A stretch of DNA of 64,000 nucleotides from Cyanophora paradoxa CCMP329 (taxonomy: Eukaryota; Plantae; Glaucophyta): positions 124,001-188,000 of the forward strand of contig QPMI01000022.1 of NCBI GenBank assembly GCA_004431415.1, given 5' to 3'. Below, piece after piece: positions 1 through 64,000 of this stretch. How positions within the stretch are numbered: the stretch's first letter is position 1; each line of letters begins with the position of its first letter. The notes under the pieces were generated by a model that was given only the letters and a program-made list of their open reading frames with translations, did not search any database and was not told the origin of the DNA. The position numbers were made by a program, and so were the translations under genes.

Positions 1-1295
1 GTCGATGCGGCGGAGGAGCTCCTCGCTCGCCTCCAGCGCCGGCTCCGCCCGCCGCGCCCGCCGCGCCGGCCGCTCCTGCCCCCCGCCGGGCGCCTCGCCC
101 TCCCGCGCGCCGACGACCAGCGCCTCCAGGCCCGAGACGACGGCGGGGTCCAGAAAGGCTGCGGGGAGAAAGGAGGGAAGGCAGCGTCAGCGAGGGCGAG
201 GGCGAGGGCGAGGGCGCTGCCGGCGGGCCGCGCCGCGCACCGAGAAGGGGCGGACTCGCGTTGCGCTGAGCGACCGCGCGGGCGGCGCGCTCGAGCGGCG
301 CGGCGGGGTCTTCATCGTGGTGAGGCGCCTGAGCGAACGCGGCGCTCACGCCGCAGAGCCATCGCTCCGAGAAGGAGGAGGGGCCTCGAGCGCCGTCGGG
401 CTGCGTGGACGACTCGGCGCCCGGGCTCGAGCTCGCGCCCCCCTCGCTGGACGAGTCCAGCAGCGACGGCATCGAGGTGGGCGAGCTCGTCGACGGGCCG
501 CGGTCGGACAGGGCCGCCCCGAGCGGGGACAGGCCTCCGGGGGACGGCGCCCCGGCGGGTCCGGAGGCTTTTAGGCGGAACACGAGGCGGGCACCCGCGA
601 GCGGCGCGCCGTCCTCCGCCCGCCTAGCAGAGAGCTCCACTTCGTGCTGAGAACCCGAGAAGCTGCGCGCGCAAAGGCAGGCGGTCAGCAGGATTCGCTC
701 GCGCGGGCGGGCGGGGGTTCGCGTTCGCGTTCGCGTTCAAGGCGGGGGGCGCAGATGACCTGAAGGGGCCGACGCTGCCGTCCTTGCCAGCTAAGAGGTA
801 CAAAGCCCAGTCGGCAGACTGCCGCCGCGGTGCTCGATAAGCGGCCGGGCGCTCCGCGTACGTTTCGGCGCGGCGCGCGGGGCGTGTGCTACGGCGGCGT
901 GCCGCGCACCTGCGCGGCAGTGCTGCTCGCACTCAACTTGCTCGCTGACAGCAAGATGCTTGTTCCAGCGAGTGCGGCCGCATCGGGGAAGCGCAGCCTG
1001 CGAAATTAGCCGGTCATGACCATCGATCGGTGGCGCAGCGCAACGCGCAGACCAGTGCAGTTGACCGGCCACTGTGTTAAAGAAAAGCGCGCTTGTTGCA
1101 GAAGCATCCTCAACCTCTGTGGAAGCGTCCACCTTCTCAAAGACGGGGCCGTCGGCAAGTCCACACGCCTCCGATCTGCCAGATTGATGCCGTTCGGGAA
1201 CGCCGGCGTAACGCAGTGGTCGAAACGCGCATACGCACGACGGCGGCCGCCCCTGCGCCCTTGGCGCCAGACGAAGCACGCTGATCATCGGTCAT
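1..1295 (-). CDS. Hypothetical multi-exon protein, 3' end runs off the window; beta-rich (possibly C2-like) N-terminus followed by a Ser/Pro-rich region
   Basis: Minus-strand segments join at GT..AG boundaries: EKVDASTEVEDASATSALFFNTVAGQLHW|LRFPDAAALAGTSILLS, ADWALYLLAGKDGSVGPFS|FSGSQHEVELSARRAEDGAPLAGARLVFRL, and ALEASEELLRRID at the window edge. Start codon uncertain; family not recognised. Confidence 0.4.
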
Positions 1296-1969
1296 CGGAG
1301 AACGCGATGCGCGGCTGGTTCGCGGCAATTGCCCCCATGGCCAGTTCGCGAGCTGCGGCCAGACTCCTGCTGCTGATGTTGACGTCCTGCCCCAGTTCGG
1401 CAACTATAGCCAGTTCGGCAACTATACTGATGATAGCCAGCCAGACTCCTGCTGCTGATGCGCTCGTATGGGCCGATGGGCTGCAGCTTGCGTCACTTGC
1501 GGCGGCAATGCGGCCCTGAGGCCGGGTACAGTGGCGATCTCGAGAATTCGATCCACGCGTATATACGTACGTACGCGCACGCGAATCCGTATACGTACGC
1601 GTATACCAGTATATGTGCGCATGCAACGTCAACTGCCCGGCGGCGCCGGCCGGCGCCGACCATGCTGCAACTGCCGCAGTACTAGTGCGAACAGCTCATG
1701 AACTGCGCTGCAGTGCGATCTGTATACGTACACACAGCTGATGAATTCGAACTGCCATGAATCGATCATCGGATATCGGAATCGATTTGCGAGACGGAGC
1801 CAAGACGCGCGCGGGAGCCGCCCCCCAAGCAGATGATATCGTTCATATCGGAATCGATTTGCCAGCTGCAGAGATCGATCGACGAGGCCCCATGGCCATT
1901 TGCGTGGCCAGCCGCAGGGGGCACGCTGTCAGGCAAACTTGCCAACGTTGAAAGCTTAAGCCTTGAAGG

Positions 1970-3889
1970 TCAGAAGAGGAGGCCGCCGCCGAGGGCCCCC
2001 AGGCCGAGTGCGCCGATGATCAGCGCCGCGCTCTTGATGCCGGCGTTCGGGTCCCGCTGCGATAATCAAACGTGAGCGCGAGCGCCTGTACATGTGCTGT
2101 GGGTGAAATATGCATCTGGAACTCGAGCGAAATTAAAAGAGAGCTATAAAGCTGATAAGGAAGCTGACTCCAAACTAACAGGCAGAGCTTTAGATCTAAG
2201 AGAGCTCTTTTTTAGGCGCACGAGGGGCCGGTTGCCGGCGGCGAGCTTGAAGCGGCGGAAGGCCATCACGAAGACGTCGCGCTCCAGGGGCGACGAGAGC
2301 ACCATCATAGCCCTGGGATCAGGTGAGGCCGGCCCGAGGCCCGGGCTCAGGCTCAGGCGATGCGCACCGGGCCTGCCCGGCGACGAGCATGAACTCGTTC
2401 GGCACCGTCGGCGACGGCTGGACCTGGAGGGGGGTGGGGGGGTCAGGGCGGCCGGGGTACAGGCGCTCTAGATGCGGAGGGCGGGGCGGGCGCACGTCGG
2501 CGGACATGAAGGGGAGCCGCGCCTCGGGCTGCCGTGGGCGCCGGGGGTCAGATCAGATCAGATCAGATCAGATCAGATCAGATCAGATCAGATCAGATCT
2601 GAGCCGGGGGCGCCCACCTTCTGCAGCTTGATCCGCTCGAAGTTGAGGTTGATGGGCCGCGGGGCGAGCTGGCCGTTGGCCACCCGCTGCTGGCACTGCG
2701 GGCGGCGCTCAGGGCGCGGTGGGCCGCGCGCGCGAGAAGCGAACGAAGCCGAGGGGGCGCACGTTGAAAGAGGCGGTCCCGCTCGAGACCATCCTGCGCA
2801 CGGTGGGCATTGCAAGTTACATTGCGCCTAGAAAGGTTCTAGAAGAGAAGCCGCGCACCGGTCGACGGCGGCGACTAGGGCGGGGTCCAGGGGGATGGCC
2901 CCCAGGTCGAAGTAGGCCGGCGGCGCCGCCCGCTGCCCCGCCGCGTTCATGAAGCTCACCTGAGATCGAATGTCAGATTCCGTTAACGTTGAGGGATCGA
3001 ATTCGACTCGAACTCGCGGGCGCGCCTCGCAGCGGATGAAACGGCCCATGTCGTCGCAGCTGGGTACGTAGAGGGGCCCGACTCCGAAGGGGACGGGCTG
3101 GTACCCCGCCGCGTCCCCGCGGGACCACGCGATCCCGACGGTGTTGTTTCCTACGAACTTGGGGTTGCACTCGACGCGCAGAGGCTCGCCCCGCGCCACG
3201 CGGCCCACGATCCTGCGCGGGCCACGCCACTCAGCGGCTGGCAGGCGCGGCTGAGGGGGGCGGGGCCCGGGGACTCGCCTGACGGGTACATCTGCCTCGA
3301 AATCCTTCTTCAGACCGAAGAACTCCCGAACGCTGCGCGCGCGCTCGCGTCGGCATCCGCGGCAAGGCTTGCGGCGGGCCAGCTGCCAGGCGGCCGACGC
3401 GCGGCGGCGCAGCGGCGTCATCCCCCCGAATCTCTCGACCACGCAGATCTATACATGAATTAGATGTAGGGCAGCCGCGCTCCCCGCACGCAGTCCGGGG
3501 CGGCCGCGGGCGAGCGCGTCCGCTGCGGCCGGCCCAACGCTTCGCGGAACGCTGTTGCCGAGCGCACCTGTCGAACAGCGACGGTTCCTGCGCGCCGACG
3601 CCCAACGTCAGACACGGCGGGCGGCGCATGCGCCGTGCAGTCTAGCTTGGGCGGCCCGGCGAGGTAGCAGGGAAAGGTCGGTTCGGCGAGGTGAGCGCAG
3701 CGTCGGCAATAATGGCCGAGCTACGGCTACAGCGCGGAGCCAGAGAGACGCCTACGTGGGCAGGCCAAAGGTGCACGAGGTGGCGCAACGCACCTCAACG
3801 GCCGCAGCGCCGACCCGCGTTTGGTACACAGACGCAGAGGCCGCGGGCTGGGCCTTGCTGGCGCCAAGCTTCTCGCTGCCGGGCTTCAT
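1970..3889 (-). CDS. SCAB/AIR9-like Ig domain + PH-like domain protein with C-terminal hydrophobic tail
   Basis: Spliced product reads IVGRVARGEPLRVEC..VGIAWSRG..PLYVPSCDDMGRFIRCE|VSF..GAIPLDPALVAAVD (Ig, AIR9/SCAB-type 'W-x-R...Y-x-P-x-x-x-D-x-G-x-x-I'), then INLNFERIKLQK..LQVQPSPTVPNEFMLV..MMVLSSPLERDVFVMAFRRF (PH C-terminal helix). The last exon RDPNAGIKSAALIIGALGLGALGGGLLF* stops at 1970-1972. The 5' end (ATG 3889) is tentative. Confidence 0.6.
2549..2599. repeat. (GATCA)n pentanucleotide microsatellite in an intron
   Basis: About 10 perfect CAGAT units. Shorter copies occur at ~12606-12625, ~40293-40321, ~42748-42770 and ~53297-53330. Confidence 0.9.
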
Positions 3890-4060
3890 TGCTGGAGACC
3901 AGTCGAGGACGTGCGCCTCGCACTCGTGCTGGAAAGGATTTCCACGCTCTACTAGCTCAAACCCCGTAGGGCTGCGTGCACTGGGGCGACTGCAGCGGGC
4001 CCGAGAGCCTTGGCCGAAACGTCGCGTACCCCCCACACTTCGCTTGGCGCTCGCGGCGCG

Positions 4061-6880
4061 ATGGCCGACGACCCAGAAGCAACTGTGGCCGGCGAGATGG
4101 CGGATGTTATCGCAGCAGTCAAGCGGGATGATGCATCGCTTACTTCCGTGGAGTGCGGGTTCAGCAAGCTCGAGGACGGGGACGTCCAGCGCCTCGCAGC
4201 CGCGCTGCGGGACAATTCGCAGGTCACCAACCTGAAGCTGGAAGGAAACGAGGCGCGTATAGCGAGGAGGGACCGCGGGATGAGCTGTGCTGAATCATGA
4301 GTCCCTCGCAGATCCACGATGCGGGCTGCACTGCGATCTGTGAGGTTCTAGTCAACAATGGCTCCGTGAAATTGCTGGACCTCAGCCACAATCACGTTGG
4401 CTTGTCCGGTTCGTCCTCCGTGATTGCCTCCCGGCACGCGCGGGCCTCCCTCGCCGCTCTCCGACCGAGGCTATTCGCAGGCGCCCAGTCGCTGGCGCGT
4501 GTCCTCACGGCGAACTTCTCCCTTACGACGCTGCAGCTGGATGGGAACTCGATCCGAGACGAGGGTGCCGCGACCATCGCCGCAGCGCTAGCGGAGAATG
4601 CCATTCTGGAGACTCTTACGATGGAGAACAATAGCATCGGCGAGATCGGAGCAAGCGCAATCAGCGACGCCCTGAAGGTCAACACGACTCTCACCAAGCT
4701 GTGCCTCAAGGACAATATCCTCGAGGACACAGGGGCGAGCCACATCGCGGAGGCGCTCAAGGTTCGTTCGAACCGCTCTGCGGGACACTAGCTCGCACTA
4801 GTGCTCGTCGAAGCGGCCGCCAACGGTCCTTATGTTGGTTTCTTACCTGCTCTCCGCAGGTCAACGGGAAGCTGCTTTACGTAGATCTGCGCAACAATCG
4901 CATCGAGGATGAGGGGCTGTGCCACCTTGCCATCGGCATTGCGATGAGCCGGGCGCCCTTCGAGGTCGTGGACCTGCAGACGAACCTGTGCGGGCAGCGC
5001 GGGTTCAAGGCGATTCAGTCCGCGATGAAGAAGAAGTCTTCTACCGACATTCGCATCACATACGACGGTCCGTTGCCGCCGCCCGCGCCCCGAGCTACTT
5101 CCTCTGATGGCCGGTCGCGCAGAGGAGCAGGCAAAGGAGTGGGCGAAGAACCCGCCTCGGAAACAGAAGCGGGAAGAGGTCCCCGACGTGCCGAACAGCC
5201 CCGTGCGCACGCAGCTAAAGCTAAAAGAGGTCGGGGCCCGCCGGCTGATCCCCTGCGCAGGAGGAGGCGCTCGCCGACGCGCTGATGTACTCCGCGAGTA
5301 GCAACGAGGACGAGATGAAGCAGGTGCTTTCTTTCCCTTACGAGCGAGCGAGCGTGCTCTCCTTTCGCTCACGCGCTGCGCCCGCCCGCGTCGCAGATGA
5401 TGGGTGAGGACGAGATCCTTGAGGACTTCGCGGAGGGCTTGCCGGCGACCGAGCCCGACGCAAAGCTCGGCGCGCGGCTCAACCGCATCCTGAACGTCCT
5501 GCAGACGGCAGTCACGGGCCAGAACCAGGTCCGGCCCGGCCGGCCTCCGTCGCCCCGCGCCCTCAAACCCACGGGCCGCCCCAGGACACGGGCAAGGACA
5601 TCAAGCCAGACGACCTCCCGCCCGTCATCAAGCGCATCTTCCAGCGCGTCGATGACCTCCTCCCCGCCCTCCGCAAGCCGCCGGCGCGTCCCCCTTTCTT
5701 TCACCCCACCAGCCGTGCACCGCGCCGCCCACGTCGAGCCGAGCTGACGGGCGAAGCAGACGCCGAACGACGTGACGCTGTCGTGGGGCCAGCTTACGCC
5801 GCGGCTCGGCTCGACGCGGATGCGCGCCGTCGAGGTCCTCGCCTGCCTGATGCGCACGGGCTACTACTGCATCCTGGAGAAGTTCCTGCAGCCCGGCCAC
5901 GTCGTCGAGATCTGCCTCGTGCGCCGCCCAGCTAGCCTCTAGCTTAGCTCAGCTCTGCCTAGCTCAGCTGGCTCGGCGCACTCCCGCACTCCCGCGCGCC
6001 AATATGATGAGACCAATCGCAAAACCTCGTACTAAGTTTCTGATCCATTGTGATCGACTCCTTTACTCTTGCAACTGATCCTCCGCTGGACTAGCATCGC
6101 GTCCTAGCCCCTGGCCCATCGTTGTCATGCTTGCTAACCTCCTCTCCTCTTCCTTTCCGCAGGACCTTTTCTTCCAGTTCTTCTGGAACAACACGCTGCA
6201 CCACGTTGTGGAGGAGATGGTCTACATGTACCTCAACGGCGAGAGCTCCGACCTCCGGCCCCCGGTACTCTCCTCCTCTCTTTCCTCTTTCTTTCGTTCC
6301 CTTCTGAGCCCTCTCCTTTCCTGCAGATCCTGACCAAGTTCCGCCTCATCGAGCGCATCCTGGACGCGCACGAGCAGGCGGAGCGCGACTGGGTGCTCCA
6401 CGTGACGCCCCACAAGGGCAAGGGCGGCGAGACGGAGGTCAGCCTGAGCATCAACTCGGCCGACGTGGAGGAGAAGGTCGGCCACAAGATGTGCGTACCC
6501 GTCCCGCTTCGTTTCCTCTACCCCCCTCCCACCTCATCGCCCCGGCCCCGCCGACGCGCCGCCGCAGCGCCCCGCCGAAGATCCACCGGCGGGGGTACAT
6601 GGGCCACGTCTTCCGCATCGCCAACTCAATCGTGACGGCGGCGAGCAAGTACCCCGAGGTCGAGGCGGCCCTCGCCGGTTCGCCGCGTACCCCCTCCCCC
6701 CAGCCGCGCCCGTACCCCCCTCACGCCGCGCCCCCGCGCAGAGAACGAGGAGTGGCACGAGTTTGTCCGCGAGAAGCTGAAGGAGGTGAACGAGCAGCAG
6801 ACGATGCTCATCGGGGGCGAGCCGCCCCAGCGCAACGCCGCCCCGGAGCTCGGCTCGCAGGACTGGGCCAACTGGATAGC
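4061..6880 (+). CDS. RNI-like leucine-rich repeat protein fused to the C-terminal part of a SAPS (SIT4-associated / PP6 regulatory subunit) domain
   Basis: N-terminal 28-aa LRRs (LKLEGNE|IHDAG, LDLSHNHVG, LQLDGNSIRDEG, LTMENNSIGEIG, LCLKDNILEDTG, VDLRNNRIEDEG). C-terminal SAPS signatures PRLGSTRMRAVEVL, DLFFQFFWNNTLHHVVE, LIERILDA, RRGYMGHVFRIAN and EEWHEFVREKLKEVN. The middle exons and exact stop are uncertain (stop ~6880-7050). Confidence 0.8.
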
Positions 6881-7051
6881 GTGCGCCCGTGTAGTTAATC
6901 TAATAAAGGATCTTAAGATCCTTTAAACAATCTCCTTTTTAGCTAATAACGCACCTCGGCGTCGGCCTCGTCCCGCGGGGGCGACGAGAGCTCCGAGAGC
7001 GCCCTTCTGATGAGGCCCCCGCAGGCTCGCGCTATCGTCCTTCTCGCTGAC

Positions 7052-7083
<32 letters not shown>

Positions 7084-7563
7084 CGGGCAGCCTCGGCGGC
7101 GGCCTTGGCGCCTCCATTGGCGGCGGCTGAGGAGTCGAGCCCGTAGAGATTCTCGTACCTCGGCCCGCCGCTCACCCGCCTTTTTCCCTCTCCCATATAT
7201 TCAGCCCGCTGCCGCTCGCCCGCCGCCCGCCGCCCGCTGCTCGCCCGACAGCCCACGTCTCCCCGCCCGCTTTCCGCCCCATCCCCCACCCCCCACCTTT
7301 CTCCCCCACCGCCCCCCTCCCGCGCTCTCAAGTACAGATTTAGACCCGGTTTTTGTATGGCAGGGGCCTAGGCGCATTTTGATTCAATCGGCCCGCAAAC
7401 AAAACACAAACGCGAGCGTGTCGTACTAGGGGACTATCATAGAATAGCATAGTTGGCTACCTCGAAAAGCAATGCATTGAATCGAAGCCCAAGACGGGCC
7501 CTACTAACTAACTAACTAACTAGGCCAACTCCGGATCCGGCCGCCCCAGCTGCCGCCTACGAG

Positions 7564-10500
7564 CTACCCCTCCCCGCCCTCCTCCTTCGGCGGGAGCGGA
7601 GGGGGTGCCTGGACCTGGACGATGATGGTGGATGGGGGGGGCTGGGAGCTGGAGGCGGGCGCGGGGGCCGGGGCGGGGGCCGGGGCGGGGGCCGGGGCGG
7701 GCGCGGGCGCGGGGGCAAAGGCGGCGGCGGCGGCAGCGACGGCGGTGGCGACGGGGATGGGGGCGGAGCGGGAGCGCATGAGGCCGGAGGCGGTCCGCCG
7801 GAGCGTGCGGGGAGCTCCACCGGAGCGTCGAAGTAGGCGGCCCACGCGTGGCGGGCGCCTTCCTCGGGCGCCCCGCGCTCCAGGAGCGCGCGGAGGGCCA
7901 AGGGGTGCCGCCCTCGGCCGCGGCGCGCGCGGCGCGGGCGAGCCGCTCGAGGTCGCGGGCGGCGGCGCCGCCCTCCCGCTCCACAGCGTCAAGGAGGAGG
8001 AGGATCATCTCCGCGTCGCCGTTGGCCGCGGCGCTGAGGAGCGCGTCGCCCTGCGCCGCGCAGCGGGCGGAGACGGCGCGCCCGAGGCCCGGCCTGCTCC
8101 GCGCCGAGGCCGCGGAGCGGAGGACGGAGCGGGTGCTGGGCGCCGACGAGAGGACGAGGGACGGGGCGCAGAGGAGCTCGTCGAGGGAGAAGGTCGCGAT
8201 CTCGGCGACGTCGGGGAGGTCGAGGGGCGGGGCGCCCGGCTCGCCCAGGACGGTGAAGTCCAGCCGGGGCGAGGCCACGCCCGAGGTCGTTGGCAGGGGC
8301 GTCGGCGCCTGCGGAAAAGCTCGCAGAGTCAGCGAGTGGGCCGGAAGGGACGATCTCGGGCACGGGCCGGCTCCATCAGCCAGTTACTACACGCTTCAAA
8401 GGAACGAACTCCTTCCAGTTATAAAGTGAGGATAAACATGGATCGAATCTTATAATCTTAGGTGAGGATCGGGCCCGGGCCCGGGCGCTGGCTCGGGTCT
8501 TATAAGCTCGGGCCCGGGCTCGGGCTCGCCGAATCTTATGGTCTTCTAGTTAAAGCAATATCGATCGAGCAGCGCGGGCTCGCCTGGCGTGTGAAGTCTT
8601 CTAGTCTTCTAGTCTTACATTTGATCGAATCTTAAAGTCTTCCAGTTAAAGTTATAGGGTCGGGCTGGCTCGCCTGGCGGGTGAAGTCGGCGTCGTGGAC
8701 GCGGGCGCCCATCTCCTGGAGGAGGCGCCGGTCCAGCTCCGTCGTGCAGAAGACCCGCCCGTCGTCCAGCTGCACCTCCGACCTGCGAGCGCGCGGGCTT
8801 AAGGGACATCTCTAGCTCATATTTGTCGGGTACAAAAGGTCAGGTCTCAGGTCTAGCGGCTTCAAGCCGCCGCCGTTCGTGAAGGCCGCGGGCTTGAGGG
8901 ACGTCTCTAGCCCATGATCGTCGGTCTCAAGTCTTTAAGACGGCCCGGCTTTGCAGTCATCTCCCACTGGTACTAGTTGGTACGGGTACGGGTACGCACT
9001 GTGCGGGCCAGCAGACGCCGGCCTCGACGCGGGCAGCGGAGGCGAAGGCCAGGGGGGGCGTCCCCTCGAAGAGCTCGACCTGAGGACGCGGGGCGGGGCG
9101 CCGTCAGTCGGTCGGTCGGTCGGCCACCGAGAAGGGGAAGGCGCGGCTAGAGGAGGGCGCGTGGAAGGGACAGGCCCGAAGGCAGCTGCGGCGCTCTGCC
9201 GCCTATCGATCTGGGCGGTGCTCCCTCCCCGATCTCTGCCTGACCCTCCCTCCCCGCCGTGAAGTGCTTCTATCGATCTCTGCCTGACCGCCCCTCCCCG
9301 CCGCCTGTGCTCCCCTCTGTCCGCCCGCCCGCCCCTCGCCGGCCCGCGCACCTTGGCCCAGAAGGCGCCGCCGCGCTCGAAGTCGACGGCGAGGGCGCCG
9401 CGCCCGCCCTCCGAGGCCACGTCGAAGACGCGGCCGTCGGAGAGGTACAGACGGAACGAGAAGCCAGCCACGTCCTCGGCCCTAAGAACGTAGCGAGTTG
9501 AGAAAAGGGTGGGGCGGGGCGGGTCAGGTGAGGCGGACCTGTTGGCGGCGAAGCGGAAGTCGACGCGGGAGCCGGCGATGGGGGCGCCCCCCGGCGCCGG
9601 GCTCTCGATCGAGGCCGTGCCTGTTTCTCTTATGAGGGGGGGGGACGAGGAGGAGGGGTACGCGCACAGAAGACGACGCGGGCGTGGAGGTTCTCGGGTG
9701 GGGCGCCGTTCGCGGTCAGGTGAAGGGCGTAGGCCCCCTCTGGCATGCACACGTCGAAGGTCTGAGGCGAGTCGGGTCAGGTTCAGGTGAGCGCGGGTCG
9801 GGTTCGGGTTCAGGTTCAGGTGAGCGGGGGGGTACCTGGCAGTAGAGGCCGTCCTCGAGCGGCTCGGCGATGAGCGTGCGCGGCGTGAGCATCGTCAGGG
9901 GCGCCGCGGCCGCGGCCGCCCTGGCGCCGAGAACGTTAAGAAGGAAAGCGGCGGCGCGGGGGAGAACGGCACGGCACGCACGGGACGAGCGCGCCGGCGA
10001 CGGTGAGGTCCTTCGTGCGGGCAGACTGCGTCTGCGGCGAGGCCGGTTCGATTCCGGAGGGAGCCCGGAAAGCCGGGGCGGGCGCGGGCGCGCGCGCCTG
10101 GGACAGCACGGCCTGGAGATAGGCCCTGTGGTTCGCGGGGAAGTAGGAGCGGACTAGGAAGACGTCTGCGCGGCTCAGACGGCTCAGACGGCTCGGCTCG
10201 GAGGGCTCGGTTCGGACGGATCGGTTCGGGGAGGGGGGTACGCGCACATTGGATGACGGGCTCGTCGCGATCGCGATCGGGGTACAGCTGCTCGATGCAG
10301 ACGCGGTCGGGCCCCGGGGCGGGCGGCTCGGGCAGGGCCAGAATCTCGCCGTGCGGGTCGCCGCGATGCCTCCGCGACTCTGCGAACGAAGTGAGGGTAA
10401 GGCGTGCGAACGAAGGACGCCGGCGGGGTACGAGCGAGAAGGCGGCGGGTACGCGCCGCGGGCTTCGGGGTCCAGATCCCGCTGGCTCTGGCCCCCCCGC

Positions 10501-11483
10501 ATCCGCTTTCCGGTACCCCAGTCGTGCCGGGCGACGGTGAGGATCCCCGTGATCGTGACGGTCCACGGCGCGAAGGCAGGATCCGGGTCCCTGCCTCTTC
10601 GTCAGGCAGGCTCCGGGGCGCGCGAGCGAGCGCGCGGCGCCGCTGAGCTTTCGCGGGACGCACTCGGACCGGAGGCGAAGGCCGAGGTTGCCTGCGGCGA
10701 AAACGAGCGCGTTTGGCGAGGCGCGCGGGACGGGGCGCTCGGGGCGGGTTCGAGGCGAGGAACTGACCGCCCACGCGGCGCGAGAGCGGGACGATCCGGC
10801 AGTCCAGGTCGCCGGAGCTCCAGCCGCGACCCGGGCGCGCCGAAACCTCGATAACGACCGGCCCGCCGTTGAAGTTGTCGGCACCCATCCACCTGCGCGG
10901 CTCGCGGGCTCATCACCGGCGATCGCGCAACGGAGCGGCAACCGCGGACCGCTGGAACGGGACAACATCGCGGTCCTGATTCTGCTGCTTCACGCTGAAT
11001 GTATCCAGGGGCTCCCCGGAGGGATCTGCGCGCGCGTTTCACGGAAAGAGCCAGCTCATACGAGTCTGAGTCTCACCCAGCATCTCGCAAAGGAGCGACG
11101 GCGGAGGGGTTGGCGCGTTCTTTCCGACTTCAGGGTCAAAGTCTATCTCGACCCGGAGGGTCACGCGCTTGCTCTGCGACCGCATGATGCGGGAGTCGGA
11201 ACCCGAAGATACGCGTGCTGCACCTGGATGCCTAAAACAGCAAAGGTTACTACGAAGAATCAGGGAACAAAAGCAGCAACCGCACCTCCAACGAAGAACA
11301 CCTCATCGGTCTGCTGGTTTCGATGCTCCCTGCGCGCCAGCTGCTCGTAAGCCGCGTGGGGTTGGATGAGCGGGGGCCGCACGAGTAGAGAGTGGCCCGG
11401 AGTGTGGCGCCAGTCAGCCGCGTCTCGCCCGAAATGGCGTAGCGCATCCGGCGGCCGGTGTTTCCGGGAAGAACTCCGGCCAT
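7564..11483 (-). CDS. Hypothetical multi-exon protein with C-terminal ankyrin-like repeats and Pro/Ala tail (may be two genes)
   Basis: Chain of short exons with GT/GC..AG ends (e.g. DPSGEPLDTFSVKQQNQ, WMGADNFNGGPVVIEVS, TFDVCMPEGAYALHL, YVLRAEDVAGFSFRLYLSDGRVFDV, SEVQLDDGRVFCTTELD). Terminal exon has DALLSAAANGDAEMILLLLD and AARAAAEGG..ALRALLERGA (ankyrin-like), with an apparent frameshift near 7900. Confidence 0.45.
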
Positions 11484-11776
11484 CTCCAGCTCTTTGGCGC
11501 CCGCCAGCGCGGAAATCTCGGATTAATCGTTTAACGATGCTCCGCGGTCCTGTCTAGCACCACGGCGACGTGGCCCGACTTCTACTACCTCGGCAACTTG
11601 TACCCCCCAACCTGCTACCTGACTTGGCAGACTCAGTCTGAGCTTCAGCCATGGCTAGGGCGAGGCGTGCCAGCCGGCCGCACCCATCCTCGCACCGGCA
11701 GATATCCTAGCCGACCAGGTCCCCAGCACGTGCACGGCGCGCCCCAGGCCCGCCGCAGCCGGTAACCGATCGCGCG

Positions 11777-13341
11777 ATGGCGCCCGCTAGTTTCTTCGTA
11801 GCCAACATCGACAACTCGGCCCCATTGAAATCGGTCCCGGATGGCCAATCTTCCGCATGCAAGGCGAACTTCATCCGCCAGGCCGTGAGCTCGGAGACGG
11901 CCGCGGACACGATCTTCGGGCTGACAGAGTTAAACGCCAAAACGCAGTGCGCCTCTGAATGCTTTCTTCCAGCGCACGCAGCGCCCTGATCGCGGCCGCC
12001 ATGGATGCCGCGCAGGGCCCGCCAGATCGCGGAACAGTTCGAGCTGGGGCACGGCGACTACGACTTCGGGGGCCACGACATTTCGATGTACATGGTGCCC
12101 CGGCGCTTCACATCGCTCGACAGCTACGTCGCCTCCAAAGTGCGTGGCCTCCTCTCGCTCTTCCGAGCGGATCTATCTAGCTTCGTCTCACGCCGACCCC
12201 CGCGCGCGCGCGCCCCCCGCAGGAGGGCAAGTACATCATGGTCCCGCTCCTAGACTCGCTGTCGGACTTCGTCTTCCTCGTCGCCGTCGTCCACTTCCCC
12301 CACAAGAAGAAGCGGACCGCCGGGAGCGACGGGAGCGACGGCCTCTGCCGCGCGGAGGAGCGGGCGATGCGCGCGCGGCTCCAGGCGTCCAATCCCGGGA
12401 GGCGCGTCTACAGCTTCGTGATCGGCGACTTCAACAGGACGGCGGCCGTCCTGAGGCGGGACGTCGGCTGGGGCCCCGAGTGGTCCTTCGCCGTCGAACG
12501 GGACGACAAGATCGACAACGTCGTGTCCCGCGGGCCCGCCGGCGCCGCGCGCATGGTGCGCCCCTCACGGATCTATCTATCTATCTATCTACCTCGCCCC
12601 GCAGCTGATCTGATCTGATCTGATCTTCAGGTCTCCGCCGCGTTCGACGGCACGACCCGATTCACGCACGAGCCCCTGCTCGTCGTCTTCGAGCTCATCG
12701 CGAGCCCGGAGGCCCCGCTGCCGGCCCCGCCCGCGGCCGTCGCCCCCGCGCTGTCGGAGAAGAAGGAGAAGGAGAAGAAGGAGGTGGAGGGGGCACCGGT
12801 GCAGCCGCCCGGGCCCGGAGCCAAGACGCGCGCGGGGGCCGCAGCGCCGCGGAAGGCGGCAGCAGGCGGCGGCGCAGCGGCAGCCCGGGCGAAGCGCGTG
12901 GCCCCTCTGGAGGCGCCGGCGGCTCCGACAAAGGCAGCAGCGGGCGCTGGCGCGGCGGCGGCACGGGCAAGGCGCGTCTCCCCCGCGGAGGCGCCGGCGG
13001 CTCCGGCGCAGCCTGTACCCCCACCCAAGGCGAAACCCGCACCCCCGCGGAGAAGCCGGCGGCTCCGGCGCAGCCTGTACCCCACCCAAGGCGAAACCCG
13101 CACCCCCGCGGAGAAGCTGGCGGCTCCGGCGCAGCGTGCAGCCGGAGGCAGGGCGAAGCCGGCACCCCCCGCGGGGCGGCGGCGGCTCCGGCGCCGCCCG
13201 CGCCCGCGGCCAAGGCGCAGGCGCAGGCCCGCGCCAAGCCCGGGGCAGCCCCCAGGGCGCCCGCGGGGCGCCGGGTCCCCGCCTCGGCGAACTGAGATCG
13301 CCGGCGCCCGGAGTTTGTTATCGAGATGTCTAGCTGTATAG
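11777..13341 (+). CDS. Endonuclease/exonuclease/phosphatase (EEP, DNase I-like fold) protein with Ala/Pro/Lys-rich repetitive tail
   Basis: The EEP catalytic motifs occur in order after splicing: FFVANID (N), IFGLTE (E), VVHFP (H), VIGDFN, KIDNVV, FTHEPLLVVF (terminal H). The C-terminal end is uncertain because of a 1-nt difference between tail repeats. Confidence 0.8.
12997..13135 (+). repeat. ~60-bp tandem repeat (about 2.3 copies) in the EEP tail
   Basis: GGCGGCTCCGGCGCAGCCTGTACCCC(C)ACCCAAGGCGAAACCCGCACCCCCGCGGAGAAGC repeated; encodes AAPAQPVPPPKAKPAPP-type units. Confidence 0.85.
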
Positions 13342-13744
13342 AAGATTTATATTTCTAGTTAGGCGTCACTAGTACTAGTAGAATTCTGCACAGGCGCAGT
13401 CTATGTCCTTCCGCTTCAATCTCTGTTTCAGCCTCCATCAACTTATTCAAATTTCAACTTCAACAAGCAGTTTAATGTCAGCCTCCAGCGGCTTTCAGGT
13501 TTCTTAAGCTTGTAGAGACCTCGCTGTAATTTAATTTATCATCTCGATCTCTGAAGCGAAGCGCGCATGTAAAGCCATGCACGTGAACTTACATTTATCT
13601 AGATCTGTGCACCGTGGCACGTGAGATTAAATGAGAGGATTCGAATATACTCGATGATCATGATATGGAAAGTATTTGAAAAACACGATTCCCGAGCCTG
13701 GGCAGCTGCCGCAGTGCTAGTTATAGCGCTATACCTAACTTGAC

Positions 13745-16700
13745 TTAGAAGAAATGCGACTTCAACTTGGTCGTGGCCTGCGCTTGCGCCTGGAGGCGCC
13801 GCGCCGCCTCCTTCTTGGCCGAGCGCTGCGCGTACTGGCCGTGGGCCGCCCCTTTGAGCTTGCTCCGCGTCTCCCGCGGCCGGCCCGGGCCCCGGCCCCG
13901 CCGCGCTTCCTCCTCCCGGCGCCTCCGCTCCTCGTCCTCCTCCTCCCGGCGCCTCCGTTCCTCGGCTCGGAAGCGCTCGCGCCGTTCCTCTGTCAGGCGC
14001 CGCTCATCCGCCCGGCGCCGCCTGTCGCGGATGCGTCTGACCGCCCTCTCCGCTTCGGTCCGCGGCCCGCGGCTGCTCCTCCTCTTCTTCGGGCCGGGAC
14101 TCGGGCCGGGGCCCGGGCCGGCCCCCCGCTTTAGCTTCTTCTCCTTGGCCGACGACGCTTCGTAGTCCTCGGGCGAAGGCGGCGGGCGCCGGCGCTTCGT
14201 GTTCGAGGGCGGCGGGGCCGCCTCCTCCCCCCCCTCCTCCTCCTCCTCGTCATCCTCCCCCTCCTCGTCATCATCCACCGCCTCCACCTCCTCCTCCTCC
14301 TCGCCAGGCGGGGCAGCCCGATCAGAGCCGCGGGGGCGACCGAGAGAAGGCCGGGCCGCACCTCCTCCTCCTCGCCCTCCTCGCTCTCGTCCTCATCCTC
14401 CTCCCCCTCGTCCTCCTCGTCTTCTTCCTCCTCGTCCTCGTCCTCTTCGACCTCCCTGTAGCTCGTCACGCGGCGGAGGCTCCTCAGCGCCCCACCGCCC
14501 CGCGAGACACGCCCCTCCTCCTCCTCCTCCTCCTCCTCCTCGCGCAGCCGCGCCCTGGCCCGCTTTGCCGGCGGCGCCGAAGGCTCATCCTCCTCCTCCT
14601 CCTCCTCCTCCTCTGGCTTGCGCCGGCGCCTTGCCGGCCTGCCGCGGCGCCTGCTGGCCCCGGCGGGCGACCGCGGCACCTCCCCCTCCTCTCCGTCCTG
14701 AGCAAGGCGAGGGGGAGAGAGTACAGGGTACACGATCAGAGCCGAAGAGAAAAACTGCGCGGAAAAAGCGCACCGAGGAGGCGCCCTCCTCCTCCTCCTC
14801 TTCCTCGTCCTCTTCATGCGTGCGCCTCGACCGTTCCCGCTGCCGCTGCCGCTGCTTCACGGCTGCGGCTGCGGCTGCGGCTGCGGCTGCGGCTTGGGAG
14901 CCGGGCCGGCCGCCGGCGCCGACGCCGGCGGCCCGGGAGGGAGACGGGTGCGGGGGGTCGAGCCGCGGGAATGTGCGGAGGAGGGCCGGGGTGCGAGCGG
15001 CCGCGGCCCCCTCGCCCTTCCCCCTGGCGTCGCTCCGGCCCCACCGGCCCTCGTTCCGGTCGCCCCCGGGCTCCTTCCTTTCGAGGGCCGGAGGAGACGG
15101 TGCCGGTACCGCCAAGGCCGCGAGCCGGGTGGAGAAGCGGGCGGAGGGGGCCGGGTCGGAGTCGGGGGCGGGGGCGGGGGAGGCCCGAGGGGGCGCTGGC
15201 TCGGGGGGGAGGGGCTGGCTTCTCCCTGGAAGACGGGGCGGCGGCGGCAGGGGCCGCGGGGGCGGCACAAGCAGCGGCTTTCCCTGCAAAGGAGAAGGAG
15301 AAGGAGTGGGCGACGGACGCCGCGGCGCCGCCGCCGCCGCCGCGGGCGCTGCTGCGCCGACGACGGCCCTCGGAGGCGGCGAGGGGGCGGGCTGGAAGGC
15401 GAAGGGCGCGGGCGGTCCCGCCGCGCGCGGCGGGGCGCCGGCGGCGGGGGGACGGTAAATCGGGGGCCCGCGGGGCAAGGCGGCGGGGTGCATGCGGGGC
15501 ACGGGGCCCTTAGGGCCGGGGCCGGGGCCGGGGCCGAGGCTGGGGCCGGATGCGAAGCGGGGGGCCGCCGCCGGGACGCGGGCCGGGGCTCCAGCTCCGG
15601 CTCCGGCTCCGACTCCCGGCGCGCGACGCCCGCCAGAGGCCGGCCGCGCTCTCTGGTGGGGTACGCTTCGATTAGGAGGGGGGTCTATTTATAGGAGGGG
15701 CGAAGGGGGCGGCAGTGGCACAGCGTACCCGGAGGTTCGTGCCGCGCAGCGCAGCCTCCTCGATCCTGCGAGGGCGGATCAGGTGAGGAAAGGGGGTGAA
15801 TCAGATGAGGATGGGGTACGCTCACTCTTCGGGGGTAGGGGCGTCGATCTTGAGGTTGTTCGCGAGGGCGAAGACGCCGCAGAAGCTGCGCGGACCCGTC
15901 CAAGGCGACGTCAGGCCGGGGGGGTGTACGGGGTAACGGCGAAGCCCTAACGTGGTGTGGTGGGGGATACGGCAAAGGGCGCACCGCGCGGACGTGTCGG
16001 GCTCCGGCTCCGCCCCGTGCTCCAGCAGCTTGCCCTGTACCCCCAAAGTAAGATCCGGTAAAAGCCAAGAAATGGGGGTACGGACCTGGATGAGGACGAC
16101 GTCGCCGTGGCGGGGGTACAGCTTCGTGCCGAGGCCGGGAAGGACAAGGGGGTGCAGGTCCACGTCCGGGATTCCCGTCGGCTGCGCCGAAAGCCTCGGT
16201 CAGGACAGAAATGAGGAAAGAAGAAAAAGGGGGGTACGTGGCAGTAGATAAGGGCGGCGAAGGACCCGAGCGCATCGTTCTCGTCCGTGTGCAGCGCCGA
16301 GGAGCTGGGGTGAGGGGAGTTAGTTTCGGGGGGGTACAGGGGAACGAAAGGGGGGTACTGCAATGCCGGGTTCAGGTAGAAGCGGGACCAGAGGCCGTAG
16401 TGGCAGGGGAGGATCCGCCCCGAGAACCCCCCCATCGCGTGCCGCGCCTGCAGATGGGGGTAAGGGAAAGAAAGTATTCGAGGGGTGGGGGTACAGCGCG
16501 CCATGTAGCGGGAGGCGTCCGGGGCGAGCCGGGCGGTTGCGTACCAGAGGCGGCGGAGGAGCGGCCGGAGGCGCCTGTGGTGCTCGGGGAGGCGGGGGTC
16601 CTCCAGGGTCCGCCCGAAGGCCTTCATCAGGCGGATCTGTACCCCGAGCGTAAGAGTCTCCTTCGGCTAAGAGTAAGAGAAGACCGGAGCGTGTTTCCTT

Positions 16701-19700
16701 CATAGGAATCTCTCCTCTAGAAGAATCTCGCCTTTAGAAGAATCGTGTCTCCGGAGGAAGAATATAAAGGAATCTCTCGAGCAGGGGCGCACGGGCGTGG
16801 GGAGCTTGCAGGAGCCCCGGTTGGTGCCCGTGCTCATGAAGGGGCCGCGCACCCCGCTGCTGCGAAAAGGGGGCGTCAGACGCGAAGCGAGGTGGCCCGG
16901 TCTGCGCCCCGGCACATGCACCTGTTCTTCTCCTTGCGCGGCTTCGCAGCACCGTTTTGGGGGGCGCCAGGCGGTGGCGGCGGCGGCGGGGGCCGCGGGC
17001 GGGGAGGCGCCCTGGCCGCCGCGTCTGGGACGCGCCCGCCGGGGCACGATGCCGCATCGGCGCACAGCAGGCCCCTCTGCAGCAAAGAATGCACCGCCTG
17101 CAACGTCGACGGAAAAGGGGGTACGGAAATCATAAGCACAGTGGGGGAATCTCGGCGGGGAGGGTACCGCACGTCAGCGCTGGCCGCCGCCGTCGGCGTC
17201 GTGCTGAAGGGCATCGACACACCGGCGAAGGCGAATGCGCCTGCCCAGATTCGAACCCGCGCCCGGCGGGGGTACGGATACTTATCGAAGCGGCGCACCT
17301 TTGACGGCGGCGCTGGCGAACTCGTCCGCGAACAGTCCGGGGAGCCTGCAGGGCCTTAGAGGAGGGAAAAGAGTTGACGGAGAAGGCTTAGAAGACCGCG
17401 GGCGGGTACCAGCAGAGCACGAGACCGTCGTTGAGGCAGGAGATCCCGAAGTGCTTTCCGCGCTCCAGTACTCCCGGCAACCCATGGCCCTCCTAGGATG
17501 CCATAAGATAGAAGAAGCGGCGTCGGAGGGGGGTACGCCGTTCAGCGCGCACGCAGCGGTGCATGTCGAAGGAGCGCTGATCGAGGGGCGTGCGGGGGTA
17601 CGGCACCTCCACCCGAATGAGGCCGGCACCCCCCCTGGCCCTGTCCACCATCCCCGCGATGCGCCCAGCGAGGCCGGGGGCCTCCCCTTCGAAGAAGGCG
17701 TCCGCCTCTCCGGCCCCTCCCTCCGCCGCCTGCGCATGTTTCAGCTAAGGCTTAAGAGGGGGGTACGGGAGGTGTCCGGCTCGCCTGCAGCGCGTCGAGG
17801 GCCTCGCCGACGAAGTCGTACCCCCCGCAGAGGCTCCGCCACTCGGCGGTGGGGCCCTCCCCCGCGTTGGCCCCGAGAAGCCGGGGCAGCTGCGGCGAAA
17901 ATGCAAGTGAGCGGGCGGCAATCGACCGCGAGAACGCTAAATCAAGGACCTGGTACGATCGCTCGCCCCAGCGAAAGGAGGCGGAGCAGTCGTCCATGCG
18001 CCCGACTTGGCTCGCCGGGCGGGGGGCGGAGGAGGAGACCGAAGGCCCAGCCTGCGGTTCGGATTCGGGATCCGGCCCGGGCGCAGAAGGCGAGGAGGGA
18101 GGCGAGAGCTGAGGGTCCGGGGGATGCTGTGCGGGAGGCGGGGGCGGGGTGGGGCGCGGCGCCGGCGCGGCGGCCGGCGCGGGCGGCAGCAGGAAGGAGG
18201 GGGGCGGCCGGGTCGAGGGGTACCGCTGCTGCTGCTGCTGCAGGGAAGCCGCGGCCGGGGGGAGCCAGGAGGACGAGGAGAAGGGGGAGGAGGAGGAGGA
18301 ACGGTTTGAGGGCTCGGGCGGAGGCGGGGGTACAGGCTGGCCGCGGGAGGAAGAGGACGAGGAGGGGGAAGCGAAAGCGGAGTCGGCGCCCGGAAGAGAA
18401 GGCGGGGGCGGGGCGCTCGGGACGAAGGGGACGGCGCCGGGCGCGCGGGCCGAAGCCGCTGCCGCAGGCTCGCTGGGCTGCGAAGGGCGACGGGGCGGAC
18501 CACCGGCGTGGCTGGGGGAAGGGCCGCGGGGCTCCGACGGACTCGCTTGCCCTTGCCCCGGCCCTCGGATAGCCGCTGCGAAAGGGCCGGTCTGGCTGCC
18601 TGCGCAGGCGCCGGCGCCGGCGGGGGCGCCGGGCCGCCGCTGGCGCCGCCGGCGAAGAGGCGGGGCGGGACGCTTCCACCCGCTGCGAGGGAGGCGGGGC
18701 GGGGCCGGGGCCGGGGCCGGGGGAGGCTCCGACGGACTCGCTGGACCTGCAATAGGGTCCGGTCTGGCCGCCGCCGCCGCCTCCGCCTCCGCCGCCGCCG
18801 CCGCCGGTCGGAAGCGCCGGGCCGCCGCTGGCACCGCCGCCGGCTGAGACCCGCCGGAAGAGGCGGGACGCCAGTCTCCCGCCCGCTGCGAGGGATGCAC
18901 GGGCGCCGCCTCCCGAGGCGGGGGCGGGGGCGGGGGCGGGGCCGGGGGTGCCGAGGAGGACAGCGGGGTGGAGGAGGGGGCGGCCGCGGAGGCCAGCATC
19001 GCCAGCCGACGACCAGGGCCCGCCTCCCGGGCCCCGTCGAGGCCGAGAGGCTGCCGCGGGGCCGGCGCGGTCGCAGGCGGCACCGGCCCCAGCCGCTCTG
19101 AAGCCTCCTCGAGTTTCTGCGGCGGGGGCGCCGTCTCCGCTGCGGGTGGCTTATTCTTCCGCGCCCGCCGCTTCCGCGGCGTCTGCTCCGGCGGCGGTGG
19201 CGGCGGAGGCGGCAGCGCCGGCGGCAGCGGCGGCAGCGGCGGCGCCGGCGGGGCGCGGCGGGGGTGAGGAGGCGCCGAGGTGGGCCCCGGGCACCGCCGG
19301 CCCGGGCCGCTCGCCCCGAGGAAAGGCGGGGGCGGGGGCGGAAAGGGCCCCCAACCCGCCTTCAGCGCCTCCTGCGAGACGGCCATCGCCAGAGCAGCCT
19401 GGAACCCCGCATCGCCTGGAGGCCGCGAAACGTGGAATGTGGGCGGCGGAGGCGGGGGTGGGGGCGGGGGCGGCGCTGCGGGGGCCGACGGGGCGGGCAC
19501 CGGCCCCGTCCACTGAAACGCGGGCGGCGGCTGCGAGGGCGGCGCTGGCGGGGGCAGAGGCGGGGGCAGAGGCGGAGACGGCGGCCCCGCGGCAAGGGCC
19601 GACTGGGGCGGCAAAGGGCCCGGCCAATCCCGCGCCTCCTGAACCGGCGGCGCGAACGGCGGCCAAGCGGCCCCTTCCGCGCCGCCGGCGTGAGCGAAGG

Positions 19701-20800
19701 GAGGGATCAGGGACTGGGGCTCGGTCCCAGACGGGCTGAAGTGGGGGGGCGAAGGGAAGAACGGCTGGGCTGGGGGCGGCGACCGAGCCGGCGATGCCGC
19801 CGCGTTGGGGGCGTGGTGGGATGGGTGCTGGAAGGGGTACGGCGCGCCGGTGGGGGCCCGGGGAAGGTCCGGTGGCGGGGGCGAGGAGAAGAAGTGGGGC
19901 GAGGCTACGAAGGGACGGGCGGGGGACGGCGAAGGGGCGATAAAATTGAATGGGAAAGCGGGCGGGGCGTTCTCCGGGGGCGGAGGGGGCGACGTCGTCG
20001 CGGGGTACGAGCACGGAGAATTGTGGGGCCGGGTAGGGTACGGCCCCGGCCCAGCTCCAGACTGGTCGAAACGCGCGCCCGGCGAGGCAATGTTTGCTTC
20101 GGAAAACTGTGGCTGACGCTGCGTGTTGCCCTGGTGGTACGGGTGCGATTCGGCGAACTCGATACGGTGCGAGGAGGCGCCGGTCACGACCGGGTGCTGC
20201 AGCTGCTGCATGTGCTGCTGAACGGGCGATCCGCGAGAAGCTAAGGGCGTCGGTGCTTCGCCGGCGTTGCCGCGGCTGTAGCTGTTGCGCTCCGCGCCGC
20301 AAGCGCTAGCGCCGAAGTAGCTGGGCGGCAGGCCCGGGGTCGATGCCGCGCTTGCTGGGGAGAGCTCTTGAACAGGCGTCATCTGGCTGCTACGCGCCGC
20401 ACGCGCGACCGGCGTGTGATCGCCGGAGGGCGCGGCTCGCGCTCCGATTACGTCAGCGCTGCAGCTCGGATAGCTTGGGTGGCTCTGGTGATCGCTGATC
20501 GCGCTGAACATGAAGTCGCAGTGCTGCTGTGGCTGCCTCTTGCCCTCGATCGTCGCCAGACCTCTGCCCCACCCCAGTCTGCGCTCTAATCGGTGCGCGG
20601 ACCGTCCCGGCGTCCCCAAGGAGCGTATGAGCGCGTACCTTTTCTGATTCGACGGCGCCGCGTGCGATGCGGAAGCCGTGTGTCGCCCGGACGACGCGGA
20701 GAGCGCCTCAGCGCCAGGCTCCACTGGCCCGTGCGAGGGCGTCGCGACGGGAGCGCCCCATGCATATGCGAACGCGTCGCGTGAATCCGAATGCATCGCC
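13745..20800 (-). CDS. Large low-complexity protein with a central TET/JBP-family 2OG-Fe(II) dioxygenase domain (~15850-17460)
   Basis: Spliced core: GLVLCW|LPGLFADEF...LRPLLRRLWYATARLAPDASRYMAR...WSRFYLNPALQ..SSALHTDENDALGSFAALIYCH...LVLPGLGTKLYPRHGDVVLIQ..GKLLEHGAEPEPDTSAR|FCGVFALANNL. This gives HxD (His at 16289-16291), the distal His (16017-16019) and the terminal R-x-x-x-V-F strand. Flanked by a ~1000-aa Pro-rich N-terminal exon and an acidic/basic C-terminus. Joining all parts into one gene is inferred. Confidence 0.75.
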
Positions 20801-21340
20801 GGCGAGCTCTTTGCAGCCCTCGCCTGCACACCACTACCCCCTTTCCTGGGCACGCATACCCGGGCAGCGGCATGCACGTATGCCGCCGCCGGCCACATGC
20901 ACGGCGCCGGCCGGCGCCACGTGCACGCACTTTATCTGCCGCGAAGGGGCAAGACTAGTCCTAGGGCCGGATCGAAGGGAGGGCCGGCCGCGGACCGGAT
21001 CGAAGGGAGGGCCGGCCGCGCGGGGTACGGTATACGTAGGCCGAGGTGCACATGGGGGAGGACCCGCAGCGTGAGGGCGCAGGGGGGCGAGAATTGCGAA
21101 ACCCCGGGCCCAGCCCATTAACGTTGACACTCCGCGCCGCCGCCCTCCCCCCTCCTGCTCCCTCATGATCAACCCCCTTCAGCTTCTCCCAGCCTCCCGG
21201 AACCCGAAGCCTCCCGGGCGCCAGCTCCAGCATGCCGATCGCGAGCGCTCGATGCTTGGTGGGATTCGCGGAGACCGAGCCGGCGAGCTGGCGAAGAGCT
21301 TCGGGCGCAGCGAAGCCGCCGGCGCCCGCCTCCCGGGCCC

Positions 21341-22647
21341 CTACTCGACGCCGAGGGTCTTCAGCCGGTCCGCGCAGAGGCGCTGGATCGCCCTCACGTC
21401 CTCCGCGTTCAGGTCCTGCGAAAGAAGGCTGTGAGCGTAGGGGGATTCGGGGAGGGGGGTACCGGTACCTTCAGGAGGTGCTTGATGGCCGTAATGGTGT
21501 GACCCCGCTGCGAGCTGTGCGAGCTGCCCGCGGCCGTCGCCGCAGCGATCGCTGCCGCCGCCGCGGCGGCCCCGGACTCCGCCGCCGCCGCCGCTGGCGC
21601 CGCCGATCCCGACGGCGCCCGCTCGGGCTTCGCTTGGGGCGCCCCCGAGCCGGCGGGCGAGAGGGGTACGGCGGGGGAGGAAGGGGCGCGGGCGGGGGGG
21701 GAGGAGGCCGCGGGGGCGAGGGCGGCCGCGGGGGCGGAGGGCGCCGAAGGGAGGGAGTTCGCCCAGGGCAGCTGGACCGACTCCGCCTGTCTTCGCTCCG
21801 CGTCCGTCTGCGGCGTGCGAGAGAGAGGAGGCGGGGATCAGGAGGGGGCGCGGCGCCCCGGGGGTACAGCGCGCGCACGATGGCGGAGTTGTCCAGCGTT
21901 TGGAGGTGAGGCAGCGCCTTTATGCAAACGTTCCTGTAGTTCGGCAGCTGCTCGATCGGGTTCTGCAAGGACCGCGGGGCGTCAGGGCGAGCGGCACAGC
22001 AACCCGCGGCCGCAGCGCGCTAGGCAAGCGGGCGCCTGGTTGAGGGACAGGATGGTGAGCTGGGGCAGCTGCGCGCTGCGCGGACGCGCGTGAGCGGCGG
22101 GCGCGCGGCGCGGCTCACGGGGCCGGAGCGGACGCACAGGTGCCGTAGCTCCGACAGGTCGCTGACGGCGTTCTGCAGCAGCGGCGGCGGCGGTCAGCTG
22201 CGCGCGGCGCGGCTCGCGGGCGCAGCGTGCCTTCCGCAGGAAGAGCTCGCGTAGCTTCGTGCATTGCGCGAAGGGCGAAAGGTCCCGCACGCGATTCTGC
22301 GCCGCCGCGAACATCGACGGGCCATCGCGGCACCCTGCGGACGCGGCGCTTGCACGCACGTCCACCAAGGTGACGACCTCGATGTTCTTCGTCTTAGCTA
22401 GCAGGCCGACGTCTGCGGCGGCGGGCGTTGGGCTCGCTTCGGCTAATCAAAACGGGGCTGGGTGTCGGTCGAACCTGCGAGGCCCATTCCCCAGAGGTTC
22501 GCGTTCACGACCTGCTCCAGGCTGGAGGCATTCTTCACCCTGCCGCGCGGCGTCACGGGGCTGCGAGCTCAGCGAACGACAGCTGACGCGAATGGGACGG
22601 GCGACGGCGCACCTCACGAGGAGCACCTCCGGCGTCAGCGTCGTCAT
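21341..22647 (-). CDS. CFAP410: Cilia- and flagella-associated protein 410 (C21orf2/LRRC76) homologue
   Basis: MTTLTPEVLL..ASSLEQVVNANLWGMGLA|DVGLLAKTKNIEVVTL..NRVRDLSPFAQCTKLRELFLRK|NAVSDLSELRHL..QLPQLTILSL..NPIEQLPNYRNVCIKALPHLQTLDNSAI, plus the conserved C-terminal helix pair HTITAIKHLLK|DLNAEDVRAIQRLCADRL*. Confidence 0.9.
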
Positions 22648-23161
22648 CGGAGCATGCGCGAGCACGTCCAAAGCTCCAAATCGCCCCCTTGCTGAGTTTG
22701 ACGCGTACCCCAAAACCGGCTGACTTGCTTCGAGAAGCCTCGCTCCCGGGGGCGTCCGGGCGCCCGCATCGAAGCTGCGGTCTCTGTGGAGCGTTCTGGA
22801 TCGTAGAGCGCGCCCTCCGCCCCCGCGGCTCAGCATCGTCCCGGACGGAGAGCTCGAGGACGCGTCTCGGCGCCGAGATCGTGCGGCGGAGAGCCGAAGA
22901 ACCCTAGCTAGAGCATTCGGGATCGTTCGGCTTCTTCCGCAGAGCCGGCTGAAGCTTGTGACGGGCGCCCGCGGCCGGCACGACGAAGGCCGCGGCCGCT
23001 CCAGCTGCTGCGGTCGTATGTATCGTCGTCGGACTCGTTTCAGGTGATTCATCGATCTCTGAGTCAGCTACCGCCGCCCCACCCCAGCCTGCGCGCGGGG
23101 GCTCCGATCTGCAGCTGGGCCTAGCTAGAGGGGACAGCGCTAGTGCCCCTCTTCAGCTCCA

Positions 23162-26100
23162 ATGGCGTCAAGCTCCAGCGTGGGAACATCCGCAGCATCG
23201 GCGCCGACATGTACAGCGGCCTCGAGCTCGAGCTTCTGCTCCGCGGGTGCACGGGTGCACGTCAGCGCCGTCCCGCAGGACGTGCCGCGCATCTCACACG
23301 TCCTCGCGGACCTTGGCGCTCGCGGGCTTACTTTCTGGTGCGTGATATTCACGTGGTGCCGCGCCGATCTGCGCGCCTTTTGATTCCATTGGCTCAGCGC
23401 GGCACGCGATCTGCTTGGAGCGCTAGCCGCGGCCGAACGCGAGCTCAAGATCGTTGTTTGCGGTGGTGTCCGTCGGGCGACGGACGGGAGCTGCTGCTCG
23501 AGCGACAGATTTCTTCTCGTGGCATCGGTCGGCAGTGCAACGAGTACCACAATTTTCGACGAACTTAATGCCGGTAATAAACCTTCCCTGTCTTGCGCTC
23601 GCTTAAACAATGCGCTATAGCTGTCGATAGCTACCAGGAGCTGCATTTCCCTCCTCCTTCCATTTTCCCTCCCCTTCCCAGTCCGTCCCCCCCCCCCCCC
23701 CCCCCAACACCCACCCACCCACCCACCCACCCATCCCCCACCCACCCCACCCTATCCCTCCGCGGGCCCAGCCCCTTCCCCCGGCCCCTCCCCCCATCCC
23801 CTCCCTCCGCCCGCCCCCACCACCTCGTTCCCCGCCCGCCCCCACCACCCACCCTGGCCTCCTGACTTCCCACTCCAAGCCATCCCCCCCCCCCACCCCT
23901 CCGTCTCCGCCACCACCGCCACCCTGCCCGAACTCCCCCCCCCCCCAACCCCCAACCCTGACCCCCACCCCACCCCCCACCCCACCCCCCACCCCACCCA
24001 CACTCATCCCCACGCCACCCCCACCCTATCCCTCCGCGGGCCCAGCCCCATCCGGTCCCCGGCCCCCAGCCCCCGCCCCCGTCCCACTCCCCTTGCCCTC
24101 GTACCCCACCCCACCCCCACCCCCAACTGGCAACTGGATATGTGATTCGCCTCCGCTTCGCAGCGATCGACACAGGACTGCACGTTTTCCCCCTCTTCTT
24201 GCAGCGTTTCGACAAGGTCATCCAGGCTGGCGGTGATTGCTTCAAGATGCGCATCAGCCCTTTCCAGGTGTCTTAGCTTCGCTTCTAATTTATAAGCGGC
24301 CTCGCCCTAATTTACGAATGCAGCGGGAGCGGCTGCCTGGGGGGCGCGACGACTCCGACTACAAGGAGCGCCTCGACAAGCTTGCCGCTGCCCTCCTTCG
24401 TGCCCAAAGCCGGCGGCCGGAGATGGAGCCGCCCCGGGAGAACCGGCTCGCTCTTGGCCAGCACGACTCTATGGGCGCTGGGGCTCCTGATCCGCCCGGC
24501 GCAGCTGCGGTGAAGTGCACGTGGTCGCAATCGGAATCGCTCGACGGAGCCCCGCCCGTTCAGCCGCGGGTCTTCATCAGGTCGGTTTCATGCTGTCAAT
24601 TTCCGCATTTTTGCAATCTAGTTATAGCTCTCTCTATTATTCGCAGCTACGCTCATAACGATGCAAATGCGGTGCGGCCTATCAAAGAAGCTCTCAAGGC
24701 CAAAGGAGTGTCCTGCTGGTAAGAAGGCGAAATTTGAATGCTCTCGCTATAGATCTAAAGCCCTTCACGCATTTGATAGGTTCGACACGGACCAGCTTGA
24801 GCTTGGTGCGTCTTTGATTTAGGCTCCGAGCAGGCGTCTCTTGAGCTTTTTGGTTTGATTCATTCTTCCCTGCCCTCATGCAGGCATGCGCTGGGTTGAC
24901 GAAGGTACGCGTTGCTGAAGCCTATAGATTTAGATCAGCGCAGAGCATTAGATTAGATCTTGCGGAAGCGCAGCTGCTGAAAGCTTAAGTCGTGTACACA
25001 TTCACAGTGGCGCGAGCCGTTGCGCACTGCACGCACCTCATCTTCTTCGCCTCGGCAAAGTCTGTCGCCTCCCAGGTCTGCTATCGAAATCTTATTGTTC
25101 GCAATTCGCTCTTAACATTTATTCTCTTCAGTATTGCGGTGAAGAGCTTATGTTCGCTTACGATGAACGCAAGAGCATCGTCGTCTTTTACATCGAGCCG
25201 CGGGACGAAGTTGTGCCCAAGCTTCCACCCTCCCTTGAAATGCGACTCGGAATCCACCGCTTCGAATTCGTCGCATATAACTCAAGTGCGTGCATGGACG
25301 CCTCCGCATCGTCGAATGCAATCACTGCGGCGTTTCTAAAATTAACAAAGGTGCGTACCCGCTCTAAAAGTTCGAATTCTGAAAATTATTACCAAATGAA
25401 CTACGCAAATTTAACTTGAAATGCGCGGTCTCTGACGTTCTATTCGTTGCATTAAGCAGGGCCCCGTATGTGTCAATTGCGTGGTTGACAACGGTCATCC
25501 CACACTGGCGCTGAAGTCGAAACCTCGAAAGCGTTCTGTGTCTGAGAGCAGCGGCACCTGTGGAAACTGCAACCGCACACTCGCTATACGCGGCGACTTG
25601 CGGTTCAATGACGTGTTTCCTTCTGAGGTGAACCGGGACGAGCTCAGGAGGCTGAGGCTGGAGCACCTGCTGGACGACGACCGCGAATACGTACCGGAGG
25701 AGCTCGAGCGCGTCAGCCGAGACTCCTCAAGCGCGATCTTCACAGCGGTCGCCTTGCAGCCAGCGGACGAGACTGCACTCTCTGTAAGCTCGAGTTCTCG
25801 GACAAGCGACCGCAAGCCAATGCTGGCAGTGGAAGTCTACTGCAGCCGCACCGAATTCGAAGCTGAAATGTACGTGCCCGCTCCTTGCCAATCAAAGTGC
25901 ACTCATAATCAAGTGCTATTTTTATAATTCACGCAGTCGCGACAAGTGGGAGGCTGCGCAGCGGGCGCTGGCGCGCGGGGCCTGGTGCCGCCTCTATGGG
26001 GTCCCTACCTTGTGGGACTCCTCTGCGGAGCGCCGCGCGATCACGAAGACACTGGTTCGCGGCTGCAGGTATACGCGCTCATGATCATACGCCAGCACCC

Positions 26101-29100
26101 GCGGCCGTCCTTTCCGCTTGATCTAGAGCTTCGTTCTTTTCTGATTTTCTGTCAATCGCAACAGATTGAGAAACGAGATATCGCGCAACACGTTTCTGGC
26201 TGAAGAGGTCGCATCGTTCCTGGAGCAGGTTCGTGTCCAAAATGCGCGCGCGATCGCTTAATTATTCAGTTGAAGCATGTGCAGATGGCGATCATTCTGC
26301 ACTACCTTCACACGAAGGCTGACTTGCAGCACGGCAGCATCTCCAGCGATGCCGTCCGCGTCTCGTGGTCAGAGGGGAGATCGCAATCGGATCCAAATGG
26401 AGCACCGCGGTGCGCTGTTGCACACGCACTTTTTATAAAAATTCATCTTTTAATAAGCGAGTACAGGTTCATGCTGCGAGACATGGGCCTTGCAGTGAGC
26501 TTGCGGGAGCTTTCGCCTGCAGATCGAAGGCTGCGGGAGCAGTTCGACATCTTCTGCGTCGCCGCAGTCGCCCTCGAAATGGTCTCGGAAGGCAGCGTGC
26601 GGGCTTCGTTTCTGGACGACATGAACGTCGATGTCATGGCGACTCCGCCAAAAGACTTTCTTCTCAAGGCCCGAATGTACATGGCGCGAGAGCTCAGAGC
26701 TCCCCTGGTCCCCTTGGTACCCCTTCTCGCTAGATGCCTGCAGGTAATTCATATCTATGAAGTTATATTAATTACTGTGCACGCTTCTTCTTCTGCATCA
26801 AGATTTGCTTCTCCGCCTTCTTTTTCTGATCTGCTGCTGAATAGTTAACGGAGAGCGGGCGGATCGGAGTGGCAGTGGAGCTTTGGGCTGCTGTGAATGC
26901 TACTGGCCTTGCGAATGGTGCGTGAAAACGATCTCGAATCGATTCGCAGACCTCCAATCGCAATTTCGCGGCCGCTCCACAGACTTCGCACGGGATCAAA
27001 ATGACATCGCGAGGAACCAGATCAATCGGTTGCGGCGGGAAATGGCGCAGGCCGCACAGCCTGTTAAAGTCGCGGCTGGAAATCGCGCAATGGACATCGG
27101 TAACAATTCCTATTCAAACGCATTGCAGCGTGCTCCTGTTTCGAAATCCTGGTTGCCTGCAGGCACATCGATATCGGATTTGGAACCGCTCACCATCACG
27201 TTACATGGCTCGGCCACCCGCGTGGATCCCTGCTCCGTATATGAGCTCCTCCTCGGGTCGGCTGTCGCGGCAAACGTCATCAACCCTGTCAACATTATCC
27301 AGGTGCACCAGATCCAATCAGTTGTAAGGCCGGATCTTAATGTATTTACAATGCAGGCTGCCGCTTGCGCTCGCCTTCTGCTCCGTCGCATTGGAACGGG
27401 CAGTGCCGTCCTCGAGTTCGAGATGCCCCGGCCAGTCGTGGACGCCCTGTTCTCCCTCGAGTGCGATCTGCAAGGCTCCGACGCCCGTCTGTTGGCCGAG
27501 TGCGGCGTTCTCGAGCTTTCGACGACGGACAGGCGCCTCCGGCTGCCAGGTCTGCGCTCATAATGATGCTCTTCTTGTCTACGAATCGAACTGCTCACGA
27601 TTTGGTTCCGCACAGAGATCAAGCAGCGCTACTGGCTTGAATGGGGCAGCGACGTCTTTCTTCTGAAAGAATTTCGCTATCCGGTGAGCTTTATACATAC
27701 TGCTATATTATGCTATATATTATTCTCACATGATACCTCTGATGCCACTTTGCAGAAATCTGCAACAGAAAGTATTGAGGTCGGTTCATCACGTGTTATC
27801 CAGGTTCTGAAACCCGTCAACGAGGCGGGCGGGAGGGTGTCTGTCCCCAAGGCGGCGCAAAGCACGCTGAGCGACACCCGCCATGGCTTCCGTTTCGTGT
27901 CAATTCTTGGTGAGTGCGATCTGGCACGTGCACTGCCGTTGTGAGTGTTCGAAAAGCGCGGTCGCGGGTGCATATATATGCGCACGTGCAGGACCCACGC
28001 GTACCGGCAAGTCATACCTCGCCAACTGCCTTGTCGGCACCGAGGACCTGTTCGCCGTTCAGAACAGGAATTCCCTCACGGTTCGTGTACACGATCTGAT
28101 GCTTCGTGTACACGTATTGTGAACGAAGTGGGAACATTCGCCACCTCGCATACCCAGATCGGCATCGACACAAATGAACCGGCCTTGTCGTTCGAAGAAC
28201 TTCTTCGCCGGCACAAGATTTCAGACATCCGGAAGCAGCCGGACCAATGTTCAATGGTGCGAATTCCGCAATCGAGCGCCCTCCCGAGCGCGATTTATAC
28301 GTACGCACACTCCCAGATTCGCTTCCTCGACACGGAAGGCATGGGAGACCGCGAAGCATGGGAGAACGATCTCCAGGTATTTACAGAGTTCGTTATCGAA
28401 TCGACTCGCAATCGATTTCGATTACGCTGCCGGGCTTCAGGTCGTGCTTCCCGCCATCGCAGCGGCGAGCGTCGTCGTGGTCAACTTCTCGGGGCGCCTC
28501 GGCTTGAACAGGTTTTTAGGCGAGGTATGCTCCACCGAAATCTTAAAGAGGTTTGCTCTATCTTAACTCTGAACAGGTCGGTTTCCTTGCCTATGCCTGC
28601 AAGCAACTCCTGCGACAGGAAGCGAGAGAAGTAATTGTAAAATCGAACCCTCTAGATCTGTGGTGTCCGGAATTAATTCGTCGCAGATCCGCACCGCGGC
28701 GGGAAGCTCGAGCGCTAGCTCGAGCTCGAGGCGCCCCCCACTAGGACATCTGCACATCGTTTTTCGGAACTGGACAAATGCAGATACTGCGGAGGAGTAC
28801 CAGGACTATCTTTTCGAGCAGTACCCCGAGGCATGCATTTTGTTCAATGAACAACATCAAAGCAGCTGATGTGAATGCGCAGAACGCGACTAGAGAGCTT
28901 GAAGAAAATACGGCCAGCGTACGGGACGCAATCAAGCGCACGTTCGCTTCTGTTACCGTCCACACCGTTCCCCCGCCATGTGAAGCGGACGTTATTCAAC
29001 GGTGTGAATGGCTTTCCGAGCTCAAGATCTAGATCTGTGATGCCCGTACCGATCTGGGTTTTCGATTTCAGAACTTCAAGCATTCCCTTTTCAGAACTCT

Positions 29101-31188
29101 CTTCGTCTTTTATCAAAAAGATCCACCACCTAGTCCGGTCCATCGCCATCCAGGTATGTCCGAACCTTTCCTAGATTGCACCCCATACCGGCTGGCTGAT
29201 GTTTGATTCCACTTCATGCCCAGCTCTCCCAGCCTATGACGCACCTCCTCGCTCCTTTACATTCAACTGAAGCGCGCGCGGTCGACTTCATTCATGCTCT
29301 TGCACGCTCGGTGAGACGGTGCATTGGCTATCTCTGCATTGTTCATCCATCTTCGTCCGCAGATTGGCTCGTCGGGAGCCCTAGATCTAGATTTCTCTCC
29401 GGTTATGCAAGTCCTGCACCAGCAGGCTTGCGCTCGGGCCCGGCATGTCGCGATGGAGCGCTGGCGGAGAACTGCAAGCACGAGGCTGCTGCCCCCCGTC
29501 AACGCCGGCACGCTCGCCGCAGCGACTCGCGAGTTGGCATTCGAGTGCGAGAGGATATATGAGTCTGAGGCGACTTCGGCGGGTGTCCCGAACGTTGGAG
29601 TGGACCGGGAGGAGAACAAGGGGCTCCTGCGGCGCGAGCTGGCGCAGTGGGCGGCGGACGTCGCGTTCAGGAACGCGGGAGCCCTGAGGGATTTCTTCGC
29701 GGAGGCCGTCGCGAAGGCGCGGGCGGAGCTGCGCGGGCGGGCCGCCGCCCTCCGCGACGCCCCCGGCGTGATCGAGGAGGCGGCGCTCAGAGAGAAGGTG
29801 TCCTTGAATGTATTCAAGATCAGCGTATGCTATTTGCAATTGCTTGAACTCGAACTGACCACAGGTGTCTGCTTGGGCGGAGGACCTTGCGGACGAACTT
29901 CTCAGTCTTGCGGCATCCCGACGCATCACTGCTCCTGATCTAGAAGGCATTCCTGTGCGTTCGAAATCAGACTGCGCACGGCCGGCGCAACGATTCGTCT
30001 TAATCGGCACGCAGGATGCCGACGCGAGCGCCTTCGCCTGCCCTGAGATAGACAAGGCGATACAGGAAGTTTACAGGGCCGCGGAGGACGAGGTTCGGGT
30101 TTCTTTTTATCGGGCCTCCGCTTGCGATCGGGCCTCCGCTTGCGATCGGGCCTCCGCTTGCGATGTCTTGACGGGAATTCGAAGGGCATGGTCCTCGTAC
30201 AGCACATGGCGGTCAAGCGCGACGCGGCCGCGTCGAGGGCCCTCATGGGCGCGGAGCGCACGCTTCGGGAGGCCGTCGCGAGGCTGCCGCTCCCGATGGG
30301 CGCCGCGGCCCTCGACGCGGCGCTCGCAACTGCCCGACAGGCTGCAGGCGGGGCGAATCCTCCGCGCGAATTCGGAGCCCTCGCCGACGCTATCGAAGCG
30401 GACGCTCGCAACCGCAACGTCGCGGCAGCAGCAGCTTCCCTTCAAAGTATCGTTCACCGCGCCATGCGCGCTGCTCAGAGCGCCCCCGACATCGATATCG
30501 AGAATTGGGAGAAAAGCACCAGCAAGGAACTTGCGTCGGAGAAAGCTCGGGAGGCCTTCCAGCTCGCCGGGCTCGCCGGAGACGTGCCGGGCCTCTCCGC
30601 TGCGCGGGAGGCGCTGGAGAAGGAGCTGGTGGAGGAGTGCGAGTCTGCCCTCCGCGCCTGTAGCCGCGAGCGCGAAGAGGCCGCTCGCCGCGCCCAGCAC
30701 GCTAGCCAGATGGAGAAAATGGTGCTCGGCATGGAGCAAATGAAAGTTCGTCATGTGTTCGATTCTGTAATTTTGAAGTCGACTGACATGCATTTTCTGT
30801 ACTGTGCATGCGCAGCTGGACAACCGACGCCTGACAGAGGACCTTGAAAAGATAGCGAGCGAAGGACAGAAGCGTCTTCAAAGCCTAGAACGCAATGTGC
30901 GACCCCTGTGACTTTACACTGTGCATACATCCATTAAACATCAGGCCATCTTAGGTAATGGAGGCGGCTCGAGCTGCTGCGCAGCGGCCGATGCTCGACT
31001 ACGGAGGCGGAGGTGGAGGCGGGGGTGGCTGGGACATGTGCTCCTACAGCCCGGGGCCAGGGCGCTCCTCGGGCGGCGGGCGCTCATATGCGGGCGGCGG
31101 CCGAACGATCTACACGGGGCCGCGGGGCGGCCAGTACTACATCAACTCTAACGGGAACAAGACCTATTTGCAAACCCGCTTTAGCTAA
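23162..31188 (+). CDS. Multidomain putative immune protein: TIR (degenerate) - TIR - CxxC..CxxC - pseudokinase - unknown domain - GBP/atlastin-family GTPase - helical stalk - basic adaptor-like tail
   Basis: The inter-domain junctions checked splice in frame. TIR2: RVFI|SYAHND..IKEALKAKGVSCW|FDTDQLEL|GMRWVDE|VARAVAHCTHLIFFASAKSVASQ|YCGEELMFAYDERKSIVVFYIE. Kinase fold: MLAVEVY, ILHYLHTKADLQHGSIS, FMLRDMGLA, DIFCVAAVALEMVS, LLARCLQ. GTPase: FVSILG|PTRTGKSYLAN, SLT|IGI, IRFLDTEG, HIVFRNW, TVPPP. Tail: GRTIYTGPRGGQYYINSNGNKTYL. Confidence 0.8.
23640..24125 (+). repeat. C-rich low-complexity intron with an internal duplication
   Basis: Long C runs inside the ~590-nt intron within the first TIR (23575-24162); CCACCCTATCCCTCCGCGGGCCCAGCCCC occurs at ~23746 and ~24021. 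Confidence 0.8.
30109..30162 (+). repeat. 18-bp perfect tandem repeat x3 in an intron
   Basis: ATCGGGCCTCCGCTTGCG at 30109, 30127 and 30145. Confidence 0.9.
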
Positions 31189-31723
31189 TGGACGTCGCTC
31201 TTTAGCAGCGCGGCTTCAGGGCTAGGGCATATTGTTGCAATTGCCACTCTTTTACTGATCGTACCAATCGATTGCCAGTTAGGATCCGGACTATTTCCGA
31301 TCGCGATTGTTTCGTTTACGTTTATGTAAAGATGTTGGAGAAAATTTTCGAAATTTAGATTAGGTGCCTCGGACCCCGTAGTCTATGACGGCTCCCAAGC
31401 TTAAGCTCGCAATCGGGTCGCGATCGTGGGGCTACAGGCCAAGGGCGGAGGCCACCTCGTCGCCCTCGCCGCCCGCCACCTCCGGCCGCGGCCCCCTCCC
31501 TCCAAAATAAGGCTGACCATGAGCCTGTTTTGACCAAGCTCATGATGAAGCCGGCCGGCGCCTTGCAATTGAAGCATGTCTAGATCACGGGGACGCCTTG
31601 CAATAGCCTTGCAATAGGTGCTAGGGGGACGGGGGGACGGGGGGTGTTGCAGGGATAGCGGGGCGTCCTAGCGTCCTAGGTGCTGGGTCTGCTCTCCTCC
31701 TGGATCCGGGGCAGGTCATGGTC

Positions 31724-31778
31724 ACCTGAAAGAGGGAGCTGTCCGCCGCGAAGTTGTTCTCGATGACGGCCACCTGCC
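31724..31778 (-). pseudogene. Orphan duplicate of one exon (VAVIENNFAADSSLFQ) of the Toc34-like gene
   Basis: Near-identical to 35434-35488, including both splice sites; the neighbouring exons are not recognisable. Confidence 0.7.
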
Positions 31779-31900
31779 GGAGAAGGCCCGGGCCGGGGGC
31801 GTGCGTCAGCTTCGCGTCAAAATTCCGAGGCGAAATGACTTCGAAATGACTTCGGGGGCGGCTTCGAATTCGAATTCGAGTTCATCGGTTACGTATACTG

Positions 31901-31959
31901 TTTTTTTTTTGAGAGACTACGGTGGGGCGAACCCCCCGTAGGTAGTGATATTAAAGACA
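31901..31959 (-). mobile_element. Very short 5'-truncated non-LTR (LINE/SINE-type) insertion with poly(A) tail and 10-bp target-site duplication
   Basis: ACGTATACTG at 31891-31900 and 31960-31969 flanks T10 + GAGAGACTACGGTGGGGCGAACCCCCCGTAG... (hairpin). The same 3' end is found at 60122-60152. Confidence 0.7.
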
Positions 31960-32106
31960 ACGTATACTGCCCTCCTCGCCCCCTTTCAAAAATCCAAACG
32001 AATAATTAGAGCCTAGCTCTGAACCCTCTCAAAATCCAAACGAATATTTAATGATTCGATTGCGATGACAGATTGTTGTATTGATTGATTATGGTTTTAC
32101 AGCTGC

Positions 32107-34505
32107 TCAAAGCGCCACGCTCCAGTTCGACTGGGCCAAGCAGCCGCGCAGGAAACTCCGCGCTGAGTCCACGAGGCGCCTGCCGCTGGGCTCGTCTCGT
32201 TCGACATCCACCCCAATCTCCACCGTGATCCGCAGGCGCCGCCCGAGGGGTACCAGAAGGACGAGGGGCGCCAGGTCGGCCTCGCGCGAGACCGGAACAT
32301 AGATTTCAAGTTTACCGGCGTCCGCCAGGGCGCCGGCGAAGGCCCGGAAGAGCCCGAGACTGGGGCGCTGCTCGCGCTGCAGATTGGTAATGCTTGCTTC
32401 GAGCGTGAGGCCCGGCCAGGGCTGCAGAGAAGCCAGCTCCTCGAGGCTCACTTCCCTGTCCACCTGCGCGTGATCATGTTTATGATCATGCATATGATCA
32501 GGACCGTATTCGAATTAAATGAGGTTCCAGTTCATAGTTAATCGCAAACCGCAAACCGCGAATCGAACCTGAACCGCACAGCTCCGAAGCTTGGGCCGCA
32601 GACGTGATATCAGCTCAGCTATGCGAGATACATGCCCTCCTATCTGCAACGTGCGATTGCAATTCGGTGCCTTGCAATAGGGTGCGGCCGCGGGGGGGCA
32701 AACATACGTCGAGATCGACCGCCAGGCCCGGAATCGCGTTGAGCGCGTCGGTAAAGGGCCGCGTGTCCGAGGTGGGTGGAAGCTCCGCGATACTGCATAA
32801 CCGAATATGAAGATAGCTGCTTTATAGTGAAGGCACTGAAATCGGACCTGAAGAAAGCCTCTTTTAGGCTGCAGAGATGGGCAATATTAATGGGTGCGGA
32901 GCGCTGAAGGAGCGCGGGGTTCGACCCCCAGCTCTGATTGTGAGGCCGACTTACGTATACAAAGTCCCACAAGTTTGCGATCGTAAGAGGGCCCCTCGCA
33001 CCTTGAAAGAGAGGCGCTCAAGACCCGAGAGCTTCCCAAGCGCCTCAAACAAGCGCCCTGCGGCGTCGGAGCCCATATGATTAAAAAGCGCTGTAGAAAT
33101 GCCCCGTCCAAAGTGAAGCCCGCGAATGATCTGGATGAATATTCAAAATCGATGTCGGTAAATCGAATTCTAATTCCACTGCGAACCTGCGCGGCTCGCG
33201 CTTGGCCGGCTAGGGCATCGAGGACGTCCGCAGGGCCGATGTGAGGCTCGCGGCTATCATTCAAATCGACGTCGCCGTGATCATGAATCGAAAGCTGAGC
33301 CGGATACATTCCGTATAGTGTTATGGCAGGTAATAAATCGTGTGCATACGCACCTCGCCCGTGACGCTCAGCTCAAGGCGTTCGAGGTGGGGTTTCGAGT
33401 CCGCAAGCAAGAATGGCGCGGCGCGGCAGAGATGAGTTAAGGGCACAGCGACGTGGAGCGAGCGGATCGCGGGAAGGGCGCCCAGGAGCGTGTTGACGAA
33501 GCTGGCGCCGATGGGGATGGGGAAGCTCAGGTGCTCGAGGGATGCGAAGGGCATCAGGACGAGGGGAAGCATGCCGTCCTTGTTGAAAAGGAAACCGCCC
33601 CAGAAGAAGAATTTGAATCCACCGTAATCATTTGCATACATTTCGACATCCTCGATATTCTTGTCTATTTCAAGCTGGCGGCAATTGCAATTGCAATCGT
33701 GAGTCGAGGTCAACGTCAAGGATCGACGATCGAAAGGAAACCGATCGCGTTCGAGGTCTCGCACCCGCGTCAGCTGCGGCAGCGCCCCGAGCGCCGCGAG
33801 GAGTGCCTCGATGCGTGGCAATTTGTCGTAAAACGGGTGTAGAGGATCGAACAAAGTCACTGCATCTTCTAACAATGCCGCTTCACGACCATCCTCTAAT
33901 TGCGTCGAATCGCGAAACTCGACGTGCACGGAGCTGATTGTTGGCGAAGTGCACGCGAGGCTTGACACGAGCTCGATCGCTATGAGCGCTTCCGTGATCA
34001 TGTCGTCGATGACGTCAAAAGCGCTAGCGCTGAAGCGGAGATGGAGGGCCCGCGCGCGGCCCCACGCCGCGAAGCCAGCCTCCGGATGCAGCGAGGCTAG
34101 TGCGCGACGCATTCGCTGCAGATGCCTCTCGTTGAGCTCGGCGCGCAAGTCATCCGCATCTTCGAGCCGAAGGTGATCGGCTGCACTCGCCAACGCCCGA
34201 ATTTCCGCCTCCGGCGGCGCGAGATCCAGCTCGTCCCAGACGATATTCCGGAGGACGCTTCGCATGCGACGGCAAACTTGGTACGGGCGGCACTGCCGGA
34301 TCTTTGGCGTCAGAAAAACCGATTTCCGCGGTACGAATTTCGCGCGAACGCAGCGCACAATCAGGACGTCGTTCAGGCCGACGTCGACAGAGCGGACGAT
34401 CTGCACGAGCAGCTCGTCCGGGAGCGCATCCAAGCGCGGCTGAAAGCTCGAGATTGCGGCGTCGCGATCGACGCGCGCCCGCTTGGGATTTGGCTCTGAC
34501 TCCAT
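32107..34505 (-). CDS. F-box protein with degenerate LRR-like C-terminus
   Basis: RLDALPDELLVQIVRSV...VCRRMRSVLRNIVWDELDL (F-box), followed by LPQLTR, ASLEHLSF, PAIRSLHV and PHLERLEL repeats. The 3' exons are approximate. Confidence 0.7.
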
Positions 34506-34900
34506 CAATTAATATTGCAATTGCAAGCGCGATCGGAGCTGCCGGCGCGCACGGCGCGGGGCAGAACCAAAGCTGCAGAATCGTTCGATTTCTAGCTTTC
34601 TCCCCTAGCTGCGAAAGTTTAATTATATAATTATAACTTCGTCTCGAGCTGCGAAAGGAAGCTAGGGAGGGGGCCGGGGGCCGCGGGGGATGGAGAAAAT
34701 AAATGTTCTGGCCAAGCTAAAGCACATCAAGCTGAACGTATATTTACACAAGTTCAATGATCGGCTTTACTAAGTTATACGATCCAGCTACATCTATAGG
34801 TGGAGAGGGTGGAGCGGCCGCGGGCCGGCGGCGCCGGCGGTACGCGAGGTCCAAGGTCTAGGCCGGGGCGATCGCGAGTCCGATCCGGCGGGTCCCGGGC

Positions 34901-37900
34901 CTACTGGGCGGCGCGGCGCCAGGCGAGGGCGGCGACGAGGGCGAGGGCGGCCGCCGCCGCGAGCTTGCCCTCCGACTTGGCCAGCAGCGGCCCGATCAGC
35001 GGCACCTGCCGCCAGGGCCAAGCGGCGGTCAGCTGCAGGCGGCCGGCTAGCTCGCGCTGCGCGGCAAGCTGTAGAAGGGGCGGGCGCGCCTGGGGCCCCG
35101 AGCGGTAGGCGGTGGAGGTCTTGCGGCGCTCGAGGAACTCCGGCACGCGCGCGATGAACGCCTGCCGGCGCCGCCCCCGTGAGGGGGGGGAGGGGGGTGC
35201 GGAGGATGGGGGGGCGGGGGGGGGGGGGAGTGGGTGGTGGCGAAGAGGGGGTCAGCTGGTAGCGGGGTGTCCTAGGTGCTGGGTGCGAGGTGTAGATCGA
35301 GTATTCAAGGAGGTCACGAGGTGGGGCGGGGGCGGAATGGGGGAGGGGGGGGAAGGGGGCGGGGGGCCGGGGTAGGGGGAAGCGGGGTGTCCTAGGCCCT
35401 GGGTCCACCCCTGGGCTCGGGGCGGGTCGGGGTCACCTGGAAGAGGGAGCTGTCCGCCGCGAAGTTGTTCTCTATGACGGCCACCTGCCAAGGTTAGGCC
35501 CGAAGGTTAGGCCAAGGTGGAAGTGAACAAGGTTAGGCCAAGGGAGAAGTTGGGGCGCTGAAGGTTAGGCGATCGGGGCGATCGGGGCGCGGCGCACGGG
35601 GACGCGGCGGCGGGTGTTGCCGGAGATGCGTCCGATGTCGTTCTGCAGCGCGTTCGTGCGCCGCCCCGAGTACTCCACGTACGAGGGCGTGGATAGGACC
35701 GGCGAGGGGGCGCCGCCGGCGGCGGAGGCTTCGGGGGAGGAGTTGGAAGGCGGCCCGGCCGCCTTGGGCGCGGCGCCGGCGCCCGCGTGCGGCTGGGCCC
35801 GGCCCTGGACGCCGGTGGTCCGGGGGTCGAGGGGCAGGGATGCCCCGTGCGTCAGGATGCAGAAGCTGCGGCGCCAGGAGTTAAAAGGAGAAGAAGACGA
35901 AGAAGCTTAAGAGTGAAGCTAATATATATAATAATAAATAAGAAGAAGGGGGGCGGACGTGTGGTCCCAGACGCGGGAGCCGAACTTGGCCGTGACGAGC
36001 TTGATCGAGGGCCGCGCCGACCGGTGCGAGTCTGCGCGGGGGCGGAGCGGCGCGGGTCAGCCGCGAGCGGGGGCAGGCGCGGCAGGGGCGGGAGGGTGGG
36101 GGTGGGAGAGGGTGGGGCCGGGAGCGGGGTGGGGTTTGTGGGGGGTACACATGCGGGGATGGGGGGGGGCTGCGCATACACCGGAGAGATGGGGGTACGT
36201 CTAGATGGCCGGGGGCTGGAAGGGGACGTCGGGAGCGGGGGGGGGGGTACGCCCGTGGGAAAACTCGAAGGGGTACGCGGGCGGCGCGGGCGCACCGAAG
36301 CGCTCGACGTAGAAGATGGTGTGGACCTCGGGCAGCGTCGACACGTACGCCGCGATCTGAGGGCGGGCGGGCGGGCGGTCAGAGGACGCTCGAAAGACTA
36401 GGAAGGTCGGGGAAGCTAGAGGAAGGGTCAAAGGAAGCTAGAAAGAAGGCTCGACCCGAAGGTTCTAACGAAGCGGCTTCGGGCGCGGGCGGGGCGGCTC
36501 CAAGGCAGGCCGTATGGAGGTCGGCCCAGGCTGTCTCTAACGAAAACGGAGCGGCCTCGGGGCAGGGCGGGGGCGGGGCGCGCCTTCTCCGCGGAGGCCT
36601 CGTCGTCGATGCCCGGTGTGCTGCGGGAGCGCCCGGAGCGCCTCAGTCGAGCGGAGCGAGGCGGGCGGAGGGCGGCTCAAGAGAGCTAAATGCATCGAAA
36701 TTTATCGGCCAGGTTTGAGCTAGGACTTCTCGGACTTGGGAGCGGACTCGAAGCGGGGCTGGCGTAGGGAGGGGGGGGGGGGGGAGGAGGGAGGGGGTGG
36801 GGGCGGCTAGTTTTGAGCTAGGGGGCAGCTCAAGGGAGGTGGGGTAGGGGTCCGGGCGGACTCGATGATGCGGAGGACGTAGTCGCCGTACTGGAACTCG
36901 CACTCGAAGACCTCCGCCTGCTGCGAGAGGAACGCGTTCACCTCGCACACCTGCAAGCGGGGCGCTGTGAGCCGGGGCGGAGGCGAAGGTTCTTCGGAGG
37001 CGGGAGGGGCGCTGGGCCGGGGCCAGCGCCGGCGTCCCCTCTAGCCCGGCCGCTAGTAGCCCCTCTAGCCTGGCCGCTAGAAGCCCCTCTAGCCTGAGAA
37101 GGGGCTGAGCGCAGGCAGGAGGCGGGGCGAGCGTCCCGCGCTAGACGCTAGGCAAGCTCGGGGGGCCGGCCTTCTCCCTAGTTCCTCCGACCCTTCTTCG
37201 AGCTTCCCCGACCTTCCTAGTCTTTCTTCCGCTAGACGCTAGTACTACGGCAGCTTCGGGCGAAGCTCGGGCGCTCGCTCACCTCGCGGCCCACCAGGTT
37301 GTTGATCGTCGTGCTCTGCGCGCGCGCGCGCGGCCCGCCTCCTCAGCGCGCGCCGCGCCGCGCCGCGCCGCGCCGCGCGCGCCGCGGACCTTCCCGACGC
37401 CCGACGGACCGATGAAAATCAGGACCTTCTCCTTGGACGACGCGCCGCGCCGCGCCGCGCCGCCGCCGCTGCCGGGCCGCCCCGCCCTCCCCTCGATCTG
37501 CTCCAGCTGAAGCGCGAAGTCCCGTATGCCCGGCGCGTCCGCCCCCGTGTGTTCGGTCGTGCCCCGGCCCGCCCCGTGCGCCGAGTCGGGCCCGGCCGAG
37601 GCCCTCCCCGCGTCCTGCCGGTCCCGAGCCGCCCGCGCCCTCGGCTGGATCGTGTGCCCGCGCATCGTCGGCGGCCGGTGCATCAGCTCGCTGCGCGCGC
37701 GGGCGACTCGGCGCGGGCCGGAAGACATGCAGAAGCACTCGAGGCGCAGGCGCACCTGCACTCCTTGCAGTAGCTCGCGCTGCACTCCTGGCACGAGACG
37801 AGGTCCTCGGACGGCTGCTGGCAGTAGGCGCACAGGTTCGTCGCTGCGAGGCGCGCGCGGCCCCGGGGAGTTAGCTGAAGGGAATTCTTAACGAAGAGAG

Positions 37901-38162
37901 AAGAAGCGCGGGGAGCGCACCCAGCGGCGTGGACGTGTGAGACCGGAAGTTCGGCGCCCGGTGGACGCCTGAAAGAGGTTCAGGGGCGAGCGCGGCGGCG
38001 GCGGCGGCGCGCGCGCAGCGCACCCTGGAAGCAGTCATCGCAGAAGTCGGCCGTGCATTCGGTGCAGTGCCTTGTCGCCACCTCGGACGCGCAGTGCTGG
38101 CAGCGCTGCGACTTGTCGCCTGCGCGGGACAACGTGTAAGGGCGCCAGCCATTCGGGAACAT
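34901..38162 (-). CDS. Tandem B-box zinc fingers + Toc34/Toc159-like (AIG1 clan) GTPase + C-terminal transmembrane anchor
   Basis: B-boxes CQHCASEVATRHCTECTADFCDDCF..HRAPNFRSH and CAYCQQPSEDLVSCQECSASYCKEC..HRPPTMRGH. GTPase VLIFIGPSGVGK|STTINNLVAAR|VCEVNAF..YVLRII..TPGIDD..HTIFYVERF..IKLVTAKFGSRVW..FCILTHG..SYVEYSGRRTNALQ..VAVIENN. Ends LAAAAALALVAALAWRRAAQ*. Start codon uncertain. Confidence 0.8.
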
Positions 38163-38581
38163 TGTCCAACTCTAGAAGAGCGCGCTTGAAGGCGTGCATG
38201 GCGCGGCGGCTCGGGGCGACAGCACGAGCGGCAGAAACCCGATCATGCGGCCGGCCCGGGAGCGCAGCGCCGGCGCGGGGATTTGCGGCCGGGATCTAAG
38301 CGCTTGCCACTCGGTGGATAGCCCGCGCTTTCGCCGCGCACCCATCACTCGTTCGGCCGATGTCGGTGCTGATTCGCGGTTCCACCTTCAAGGCCGGCCC
38401 CGAAACGTTCAATGCGGCGCTGCCCCTCCCTCGGTGACAACTGAAAGTTGACAGCGGCGGGCGGCGATGAAGTGTTTTTTTCTTGAGGCGGGGTACCAGA
38501 GTCGAAATGCCGAGCTCGCCGCCGTCAGCTGCAGCCGCAGAGCCGCGACGGTGACTCTGGCGAGTCAGCGGTGACTACGGC

Positions 38582-40117
38582 ATGTCGGCCGACATCGCCC
38601 GCGCGGCGGTGCTGTCGCGCGCCACCGTGCTCGGCCTCGGCGCGCTGTCGGCCAGCCTGCTCGAGCCGTACGACACCTCGGCGTCGGTTCCCGACGCCAG
38701 CGGCGAGCCTGCCGCCTCCGGCCCCCTGCGCGGCTTCGGCAACTGGGACGGCGTCTACTTCCTCGCCATCGCCCGCAGGGGCTACGTGTACGAGCAGGAG
38801 CACGCGTTCTTCCCCCTGTACCCACTCTGCGTGCGCTGGCTCGCCGCCGTCGGTGCGCGCCCGGCCCGCGCCCGTGGCTCTGTCGACGTCGGTGCTGACG
38901 GGCGCGCGCGCCCGGCCCGCCCGCAGCGAGGCCCCTGCTCCTCGGGGCCGTCTCGGAGTCGCAGCTCTTCCTTCTCTCCGCGCTCGTCGTGTCGAACTGC
39001 GCCTTCGTCGCCGCGGCGGTCGTCCTCCACCGGTCCGGCGTCCCGCCCGCCCCGCGCCCCGCCCGCTCAGCGCGCCCGATCCGATCCGAGCGGCGGCGCA
39101 GGCTCTGTCTCGCGCTGACGAGCGACGCTGCGCTCTCGCGGCGGGCGGCGGCGCTCTTCTGCGCGGCTCCCGCCTCCGTGTTCCTGTCGGCCGCCTACAC
39201 CGAGTCCCTCTTCGCCCTCCTCTCCTTTTCGGGCGCCCTGCTCCTCGCCCGGGGCCGCCCCACACCCGCCGCCCTGCTCTTCGCCCTCGCCGCCGCCACG
39301 CGCTCCAACGGCGCTCTCCTCGCCCTCCTCCTCGCCCACGCCGGCGTCGCGGGCGCCTGGGCCGCCCGCCCCCAACCCCCTGTGCGCCTTTCCCGTACCC
39401 CTCCCCACCGCCCTTCGAATCTTTTATCCCCCCGCAGAAGGCGCTGCTCTCTCTCGTGGCGGCGGGCCTCCGCTGCCTCCTCGTCCTCGCCCCCCTCGCC
39501 GCCTTCCAGTACCAGGGGTACAGCCTCTTCTGCGCGGGCCCCGCCCCCCCTCGCCCCTGGTGCTCGCGCCCCGTACCCCTCCTCTACAGCTTCGTCCAGG
39601 ACCGCTACTGGTGCGCGTAGCCCTCCCCGGGTACCCCGCTTCTCCCGTACCCCCGCCCGACCCGGGAGGGGGGTACAGGAACGTCGGCTTCCTGCGGTAC
39701 TACGAGCTGAAGCAGATCCCGAACTTTGCTCTGGCGACGCCCGCCCTCCTCCTCTCCGCCGCCGGGGTACTCCGCTACTCCTCCGCCGCCCCCCGCCGCC
39801 TCCTCACCGCCGGCATCGACCCGGGCCGGGGCCCGGCCAGTAGCTACCTGAGCCCCCGCGTCGCGCCCCTCGTCCTGCTCTGGGGATTCTCGGCCCTCGT
39901 CGCCGCCTTCTGTATGCACGTGCAGGTCGCCACCCGCTTCCTCTCCGCCTCGGCCCCCTTCTATCTCTACTGCGCGACCCTCGCCGCCCCGCCCCCGCCG
40001 GCCGCCAAGAATGCCCGACCCCCCCTGACCCGAAAGGCGGCCGCCGTCTGGGGGTACTTTTTGGGGTACGCCGTCGTCGGCACCGTCCTCTTCACCACCT
40101 TCTACCCCTGGACCTAG
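38582..40117 (+). CDS. PIGV: GPI mannosyltransferase II (PIG-V/Gpi18)
   Basis: YDTS, NWDGVYFLAIARRGYVYEQEHAFFPLYP, PASVFLSAAYTESLFALLSF, TRSNG, LYSFVQDRYW|NVGFLRYYELKQIPNFALA, MHVQVATRFLS, and the terminal LFTTFYPWT*. Confidence 0.95.
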
Positions 40118-40326
40118 CTATAGCTAGCCCTCCTCCCACCTTCCTGACCTAGCCCCTCCTAACCTCTTTCCTCATAGCCTTGTTTCCCAATTCAAGCTTC
40201 GAATTCACTGATTCACAGAGCCGAGCTTAAGCTACGCCGGGGTGCGCTATAGTAGAGCTACGCGAGGCCTCGGATCCGATCCGATCCAATCGGATCAGAT
40301 CAGATCAGATCAGATCAGATCTGAGC

Positions 40327-43300
40327 CTAGGCGAGGTTCCTGAGGACGCGGCACTCGGCGGCGCTGAAGGCCACGAGGGTCTTCCGGGGGGCCTCCCCTA
40401 GCACCACGTGGCGCGCCTCTGGCCCCAGCCCCGCCCCCGCCTTCCTCACCTGAGGAAGAGGAAGCGGTCCTTAGAAATAGTGACGGGGGTGGGAGGAGGG
40501 AGGGGGGTACGGCGTCGAGGACGGCGTCGAGGGTGCAGAGGGGCACGCCGGAGAGGTCGAGGTGGAGGAGGGGGCCCGTCGTGACGGCCTCCAGCGCCTG
40601 CCTGCGGGGCAGCGACGGGTCAAAAGAAGAAAGGAGAAGGAGGAGAGGAGGCGGATGTTTATGTAGACTATCGCTTCAACGATAGACAAGGACGAGCAAG
40701 CGAACGATAGACAAGGATTAGCAAGGACGATGAAAACCATTGCTTAAAACATGCTAAGCAGATCTAATGCATCCATGGCATTAAACAACGCTAAAAAGAA
40801 GCAAGGAGGAGAGGAGGCGGATCGAATTGGAAACGCTAAGAAGATCCCAGGGCTAGCAAGCAAAGCAAGCAAGCGGGGGGGCGCACTGGACGTCTTCCGG
40901 GCCGAGGCCGGCGGAGGCGGCGCACACCCTCCTCAGGCCCGCCTGCCCGGGGAGGGAGGGACGTCAGGCTCGCGGCTCGAGGCTCCAGGCGAACGTTCGG
41001 CATTGGGCGCCTTAGCTCGGAGCCCAGGGGCCGTCAGGCTCGGGGCTCGGGGCTCGAGGCTCGAAGGACGGCGAGGTCGGAAGGGGAGCTAGGGCTTGGG
41101 TTGGAGCCTAGCAAGCTAGAGAGGCGTCAAGGGCTTCATGGCTTTAGGAGGGGTGGGAGAGGTGGTGCAAGGAAGAGGGGGGAGGGTGGGGTGAGGGGTG
41201 ACGGGAGGGAGGTGGGGAGGGGCAAGGAGGGCAGGGGGGGGGGGGGGGGGGGGGGGGGGCATGGTTAGCTTCAAGCTTAGGAACCTGCAGCTTAGCAAGC
41301 TAGAGATCAGTCTAAACTAATTCATTACTCGCCTGGCCGTACTCGGAGAGGGCGATGGCCTCGCGGAAGGCGGTGACGCCCTCGTGCGCGACGCCCGCCA
41401 CGTCCATCCCCTCCAGCCCGGGGCTCCCCTCCAGCACCTAAGGGGGTACACGAGGTCAAGCACGGCCTGGAGGGCCCGCCTCCGGGACTTAAGGGGGACC
41501 TCTTAGGATCCCGGCCTCCCGCCCCGCCCCGCCCCGCCCCGGGGCTCGCCTCCGGGACATAAGCGGAGGAGGAGGAGGAGGAGAAGGCGGGGGGGTGGGG
41601 GGGTGAGGGGGGGCGAGGGGGGGGGAGGGGGTGCGGGGGAGGCGGGCGAAGGCCTACCCTGGGTAGGCCGAAGACGAAGATCATGCCGAGGCGGTGGCCC
41701 CCGATGCCGAAATCGCCTGTATACCCGGGCCGGGTGAGGCCACAAGGGGGGTACGCGAGGGGCCGGGGGGTACGCGCACGGATGTTGGGGTTGCGGGAGA
41801 CCGACGCCGCGAACATCAGCGTGGTCCGCTCGCTGCGGCGGGAAAACTTCAGCGGAGGAAAGGAGGGGGGTACGGGTACAGGTATTTCAGGTATTTCGGT
41901 CAGGTATTTTCGGCGCACTCGACGGCGGGATTGTAGGAAATGTCGATGGCGGCCAGCTCGGGATTCCGTCCCGGCTCCAGGGCCCGGCACAGGCGCTCCA
42001 CCCCAGCCTGGCACCGTTTCAGAGGGAGGGGGGAGGGGAAGGGGGGTACGGCGACGGCGCACCCTGGACAGGTTGTTGTGCGAGAAGTCCATCCGGGTGA
42101 TGTGGTACGTCCCCGGGATGAACTAGGGGTGGGTGTGTGTGGGGGGGTTGGGGGGGGGGGGGGTTGGGGGTTGGGGGGGGGGGTGGAATCAGGGAACCGG
42201 AAGAGGGGAGGCGCGGGGGGGAAGGACTGGGGGGTACCTCGAGCATCTGGATGTCGTCGTCGACGATGCCGTTGTGGGAGACGACGAGCCGCTCGACGCT
42301 CGGCGCCCCTGTCCGCCCGTGGAAGATCTGAAGGAAAAAAGTGACTTCTCTTCTTGGGGGGGGGGGGGAGTTCGGGGTACAAGAAGCGCACCTCGCCGAT
42401 CTTCTGCATGCTCTGCGTGCTCCCGATGCCGCAGTGGCGCAGGTCGATCAGCTCGCACCTGCGTCGCATTCAAGTTGAGAAAGCGGGCGGGCGGGCGGGC
42501 GGGCGGGGGCGAGCGAGCCTGCGGGGCGCGGTGCGCAGGCCAGCAAGGAAGCGGGCCGAGGCGAAGCCCATTGTGCGGTTCCCCGCCAACTGCGGGGCGG
42601 CTCGACAAGGCAGGAAAACGAGAGGGAAGGCGCGGGGCGCGAAGCAAGGTAAAAAGCGTACCCGGATGGTGGAGAGGGCGGCGTGCATGGCCAGCCCGAC
42701 CGACGCCGAGCCGCTCAGGCAGTCGTCAATCAGGCAATTGCTCTGCTCAGATCAGATCGGATCAGATCGGAACAGATTCGGGCTCAGGTGAGGTGGGGCA
42801 CCGCGTCGATCTCGCGGAGGCGGGAGCGGCCCCGCGAGGCGACCGAGCCTCGCCAGAACGAGTCGAAGCCGATGGACCCTAAGGAAGAAGAAGAAGAGGA
42901 AGGGAAGTTAGAAGGTTACAGGGTACGCTGAGCTGGCGGGCGGGCACCCAGGGGGTTGTCGGCGATGGAGAGGGTGATCAGCTCGGGCAGCTCCGCGAGG
43001 ATCCGGCCGATGATGGCGGGGGCGAAGGTCCCCTCGATGCGGCAGTCCGCGAGCGAGAGGTGCGCCAGCGTCGGGCACTGCTTCGCGACCGCCGCGAGCA
43101 GCGGTTCGATGGCGGCGTCGTTTCCCAAGTCCGAGCCGCTCAGGTCCAGCCGCTGGAGCGCGGCGGTTTCCTGGGCGGAGGAGGCGGACGGGGGCGGGCG
43201 GAAGTGGAAGAACGAGGTGGAGGGGATGGGCCGGACGCGGGGCGGCGGGGGCGGCGGCGTGGGGAGGGGGTCCGGCGGCGGGCGCCGGTTCGGGAGGTGG

Positions 43301-44310
43301 GCGCCCATGGGCGGGGGGCGGGCCCACAGGGACGAGTGGGGGGCGTACCCCAGCCCCGGGGACACGCGGAGGGAGCGGAGGGTCGGGAGGCGGGAGACGA
43401 GGGACCCGATCTCGTCCGAGGAGCCGTTCGGGCCGCCTGTGACCGAGAGCTCTGCCAGCGGCGCCGGCGGCGGCAGCGCAGAGAGGAGCGAGAGGGCCGC
43501 GCCGTGGGCCGAGTGGCCGCAGCCGGGCCCCAGGTCGATTTCGAGGCACTCGAGGGCGGGCAGAGCGACCAGCGCCGACCGGAGCCGCTCGAAGGCCTTG
43601 TCGCTCCCGGGCGGGACGGGCGGGGGCGGGCCCGGCGGGGGCGCCGCGTCGTAGCGCGGCTCGGACCCGAAGAGGCGGGGCGGACCCGAGTCGTAGGCGG
43701 CGAGGGCGGCGTCGGCGTTGGGACGGAGCCGCAGCTCGCGCAGGTGCGGGCACGCCCGCAGCTCCAACGCCAGGCGCTCGGCGAGCTGGAGCGGTAGGGA
43801 GGCCTGGACCTCGAGCGCGGCGAGCGAGGGGCTCCGCCTGTGCACGCGCGGCGCGGGCGGACGGTTAGCCCCGCAGCGTGGTGCGCGCTCGGACGCGATT
43901 TCCGACGGGCGCACCGAATCCATCGGGCGACAATGTCCACATCGGACTCGGTTGCGTCTTCGAGGCCGTGCAGGACGAGGCGCGTACGGTGCTCATCAAC
44001 GGAAGCCTTCCAGGCGCGGCAGACCTGGGCCGAACGGTCGGCGCGGAAGCGCAGGCGTCCAATGGGTCGGGCCGGACCGCGCGGAGCACGCCCTTGCACG
44101 GCACGGCCTGGAAGATCTGGGACCAGAGCGCGTCCGGAAGCTCGGAGGCCCGGTTCTCGATGGTCAGCCCCGCGAGGGAGATCGGCGCCTGCGGCTCCTG
44201 GGGCCCGGGAGCCGGCAGGTCGTCCGCGTCTGGAGAGGACGGCAATCAGCGCTGCAGGTGCTGCCGGCGACGAACGCACCCAGCGGCGGGAAGTCGGCGT
44301 CGGTGTACAT
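40327..44310 (-). CDS. F-box / RNI-like LRR protein
   Basis: ASELPDALWSQIF..VLRA|VCRAWKASV (F-box), then CPHLRELRL, LQRLDLSGSDLGN, LAHLSLADCRI, LITLSIADNPLG, ELIDLRHCGIG, MDFSHNNLS and AIDISYNP. Confidence 0.8.
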
Positions 44311-44550
44311 CAGGGACTGTGCGCGGCCTCACCAAACCCGACGGTCGCCAAGTGCGCGTACCCCCCCGCCGCCGCCGGCGCCGGCACGGCGCCGGCCCGC
44401 CGTCTAGCTTCGAATTCGGCTCTTATCGATACACTTGCCGCTCGCCTACCGCTACACTAGCTATGAACTCGACGGGGCGGCTCATCGAACTGGATGGCGC
44501 CCGGAACACATCCAACACGCATGCGTACGCACTACGAGGGCTACTAGTAT

Positions 44551-47500
44551 CTAACGCGCGGGGGGCTCGCCGCCGCCCGACGGCGGCGCCGGCGCCGACG
44601 AAGCCGCCGCCGCCCCCGCGCCGTCCGTCATCTCCACGTCCCCGTCCCGATCGCCGGCCGCCGCCGCTGCAGCACGGTTATCAACAGGGCCTGGAGGCCC
44701 CGGGCTTCGCTGTCTGAAGCGCACCTGAGGCCTGGCGGGCCGCCTGCGCCTCGCGCTGCAGCGGCGCCATGATCGAGACCTGCCGAGCCCGCCCGACCGC
44801 CCGGTCAGATTACATCGTGTGAGAGAGGGCGAAACGGGGCCGGGGCGGGCCTGCGTCGCCGGGTCGGGCCGCGCGGGCCCCGCCTCCCCGTGGTTCAAGT
44901 CGACCCGGCGCCGCTGCGTCCTCCGGGCCCTACCCCCCGCCTCGCCCTCCCCCTCCCCATCCGAGTCGCTCAGCTCGCCCTCCTGGTAGGACCGGCGCTC
45001 GAGGTCCCTCGGCCGTACCCGCACTGGAGGGGGGGATGAGAGGGGGGTACGGGGGAGGGGAGGGGTGGGAAGCGCGGGGGGTACGGCACCGTCCGGGTCC
45101 CGGCCGTCCTCCTCCTCCCCCTGGGCGTCGTCGAAGCGGAGGTCGGGGGGTACGCTGCGAAAGAAGGTCGGGGTGGAAGGTGAGATTCGATTTCGCGCCG
45201 TACCCCTCCCCCATCTAGCCCCTACTCCCCTTTCGAACCTGTGGAAGGGGACGGAGGGGGCGTTGACGCCGCGGAGCATCTCGAGGATCTGGATGCGGTG
45301 CCGATCGAGGGCCTCGGGCGCTGTGGGGAACGGCGGGCGTGAGACTCTTGAGCGTCCTAGACTCTACTGAATCCCAGGCTTAAACTAAGGCTCGGGACAA
45401 GGGGAAGGGCGCGCGTCAGATAGCGTGAATGTGAGAGAAGGGCTCTCTCTTAAGCGCCCTATTAGCGCCCTACAACCCCTCTCTGCTAAGCAGCGTCTCT
45501 CTCAAGTTCCTTCGGGCGGGGCCGGCCGGACCGTTGAGGTTGTCTAAGACGCTAATACGTTCTATCTATTTTATATAAATAGATAGAGGAACGGACCGTT
45601 GAGGTTGTCGATGTTGGAGGCGGGGATGTGGAGGTTGTAGTCGGGCGCGTAGTACTCCACGTACGGGTCCGTCTGCGGGATCTCTGCGCGCGAAGGGAGG
45701 GGCGGGGGTGAGAAGGAACGGCGGACGAGGGGCGGGGACGGGGGGCGCGTCCCCTTTAGCCTCCGGCTAGGCTAGGCTAGGCTAGGGGCGGGGACGGGGG
45801 GCTGGGCCGGCTCTGGGGCCGCGCCCCCTCTGGACTAGCCCGCGGCTAGACTGGGCTGGGCTAGGCTGGCCAGCCAGCTCCAGGCCCGTCTGAGAGTCTC
45901 GCATCCATCCTCATCCCTCGGCCGCCCCCCCCTCCCTCCCTCCCTCCCTCCCGCCCGGGCGCGCGCACCGTTGTCGAGCTCCTCGCCGCAGAGGAGCGCC
46001 GTCTCGTACGTCCAGCACCTGCCGCCCCGCCCGGTCCGGTTAGTCTTAGCTGAGGCTCAGCTTACATAAGATTGAGCTGTGCTTAGGCGCAGCTCAGCTC
46101 GAGCTGTGTACGTGGGGGATACGTGCGCACCGGGCGACGTTGCGGATGGTATACCCCCCGCCGCCCAGCACGAGCAGGGGGACCCCGAAGCCCTTCATGA
46201 AGTTCTGGGCCGTCTCGGGGAGTCAGCCAGTCCGGCGCAGCAGCTCGGGGCGAGACGCGCTAAGCTTAGCATGCCATTAACTTTAGCTGAGCTGAGTTTA
46301 GTCAAGCTTAGCATGCCGTATAAGGTCGGCTGAGCTCGGCCAAGGCTTTGCTCGGCTCTAGCTGATTATTATCCAGAAATGCGGCTAGGGCGGGCGGGCG
46401 GCGCGGACCACGCATTCGCCGTGGCCGCGGGTGGTGAGGTTGAAGGAGCCGAGGCGGTCCCCGGCCAGCGAGTCCGCCCCGCACTGCAGCACCACCGCCC
46501 CCGGCCGGAAGTTCTCCATCACCTGCGGGGGGAGGGCGGGGAGGACGGCAGAAGTCAGAGGGCGGCGCCCTGGGCTGGGAATTCAAGCGAGCAAGCCAAG
46601 CCTCTTCAGCGGACGGGTTAGCGGAAGGCGCCCTGGGCTGGGCAGGGCCGGGCAGAGCTGGGCGGGCGGGGGCGCGAGCCTTGGTCATGATGGGCTTGAA
46701 GATCGTCTCGTACGACTGGTCGTCGATCCCGTCCTGCGCGGGCGGAGCGTTCGGATCCCGTTTCGGACCTAACTCGACGAGAGGCGCTGCGCCGGGCCCT
46801 CGAAGCTATCTATCGCGCCTCGAGCTAGGCCGCTCCATGGGCGAGCGCGGGGAGGGGGGAAGGGGGGGTGGGGGGTACACCTTGAGGGGGAAGTTGATGG
46901 CGCAGTTGCGCCCCACCTCCGCCCCCACGTCCTGCCCCCCCCAGCGAGTCTCAGGGGATGGGGGGGGGGGGGAAGGGGGGATGGGGGGTAGGGGCGCGGG
47001 GCGCGCCTTGATGTCGCCTGTACCCGGGAAGTACTCCCTGCAGGCCAGTCAGGAGGGGGAACAGGATGGAAAGAAAAGGGCCCCGGGCGGACCCGAACTT
47101 GTGGAAGGAGACGGTCATGACGCGGTCCGTGCAGTAGAAGGCCTCCTCCACGCCTGCGCCGAAAAAGTAAGAGGAGGAAAAGCGGAGGAGGGAGGGGGAG
47201 GAGCTAGCTAGCTAGCTAACGGAGCCCCTGAAACAAGCAGGGCGGGGGGGGGGGGGGGGGGGAGGGGGAGTGGGGGGGATAGAAGGGGTAGGCCCTAGGA
47301 CCGGGGCCGCGCACCGTCGCCGTGGTGGATGTCGATGTCGATGTACACGACGCGCTGGTGGTGCCTGCGCGCAGGGGCAGGGGCGAAGGGTGAGAGGCCG
47401 AGCGGGCGGGGGCGGGGAGGGAGGGGGCGGGGGGGGGGGGGGGGGGGGGGGGGAAGGGTGAAGGCCCTATGGGGCTAGAGAAAGGACGCGTCCCTAGGCT

Positions 47501-48936
47501 CCAGGATAGGAAGGGAGGGGCGTGGGCAGGGGCGGGCCAAGGGTTCAAGGGTTCAAGAGGGAGGGACGGGGACGGGGAAGAGCCGAGGCTCTTAGAAGCT
47601 AGGAAGGGAGGAGCGGAGCGCGGGGGGGGAGGGGGGGGGATGCGGGGGAAGGGGAGGGAAGCACTTGAGGAGCTCGAGGATCCCGAGGACCTGTCGGGGG
47701 CGAAATCAGGAGGAGGCGAACGAAGGCCGAGGCTCCAGGCGGGGTACGCACGATGTCGTTCACGTAGCAGAAGCCCGAGGCCTCCGACGCCTGCGCCGAA
47801 AGCGGGTTCGAGGAGGGGGGGAGGCGGGGAGGGGAGGGGTACGCGATGCGCGCGCCTTGGCGTGGTGGAGGCCGCCGGCCCAGTTGACGGCGATGTCGGC
47901 GGCGCCGTCGTTGAGCTTCACCGCGCCGCCGATGCTCCCGCCCGCCGAGACCTCGCAGACTGCCGAGTGCCGAGGCGGGGCGGGGCGGGCCGGGGCAGGC
48001 CGGGGCCGGGGCGTCAGCGCCGCGCCGCAAAGAAAGAAGAAGCGGGGCGAAGCCGAGTGAAAGAAGAAAGGGGCGGGGGCGCACAGTTGTAGAGCCCGTC
48101 GAAGACGGGGCAGTCCTCGCCCACGTTGAACCTGTGCAGCTGCTTCCTGCGGGCGGGCGGGCGGGCGTACGTACGTACGTTGGCTCGCGGTTTGACAGGA
48201 GCGCAGGGAGCAGGGCGGGAGCCTTGAAGTATAAGGAGCTAAATTCATCTAATTATATAAGCTCTTATAGAGGGGGAGGGCGGGAGGCGGGGCGGGGCGC
48301 ACGAGAAGGATCCCATGTTGTCGGGCGTGACGAGGCGAAGGAACTGGACGTAGTCGTCCCCGTGGAACCGGGTCAGGTCCGCCACCGTCGCCGCCCGGGG
48401 CTTGTACCTGCGGCCGCCGCCGCGGCTCGCGCCGCGTTGGCCGCATGCAGCGCGGCGCGGTGCGGCTGCGACCACGAGCGCACCGCTGCATCTTCCGATC
48501 GATTCCGTATGTGTGAAGCAGCGTATCCACCATCCTGATTCGGTGCGGCTGGCGCGGCGTGAGCGCTGGCGACGCGCGAGGCGCGCCGCCCCGCACCTTC
48601 ATGGGATGGCCGGGGCCATAGTGGTAGTTCCCTGCGCATACCGGGCGTCACATCGCGGCCCCTCATCGAGACTTTTCGGCGCTAGCGCGACGAGGGCAGG
48701 CGGCGGCAAGCTCGGGTCTCGCTAGCTGCGGTCCGCGGGGCGGGGGCTCGGCGGTCGCCAAGCTTCGATCTAACGCGTATGCACAGCTAGGAACCAAATC
48801 GCTGGCGAGACCAGATCGAGGTCAAGTCCGGTCGTTGTGGCGGCGGCCGCGGCTTTCACGCACGATCGCTCGCGTGTTTCGAGCGCGCAGGCGACTCACC
48901 GACTTCAGGATCGTAGAAGTACGTAACGCGAGGCAT
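44551..48936 (-). CDS. HDAC1: Class I histone deacetylase (RPD3/HDAC1-like)
   Basis: [22 protein letters not shown]|[29 protein letters not shown]|[24 protein letters not shown]|[42 protein letters not shown]|CWTYET, and an acidic tail with ELSDSDGE. Confidence 0.97.
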
Positions 48937-49104
48937 CGCTGAGGGGGTAGATGTTGCGAGGTTTTGGGGGGGGGGGGGGGGTCCTGGGGGAGGAGAATTC
49001 GAAGAGGGGATCGATATCCGGAGCTCGCTAGACTCTAGCTAGAGAGCTAGCTAGAGGAGAGCTGCACGTCGATCGCGATCGTGAGGGGAGAATTTGACGC
49101 AGCC

Positions 49105-51404
49105 ATGGCGCCGGCCGAGTCGAGGCCGGCGGGGCGCGAGTCCGATTCGGAGGGGACTAGCTATAGCTCGAAGACTCAAACTCTGTGCGCCCGTTGCCGG
49201 CAGCTTGCTGCCGCCCAGCGCGCGCCAGCAGCAGCACCAGCGCGAGATATCGATCTAGCGTGTCGGTGCGCCTCCATTCCTCGCCCAGCCATCGGCGTAC
49301 GCGCTTGCTGACCCCGTTTCAGAAGCGCGGCCCGCGCGTAACAAGAAGATGCTTCTGAGCTCATATAGCAGCGTTTCGATGACCGCTGTGGCGCCGCAGG
49401 AGCGCCCGAATGAGAGCGCAGGTGCGCTGACTTTGGTTGCCCTTCGATTGAGTTCCTCTCCCGCGCCCTAGCCGACCTTTCGGGGCGCTGCCGCGCTCGC
49501 GCAGACTCGCTGCAGCGGCTGCTGAGCGAGGAGCGCGCGCTGCGAGAGAAGGCGGAGCAGGAAGTGGCCCGCCTGCGCGAGGAGTTGAAAAGGCGCCAAT
49601 CCGCGTCGACCGTCGAGGGCGATTCGAGCTCTGACATCGAGGGCGAGATCGGCGCTGATGGCGAAGCGTCCGAGTACGTCGACGCCGAAGAAGGCCCCTT
49701 GGAAGCAGGTGAATGGGTTTTCAAAATTTTTCCAAGCGAGCTTCGTTTCTGCCCTCGTGTGTCTCATCGCTTACATGTACACCTTACGAGCACGTACAGA
49801 GGCCGAACACGACGCGGAGATCGCTGCGGCGACGGACTTCGCGGCGCGGCGCGGCGGCGCGATGGACCGCCTCTCAGCGCTGCGGCTGCAGGAGCTCCGC
49901 AGCGCCGACCTCCGCACCCCGTCCCCAGCCGTCGCGGCCCACACGCCGCCCCCGCCGCCGGCGCCCGTCAAGCGGCCCCTCGCGAACCCCCGCCGCGCGG
50001 CGACCGCGGCCGCGGGGCCCGCGCGCCGCTTCCTCCGGTTCCGCAGCGGCAACGGCGCCGCCTCCGCGTCCCCGCCGCCAGCGGCGGGCGCGCGTCGCCC
50101 GCCCTCGGCCGCTCGGCCTTCTCGCCGGCGGCCCGGCTCGCCCGCGCCACCCCGTCGCCCCTCACGCTGGGCCCCCCGCGCTCCGGAGCAGCGCGCCCTC
50201 ACCCCGCCCGCCGGCCATGAAGCGGCACGCCCCCAGCGGGCCGCTCGGGGAGCCGCAGCCGCAGCCCGCGGCGTCGACCGACGGCCGCGGATCCGCGGCT
50301 GCAGCTGGGGCTGCGGCCGGGGCCAGCGGCGAGGAGAGCGGTGGAGAGGATTTCATGAGCCTCGAGAACCTCGACCTGGTGCGTTGGAAGTCTATGCGTA
50401 CATTTCTAGGGTTCCGTGGATCGAGCCTTCCGCCCGAAAGCTAAAATTATGCGACCGCTAGCACTTATATTGAGCGCCGGCCTAGCCCCCCAGGCGCCTT
50501 TCGGTCTAGATCTAGCCTGGCAGGCCCCTTGCTGATCCATCCTTCTTCTCCCGCGTACGCAGGGCTCTGGCTCACGATCTCCGCAGAAGGCCCCGAACCC
50601 GAACCCGGCGCTGCCCGCGGCCGTGGCCACGCAGACGCGGGACCGCGGGCACGCCGCGCGCGCCGCGCACGCGCTCCATGGCCACTGCGACCGGGAGCCG
50701 CACGCCGGCCGCGCGCTCTGGTCCTCCCCCGCGCCCTCGGGATCGCCCCTCGTCGAGGTGCGCATGCGCCACTCGAGGCCTAGGGCGTTAGCGTTGGCTT
50801 CGCTGCCGGCCCCGAGACGGATAAGCAATATTCACATTTAAAATTTATTTCGCCGGTTTCCGGATCCGCGCTGATCTCGACGTTCTCGAGCGGCGCTGGC
50901 GTTGTTCGTGGTCCCGCTCCGTTCTATCCTACATATAAAATTTACACATCCCCCGCGGCCTTACATATTTAACATATCTATGCCCGTTTCCGCGCCGTTC
51001 CCGACGCCCTCCTCTCTTTCTCGCCCTGACGTCCGCGCCCGCCCGCCCGCCCCCGCGCAGACCGTCGACGTCACGCTCGCGGCGGTGTGCGAGCGGCTGC
51101 GGGGGACCCTGCAGCGCCTCTCGGGCGGCGGCGGGGGCGCCGGGGGCGCCGGGGGCGGGGCGCCGGGGCGCCCTCGCCCGGGCTCGAATTCCAGGGTGGG
51201 GCCCGCGCCGACCCGCAGCAGCTGCAGCTGCCGGCGCTGCTGGCGGCGATCGAGGGGGCGGCGGGGCGGCGCGCGGAGGAGGCGGGCCGCCTCCGGGGTA
51301 CCGAGGCGGAGCTCAGGCGGCAGCTCCGCGAGATGGTCGAGGCCGTCGCCGCCGCCCGCGCCGCAGGCCCCCCGGCCGCGCTCGCCCCCAGCTGCAGCTC
51401 ATGA
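49105..51404 (+). CDS. Hypothetical coiled-coil / low-complexity protein
   Basis: Exons such as LQRLLSEERALREKAEQEVARLREELKRR and EAEHDAEIAAATDFAARRGGAMDRLSALRLQEL with GT..AG boundaries; no recognisable domain. Confidence 0.4.
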
Positions 51405-52213
51405 TCACAGCTTGGCGGCTTCGAAGACTAACCGGCTAATTGTAGGGACCGAAGGCACGTAAACTAGCTTAGTAAGACTGTAACTTCTGTAAGAGCCTAC
51501 TAAGAGGACTCTCCGGTCCGGCGGGAGCTTACTAAGAGGTTACGAGGAAGTTAGCAACCGCAAGTTGCTGCCAAGTTGCAAGTTGTGCCAACTTGCTGGC
51601 AACTGCAGCCGGCGCCTGCAGGGAAACTTGAGTGTTCGAACACGCCCGTCACCGCGACGCCAATCTGCGTTCGAGAGAGCAACCAATGGGCCGCAGCGCT
51701 TAGATAAGACTCTGTACCCCATCCGGGTGTGCTTCCTTCCCGCGCTGCGCATGCGGCTGCGGGCGCCTCAGCCGCGCCTTAGTACAGTGAGTACAGTGAG
51801 CTCAGTACACTACCGTACTACTACGCCTCTCGATCGCCTTACCCGGCTTACCGGTAGTCGACGTCGCTCCGAACTGAGTCCGAAGCTCACTAGCTACTAG
51901 CTAGTAGCTACCGTAGTACGTATGCAGGCTGTAGCATGCATATGGCATGTAGGCAGCTGTAGGCATACCAGCGCTCCGAACTTCCGAGTCCGAAGTCGCA
52001 ACTGTGCATGCGCAAGGCTGTACTACGTGTAGGCGGTACTACTGTGTACGTAGTAGCTGAGGGCCTGAGGCGCCCCGCGCGAGCACCGTGGCGGATAGTG
52101 AAAGCCGGCGCCGGCCGCGGGCGCAACGAGAACGCGGCCGTTCAGTGGCGACCGAGCGGCGCGCTGCTCTAGATCTCCGCTGATCGGCGGCCGAGGCGTC
52201 GCGTCGTGCGCCC

Positions 52214-54856
52214 ATGGCCGCGACGCACGCGGCGCTCCTTCGGGAGCTCGATGCGGTGCGCTGTGCTTTGAGCCCGCATCGACGGCGCGCCCGCGGCCAC
52301 TAAATACTTCTGATCATGCCGCGCCGCGCGCTCGCAGCTGTTTGTGGAGGCCCACAGGATGGTTACGGAGCCGGGCGAGTGGGTTCCCGTCGAGACCGAC
52401 GCCGGCGTGCAGGCGAAAGTCCTGACCGAGTGCTGGTGCCGCCCCGGCCCTCCCACGCCGAACCTCTCCGCCGACCCCCCCGCTCGCCGATCCGCATCAA
52501 TGCCGGCTCTCAATAACCTCTATGTAAGATGATGACAGAGTACTAGTGCCCCACCCTAGAGCCATAAACCACGTACAGGCCTTGGCCTCCGCCGCCCCGG
52601 CCCGCGCGCGCCCGCGGCCGGCGCGCGCCGGCGCCCCTCAAGCTCCTCACGCTATGAGCCCCTGCCGCCCCTCCTCAGGGAGCACCCTCGGGACCCCGGG
52701 CGGCCGCCCTCGGTCCGGGTCGGCGTGAACTTGGAGGGCAAGGATGCAAGCGACGTCACGCGCTCCATCATCTCCCTAAACAACGTCGCCGTGCGTCTGC
52801 CTGGCCTAGCCTGAGCTACTAGGCTAGCTAGGCTTGAGCTCGCCCCTCTGAGCTCGAGCCCACCCGCAGAGAGGCAACGACTTCCTCGTCAAGGAGGGCG
52901 CGCCCCAATTCGATCTCAATCTGATTGAAACCGAATTCGATCCCAATTTGATCTGATTTGAAATTCTCATATGATCAGACTTGGTGGAGGAGGTTCTCCC
53001 CCCGGGGGCCGGCGACCCCGACGGCCTCGGCTTCGCCGTCGTCCACGACCTCGTCGGATTCCTCTTCGGTGCGCCCGAGGCGGGCGGGGCAGGCCGGGCC
53101 GGGCCGGGCCCGCGCGGGCCGGGCCGGGCCCCGGCTGGGGCGGGTTGCGGAGGGTTGGGGCGGGACACGCGCCCCTCGTCCTTAGCGACGTCGACAGGCC
53201 TAAATATAAGGTCCCGCCTCTCCGGATTCGTGCCTCAGTAACCATCCCGCAGGCTGGACCATGCAGTGGTACTCCCTCTTCGCCTCCCGGTGCGCTCAGA
53301 TCTGATCAGATCAGATGTGATCTGATCCGATCCAATCGATATCTGATCGGAGCTCTCGGACTCCTCCTCCGCTCACCGGCCGCCTCCGCAGGCGCCTTGC
53401 GGACGGGAGCGCGTTGGGCGTCAAGATTCCTGTCGAGCCGGACGGGTCCAGCTGGCGAGCCGTACCCCCTCACCATCCCCCCCCCTTCCCCCGCCACATC
53501 TTACGCTCGGGGGTACAGGAGCACGCGGAACCGTCACAGGGCGCACTTCCCGCTGGTCGCGATCTACGTGGAGGGTACCCCCGCCGGCTGCCGCTGCGTT
53601 CGCGCCACCGAGACGAGCCACCTGCCCTGGCCCCACTCGATCATCCCAGCCCGCACCAGCCGGGACCTCGTGATCAATTTCAACACGAAGCACGTCGTGA
53701 GGCTCGCCCGCCTCCTGGCGGACGGGGGGGTATCGCTTCCCGAGGACCCCGCCGCTCCCTCCTCCCCCGGCCTCGGCCCCGCCCCCTCCCCCGGCGCGGC
53801 CCGCCTGCCCCCCTTCGCCTCGGGATCCGCATCCCTGCCCCCCGACCTGGCGTGCAGCGCCGGCGCCGGCTCCGCCCCCCAGAACGCCGGCCCCAGCGTC
53901 CACGCGCTCTTCTTTAGCCTGCTGGGCATGACCGAGCAGGTACCCCCCGCCGGCTTCCCCCCCTCGACCTTTTTTCTGACATACGGGGGTACAGGAGGCG
54001 ATGGAGGCGGAGAACGCGGCGGCGCGGCTGGCGACGGGGGCGGCGCCTGTGGGCGACCTCGCGCGCATCGGGCCCCGCATACTGGAGGACCCGTCCCTCG
54101 CCTCCCGGGTACGCACGCCTTTTCCGAGTTTGAATTTGAATGTTTGAATTTTGCTGCAGTTGCAAGGGGCGATAGAGGTCACGAGCCAGCTCTCGCTGCG
54201 CCTCGAGCGGATGAATTCGAACATGATGCATGCCCCGCCCCGGCCCGGCCCGAGCCCCGCGGCCGGGCCGAGCCCGGGCCCGGGCCCGGGCCCGGGCCAG
54301 GCCCCGCGGCCGCCCCGGGTACCGCGAGCCCTGGCCCGGTCCGGCCGCGGGGCCCGCCGCCCCGAGCCCCGGGGCGTCCTTGTTCAAGACAGAGCCCAGG
54401 GTCCTCTCGACCTCCTCCGCGCCCGCGCCCATAATCAAGACGGAGCCCATGCCCGCGGCCTTCGAGTTCTCAGAGCCCAGGGTCCTCTCGACCTTCTCCG
54501 CGCCCGCGCCCATGGTCAAGGCGGAGCCCATGCCCGCGGCCTTCGAGTTCTCGGGGCCAGGATCCGGAGCGGCGGCCCGCGGCCGGGAGCCCCCCGCCGG
54601 AAACGGAACCGCAGCGTACGCGTGGCCCCTCCGCGGGGGCGCCCAGCAGGCGTCCGCTCTCATGCCCCCCGTGGAAATACCCCCCGGGGGGGAAGAAGCC
54701 TCGAGCTCGGGGTCCCCCGTTGGCTCCGGGGGGGAGGAGTGGCCCGAGCCGGGGGGGCCGAAGCCCACGCCCATGCTCGGGTACGAATCCGCGCCTGCCC
54801 CCTTCCGCCCCCCCCCCCCCCCCCCCCCCCCCGCCCGTCCCTCTCCCTTCCCTTGA
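52214..54856 (+). CDS. Hypothetical protein; N-terminal globular domain (possibly START/Bet v1-like), Pro-rich tail with duplicated psi-K-x-E motifs
   Basis: MAATHAALLRELDA|LFVEAHRMVTEPGEWVPVETDAGVQ..SVRVGVNLEGKDASDVTRSIISLNN..DLVEEVLPP..FAVVHDLVGFLF..HFPLVAIYVE|DLVINFNTKHVV. The fold assignment is weak. Confidence 0.4.
54390..54551 (+). repeat. 81-bp tandem duplication (27 codons x2)
   Basis: Units start CAGAGCCCAGGGTCCTCTCGACC at 54390 and 54471; they encode EPRVLST(S/F)SAPAP(II/MV)K(T/A)EPMPAAFEFS. Confidence 0.9.
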
Positions 54857-57847
54857 CCGGCGCCGGATCGATTCCTCAGGATGTACATTTTTCTGGAGGA
54901 GTTCAAAGAGAAGCACAAGAGGTAAGAAGCGGGCTCACCTGAGCTAGCCAGCTCACCTGAGGTCTAAATCTGGAAGGTAGCGGGAACTTTACGGGAAACA
55001 AGAGCTAAAAACTAAGAACACCTTAAGAACACATGAGAACACTGCGGCAAAGTACACCTCCAGTTTCAGCTGAAGGCAGCGGGAAGAACAGTACAGCCCC
55101 CGCTGCGATCCGCCCCCGGCCCGCCCCCGCCCTCTCCCCCGCGGCCCCGCCTCGCACCCGCCGGCCCCTCCCGCGGCCCGCGTCCCTCCCAGCCTTCCCC
55201 CTCTAAGAAAGAAGAGCCTCGGAGCCCTAGGCCTGAAGCTTACATTAGATCCGCTGACGCCGCTGTCCCCCGCAGCCTCTCGGACGAAGAACTCGCCCGG
55301 CGCGTGGCGGATGCGTGGGGCGCCCTCACCCCCTCCCAGGTGCGAATTCGAATGCATACGAGAATTCGAATCGATTAGAGACCATGAGGTGTTAGCTGTG
55401 GGCTCCCCCGCGGCTTTCCCGGATGCCGGCCCGCGTTGTCTGGACAAGACGGGTGTTATATATATTTATCTATAAATTGGATTGTAGGACTCGGTCCAAA
55501 CTTAGCTCGCAGCTCAAGTCCGCCAAACTCTAAGCTCTTAGCTCCCGCCGCTTTCAAAGATAAAATGGAATATTGCGCCGCTGACGCCCGGACCACCAGC
55601 GGCGCTCGTACCTGCGAAAAGCGCAGCGCAAGCGGCGCTACGAGAAAGATCAGGTACCCCCGGACCCCACCACGCTCTCCTCAATTTCTCTCTCCCTCTC
55701 TTTCTCTCTCGAAATTTGATCCGAGGGCCAGGCGGCGGCCGTGGCGCGCCGCTCTGTGCGCTCGATTCGACCCCGCGAGGCCACAGCGGCAGCGCCGTTT
55801 TCGGCGCAGCTGGTTTCGGCGCAGCCGATGTTGCCGCAGCCGTACCTCACCTGGATACCCCTCTTCGTCCCGGGTCCCGGGGCCCCGTAGGCCCCCCGCC
55901 TGACACCCCCCCCCCCCCCCCCGCTTCTTGCCGTGACCGCGGGGGCGTACCCCCCTTCCAGCCCTCAGGGCCTTCCCCGGTCGGCTCGACCCCCCCCCCT
56001 CCCTCCCCCCCCCCGCCCTGCGGCTTTAATTTTCACACCAGCGAGACGTCTGTACATGTTCCCTCCATGGGGATTAATATTCCCTCCGGCCACTGAGCTT
56101 CGGCTCGTGTCCGCGTGAGCCTCCGTTCTGAGCCTGCGACCCTTCGCTGCGACCGCACGCTGTTGCTGAAGGCTTTATTCTCAACGCAGCCAGTTTTCGT
56201 AGAACCCATGAATTATTATATCATAGTGTTTCTTCAATTTCTTCTATTACCTAGTGGCTGGTTTCGAACTCAGTTTAATTTGCTCCTTTGCATTTCTCAG
56301 ACACCGATGTAGATACACGGATGCCATCGCGCGATCGATGAAAGGCATTCTCAGAGTCTTTCCTGCACGGGCACGCCCGGTCGCGGTCACTGGATCCGTG
56401 CTGCGGTTTTAACTTATAATTAGTATACCGTATACGTAATTTTAGAGTTTGGATACAAATGCAGCACTATTACAGATTAAGCTTCAAATCATTCTAGCCA
56501 GTAGATCTCCGATACGGATCCAGATAAGATGATATTTTGCACGTGTACATATAAGCTCGGCGACGATACTTGCATCTCGAGCTTTGCTGGGCTAGCGCTG
56601 ATCATGATCCTGAACTTCGGAACTCGCAATCCCCCTCCTTTGTTTTCTGTTTATGCTACTGCTAACAGCTAGGTAATCAATGAATTCGCACACACCGAGA
56701 CAATACGGCTAACGATAGAACTGACTGCTAACAGCTAGCTGCAGTACGTGAACGTCTGCGCTGCGATTTTAGCTTCAACTCGAATACTTGGTGATTGCAG
56801 TGGGAGCCAGCCCCGATCTAGATCTAGAGAGGGAAGGGAGAGGGAAGGGGTGGGGGTGGGGGTGGGGGGCCGGGTGGGGGGCCGGGGTGGGGGTGGGGGT
56901 TGGGGTGGAGGGGGGGGGGGGGGGGCGGGGGGGGGGGGGGGCGGGCCCAGTCGACGTCGACGTACGCGTCGACGTACGCGTACGCGCGCGCGGAGCGCGG
57001 CCGCGGGGGATAGGGCCGGGCCCGGGGGAGCCTATGTCAAGTCGCCGAGTCGAGCGATTGCCGTCTCCAAGCGATATCGATCGAGCTGGCCCATATGCAT
57101 GGCCAGTGGATCTCGACTTAATCGGCGGCCCCGCGCTAGCGCCGCGGCCGGCCGGCGCCGGCGTGGCCGCGCGCGGCCTTAAGCTTCGCGATCGATTGCC
57201 TAGGCCTAGGTATACGCGTACGTATTCGCCAAGTCGACTCGTTGCGCGACATCGACATGCATCGATAACGATCTGCAAACGAAGTCCGATCATCGGATCT
57301 GACTTCGAATTCGACCGTCGGACGGCCACGGCCACGAACTTCGGAAGCTTTAATCAAGCTTGCGGCGCGGCAGCCTTATATTAATTAGCTTAAGCTTGCA
57401 ATTGCGCATGCGCATGCGCATGCGCTCGAGCTCGCACTGCGGCAGCCGCCGCGAGCCAGGGTCTAGATCTTTAGCTCGCGGAAGAGCAAGCTTAGGCGGC
57501 TGCGCATGCAGGCTGCAGCTGACGGCGCCGGCGAGCCTGGCGCCCAGCGTCGGCCGGGTCGGATTCCACGCGTACCCCGGTCCGTTGGAGAAGGTCAGCT
57601 GAAGCGATCAGCTGACTCAGTGAAGTGACCCGGCGTCACCATGCCGCCCCGAGTTGGTCCTCGACCCCGCTCAGCGAGCCCCAGCGTTCGCCTGGTTCGG
57701 GTACACTCGCCCCGACCCGCGCGTTCGCCAGCAATCGCTTCGCGAGCCCCGGAGCACATACAGCGAGCACTCAGAGCACATAGAGGCCGCCCGCACTCGG
57801 CGCTCCGGGGCCCATCCGCCACTCCTCGTAGAAGCCATCCGCAGTCA

Positions 57848-59987
57848 TGGCGCAACACTGGCCCATCCTCGAGCGGCAGCCCGGCCGCGGGACCACCGTG
57901 AGCGTTCGCGTGCGAGCCGGGGGCGCGCTGCGGGCTCTTCTGACGCCCTCGCGCTGCGCAGCGTGCCTCGCTTGCGGATTTCGATGCGGGCCTGCAGTCG
58001 TACGCGGCCGGCGTCATCGCGGCGCGCCTCGCCGCGGTGGACCCCGAGGGCCTCGTGAGGCTCTCCCTCGCATCGCGGGGCGTGTGCGCTCTGCTCCTCC
58101 AGCAGCAGAAGTGGTTCCAGAACGCGCTGCGGGAGCCAGGCTGCCTCGACCTGGCGGCGGCGGTCTCTCCGCAGCCGCGCATCTACAGCGCCCGCCTTCG
58201 CCTGGTCAACTGGGCCGTTAGGCGGCAGTACCTGAGCGCCCGCAGCGTTCGCGTCGCCATGCTGACGGACGGAGGGAACCCGCGGGACCGGAACGACAAG
58301 CGCGAGCTCGAGCTCCTGCTCCAGAACCTGGCGCCCGGCCTCCAGGAGGCTACGCTCGTGGGTGCGCGCGCCTTCTGGCGCCCTCCGCTTCGCGCGCCCC
58401 GCTCACCGAATCGCGGCAGTGTACGGCGTGCAGGACCCGGATGCGCACCAGACGCCCCTGCCGCGCATCCGGGCGCTCCTCCAGACCCTCCAGCCGGCGG
58501 CCGCGACCCTCGCGTCGCTCCGCGTCGTCGTCGACCCGTCCGTCGACCGGCAGCACCTCCGGCGCCTCGCCTTGGAGAGCACGTGCCGCTTCTGGGCGGA
58601 GGCCCTGACGCCGTTCGCGGCCCTTGTCGACGTCGACCTGCCCTCCCACAACCTGGACCTCGCTGCCTACGTCATATGCCGTACCCGCCGCGTCTCGGTC
58701 CAGGTCTTCTCCGTCTACAAAGAGACCGTCGGCTGGTTCGACCGGTGGGCGCGGAGGCCGGAGAGCGCCTACAACCGCCCGGGGGGCCCCTCGCTGCGGG
58801 GCATCACCCTGGTCCGCCCTCCCCAGGGGCTCCTCTACGCGCCGGAGACCGTCAAGGAGCTGTTCTGGCGCGTCGACACCTGCGGTCGGCGCTCCCCGTG
58901 GGCCCCCGACTGGCGCCGCCGCCTCGAGTGGCTCCGCTTCGGGGGTACGGCGATCGTGGGCGGGGGGGAGGAGGCCTGGCTCCCCGAGCGGCCCGCCGGC
59001 GACGTCGTCGACGAGCTCCTGCAGCCGCCCGCCTCCCCGACTTCGTTCTCCCACCTCCGCGAGCTCTGGATCGAGGTACCCCGCCCTCCACCCTCCTACC
59101 CCCACCCGCTCAACCCCCCCCCCCCCCAGCTGGAGGTTGCGTCGGCGCTGCGGATCCCCTTCGCGCTGCCCGGCCTCCTCCGGCTTCGCCTCGCGCTGCC
59201 CGGGGGCGCCCCGCTGCCCCCCGCGCTCCTGGACGCCCTCGCCGGCATGGCCGAGCTGCAGGAGCTCCGCGCAACCGTGCGTACCCACTCCCCCTCTCCG
59301 CCCCCCTCCCCTCCTTCCCCCTCCCCCCCCCCCCCCCCCCCTTTCTGCCTAGGCACTAATCTAGCCTAGTAGCCCACCCCCGCTTCCGGCCCTTCGTGTC
59401 CCGCGCGCCCTCCCCTCCCTTCCCCCCCCCCCCCCCCTCCCCTCCCCCTCCTCTCCTCCCGCCTAGGCCCTAAAGCAGCCTAGTAGCCCGCCCCGTCCAC
59501 AGGTTCTTCTTGTCTCGCCCTCCTGCCCGGCGCATTGAGGGGAAGTCCGGCGCACCCCGCCCTATCTCCCGCGCTCCCCTCCCCCTCTCCCCCCCCCCCC
59601 CCCCTCCGTCTAGTCCAGCGAACCCCCCCCTCCTCTCCCCCCCTTCCCTCTTCCCCCCCTTCCTTCGACGTCGCCCCGGCCTAGCCTGACCCGCCCGCCC
59701 TCCCGCCCCCTCAGATCCGCCCGCGGGACGTCCCCCGCCTCCTGCGGGGTGCCCTCGCCGCCCCCCGCCTCGCCCGCCTGGAGGCGACCCTGCCCTCAGG
59801 GGCGTGGGCCGGGGGCGCGGGGGCGGAGGCCGACCCCGACGCCCTCAGCGAAGTCGCGGGGCTCGCCGCCCGCCGCGGCCTGCGCTTCCTCCTCGTACCG
59901 GTACCCCCGGGGCCCTCCGGAACCGCGGCCGGCGCCGGCGCCGGGGCATCCATCCGCCTCCTTCCCCCCTCTATGGCGCAGCCTTAG
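57848..59987 (+). CDS. Hypothetical protein with degenerate F-box-like N-terminus and LRR-like repeats
   Basis: VIAARLAAVDPEGLVRLSLASRGVCALL, then APGLQEATL, ATLASLRV, SHLRELWIE, PGLLRLRL, AELQELRA and PRLARLEA; stop TAG at 59985-59987. Confidence 0.55.
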
Positions 59988-60121
59988 CTGGCTTGAGCTG
60001 GCTCCGCGGCCTCGTTTTTCATTGTTGCAGCCTGCCCTCCCGCCCAAGTCCAGCTTTAGCCGTGTAAATGTCCGCGCGCATGCTTATTTGAGTACTAGTA
60101 CTCGATTATAAATGCTGTATA

Positions 60122-60159
60122 GGGGGTTCGCCCCACCGTAGTTTTTCAAAAACCCATTC
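60122..60159 (+). mobile_element. Second very short insertion of the same non-LTR 3' end, with 12-bp target-site duplication
   Basis: AAATGCTGTATA at 60110-60121 and 60160-60171 flanks GGGGGTTCGCCCCACCGTAGTTTTTCAAAAA + CCCATTC; this matches the reverse complement of 31906-31936. Confidence 0.7.
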
Positions 60160-60249
60160 AAATGCTGTATAATAGTAAATATGCTAGCTAGCTTTCCCTT
60201 TGTACGTACGCTCGATCTAGATCTCCCTATCTTTCGCGCCCCGGATCGC

Positions 60250-63200
60250 CGAGTCGTCGTATCTACTTCGCCACGTCATACGCATTGTTGTTTATACACA
60301 CACATATAATGGGCAAAGTAAAACGGATGCATGTGTCTCAAGGGCCGGTCTGATGCGACGGGCCGGTCGCGGAAAGGTTTAAATCATGCGTATACGTAAT
60401 TAATATATATAACGGATGTCCCGAAGTCCGGCGCGGTGTTCAGGTACTGCGGCAGAGACGGGAAACCATGCGGAAGCCGGGGAGCGATGACGCGCCCGAG
60501 TAGCTCGCGCAGCTGCCGCCGCTGCCCGTCGAGACGGAGCCGATAATGGTCCCTTCCCTTCCGTTGCCCGACGCGTCCCGCGCCACGCTCGACTGCCAGA
60601 GACGAAGTTAAGGCGCAGAGCTTGCGATTTTAAGGCGCAGAGGCGCACGCCGGGTTGGTCGTCGAAGGGGATGTGGACGAGGGGCTGGCGCCCGATGTCG
60701 CCGCCCAGCGCAAGCGCCCGCACCTCGCCCGCCGAGAGCGCCGTCGGCCACACGCGGAAGCCTGCGCACCGCGCGCCCCACGCGCGCGCCCCGCGGTCAG
60801 AGTCTGATATTGGCATCCGGATCCGAAGCGCCGCCCGAGCCCGTGCGCGTGAGACTGTTAGCGGGCGCACCGGCGAGGGATACATTCTCAAGGTCGAGAA
60901 TGCCGATCGGATCCTGACAAACCGCCCAGAGCCCAGATCAGATGTAGACAACTTGCTCAATTGAAATCGCAATATCAGTTGCAAGGAAACTATAAATGCA
61001 TTCGCTAGAGGCAATAGGTCGCTAGAGGCAATGCCCTGCAGCTGTCCGGTCCGGCCGCGCGTTCGAAAATTAATATATATTATAATTATAAATGGAAGCT
61101 CCCGCGACCGCGCGCGCGTCCTTTATCTAAATTTTTGAGAGGGCGCACGAACCCCGGGCGAGCTGCCGCCGATGCGGTTGTGGACGCGCGGACCCGGCGG
61201 CATCATCACACCCGACGCGGTGAGGACGAGAGCGGTGACGCCAGTCTCGCCGTCGGTGAGGTAGAAATTCAGCTCGCCAGCCGCCCCAAACACGGTCATC
61301 GCGTGGTACCAGCGGCCCACCTGCCAGACTCGGCATATTAATTCGTAGGCTCGCTCAGCGTACGCTTTGCGCATGAATGGCTCGCGCGTGAATAAGCTTA
61401 AGAACGAACCGCGATGTAGCCAGTGCTATCGGCGTTGGCCAGGTTTCTCAAGAGCAGAACGGTTTCGTCCGGGGCAGCCTGCCGTAGGTGTGCGCGCATT
61501 ATATATTACTATCGTACGTATACGTTCAAAGATTTCTAGATCTAGATCTAGATTGAAATCTATAGATATATATATATATAGCTAGAGCGCAACCGCTGCT
61601 CGCGAACGCGAGCGGCACGGCTGCCCCGGGATTATGGGCCACTCACCGTGTATCGACTCTGCCCAGTACGGTCAGTCTCTACTAGCAGGAAGTAGTCTTC
61701 TGAACCAGGAGAGTAATACTGCCGGCCGGCGCCGCACATCAGGGAACCGGGGGATCCGGAGAGCGATTCGTGCCGGCGCCGGGGCCGGCACTGTATACGT
61801 AAGGCGCGCGCGCTCACCCCCTCTCCAAATGAGATGTGCTGTACCGACCAGTGAGAAAGAAGTGCAAAACTTGTAAGCATAGACCCGGCACTTGCATCCA
61901 TACGCACCACATTCCTAATCATCCAACCGTCCGAGAAGTCAAAGACGCGCGTCCAGTGTTCCTGCCGCTGGCCCAGCTTGATCCTGCGCCCACGGCCGCG
62001 GCGCCGGCCGGCTCGCGTCAGTCAGCCCAATACATTGCAACCCCGGCCCGAACTTCTGCCAGCAGAAGCAGATGTAGAGAACGCGCACCAAAACTCGATC
62101 GAGGTGGGATTGCCTATAGAGAAAGAGGGCAGAGAGACGTAGCCCTCTCCGCCGCCGAAGTGCGCGCCTGCGGTACGGTGCTGAGTAAGAAAGAACCGCT
62201 GCAGAAAGAATGAAAGGGAAATAGCCGTAGCGCGAAATTGAATCGCGAAAAGAGCGAAATTGAGAAACTTAACGTGGCGCGCGAGCGCGTATCATAGTAT
62301 TGATAAAAATCAGGCCCCAAAAGAGGGCGCGCGCGTGACCCGAATCTATAGCTACTTATATATATATAATTATAAAATAAATACACAGCCGCGACTCCAA
62401 CGAATTCGAAGGCGCCGGGGCCGGAGGCCAGTCGCGGCGAGGCTCAAGCTGATTACGAAGTTTATAACTACTAATTAGAGGGGATACGGTCCCGTGATCG
62501 CGCGATTGTGCGGATAAAGTCCGAAGGCCAGGGTCAAGGGCGCGCGCACTGCAGGTGGGCACGGCGGGCATCGCTGCGCAACACGAAGACGTAGTATTAG
62601 TTCGATCTCCTAGGCCTGCGCCTGGAGAATCGGAAGCCTGGTAGCGACGACGCGCCTGAGTATGGTGTGCAGCTGCCGCCGCTGCCCGTCGAGACGGAGC
62701 CGACGACGGTCCCGTCCCTTCCGTTGCCCGACGCGTCCCGAGCCACGCGTACGCCCGGCTGCCAGAGACGCGTACGGTCTCAGAGTCTCGTCAAGGCCGG
62801 GGCGGAGAGCTCGCGAAATTAAATTGAAGGCGCAGAGGCGCACGCCGGGCGCGTCGTCGAAGGGAAGGTGGACGAGGGGCTGGCGCCCGATGTCGCGGCC
62901 TGCCGCCAGCGTCTGCACTTCGCTCGACGAGAGCGCAGCTGACCACACGCGGAAGCCTGCGCATGCACAAGCGCCCCGCGCGCTCCGCCGTTGGCACCAT
63001 ATGCAGAGATGAGGCCTCATTTTCACTGTGAGTCAGGGTCACTCGTGGGCGCTGGCGCACCCGCGAGGGATGCATCTTTGAGAGCGAGAACGCCGCCTGG
63101 ATCCTGATAAACCGCCCCGATTAGACGTAGACAGCTCGCTTGCAGTTGCAAGACAATTGCAATATGCAATTAACTTTTATATGTATGGCACGGTTTGCGA

Positions 63201-64000
63201 GCAAGCACCCCCGGGGCGGTTCTTCCGACGTAGTTGAAGGGGAGGGTGCCCGGTTCAATGTTCACGGCCATCAACTGCTGCAACCCTGTCTCGCTGTAAA
63301 AGTGGGTGTGGGAGCCGCTCGCGCCGTCCGTCAGGTAAAAGTGCACATCGCCGGCTGCTCCGATCACCGTCACCGCGTGGTACCACCGGTTGAGCTGCAC
63401 GGACAGGCGTTTCAAAGTGGTGCCGGTGCGTGCGATTGGATGCGTATGCACGTTCGCACCGAGAAAGGACCGGTGGCTCTATCAACGTTGTTGGGATTAA
63501 GCTTCACGTGAAAGCCATAGTCAGGATCGTCCACTAACTGGAAATCGTAAGCACGCGTGTGAATTTCGCGATCGAGTGTTGCCCGCGACAGTCCGCGCTC
63601 CGCGCTACTAACGCACATAGCTGTAATCGTTTTTGACTCCAAAGTAGATTTCGTTGTTGTTAAAAATTATAAACTGCTCAAATCATGCTTAGGAAGGGCG
63701 CGACAGCCATGTATTTAGATGCGACGATGCAGCAGCGTGGACGTACCACGGTGCGGGCACTCTCCCGGGGGTACCATCCGTTCGAGAGGTCGAAGAAGCG
63801 CGTCCACTGAGCCTGCAGTCGACCCAGATTGAACCTGGATCCGGGCCGGGCCCGTACGCGTTGATGTAAGCCTTCATACGCGCGCGTTGCAAAATTTCTC
63901 CCACCCGCCCAGACCCCGCGCACTGGCGGCACGGACACGGGAGACCGTTGGACGCACCAGAACTCGAAGGAAATGGGGTTTCCGATGGTGAAGGAGGGCA
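60250..64000 (-). CDS. Tandem LamG / concanavalin A-like (Laminin_G_3-type) repeat protein, 5' part outside the window
   Basis: Two ~2.2-kb homologous units, each with WTR(F/V)FD(L/F)S(N/D)GW, RWYHA(V/M)TV(I/F)GAAG..FYLTDG, N(Y/R)(V/I)G, GFRVW..ALS..EV..LA.G.DIGRQPLVH(L/I)PFDD and ARDASGNGRD. The 3' end is uncertain. Confidence 0.75.

What the first reader, a model, noticed from the sequence alone, without database searches (positions are those of the whole stretch)
15850..17460. TET/JBP-type nucleic-acid base dioxygenase hidden across about ten small exons
Seen: no single ORF shows it, but splicing gives helix LLRRLWYATARLAP, then SRFYLN..SSALHTDEND, LVLPGLGTKLYPRHGDVVLI..LLEHG and RFCGVFA. 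Established: this is the layout of the TET/JBP family (N-x5-6-H-x-D-x-x-D; L-x-F/L-P..GD..H-G; R-x-S-x-V-x-Y), which oxidises 5mC or T, and the Chlamydomonas homologue CMD1 makes a vitamin C-derived base. Inference: this organism may carry an oxidised or novel DNA/RNA base. The domain is embedded in well over 1000 aa of predicted disorder with no obvious DNA-binding domain.
Basis: partly seen in the sequence, partly recalled or inferred. Interest (0 to 1): 0.8.

Follow-up and report, generated by a model that had tools for sequence, protein, structure and literature searches.

The report
Spliced algal DNA-base dioxygenase-like gene
A transcribed, many-exon gene of a glaucophyte alga encodes a long, mostly disordered protein whose middle carries the iron-binding core of the enzyme superfamily that oxidises or repairs modified DNA/RNA bases. 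Whether it is a TET/JBP-type or an AlkB-type enzyme could not be settled here.

Summary
Observation confirmed. RNA-derived contigs from two studies splice the small exons with GT/GC..AG introns. One frame stays open through all 14 exons (1,354 nt); the other two have 4 and 2 stops. HTD, the distal His and the Arg are therefore in frame in mRNA.

Interpretation partly supported. No library or database search recognised any exon or in-frame exon group: Pfam, NCBIfam, PHROGs, PDB, 1.84 billion representative proteins, word search, ESM Atlas, viral and metagenome contigs. These tests have little power on short pieces.

I also scored the exons separately against two profiles, keeping neighbouring exons in register.
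- Against a verified Pfam Tet_JBP phage clade: 10/3000 and 4/3000 shuffles reach the real score.
- Against an E. coli-type AlkB clade: 2/1500.
- True AlkB and true phage TET pieces do not cross-match (z about 1).

A 2OG/Fe(II) double-stranded beta-helix core is thus reasonably supported, but TET/JBP versus AlkB is not resolved. Spacing and the missing AlkB hallmarks favour TET/JBP mildly.

The joined protein was not searched or folded, because it has no reference.

This scan has already noted TET/JBP-like genes at several other places in this genome. This one is more divergent and had no gene model on record in the searches made.

The parts
20639..20898 (-). probable first coding exon, taken from the first ATG (20898-20896) of the long open frame
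   Evidence: ORF 17752-20898; stop-to-stop piece 17755-20931; RNA contigs cover 20639-20839 and splice 20578/20639. The start codon is inferred.
20579..20638 (-). intron, 60 nt, GT..AG, in frame
   Evidence: pieces of RNA contigs in X2 and X3 end at 20578 and resume at 20639 (table 8); intron ends checked
17785..20578 (-). large exon, about 931 codons, proline/alanine/serine-rich (P 25%, A 16%, S 12%), no Pfam domain
   Evidence: fragmentary unspliced RNA contigs lie along it
17730..17784 (-). inferred GC..AG intron (55 nt) joining the large exon in frame to the catalytic region
   Evidence: The RNA contig pieces stop at 17726 but the contigs run on 34-102 nt further. A donor CAG|GCGAGC at 17785/17784 with acceptor CAG|GCG at 17730/17729 explains the 3-letter offset and keeps the frame (sequence, ends).
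17553..17729 (-). exon 1 of the central region
17410..17492 (-). exon 2 (contains RGKHFGIS; its best placement in the phage TET/JBP profile is on RSRTFGYA)
17299..17345 (-). exon 3
17173..17240 (-). exon 4
16922..17097 (-). exon 5, with a proline-rich low-complexity insert
16793..16859 (-). exon 6
16502..16636 (-). exon 7, the helix-like LLRRLWYATARLAP segment
16448..16501 (-). GC..AG intron, 54 nt, in frame
   Evidence: The length arithmetic of contig X2 record 8 needs a 54-nt gap here. The only canonical ends in the 5-letter ambiguity are GC..AG.
16359..16447 (-). exon 8, GFSG...LWSRFYLN (W-x5-N = 16370-16393)
   Evidence: placed on LWTSGVVN of the phage clade
16238..16304 (-). exon 9, with the iron-binding HTD (16283-16291) followed by END
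   Evidence: its best placement is on HRD of the TET/JBP clade and on HQD of AlkB
16086..16181 (-). exon 10, LVLP (16137-16148) ... HGDVV (16095-16109)
   Evidence: its best placement is on LHLP...VVF of the phage clade and on LLEHGDVVV of AlkB
15985..16034 (-). exon 11, GKLLEHGAEP with the distal His (16017-16019); its last two bases CG begin the Arg codon
   Evidence: placed on GKRLVHGVTP, exactly contiguous with exon 10 in the profile
15826..15885 (-). exon 12, (R)FCGVFALANN, the last core strand
   Evidence: on its own it is not placed at the expected profile site
15729..15765 (-). exon 13
14585..15652 (-). last exon as far as can be read: open frame to TGA at 14585-14587, 355 codons, A/P/G-rich
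   Evidence: RNA contigs reach only to 15388-15448, so the 3' part is inferred and could hold further introns.

Best explanation
One minus-strand gene (about 20898 to 14585, at least 16 exons, about 1,750 codons if the first ATG is used) encodes a protein that is mostly low-complexity. Roughly the first 1,000 residues are P/A/S-rich and the last 355 are A/P/G-rich. About 190 residues in the middle, split over six small exons (16636-15826), form a double-stranded beta-helix Fe(II)/2-oxoglutarate dioxygenase core.

Shown: the splicing, the open frame and the transcription; an intact His-x-Asp ... His triad with an Arg 11 residues after the second His; and placement of these residues on the catalytic residues of two reference families.

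Inferred: the protein binds Fe(II) through His (16289-16291), Asp (16283-16285) and His (16017-16019). It holds 2-oxoglutarate with the Arg and oxidises a base in nucleic acid. The most likely type is a very divergent TET/JBP enzyme acting on 5-methylcytosine, a substrate that exists in this alga's DNA. The disordered flanks would then serve targeting or regulation.
For: Splicing and frame.

Catalytic motifs.

Exon-by-exon placement on a Pfam-verified Tet_JBP phage clade. The seed was Cooper gp2, which PMC12730594 names as a TET/JBP member.
- The independent best placements of exons 9, 10 and 11, and the second best of exon 8, are collinear and nearly contiguous: columns 150-157, 165-168, 189-207 and 210-219.
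- hhalign's best local matches fall on the same two sites.
- Register-constrained score 46.2 against 37.6 +/- 2.7 for shuffled exons, reached by 10/3000 shuffles; 4/3000 when only the Pfam-domain columns are used.

The same test on an AlkB clade gives 44.7 against 34.7 +/- 2.7, reached by 2/1500.

Controls are flat. Reversed profiles, reversed exons and upstream exons give z of -0.4 to 0.7. Real AlkB against the TET profile, and the reverse, gives z about 1.1. The two signals are therefore largely independent and together support the superfamily.

Points favouring TET/JBP over AlkB:
- The segment from LxLP through GDV and G to His aligns without a gap with NgTet1 and gp2 as printed.
- The Arg lies at +11 from the distal His (NgTet1 +10, AlkB +17).
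- W-x5-N precedes HxD, as in the phage clade.
- AlkB's second Arg and its N-x-Y are absent (consensus).

Cyanophora has DNMT1 and DNMT3 and CpG methylation on transposons and viral inserts (PMC12344493).
Against: No standard tool recognises the sequence.
- Pfam, NCBIfam and PHROGs give nothing on exons or in-frame exon groups.
- PDB phmmer gives nothing.
- phmmer over 1.84 billion representative proteins gives 0 hits.
- Word searches give none; the Atlas gives none.
- HMMER with the phage-clade profile ranks the true exons among the noise.
- An unconstrained exon chain is not significant (z 0.86).

AlkB scores as well as TET/JBP.

The last strand reads R-F-C-G-V-F-A: Cys replaces the usual Ser, and no aromatic residue stands six after the Arg.

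The joined protein was never tested.
Confidence: 0.45

Rival explanations
1. It is an AlkB-type dioxygenase: an oxidative demethylase of alkylated or N-methylated bases in DNA or RNA, such as 1mA, 3mC or m6A. It would not be a TET/JBP enzyme.
For: - E. coli AlkB is among the best single-sequence matches in the register test (z 2.95).
- The AlkB clade profile gives 2/1500.
- Exon 9 ALHTDEND falls on SLHQDKDE, and exon 10 KLYPRHGDVVL on RLLLEHGDVVV, only one residue out of register.
- The His-to-His distance is 55 residues (AlkB 56, TET clade and NgTet1 50).
Against: - The AlkB hallmark R-x5-R (RYNLTFR in the consensus) is R-F-C-G-V-F-A here.
- The N-x-Y before HxD is N-P-A.
- Three indels of 2-6 residues are needed in the C-terminal half, against one for NgTet1.
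- Pfam 2OG-FeII_Oxy_2 does not match any piece. Eukaryotic AlkB homologues are usually easy to detect.
Confidence: 0.2
2. It is a DSBH 2OG dioxygenase of another or a new clade, for example a protein hydroxylase or a small-molecule oxygenase. It would share only the generic core with both reference families.
For: It matches two families about equally well, although those families do not match each other. It has no relatives at E <= 0.001 among 1.84 billion proteins. Family-specific residues of both families are missing.
Against: YbiX (prolyl-hydroxylase type) and TauD give weak or no signal (z 1.66 and -1.14). The W-x5-N and LxLP..GDV..G..HG spacing is that of TET/JBP.
Confidence: 0.2
3. There is no enzyme here. 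The motifs are a chance constellation in a lineage-specific, largely disordered protein, or the domain is a decayed, inactive copy.
For: All library searches are blank. The sequence is rich in G, R, P, A and L, which cheapens several motif positions.
Against: - Two largely independent profile tests each give about 1e-3, with flat controls.
- The triad and the Arg are intact.
- The core exons are much more hydrophobic than the flanks: 34% ILVFMWYC against 12-17%.
- The gene is spliced and keeps its frame across 13 introns.
Confidence: 0.15

Closest known systems
Naegleria Tet-like dioxygenase NgTet1 (PDB 4LT5, 5CG8/5CG9)
   Same: The segment L-x-L-x11-G-D-V-x-h-h-x-G-x4-H aligns with exons 10+11 without a gap, read against the NgTet1 residues printed. 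The Arg lies 10 (NgTet1) against 11 (here) residues after that His. An acidic residue stands five after the first His (from memory of Hashimoto 2014: D234; not checked here).
   Different: NgTet1 is a 321-residue stand-alone domain; this protein has about 1,750 residues. No significant sequence match was found. The aromatic and His residues of the last strand (VYFAH in NgTet1) read VFALA here.
Mycobacteriophage Cooper gp2 clade (Pfam Tet_JBP, PF12851)
   Same: Of the clade's invariant residues, these are present in nearly the same spacing: W155, N161, H169, D171, L193, P196, G214, H219, G220, P223, R233 and V237.
   Different: About 30 other clade-invariant positions differ. HMMER and hhalign give no significant score. 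The phage proteins are about 300 residues long and intronless.
E. coli AlkB and the 2OG-FeII_Oxy_2 family
   Same: LHxD(K/E)(D/N)(E/D) after the first strand; (E/R)HGDVV(V/L); HG at the distal His; a His-to-His distance of 55-56 residues.
   Different: It lacks the second Arg of R-x5-R and the N-x-Y that binds 2OG. The loop lengths differ at three places.
Metazoan TET1-3 and Chlamydomonas CMD1
   Same: As in animal TETs, the catalytic core sits in a very long, largely disordered protein and carries a low-complexity insert. As with CMD1, the host is an alga that methylates cytosine.
   Different: No CXXC or Cys-rich domain was seen. The low-complexity insert lies before the core rather than between HxD and the distal His. 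Nothing here bears on the co-substrate; the conserved Arg suggests 2OG rather than ascorbate.

Membership tests
TET/JBP (Pfam PF12851, 2OGFeDO nucleic-acid base dioxygenases) | His-x-Asp iron ligands on the first conserved strand | tested here: met
   HTD at 16283-16291, in frame in spliced RNA contigs. The best placement of exon 9 is on HRD of the phage clade.
TET/JBP (Pfam PF12851, 2OGFeDO nucleic-acid base dioxygenases) | Distal His followed by x and a small residue in the penultimate strand | tested here: met
   E-H-G-A at 16017-16019 and following. It is placed on V-H-G-V, contiguous with exon 10.
TET/JBP (Pfam PF12851, 2OGFeDO nucleic-acid base dioxygenases) | Arg pairing the C5 carboxylate of 2OG, opening the last strand as R-x-S-x-V-x-aromatic | tested here: inconclusive
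   The Arg is present (split codon CG|C), with Val at +4 and Phe at +5. However, Cys replaces Ser and Ala replaces the aromatic at +6. Exon 12 alone is not placed at this site.
TET/JBP (Pfam PF12851, 2OGFeDO nucleic-acid base dioxygenases) | Second Arg contacting C1 of 2OG (R1261 in hTET2, R224 in NgTET1), called strictly conserved in 5mC dioxygenases (PMC8256090) | tested here: inconclusive
   The residue five before the HxD His is His, not Arg. An Arg lies 13 residues before it (SRFYLN). Equivalence cannot be judged without a structure.
TET/JBP (Pfam PF12851, 2OGFeDO nucleic-acid base dioxygenases) | Significant match to the family profile | tested here: not met
   Pfam gives no hit at E <= 10 on any exon or in-frame exon group. 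Power is low: Cooper gp2 itself scores 26.6 bits, below the cut-off of 34.9, and its HxD half scores nothing. The joined protein was not tested.
TET/JBP (Pfam PF12851, 2OGFeDO nucleic-acid base dioxygenases) | Collinear, in-register similarity of the core to verified members | tested here: met
   Exon-by-exon register test: 10/3000 and 4/3000 shuffles reach the real score; controls are flat. This is not specific, because AlkB does as well.
TET/JBP (Pfam PF12851, 2OGFeDO nucleic-acid base dioxygenases) | Oxidation of 5mC or T in DNA | not testable with these tools
   Needs an enzyme assay and nucleoside mass spectrometry.
AlkB (Pfam PF13532, 2OG-FeII_Oxy_2) | HxD...H triad with (E/x)HGDhhh before the distal His | tested here: met
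   ALHTDEND falls on SLHQDKDE and KLYPRHGDVVL on RLLLEHGDVVV. Register test 2/1500.
AlkB (Pfam PF13532, 2OG-FeII_Oxy_2) | Two Arg in the last strand, R-x5-R (RYNLTFR) | tested here: not met
   The sequence reads R-F-C-G-V-F-A, against the clade consensus LRYNLTFRK.
AlkB (Pfam PF13532, 2OG-FeII_Oxy_2) | N-x-Y 9-11 residues before HxD (LINRY) | tested here: not met
   The sequence reads Y-L-N-P-A: Asn is present, but there is no Tyr two residues on (consensus).
AlkB (Pfam PF13532, 2OG-FeII_Oxy_2) | Significant match to the family profile | tested here: not met
   No Pfam or PDB hit on any piece. The joined protein was not tested.

The most novel reading that the evidence does not exclude
The core belongs to a separate, so far undescribed clade of nucleic-acid 2OG dioxygenases that resembles both AlkB and TET/JBP. 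It is embedded in a 1,750-residue disordered protein and makes an oxidised or otherwise unusual base in glaucophyte DNA or RNA.
Probability: 0.15. Interest if true: 0.7.

Novelty: new member of a known kind. Interest (0 to 1): 0.4.

Why it matters
Glaucophytes methylate CpG in transposons and viral inserts (PMC12344493). The full-text search found no paper linking Cyanophora with TET/JBP. An active base dioxygenase would give this early-branching alga a route to remove or rewrite 5mC, or to repair alkylated bases. It would also add a data point on how often such enzymes were recruited in the plant lineage.

On method, the case shows that a catalytic domain split over six exons of 16-45 codons escapes every standard library search.

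The value of this locus is tempered in two ways. The scan already holds several TET/JBP-like loci in the same genome, and the family of this one is unresolved.

Tried and rejected
Searches that found nothing:
- Pfam, NCBIfam and PHROGs on ORF pieces, in-frame exon groups and single exons. The only hits were a weak CHAD match on exon 7 and a ribosomal P1 low-complexity match on the tail.
- PDB phmmer on halves and on single exons.
- phmmer of the HxD half against 1.84 billion representative proteins: 0 hits.
- Word-index search of the HxD half and of the end of the large exon.
- ESM Atlas on both halves: low recognition, nothing usable.
- Viral and metagenome contigs by peptide patterns, and one exact 30-nt exon word.
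- Exact-product look-up of the large ORF: not on record. No gene model of this locus could be fetched.

Profile work that led nowhere:
- HMMER with all filters off, using the phage-clade profile against six-frame pieces and single exons: no signal.
- A free monotone exon chain: z 0.86.
- Chaining the upstream exons 1-7: not significant in either family. A subset (exons 2, 6, 7) gave z 2.95 for TET only, but it was chosen after the fact and I give it no weight.
- Two rounds of widening the phage clade in IMG/VR stayed within one tight clade, so no broad TET/JBP profile could be built.

Other checks:
- A transposon context was looked for. Only low-complexity repeats appear within 11-24 kb, and neighbouring ORFs have no transposase Pfam hit.
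- The sandbox holds no profile libraries.

Left out:
- Structure prediction, because the spliced protein has no reference and half a beta-helix carrying intron-coded loops would not fold meaningfully.

Full report
**What is there.** The window is GC-rich (55-79%). I did not verify the organism; the sequencing runs are coded.

- Three runs from two studies carry one contig of about 1,371-1,388 nt that covers 15448-17726 with the introns removed. The fourth run is unspliced over the same stretch and behaves as DNA.
- Twelve printed joints have GT..AG ends on the minus strand.
- A thirteenth intron, 16448-16501, follows from the contig's length arithmetic. Its only canonical reading within a 5-letter ambiguity is GC..AG.
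- The introns are 51-156 nt long.
- The only computation I made on joined exons was a count of stop codons in a script: one frame has none over 1,354 nt, the others have 4 and 2.
HTD is at 16283-16291 and the distal His at 16017-16019. The Arg comes from a split codon CG|C, which is Arg whatever its third base.

His refuter, "cDNA lacks the HxD/H/R exons in frame", therefore fails.

**Extent of the gene.**
- The RNA contig pieces stop at 17726, but the contigs run on for 34-102 nt. A GC..AG intron at 17730-17784 (donor CAG|GCGAGC) explains the three-letter offset exactly. It joins the 931-codon exon 17785-20578 in frame.
- A further intron, 20579-20638, is seen in RNA. The first ATG of the frame is at 20898.
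- Downstream, the last exon stays open to TGA at 14585. RNA support ends at 15388-15448.
- With these limits the protein has about 1,750 residues: about 1,018 N-terminal (P 25%, A 16%, S 12%), about 385 central, and 355 C-terminal (A 21%, P 21%, G 14%).
- The six core exons hold 34% hydrophobic residues, the flanks 12-17%.
- No Pfam domain is found in the flanks.

**Standard recognition fails.** I searched the spliced model exon by exon and as the two in-frame exon groups that have a reference. These are 16238-16636 (three exons plus two in-frame introns) and 15825-16181 (three exons plus two in-frame introns). The joined protein has no reference, so I did not search, profile or fold it.
- Pfam, NCBIfam, PHROGs, PDB, the ESM Atlas, the word-index protein search, and the viral and metagenome contig scans all returned nothing relevant.
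- phmmer of the HxD group against 1.84 billion representative proteins gave no hit at E <= 0.001.
- No gene model of this locus is on record.

These blanks are weak evidence. A bona fide family member, gp2 of Mycobacteriophage Cooper, is named as TET/JBP in PMC12730594. It reaches only 26.6 bits on Pfam Tet_JBP, below the gathering score. Its HxD half scores nothing, and it finds NgTet1 in the PDB only at E 0.3-0.45.

**An exon-by-exon test against real family members.** From gp2 I collected 120 relatives, many of them carrying PF12851, plus 80 IMG/VR loci, and built a clade profile.
- HMMER and hhalign found no significant match to the alga's pieces. hhalign's best local alignments did fall on the expected sites: GLWSRFYLN on LWTSGVVN, and QGKLLEHGAEP on KGKTLVHGVTP.
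- I then scored each exon separately against the profile. The independent best placements of exons 9, 10 and 11, and the second best of exon 8, are collinear and nearly contiguous: columns 150-157, 165-168, 189-207 and 210-219. They coincide with the clade's W-x5-N, HxD, LxLP...V and G-x4-HG-x2-P.
- A statistic that sums the best segment of each of exons 8-12, while keeping neighbouring exons within six columns of a common diagonal, gives 46.2 against 37.6 +/- 2.7 for exons shuffled internally. That score is reached by 10/3000 shuffles, or by 4/3000 when only the columns that Pfam matches are used.
- Reversed profiles, reversed exons and upstream exons give z between -0.4 and 0.7.

I ran the same test with E. 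coli AlkB and a profile of 80 AlkB relatives.
- AlkB does as well: single sequence z 2.95, profile 44.7 against 34.7 +/- 2.7, reached by 2/1500 shuffles.
- ALHTDEND falls on SLHQDKDE and KLYPRHGDVVL on RLLLEHGDVVV, one residue out of register.
- TauD gives nothing and YbiX little.
- Real AlkB cut into the same pieces does not match the TET profile, and gp2-type pieces do not match the AlkB profile (z about 1.1).

The alga's exons therefore resemble each family more than the families resemble each other. I take this as two largely independent signals, each near 1e-3, for a nucleic-acid-type 2OG/Fe(II) beta-helix core. I do not take it as evidence for either family.

**Which family.** These points lean to TET/JBP:
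- From LxLP to the distal His the sequence aligns without a gap to NgTet1 and gp2, as printed by HMMER.
- The Arg lies 11 residues after that His (NgTet1 10, phage clade 15, AlkB 17).
- W-x5-N precedes HxD, as in the phage clade.
- Val stands four after the Arg, the position of the Val that PMC8256090 lists as conserved.
- The two AlkB hallmarks, R-x5-R and N-x-Y, are absent (consensus).

These points lean the other way:
- The acidic HxD(E)(N)(D) and HGDVV strings are AlkB-like.
- The His-to-His distance is 55 residues (AlkB 56, TET 50).
- The last strand lacks the Ser and the aromatic residue of TET/JBP.
- The residue where NgTET1 has its second Arg is His.

My split is TET/JBP-type 0.45, AlkB-type 0.2, another or a new DSBH clade 0.2, and no enzyme 0.15.

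**Context.** I found no transposase, terminal repeats or recombinase within 11-24 kb. Only low-complexity repeats are present. Unlike other TET/JBP-like loci that this scan reports in the same genome, this one does not look like transposon cargo. I could not fetch those loci, so kinship with them is untested. One of them is also described with a GC-AG intron next to its HxD motif, which would be worth comparing.

Cyanophora has DNMT1 and DNMT3 and CpG methylation on transposons and viral inserts (PMC12344493), so 5mC is available as a substrate. A full-text search found no paper that links Cyanophora with TET/JBP.

**Verdict.** This is a real, expressed, highly split gene whose central exons most likely encode an active-site-intact 2OG/Fe(II) dioxygenase of the nucleic-acid-modifying kind. 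The TET/JBP label is plausible but unproven. The claim of a novel base is speculation. The decisive step is a profile and fold analysis of the spliced protein, followed by enzyme assays and nucleoside mass spectrometry.

Noticed in passing
window 16448-16501 and 17730-17784 (minus strand): Two of the 15 introns of this gene appear to be GC..AG. The first rests on contig length arithmetic, the second on a 3-letter alignment offset. That is a high share for one gene.
   Followed up: partly
introns 16035-16085, 16637-16792, 16182-16237, 16305-16358 and others; whole window: Many introns carry GTACCCC within their first 10 nt, and some end in GGGGTACAG, so the two intron ends are complementary. 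The window holds 58 GGGGTAC and 32 GTACCCC. This could be used to predict strand and intron positions in this genome.
   Followed up: no
window about 21400-22450, minus strand: Open pieces with high third-position GC read like leucine-rich repeats (for example ...LQNPIEQLPNYRNVCIKALPHLQTLDNS...). This is probably the next gene upstream. It is not a transposase.
   Followed up: no
window 13745-14817, minus strand: Overlapping open frames are extremely rich in Glu/Asp and Arg/Lys runs, directly downstream of the last exon. It is unclear whether they are a separate gene or further exons.
   Followed up: no
window 15434/19328, 18186/18598, 18365/18608 and others: RNA contigs show joints and loose ends between GC-rich low-complexity stretches, with non-canonical ends and sides of about 20 nt. 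I read them as assembly cross-joins between similar repeats, not as splicing.
   Followed up: no
P0016, P0018 (relatives of L001:785-1750): Some actinophage homologues of Cooper gp2, a Tet_JBP-type dioxygenase, are named 'queuine tRNA-ribosyltransferase' in their GenBank records, and others 'oxidoreductase'. The first name looks like a mis-annotation.
   Followed up: no
L001:785-1750: Cooper gp2, used in the literature as a TET/JBP example, scores 26.6 bits on Pfam Tet_JBP, below the gathering score of 34.9. All of that score comes from its C-terminal half. Pfam thresholds therefore miss divergent members of this family.
   Followed up: yes

Follow-up and report, generated by a model that had tools for sequence, protein, structure and literature searches.

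The window analysed here is a 64,000-nucleotide (nt) stretch of contig QPMI01000022.1 of the glaucophyte Cyanophora paradoxa CCMP329. It contains a 35-exon gene whose predicted product combines two TIR domains, a Cys4 motif, a pseudokinase, a GBP-type GTPase, a long Ala/Glu/Arg-rich region and a basic C-terminal tail (Table 1). The full model comprises 5151 nt and encodes 1716 amino acids plus a stop codon, with no internal stops. All six domain junctions named in the initial annotation are present and in frame, and no frameshift was found over 5.1 kb and 34 introns. The introns are of the GT-AG type in 33 cases and GC-AG in one (28831-28882), and all except intron 2 are 52-110 nt long. In a leave-one-out test, the median donor score was 7.0 (-1.1 at decoy GT sites, p 1e-18) and the acceptor score was 5.8 (-0.3 for decoys, p 1e-15). 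The modelled frame was the best-scoring one for 33 of the 35 exons, and 30 of the 34 introns had a GC content below that of their flanking exons. The gene model is thus beyond chance, and the gene is real.

Table 1. Features of the TIR-GBP gene, in positions of the window
Feature	Position	Strand	Basis or remark
35-exon gene	23162..31188	+	1716-1722 aa; exons 4-35 = public model g5608 (P0001)
TIR1, degenerate TIR domain, exons 1-3	23252..24267	+	paralog P0015, bacterial TIR profile
Intron 2, 590 nt, C-rich low-complexity	23574..24163	+	
Inter-TIR linker	24324..24563	+	first helix common to P0015, p 0.03
TIR2, TIR_2-type	24564..25350	+	Pfam TIR_2, Cat1/AbTIR alignment
Two CxxC pairs, 26 residues apart	25469..25570	+	sequence inspection
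Pseudokinase	25643..26916	+	hhalign, hmmsearch
Helix and domain between kinase and GTPase	26917..27860	+	
Predicted GBP-type large GTPase domain	27861..29144	+	Pfam GBP, hhalign
Ala/Glu/Arg-rich region, about 440 aa	29224..30896	+	position and composition
Gly-rich linker of last exon	30955..31098	+	
PBCV-specific basic adaptor domain, C-terminus, without CaaX box	31099..31185	+	Pfam PF08789

Exon 30, used as a query, matched a public protein with 100% identity (P0001, EukProt Cyanophora paradoxa tig00000113_g5608.t2). P0001 holds exons 4-35 with identical junctions, except for the exon 33 acceptor, which lies 18 nt further upstream there. An independent model thus joins these exons, in agreement with the single gene that had been proposed. 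Residue numbers of the full model equal those of P0001 plus 150. Searches used P0001 for exons 4-35, and exons 1-3 were searched singly. In the part of the genome paper's supplements that was covered, g5608 is not named. Since P0001 begins at exon 4, the TIR1 junction across intron 2 is absent from the public model, which probably starts downstream because of this C-rich intron; the case for the junction rests on the paralogous protein P0015, described below.

It is extremely improbable that at least two adjacent genes were wrongly joined by the prediction. The genome authors caution that their C. paradoxa gene models need curation (PMC6704402), the model of a GBP paralog (P0002) starts at the GTPase, and exons 1-3 are missing from g5608. 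From TIR2 on, however, all inter-domain gaps are low-GC introns of 52-110 nt with good splice sites, and the domains are united in g5608. Such gaps leave no room for a terminator and a promoter, the predicted intergenic mean in C. paradoxa being 770 bp (PMC6704402). For exons 1-3 alone, the doubt that they belong to the gene is larger and deserves to be taken seriously, even if their membership is the better bet.

The lower GC content that had been noted for the locus was recovered (0.58 versus 0.68 in the remaining window). The GC3 of the gene was 0.70, whereas two neighbours reached about 0.84 and 0.94, and intron GC was 0.47 versus about 0.68. This low-GC zone continues beyond the gene to about 34 kb and is therefore not peculiar to it. 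A recent bacterial transfer was considered as the cause and found no support: the gene has 34 introns, no close bacterial relative was found, and an adjacent F-box-like gene is equally low in GC.

Of the two TIR domains in the initial annotation, TIR2 was fully recovered. It matched Pfam TIR_2 (PF13676) with 74.5 bits (cut-off 28; E 1.3e-20), and its best structure matches were bacterial Cat1 and AbTIR. Its catalytic Glu155 (P0001 numbering; 25144-25146) aligned to the corresponding Glu of Cat1, and TIRs related to TIR2 were found in bacterial defence families. TIR2 is thus a putative and probable NADase; TIR NADases are activated by clustering. TIR1 has no Pfam match (its exons were scanned singly). 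Exons 1 and 3 each matched TIR1 of P0015 (p<=0.001), and exons 1 and 2 gave weak, collinear matches to a bacterial TIR profile (E 0.005 for exon 1 and 0.015 for exon 2). A Glu of TIR1 (23561-23563) sits in the catalytic column. In P0015, TIR1 is collinear with TIR2 and its catalytic Glu is not kept. These data, above all the paralog, support the classification of TIR1 as a degenerate TIR domain. The annotated Cys4 motif is present as two CxxC pairs, possibly a zinc ribbon, and had no significant family match in the exon-wise Pfam scan. That scan detected the tail domain alone; the shortness of the exons left TIR_2 and GBP with weak scores.

The kinase region of P0001 gave no Pfam match, yet profile tests bore out the annotated kinase fold: hhalign returned 92% (E 7e-7; shuffles <=2.3%) and hmmsearch 9.8 bits (<=1.1 in shuffles). 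The designation as a pseudokinase also held, since the beta-3 Lys is replaced by Glu348 (25832-25834) and the catalytic-loop Asp by Ser443 (26336-26338). In addition, the Gly-loop is lost and the predicted activation segment is short; of the catalytic residues, only the metal-binding Asp472 (26480-26482) is retained. A single-sequence AlphaFold model of residues 224-800 reached a pLDDT of 32. A second structure model of the kinase region reached 71 and matched kinases, but its input alignment consisted of unrelated kinases and the matches are thus partly circular, so that the claim rests on hhalign and hmmsearch. The sole PDB sequence match of this region, PspF, was spurious. The segment between kinase and GTPase had no match in Pfam, NCBIfam or PHROG. 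A TRADD-N-like domain at residues 623-735 was considered there and rejected: PF20694 gave no match, and hhalign gave 0.1%, equal to shuffles, with a narrow profile of six sequences.

The GTPase domain matched Pfam GBP (PF02263) with 31.8 bits (cut-off 21.1; E 1e-7) and, in hhalign, GBP with 98% over 229 columns. Its G1 contains the arginine finger Arg811 (28000-28002), Lys814 (28009-28011) and Ser815, aligned with human GBP2 and GBP5, and G3 (residues 874-878) is intact. For G2, Thr837 is plausibly placed and kept in P0002, although the alignments differ on the register. At G4, Arg963-Asn964 (28765-28770) replaces Arg-Asp in one register, and the other register also lacks the Asp. In human GBP1, the same exchange (D184N) is reported to diminish GTPase activity and oligomerisation (PMC5571548; bioRxiv 2021.08.26.457804). 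Thus the annotated GBP GTPase was confirmed as a predicted GBP-type domain with intact G1 and G3; because the G4 Asp is absent, it is not filed as a canonical GBP. The protein contains neither a transmembrane hairpin nor a CaaX box; the sole hydrophobic stretch lies within the GTPase core, and the C-terminus has no Cys.

Where GBPs have their stalk and long terminal helix, this protein has a long Ala/Glu/Arg-rich region. The helical stalk of the initial annotation is thus a candidate by position and composition; there was no match to Pfam GBP_C, and hhalign against a two-sequence profile gave 0.4%. An internal duplication in this region was not significant (p 0.22). The protein ends with a domain that was missing from the initial domain list. 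This tail matched the PBCV-specific basic adaptor (PF08789) with 29 bits (cut-off 20.4; E 1.2e-6) and is 68-83% identical to Bacteroidota plasmid proteins over 24-25 aa. As a sensor candidate, it appears at least as good as the pseudokinase.

Two paralogs were informative. P0002 (g18977, contig tig00021137) is about 80% identical, with invariant G1 and G3; its identity is 80-91% to the stalk region and 94% to the last exon, which makes the tail the best-conserved part between the paralogs. P0015 (g22112) contains TIR1, the linker helix and TIR2, followed by a P-loop NTPase. Its TIR2 is 67% identical to that of g5608, both copies retaining the catalytic Glu, and the remainders of the two proteins are wholly different. 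The P0015 NTPase scored 20.2 bits against NACHT (under the Pfam cut-off of 26.7; E 6e-4) and E 5e-4 against AAA_16; with its visible Walker A, Walker B and winged-helix-like motifs, it appears NACHT/STAND-like. The same TIR-TIR cassette is thus found on two switches in one genome. Outside C. paradoxa, protein collections, contigs and plasmids yielded only generic TIRs in a weak search (for proteins, word-based and length-limited), and no TIR-GBP fusion was found in the literature searched. New here are the cassette on two switches, a C-terminus made of the PBCV basic adaptor with no anchor, and the absence of the G4 Asp.

The best explanation, to which we assign a probability of roughly 45%, is that the gene encodes a single-chain intracellular receptor for immunity or cell death, in which a GBP-type GTPase takes the place of the STAND NTPase that serves as the switch in NLRs. 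The predicted architecture suggests that an immune receptor recruited a membrane-coating GTPase as its on-switch. In the resting state, GBPs are auto-inhibited monomers; upon GTP binding, they form head-to-head dimers, open and pack laterally (PMC10897159). By analogy, the long terminal helix of the TIR-GBP protein would be folded back at rest, and the pseudokinase would serve as a brake or guarded bait. The trigger is a guess: the basic tip, which has the position of the lipid anchor in human GBP1, would most likely catch a nucleic acid or a polyanionic surface of an invader; alternatively, an invader enzyme would act on the pseudokinase. Dimerisation and packing of the GTPase domains would then bring four or more TIRs together, TIR2 would cleave NAD+, with TIR1 mainly a scaffold, and cell death or a nucleotide signal would result. 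Loss of the G4 Asp would probably lower nucleotide affinity, leading to a higher firing threshold or relaxed base specificity. The clustering may be loose, since the GTPase follows TIR2 at a distance of about 570 residues.

Precedents for the receptor reading are the GBP-CARD and GBP-DED fusions of animals and the bacterial systems in which a GTPase displaces STAND. The proposal of the initial annotation that the GTPase takes over the role of NACHT/NB-ARC gains comparative support from g22112, and the proposed architecture also stands; a canonical GBP and an intact TIR1 do not, and there is no membrane anchor. Several points weigh against the receptor reading: the missing G4 Asp, since D184N is reported to weaken human GBP1 (PMC5571548; bioRxiv 2021.08.26.457804), a stalk unrecognised by GBP_C profiles, a fusion seen in one gene of one species, a P0015 NACHT score under the Pfam cut-off, and a highly conserved tail, which fits an invariant partner more readily than a rapidly evolving sensor. 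More tentatively, glaucophytes may possess an NLR-analogous receptor class whose TIR NADase is activated on a platform of self-assembled GBP modules and not on a STAND ring. A mobile TIR-TIR cassette would move between STAND and GBP switches, and the virus- or bacterium-like basic adaptor and the pseudokinase would be integrated sensors.

The GBP module could instead be an attenuated scaffold in a GTP-independent immune receptor, with TIR clustering governed by the pseudokinase or the tail. We regard this as unlikely but worth keeping in mind: the G4 Asp is lost, as in the weakened D184N protein, and the kinase is dead too, so several modules resemble repurposed scaffolds. However, the arginine finger, the P-loop Lys/Ser and G3 are all retained and are invariant in P0002. 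Somewhat less likely is a sensor-helper pair, in which the TIR-TIR unit is mainly a homotypic docking module through which the GBP protein recruits g22112, or the reverse, both being needed. The 67% identity of the TIR2 domains in otherwise unlike proteins fits such a pair, as do the degenerate TIR1, lacking its Glu in P0015, and zebrafish GBP-CARD, which works as an adaptor (PMC6400534). But the catalytic Glu is present in both TIR2 copies, and recent exon shuffling explains the similarity equally well.

GTPases of the GBP/atlastin clade also have housekeeping roles. A non-immune GTPase associated with membranes or nucleic acids, acting in stress or developmental signalling with TIR products as the signal, is nevertheless a poor candidate, because the transmembrane hairpin and the CaaX box are both absent. 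The gene is also shuffled, restricted to this species, without relatives found elsewhere and located in a low-GC zone, a profile that resembles a conflict gene and not a housekeeping gene. A recent, near-neutral exon-shuffling chimera in decay would explain the degenerate TIR1 and kinase, the lost G4 Asp, the low GC3 and the failure to find orthologs, but is very improbable given 5.1 kb and 34 introns with no stop or frameshift, retained key residues, and GTPase motifs and tail conserved in P0002.

GBPs are older than interferon and are present in algae and protists; animal GBPs function upstream of death effectors and for the most part in trans. A single-chain TIR-GBP protein makes it testable whether GBP assembly alone can activate an enzymatic death effector, and g22112, in which a STAND-like NTPase carries this TIR pair, provides an internal comparison. 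The gene also offers a first entry point to the cell-autonomous immunity of glaucophytes, which branched early within the plant supergroup.

In known systems, a dead kinase can be the bait or brake of a death effector, as in ZAR1 with RKS1/ZED1 and in MLKL; effectors and switch differ there from those of TIR-GBP, and the likeness is an analogy only. The chlorovirus proteins A278L and A282L, which are DNA-associated in virions (PMC3281028), also combine a kinase fold and a basic adaptor in one chain. Here, by contrast, the two are separated by about 960 residues, and the tail resembles Bacteroidota plasmid proteins. Bacterial TIR_2 effectors (Cat1, AbTIR, retron-TIR and Thoeris ThsB-like proteins) share the TIR_2 fold and catalytic Glu with TIR2, but are activated by other sensors, and no GBP-fused case was found among those compared. 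With human GBP1, GBP2 and GBP5, the protein shares the arginine finger, G1, G3 and a long, predicted helical C-terminal half; it differs in lacking the G4 Asp and a CaaX box, and in having a basic adaptor at the tip and an N-terminal extension of about 940 residues.

Also comparable are fusions of a GBP to an immune signalling domain, in which oligomerisation is thought to drive complex assembly. In the zebrafish GBP3/GBP4-CARD and amphioxus GBP-DED fusions, GBP oligomerisation drives inflammasome assembly (PMC6400534); invertebrate TRADD-N-GBP fusions also exist, and in bacterial counter-invader systems a GTPase displaces the STAND domain (PMC8195603). The animal fusions carry non-enzymatic adaptors, whereas the protein of this unicellular glaucophyte carries a probable NADase and a pseudokinase. 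TIR-NACHT and TIR-NB-ARC receptors, including g22112 with its same tandem-TIR cassette, likewise place an N-terminal TIR before a nucleotide switch. Their switch is of the STAND type; here, it is a dynamin-superfamily GBP GTPase preceded by an inserted pseudokinase, and Pfam detected no STAND NTPase, LRR, WD40 or TPR in P0001. The TIR-GBP protein is thus not an NLR, but it may work like one.

The 23162-31188 locus reads on the forward strand as 35 exons (5151 nt), and its 1716-amino-acid (aa) frame contains no internal stops. Introns comprised 33 GT-AG and one GC-AG, and in leave-one-out scoring the modeled splice sites were placed far above decoys (p 1e-18 for donors and p 1e-15 for acceptors). 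The modeled frame was preferred by 33 of the 35 exons, and GC content was below that of neighboring exons in 30/34 introns. When exon 30 was used as the sole query, a 100% identical 1572-aa protein was retrieved, P0001, listed as Cyanophora paradoxa tig00000113_g5608.t2; an isoform.t1 is also present. The public g5608 model, made with BRAKER1/Augustus trained on RNA-seq data (PMC6704402), corresponds exactly to exons 4-35, provided that exon 33 begins at 30185, and is an independently made prediction, not a cDNA. Exons 1-3, which span a 590-nt C-rich intron, are absent from it. Databases were queried with exons 1-3 individually and, for exons 4-35, with the stored entry P0001, which residue numbers follow. 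The open frame, the splice scores and the independent model of exons 4-35 confirm one joined gene, as observed in the initial annotation, and all six junctions named there are present in the 35-exon model.

Two further features of the transcript model were recorded. A donor pair 6 nt apart (28631-28636) separates the public isoforms t1 and t2; this difference may stem from RNA-seq hints, which would imply expression. Intron 32 contains an 18-nt unit in three exact copies (30109-30164) and two in-frame acceptors (30184 and 30202).

The second TIR domain (TIR2, residues 83-223) gave a clear TIR_2 match (E 1e-20). In an alignment with the CRISPR effector Cat1, its Glu155 falls on the equivalent Glu, and relatives were found in retron and Thoeris families. 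Exons 1 and 3 were each similar to the first TIR of the C. paradoxa paralog P0015 (p at most 0.001), which is collinear with TIR2. Against an all-bacterial TIR profile, exons 1 and 2 aligned in order, the end of exon 2 falling on the catalytic Glu column. Because of these matches, we regard exons 1-3 (TIR1) as a degenerate tandem duplicate and very probably as part of the gene. The TIR1 Glu is retained at the locus but P0015 lacks it, a pattern suggestive of a scaffold role. In a bacterial sequence (NZ_CP128402.1), a TIR gene similar to TIR2 immediately precedes a Ser/Thr kinase gene; this order resembles that of the locus, possibly by coincidence.

In P0015 (g22112, tig00021522, 1044 aa), a degenerate first TIR precedes the linker helix also seen at the locus and a 67% identical TIR2. 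These are followed by a P-loop NTPase with NACHT (E 6e-4) and AAA_16 (E 5e-4) matches, both below cut-off, and with Ser at a usually-Gly position of Walker A; the C-terminal end may be missing from the model. Its sequence suggests an NLR-like glaucophyte gene joining tandem TIRs to a NACHT/STAND-like NTPase. Since degenerate TIR, linker helix and TIR2 are shared, the TIR-TIR cassette appears to be one unit, which one gene joins to a STAND-like NTPase and another to a GBP.

Profile libraries recovered the TIR_2 and GBP domains of the initial annotation but gave no match for the kinase region of P0001, which was recognized with a profile made from 94 natural kinases (residues 285-600, probability 92%, E 7e-7). 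As controls, none of 100 shuffled sequences exceeded 2.3%, and segments mostly outside the kinase stayed at or below 4%. The region lacks the Gly-loop, beta-3 Lys and catalytic Asp but retains the metal-binding Asp, and is therefore classified by sequence as a pseudokinase. A fold model (pLDDT 71) matched kinases, a partly circular result because the same kinase alignment was its input. Residues 584-790 received no domain assignment; a TRADD-N identity within this stretch (623-735) was tested and not supported.

The GTPase (792-1048) scored above the Pfam GBP cut-off and matched four natural GBPs over 229 aligned columns (98% probability). The arginine finger, P-loop Lys/Ser and G3 are retained, and the G4 Asp is missing in both alignment registers. 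The domain is thus GBP-type in sequence, yet its G4 departs from that of a canonical GBP. In human GBP1, the same substitution reportedly lowers both GTPase activity and oligomerization (PMC5571548; bioRxiv 2021.08.26.457804). The 440 residues that follow hold the stalk position and were not recognized by GBP_C profiles. At the C-terminus, a Gly-rich linker leads into a PBCV basic adaptor (E 1e-6). This module is also carried by chlorovirus virion kinases that associate with DNA (PMC3281028) and by plasmid proteins of Bacteroidota, including a nuclease. Neither a CaaX box nor a transmembrane segment was found in the protein sequence. Intron-free, putatively viral GBP-family GTPase genes (490-1025 aa) were seen on IMG/VR contigs L138-L142, three of which are giant-virus bins.

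A second paralog, P0002 (g18977, tig00021137, 623 aa), comprises GTPase, stalk and tail, again with Gly-rich linker and basic adaptor, with ~80% identity to the locus; G1 and G3 are invariant and the last exon is 94% identical. Its model retains intron sequence and is probably mispredicted, because exactly the equivalents of exons 25-28 are omitted.

TIR NADases become active when clustered. GBP1 rests as an auto-inhibited monomer and, upon GTP binding, dimerizes, opens and packs laterally via its GTPase domains (PMC10897159). Such packing would concentrate N-terminally attached domains, so the most likely reading (probability roughly 0.45) is a single-chain receptor: a trigger acting on the pseudokinase or the basic tip would lead to assembly through the GBP module, and TIR2 would then cleave NAD+, with death or a signal as the outcome. 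That the GBP module is instead a GTP-independent scaffold, as the G4 Asp loss favors, is unlikely, and a sensor-helper pairing of the protein with g22112 is slightly less likely still. Some immune or death role, summed over the readings, is quite probable.

The lower GC content noted in the initial annotation was borne out (0.58, versus 0.68 for the remaining window). GC3 and intron GC were also lower than in two neighbors, whose exons were roughly located. The low-GC zone reaches position ~34 kb. A partial duplication and an F-box-like gene also lie in it, which would suit a rapidly changing region better than a recently transferred one.

Features in the neighborhood of the locus
Feature	Position	Strand	Remarks
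LRR-containing multi-exon gene	4061-6880	+	by eye; high GC
Direct duplication, exon-like fragment	31624-31778 and 35339-35489		78% identical; flanks low-GC F-box region
Open frame, 394 aa	33324-34505	-	weak F-box-like match, E 0.005; GC3 0.72; low-GC zone
PIG-V mannosyltransferase	38582-40117	+	E 1e-11; high GC
LRR protein	42919-43923	-	high GC
Two tandem copies	~60470-61315 and 62630-63390	-	76% identical; lectin/LamG-like by eye; scanned pieces without Pfam match

Precomputed annotations of g5608 already list TIR_2 and GBP together; we found no paper remarking on the pair, and no TIR-GBP fusion surfaced in a literature search that covered few subscription papers. Database searches, which are insensitive to divergent relatives, returned no other protein of this architecture, which was seen in one species. 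Known fusions join GBP to CARD or DED (PMC6400534) or to TRADD-N (PMC8195603), and GTPases replacing STAND domains have been described in bacterial systems (PMC8195603). The proposal that the GBP GTPase substitutes for NACHT/NB-ARC as oligomerization switch is partly supported, and is strengthened by P0015 with the same cassette on a STAND-like NTPase. The locus protein would work like an NLR, but differs in having neither a STAND domain nor a repeat sensor.
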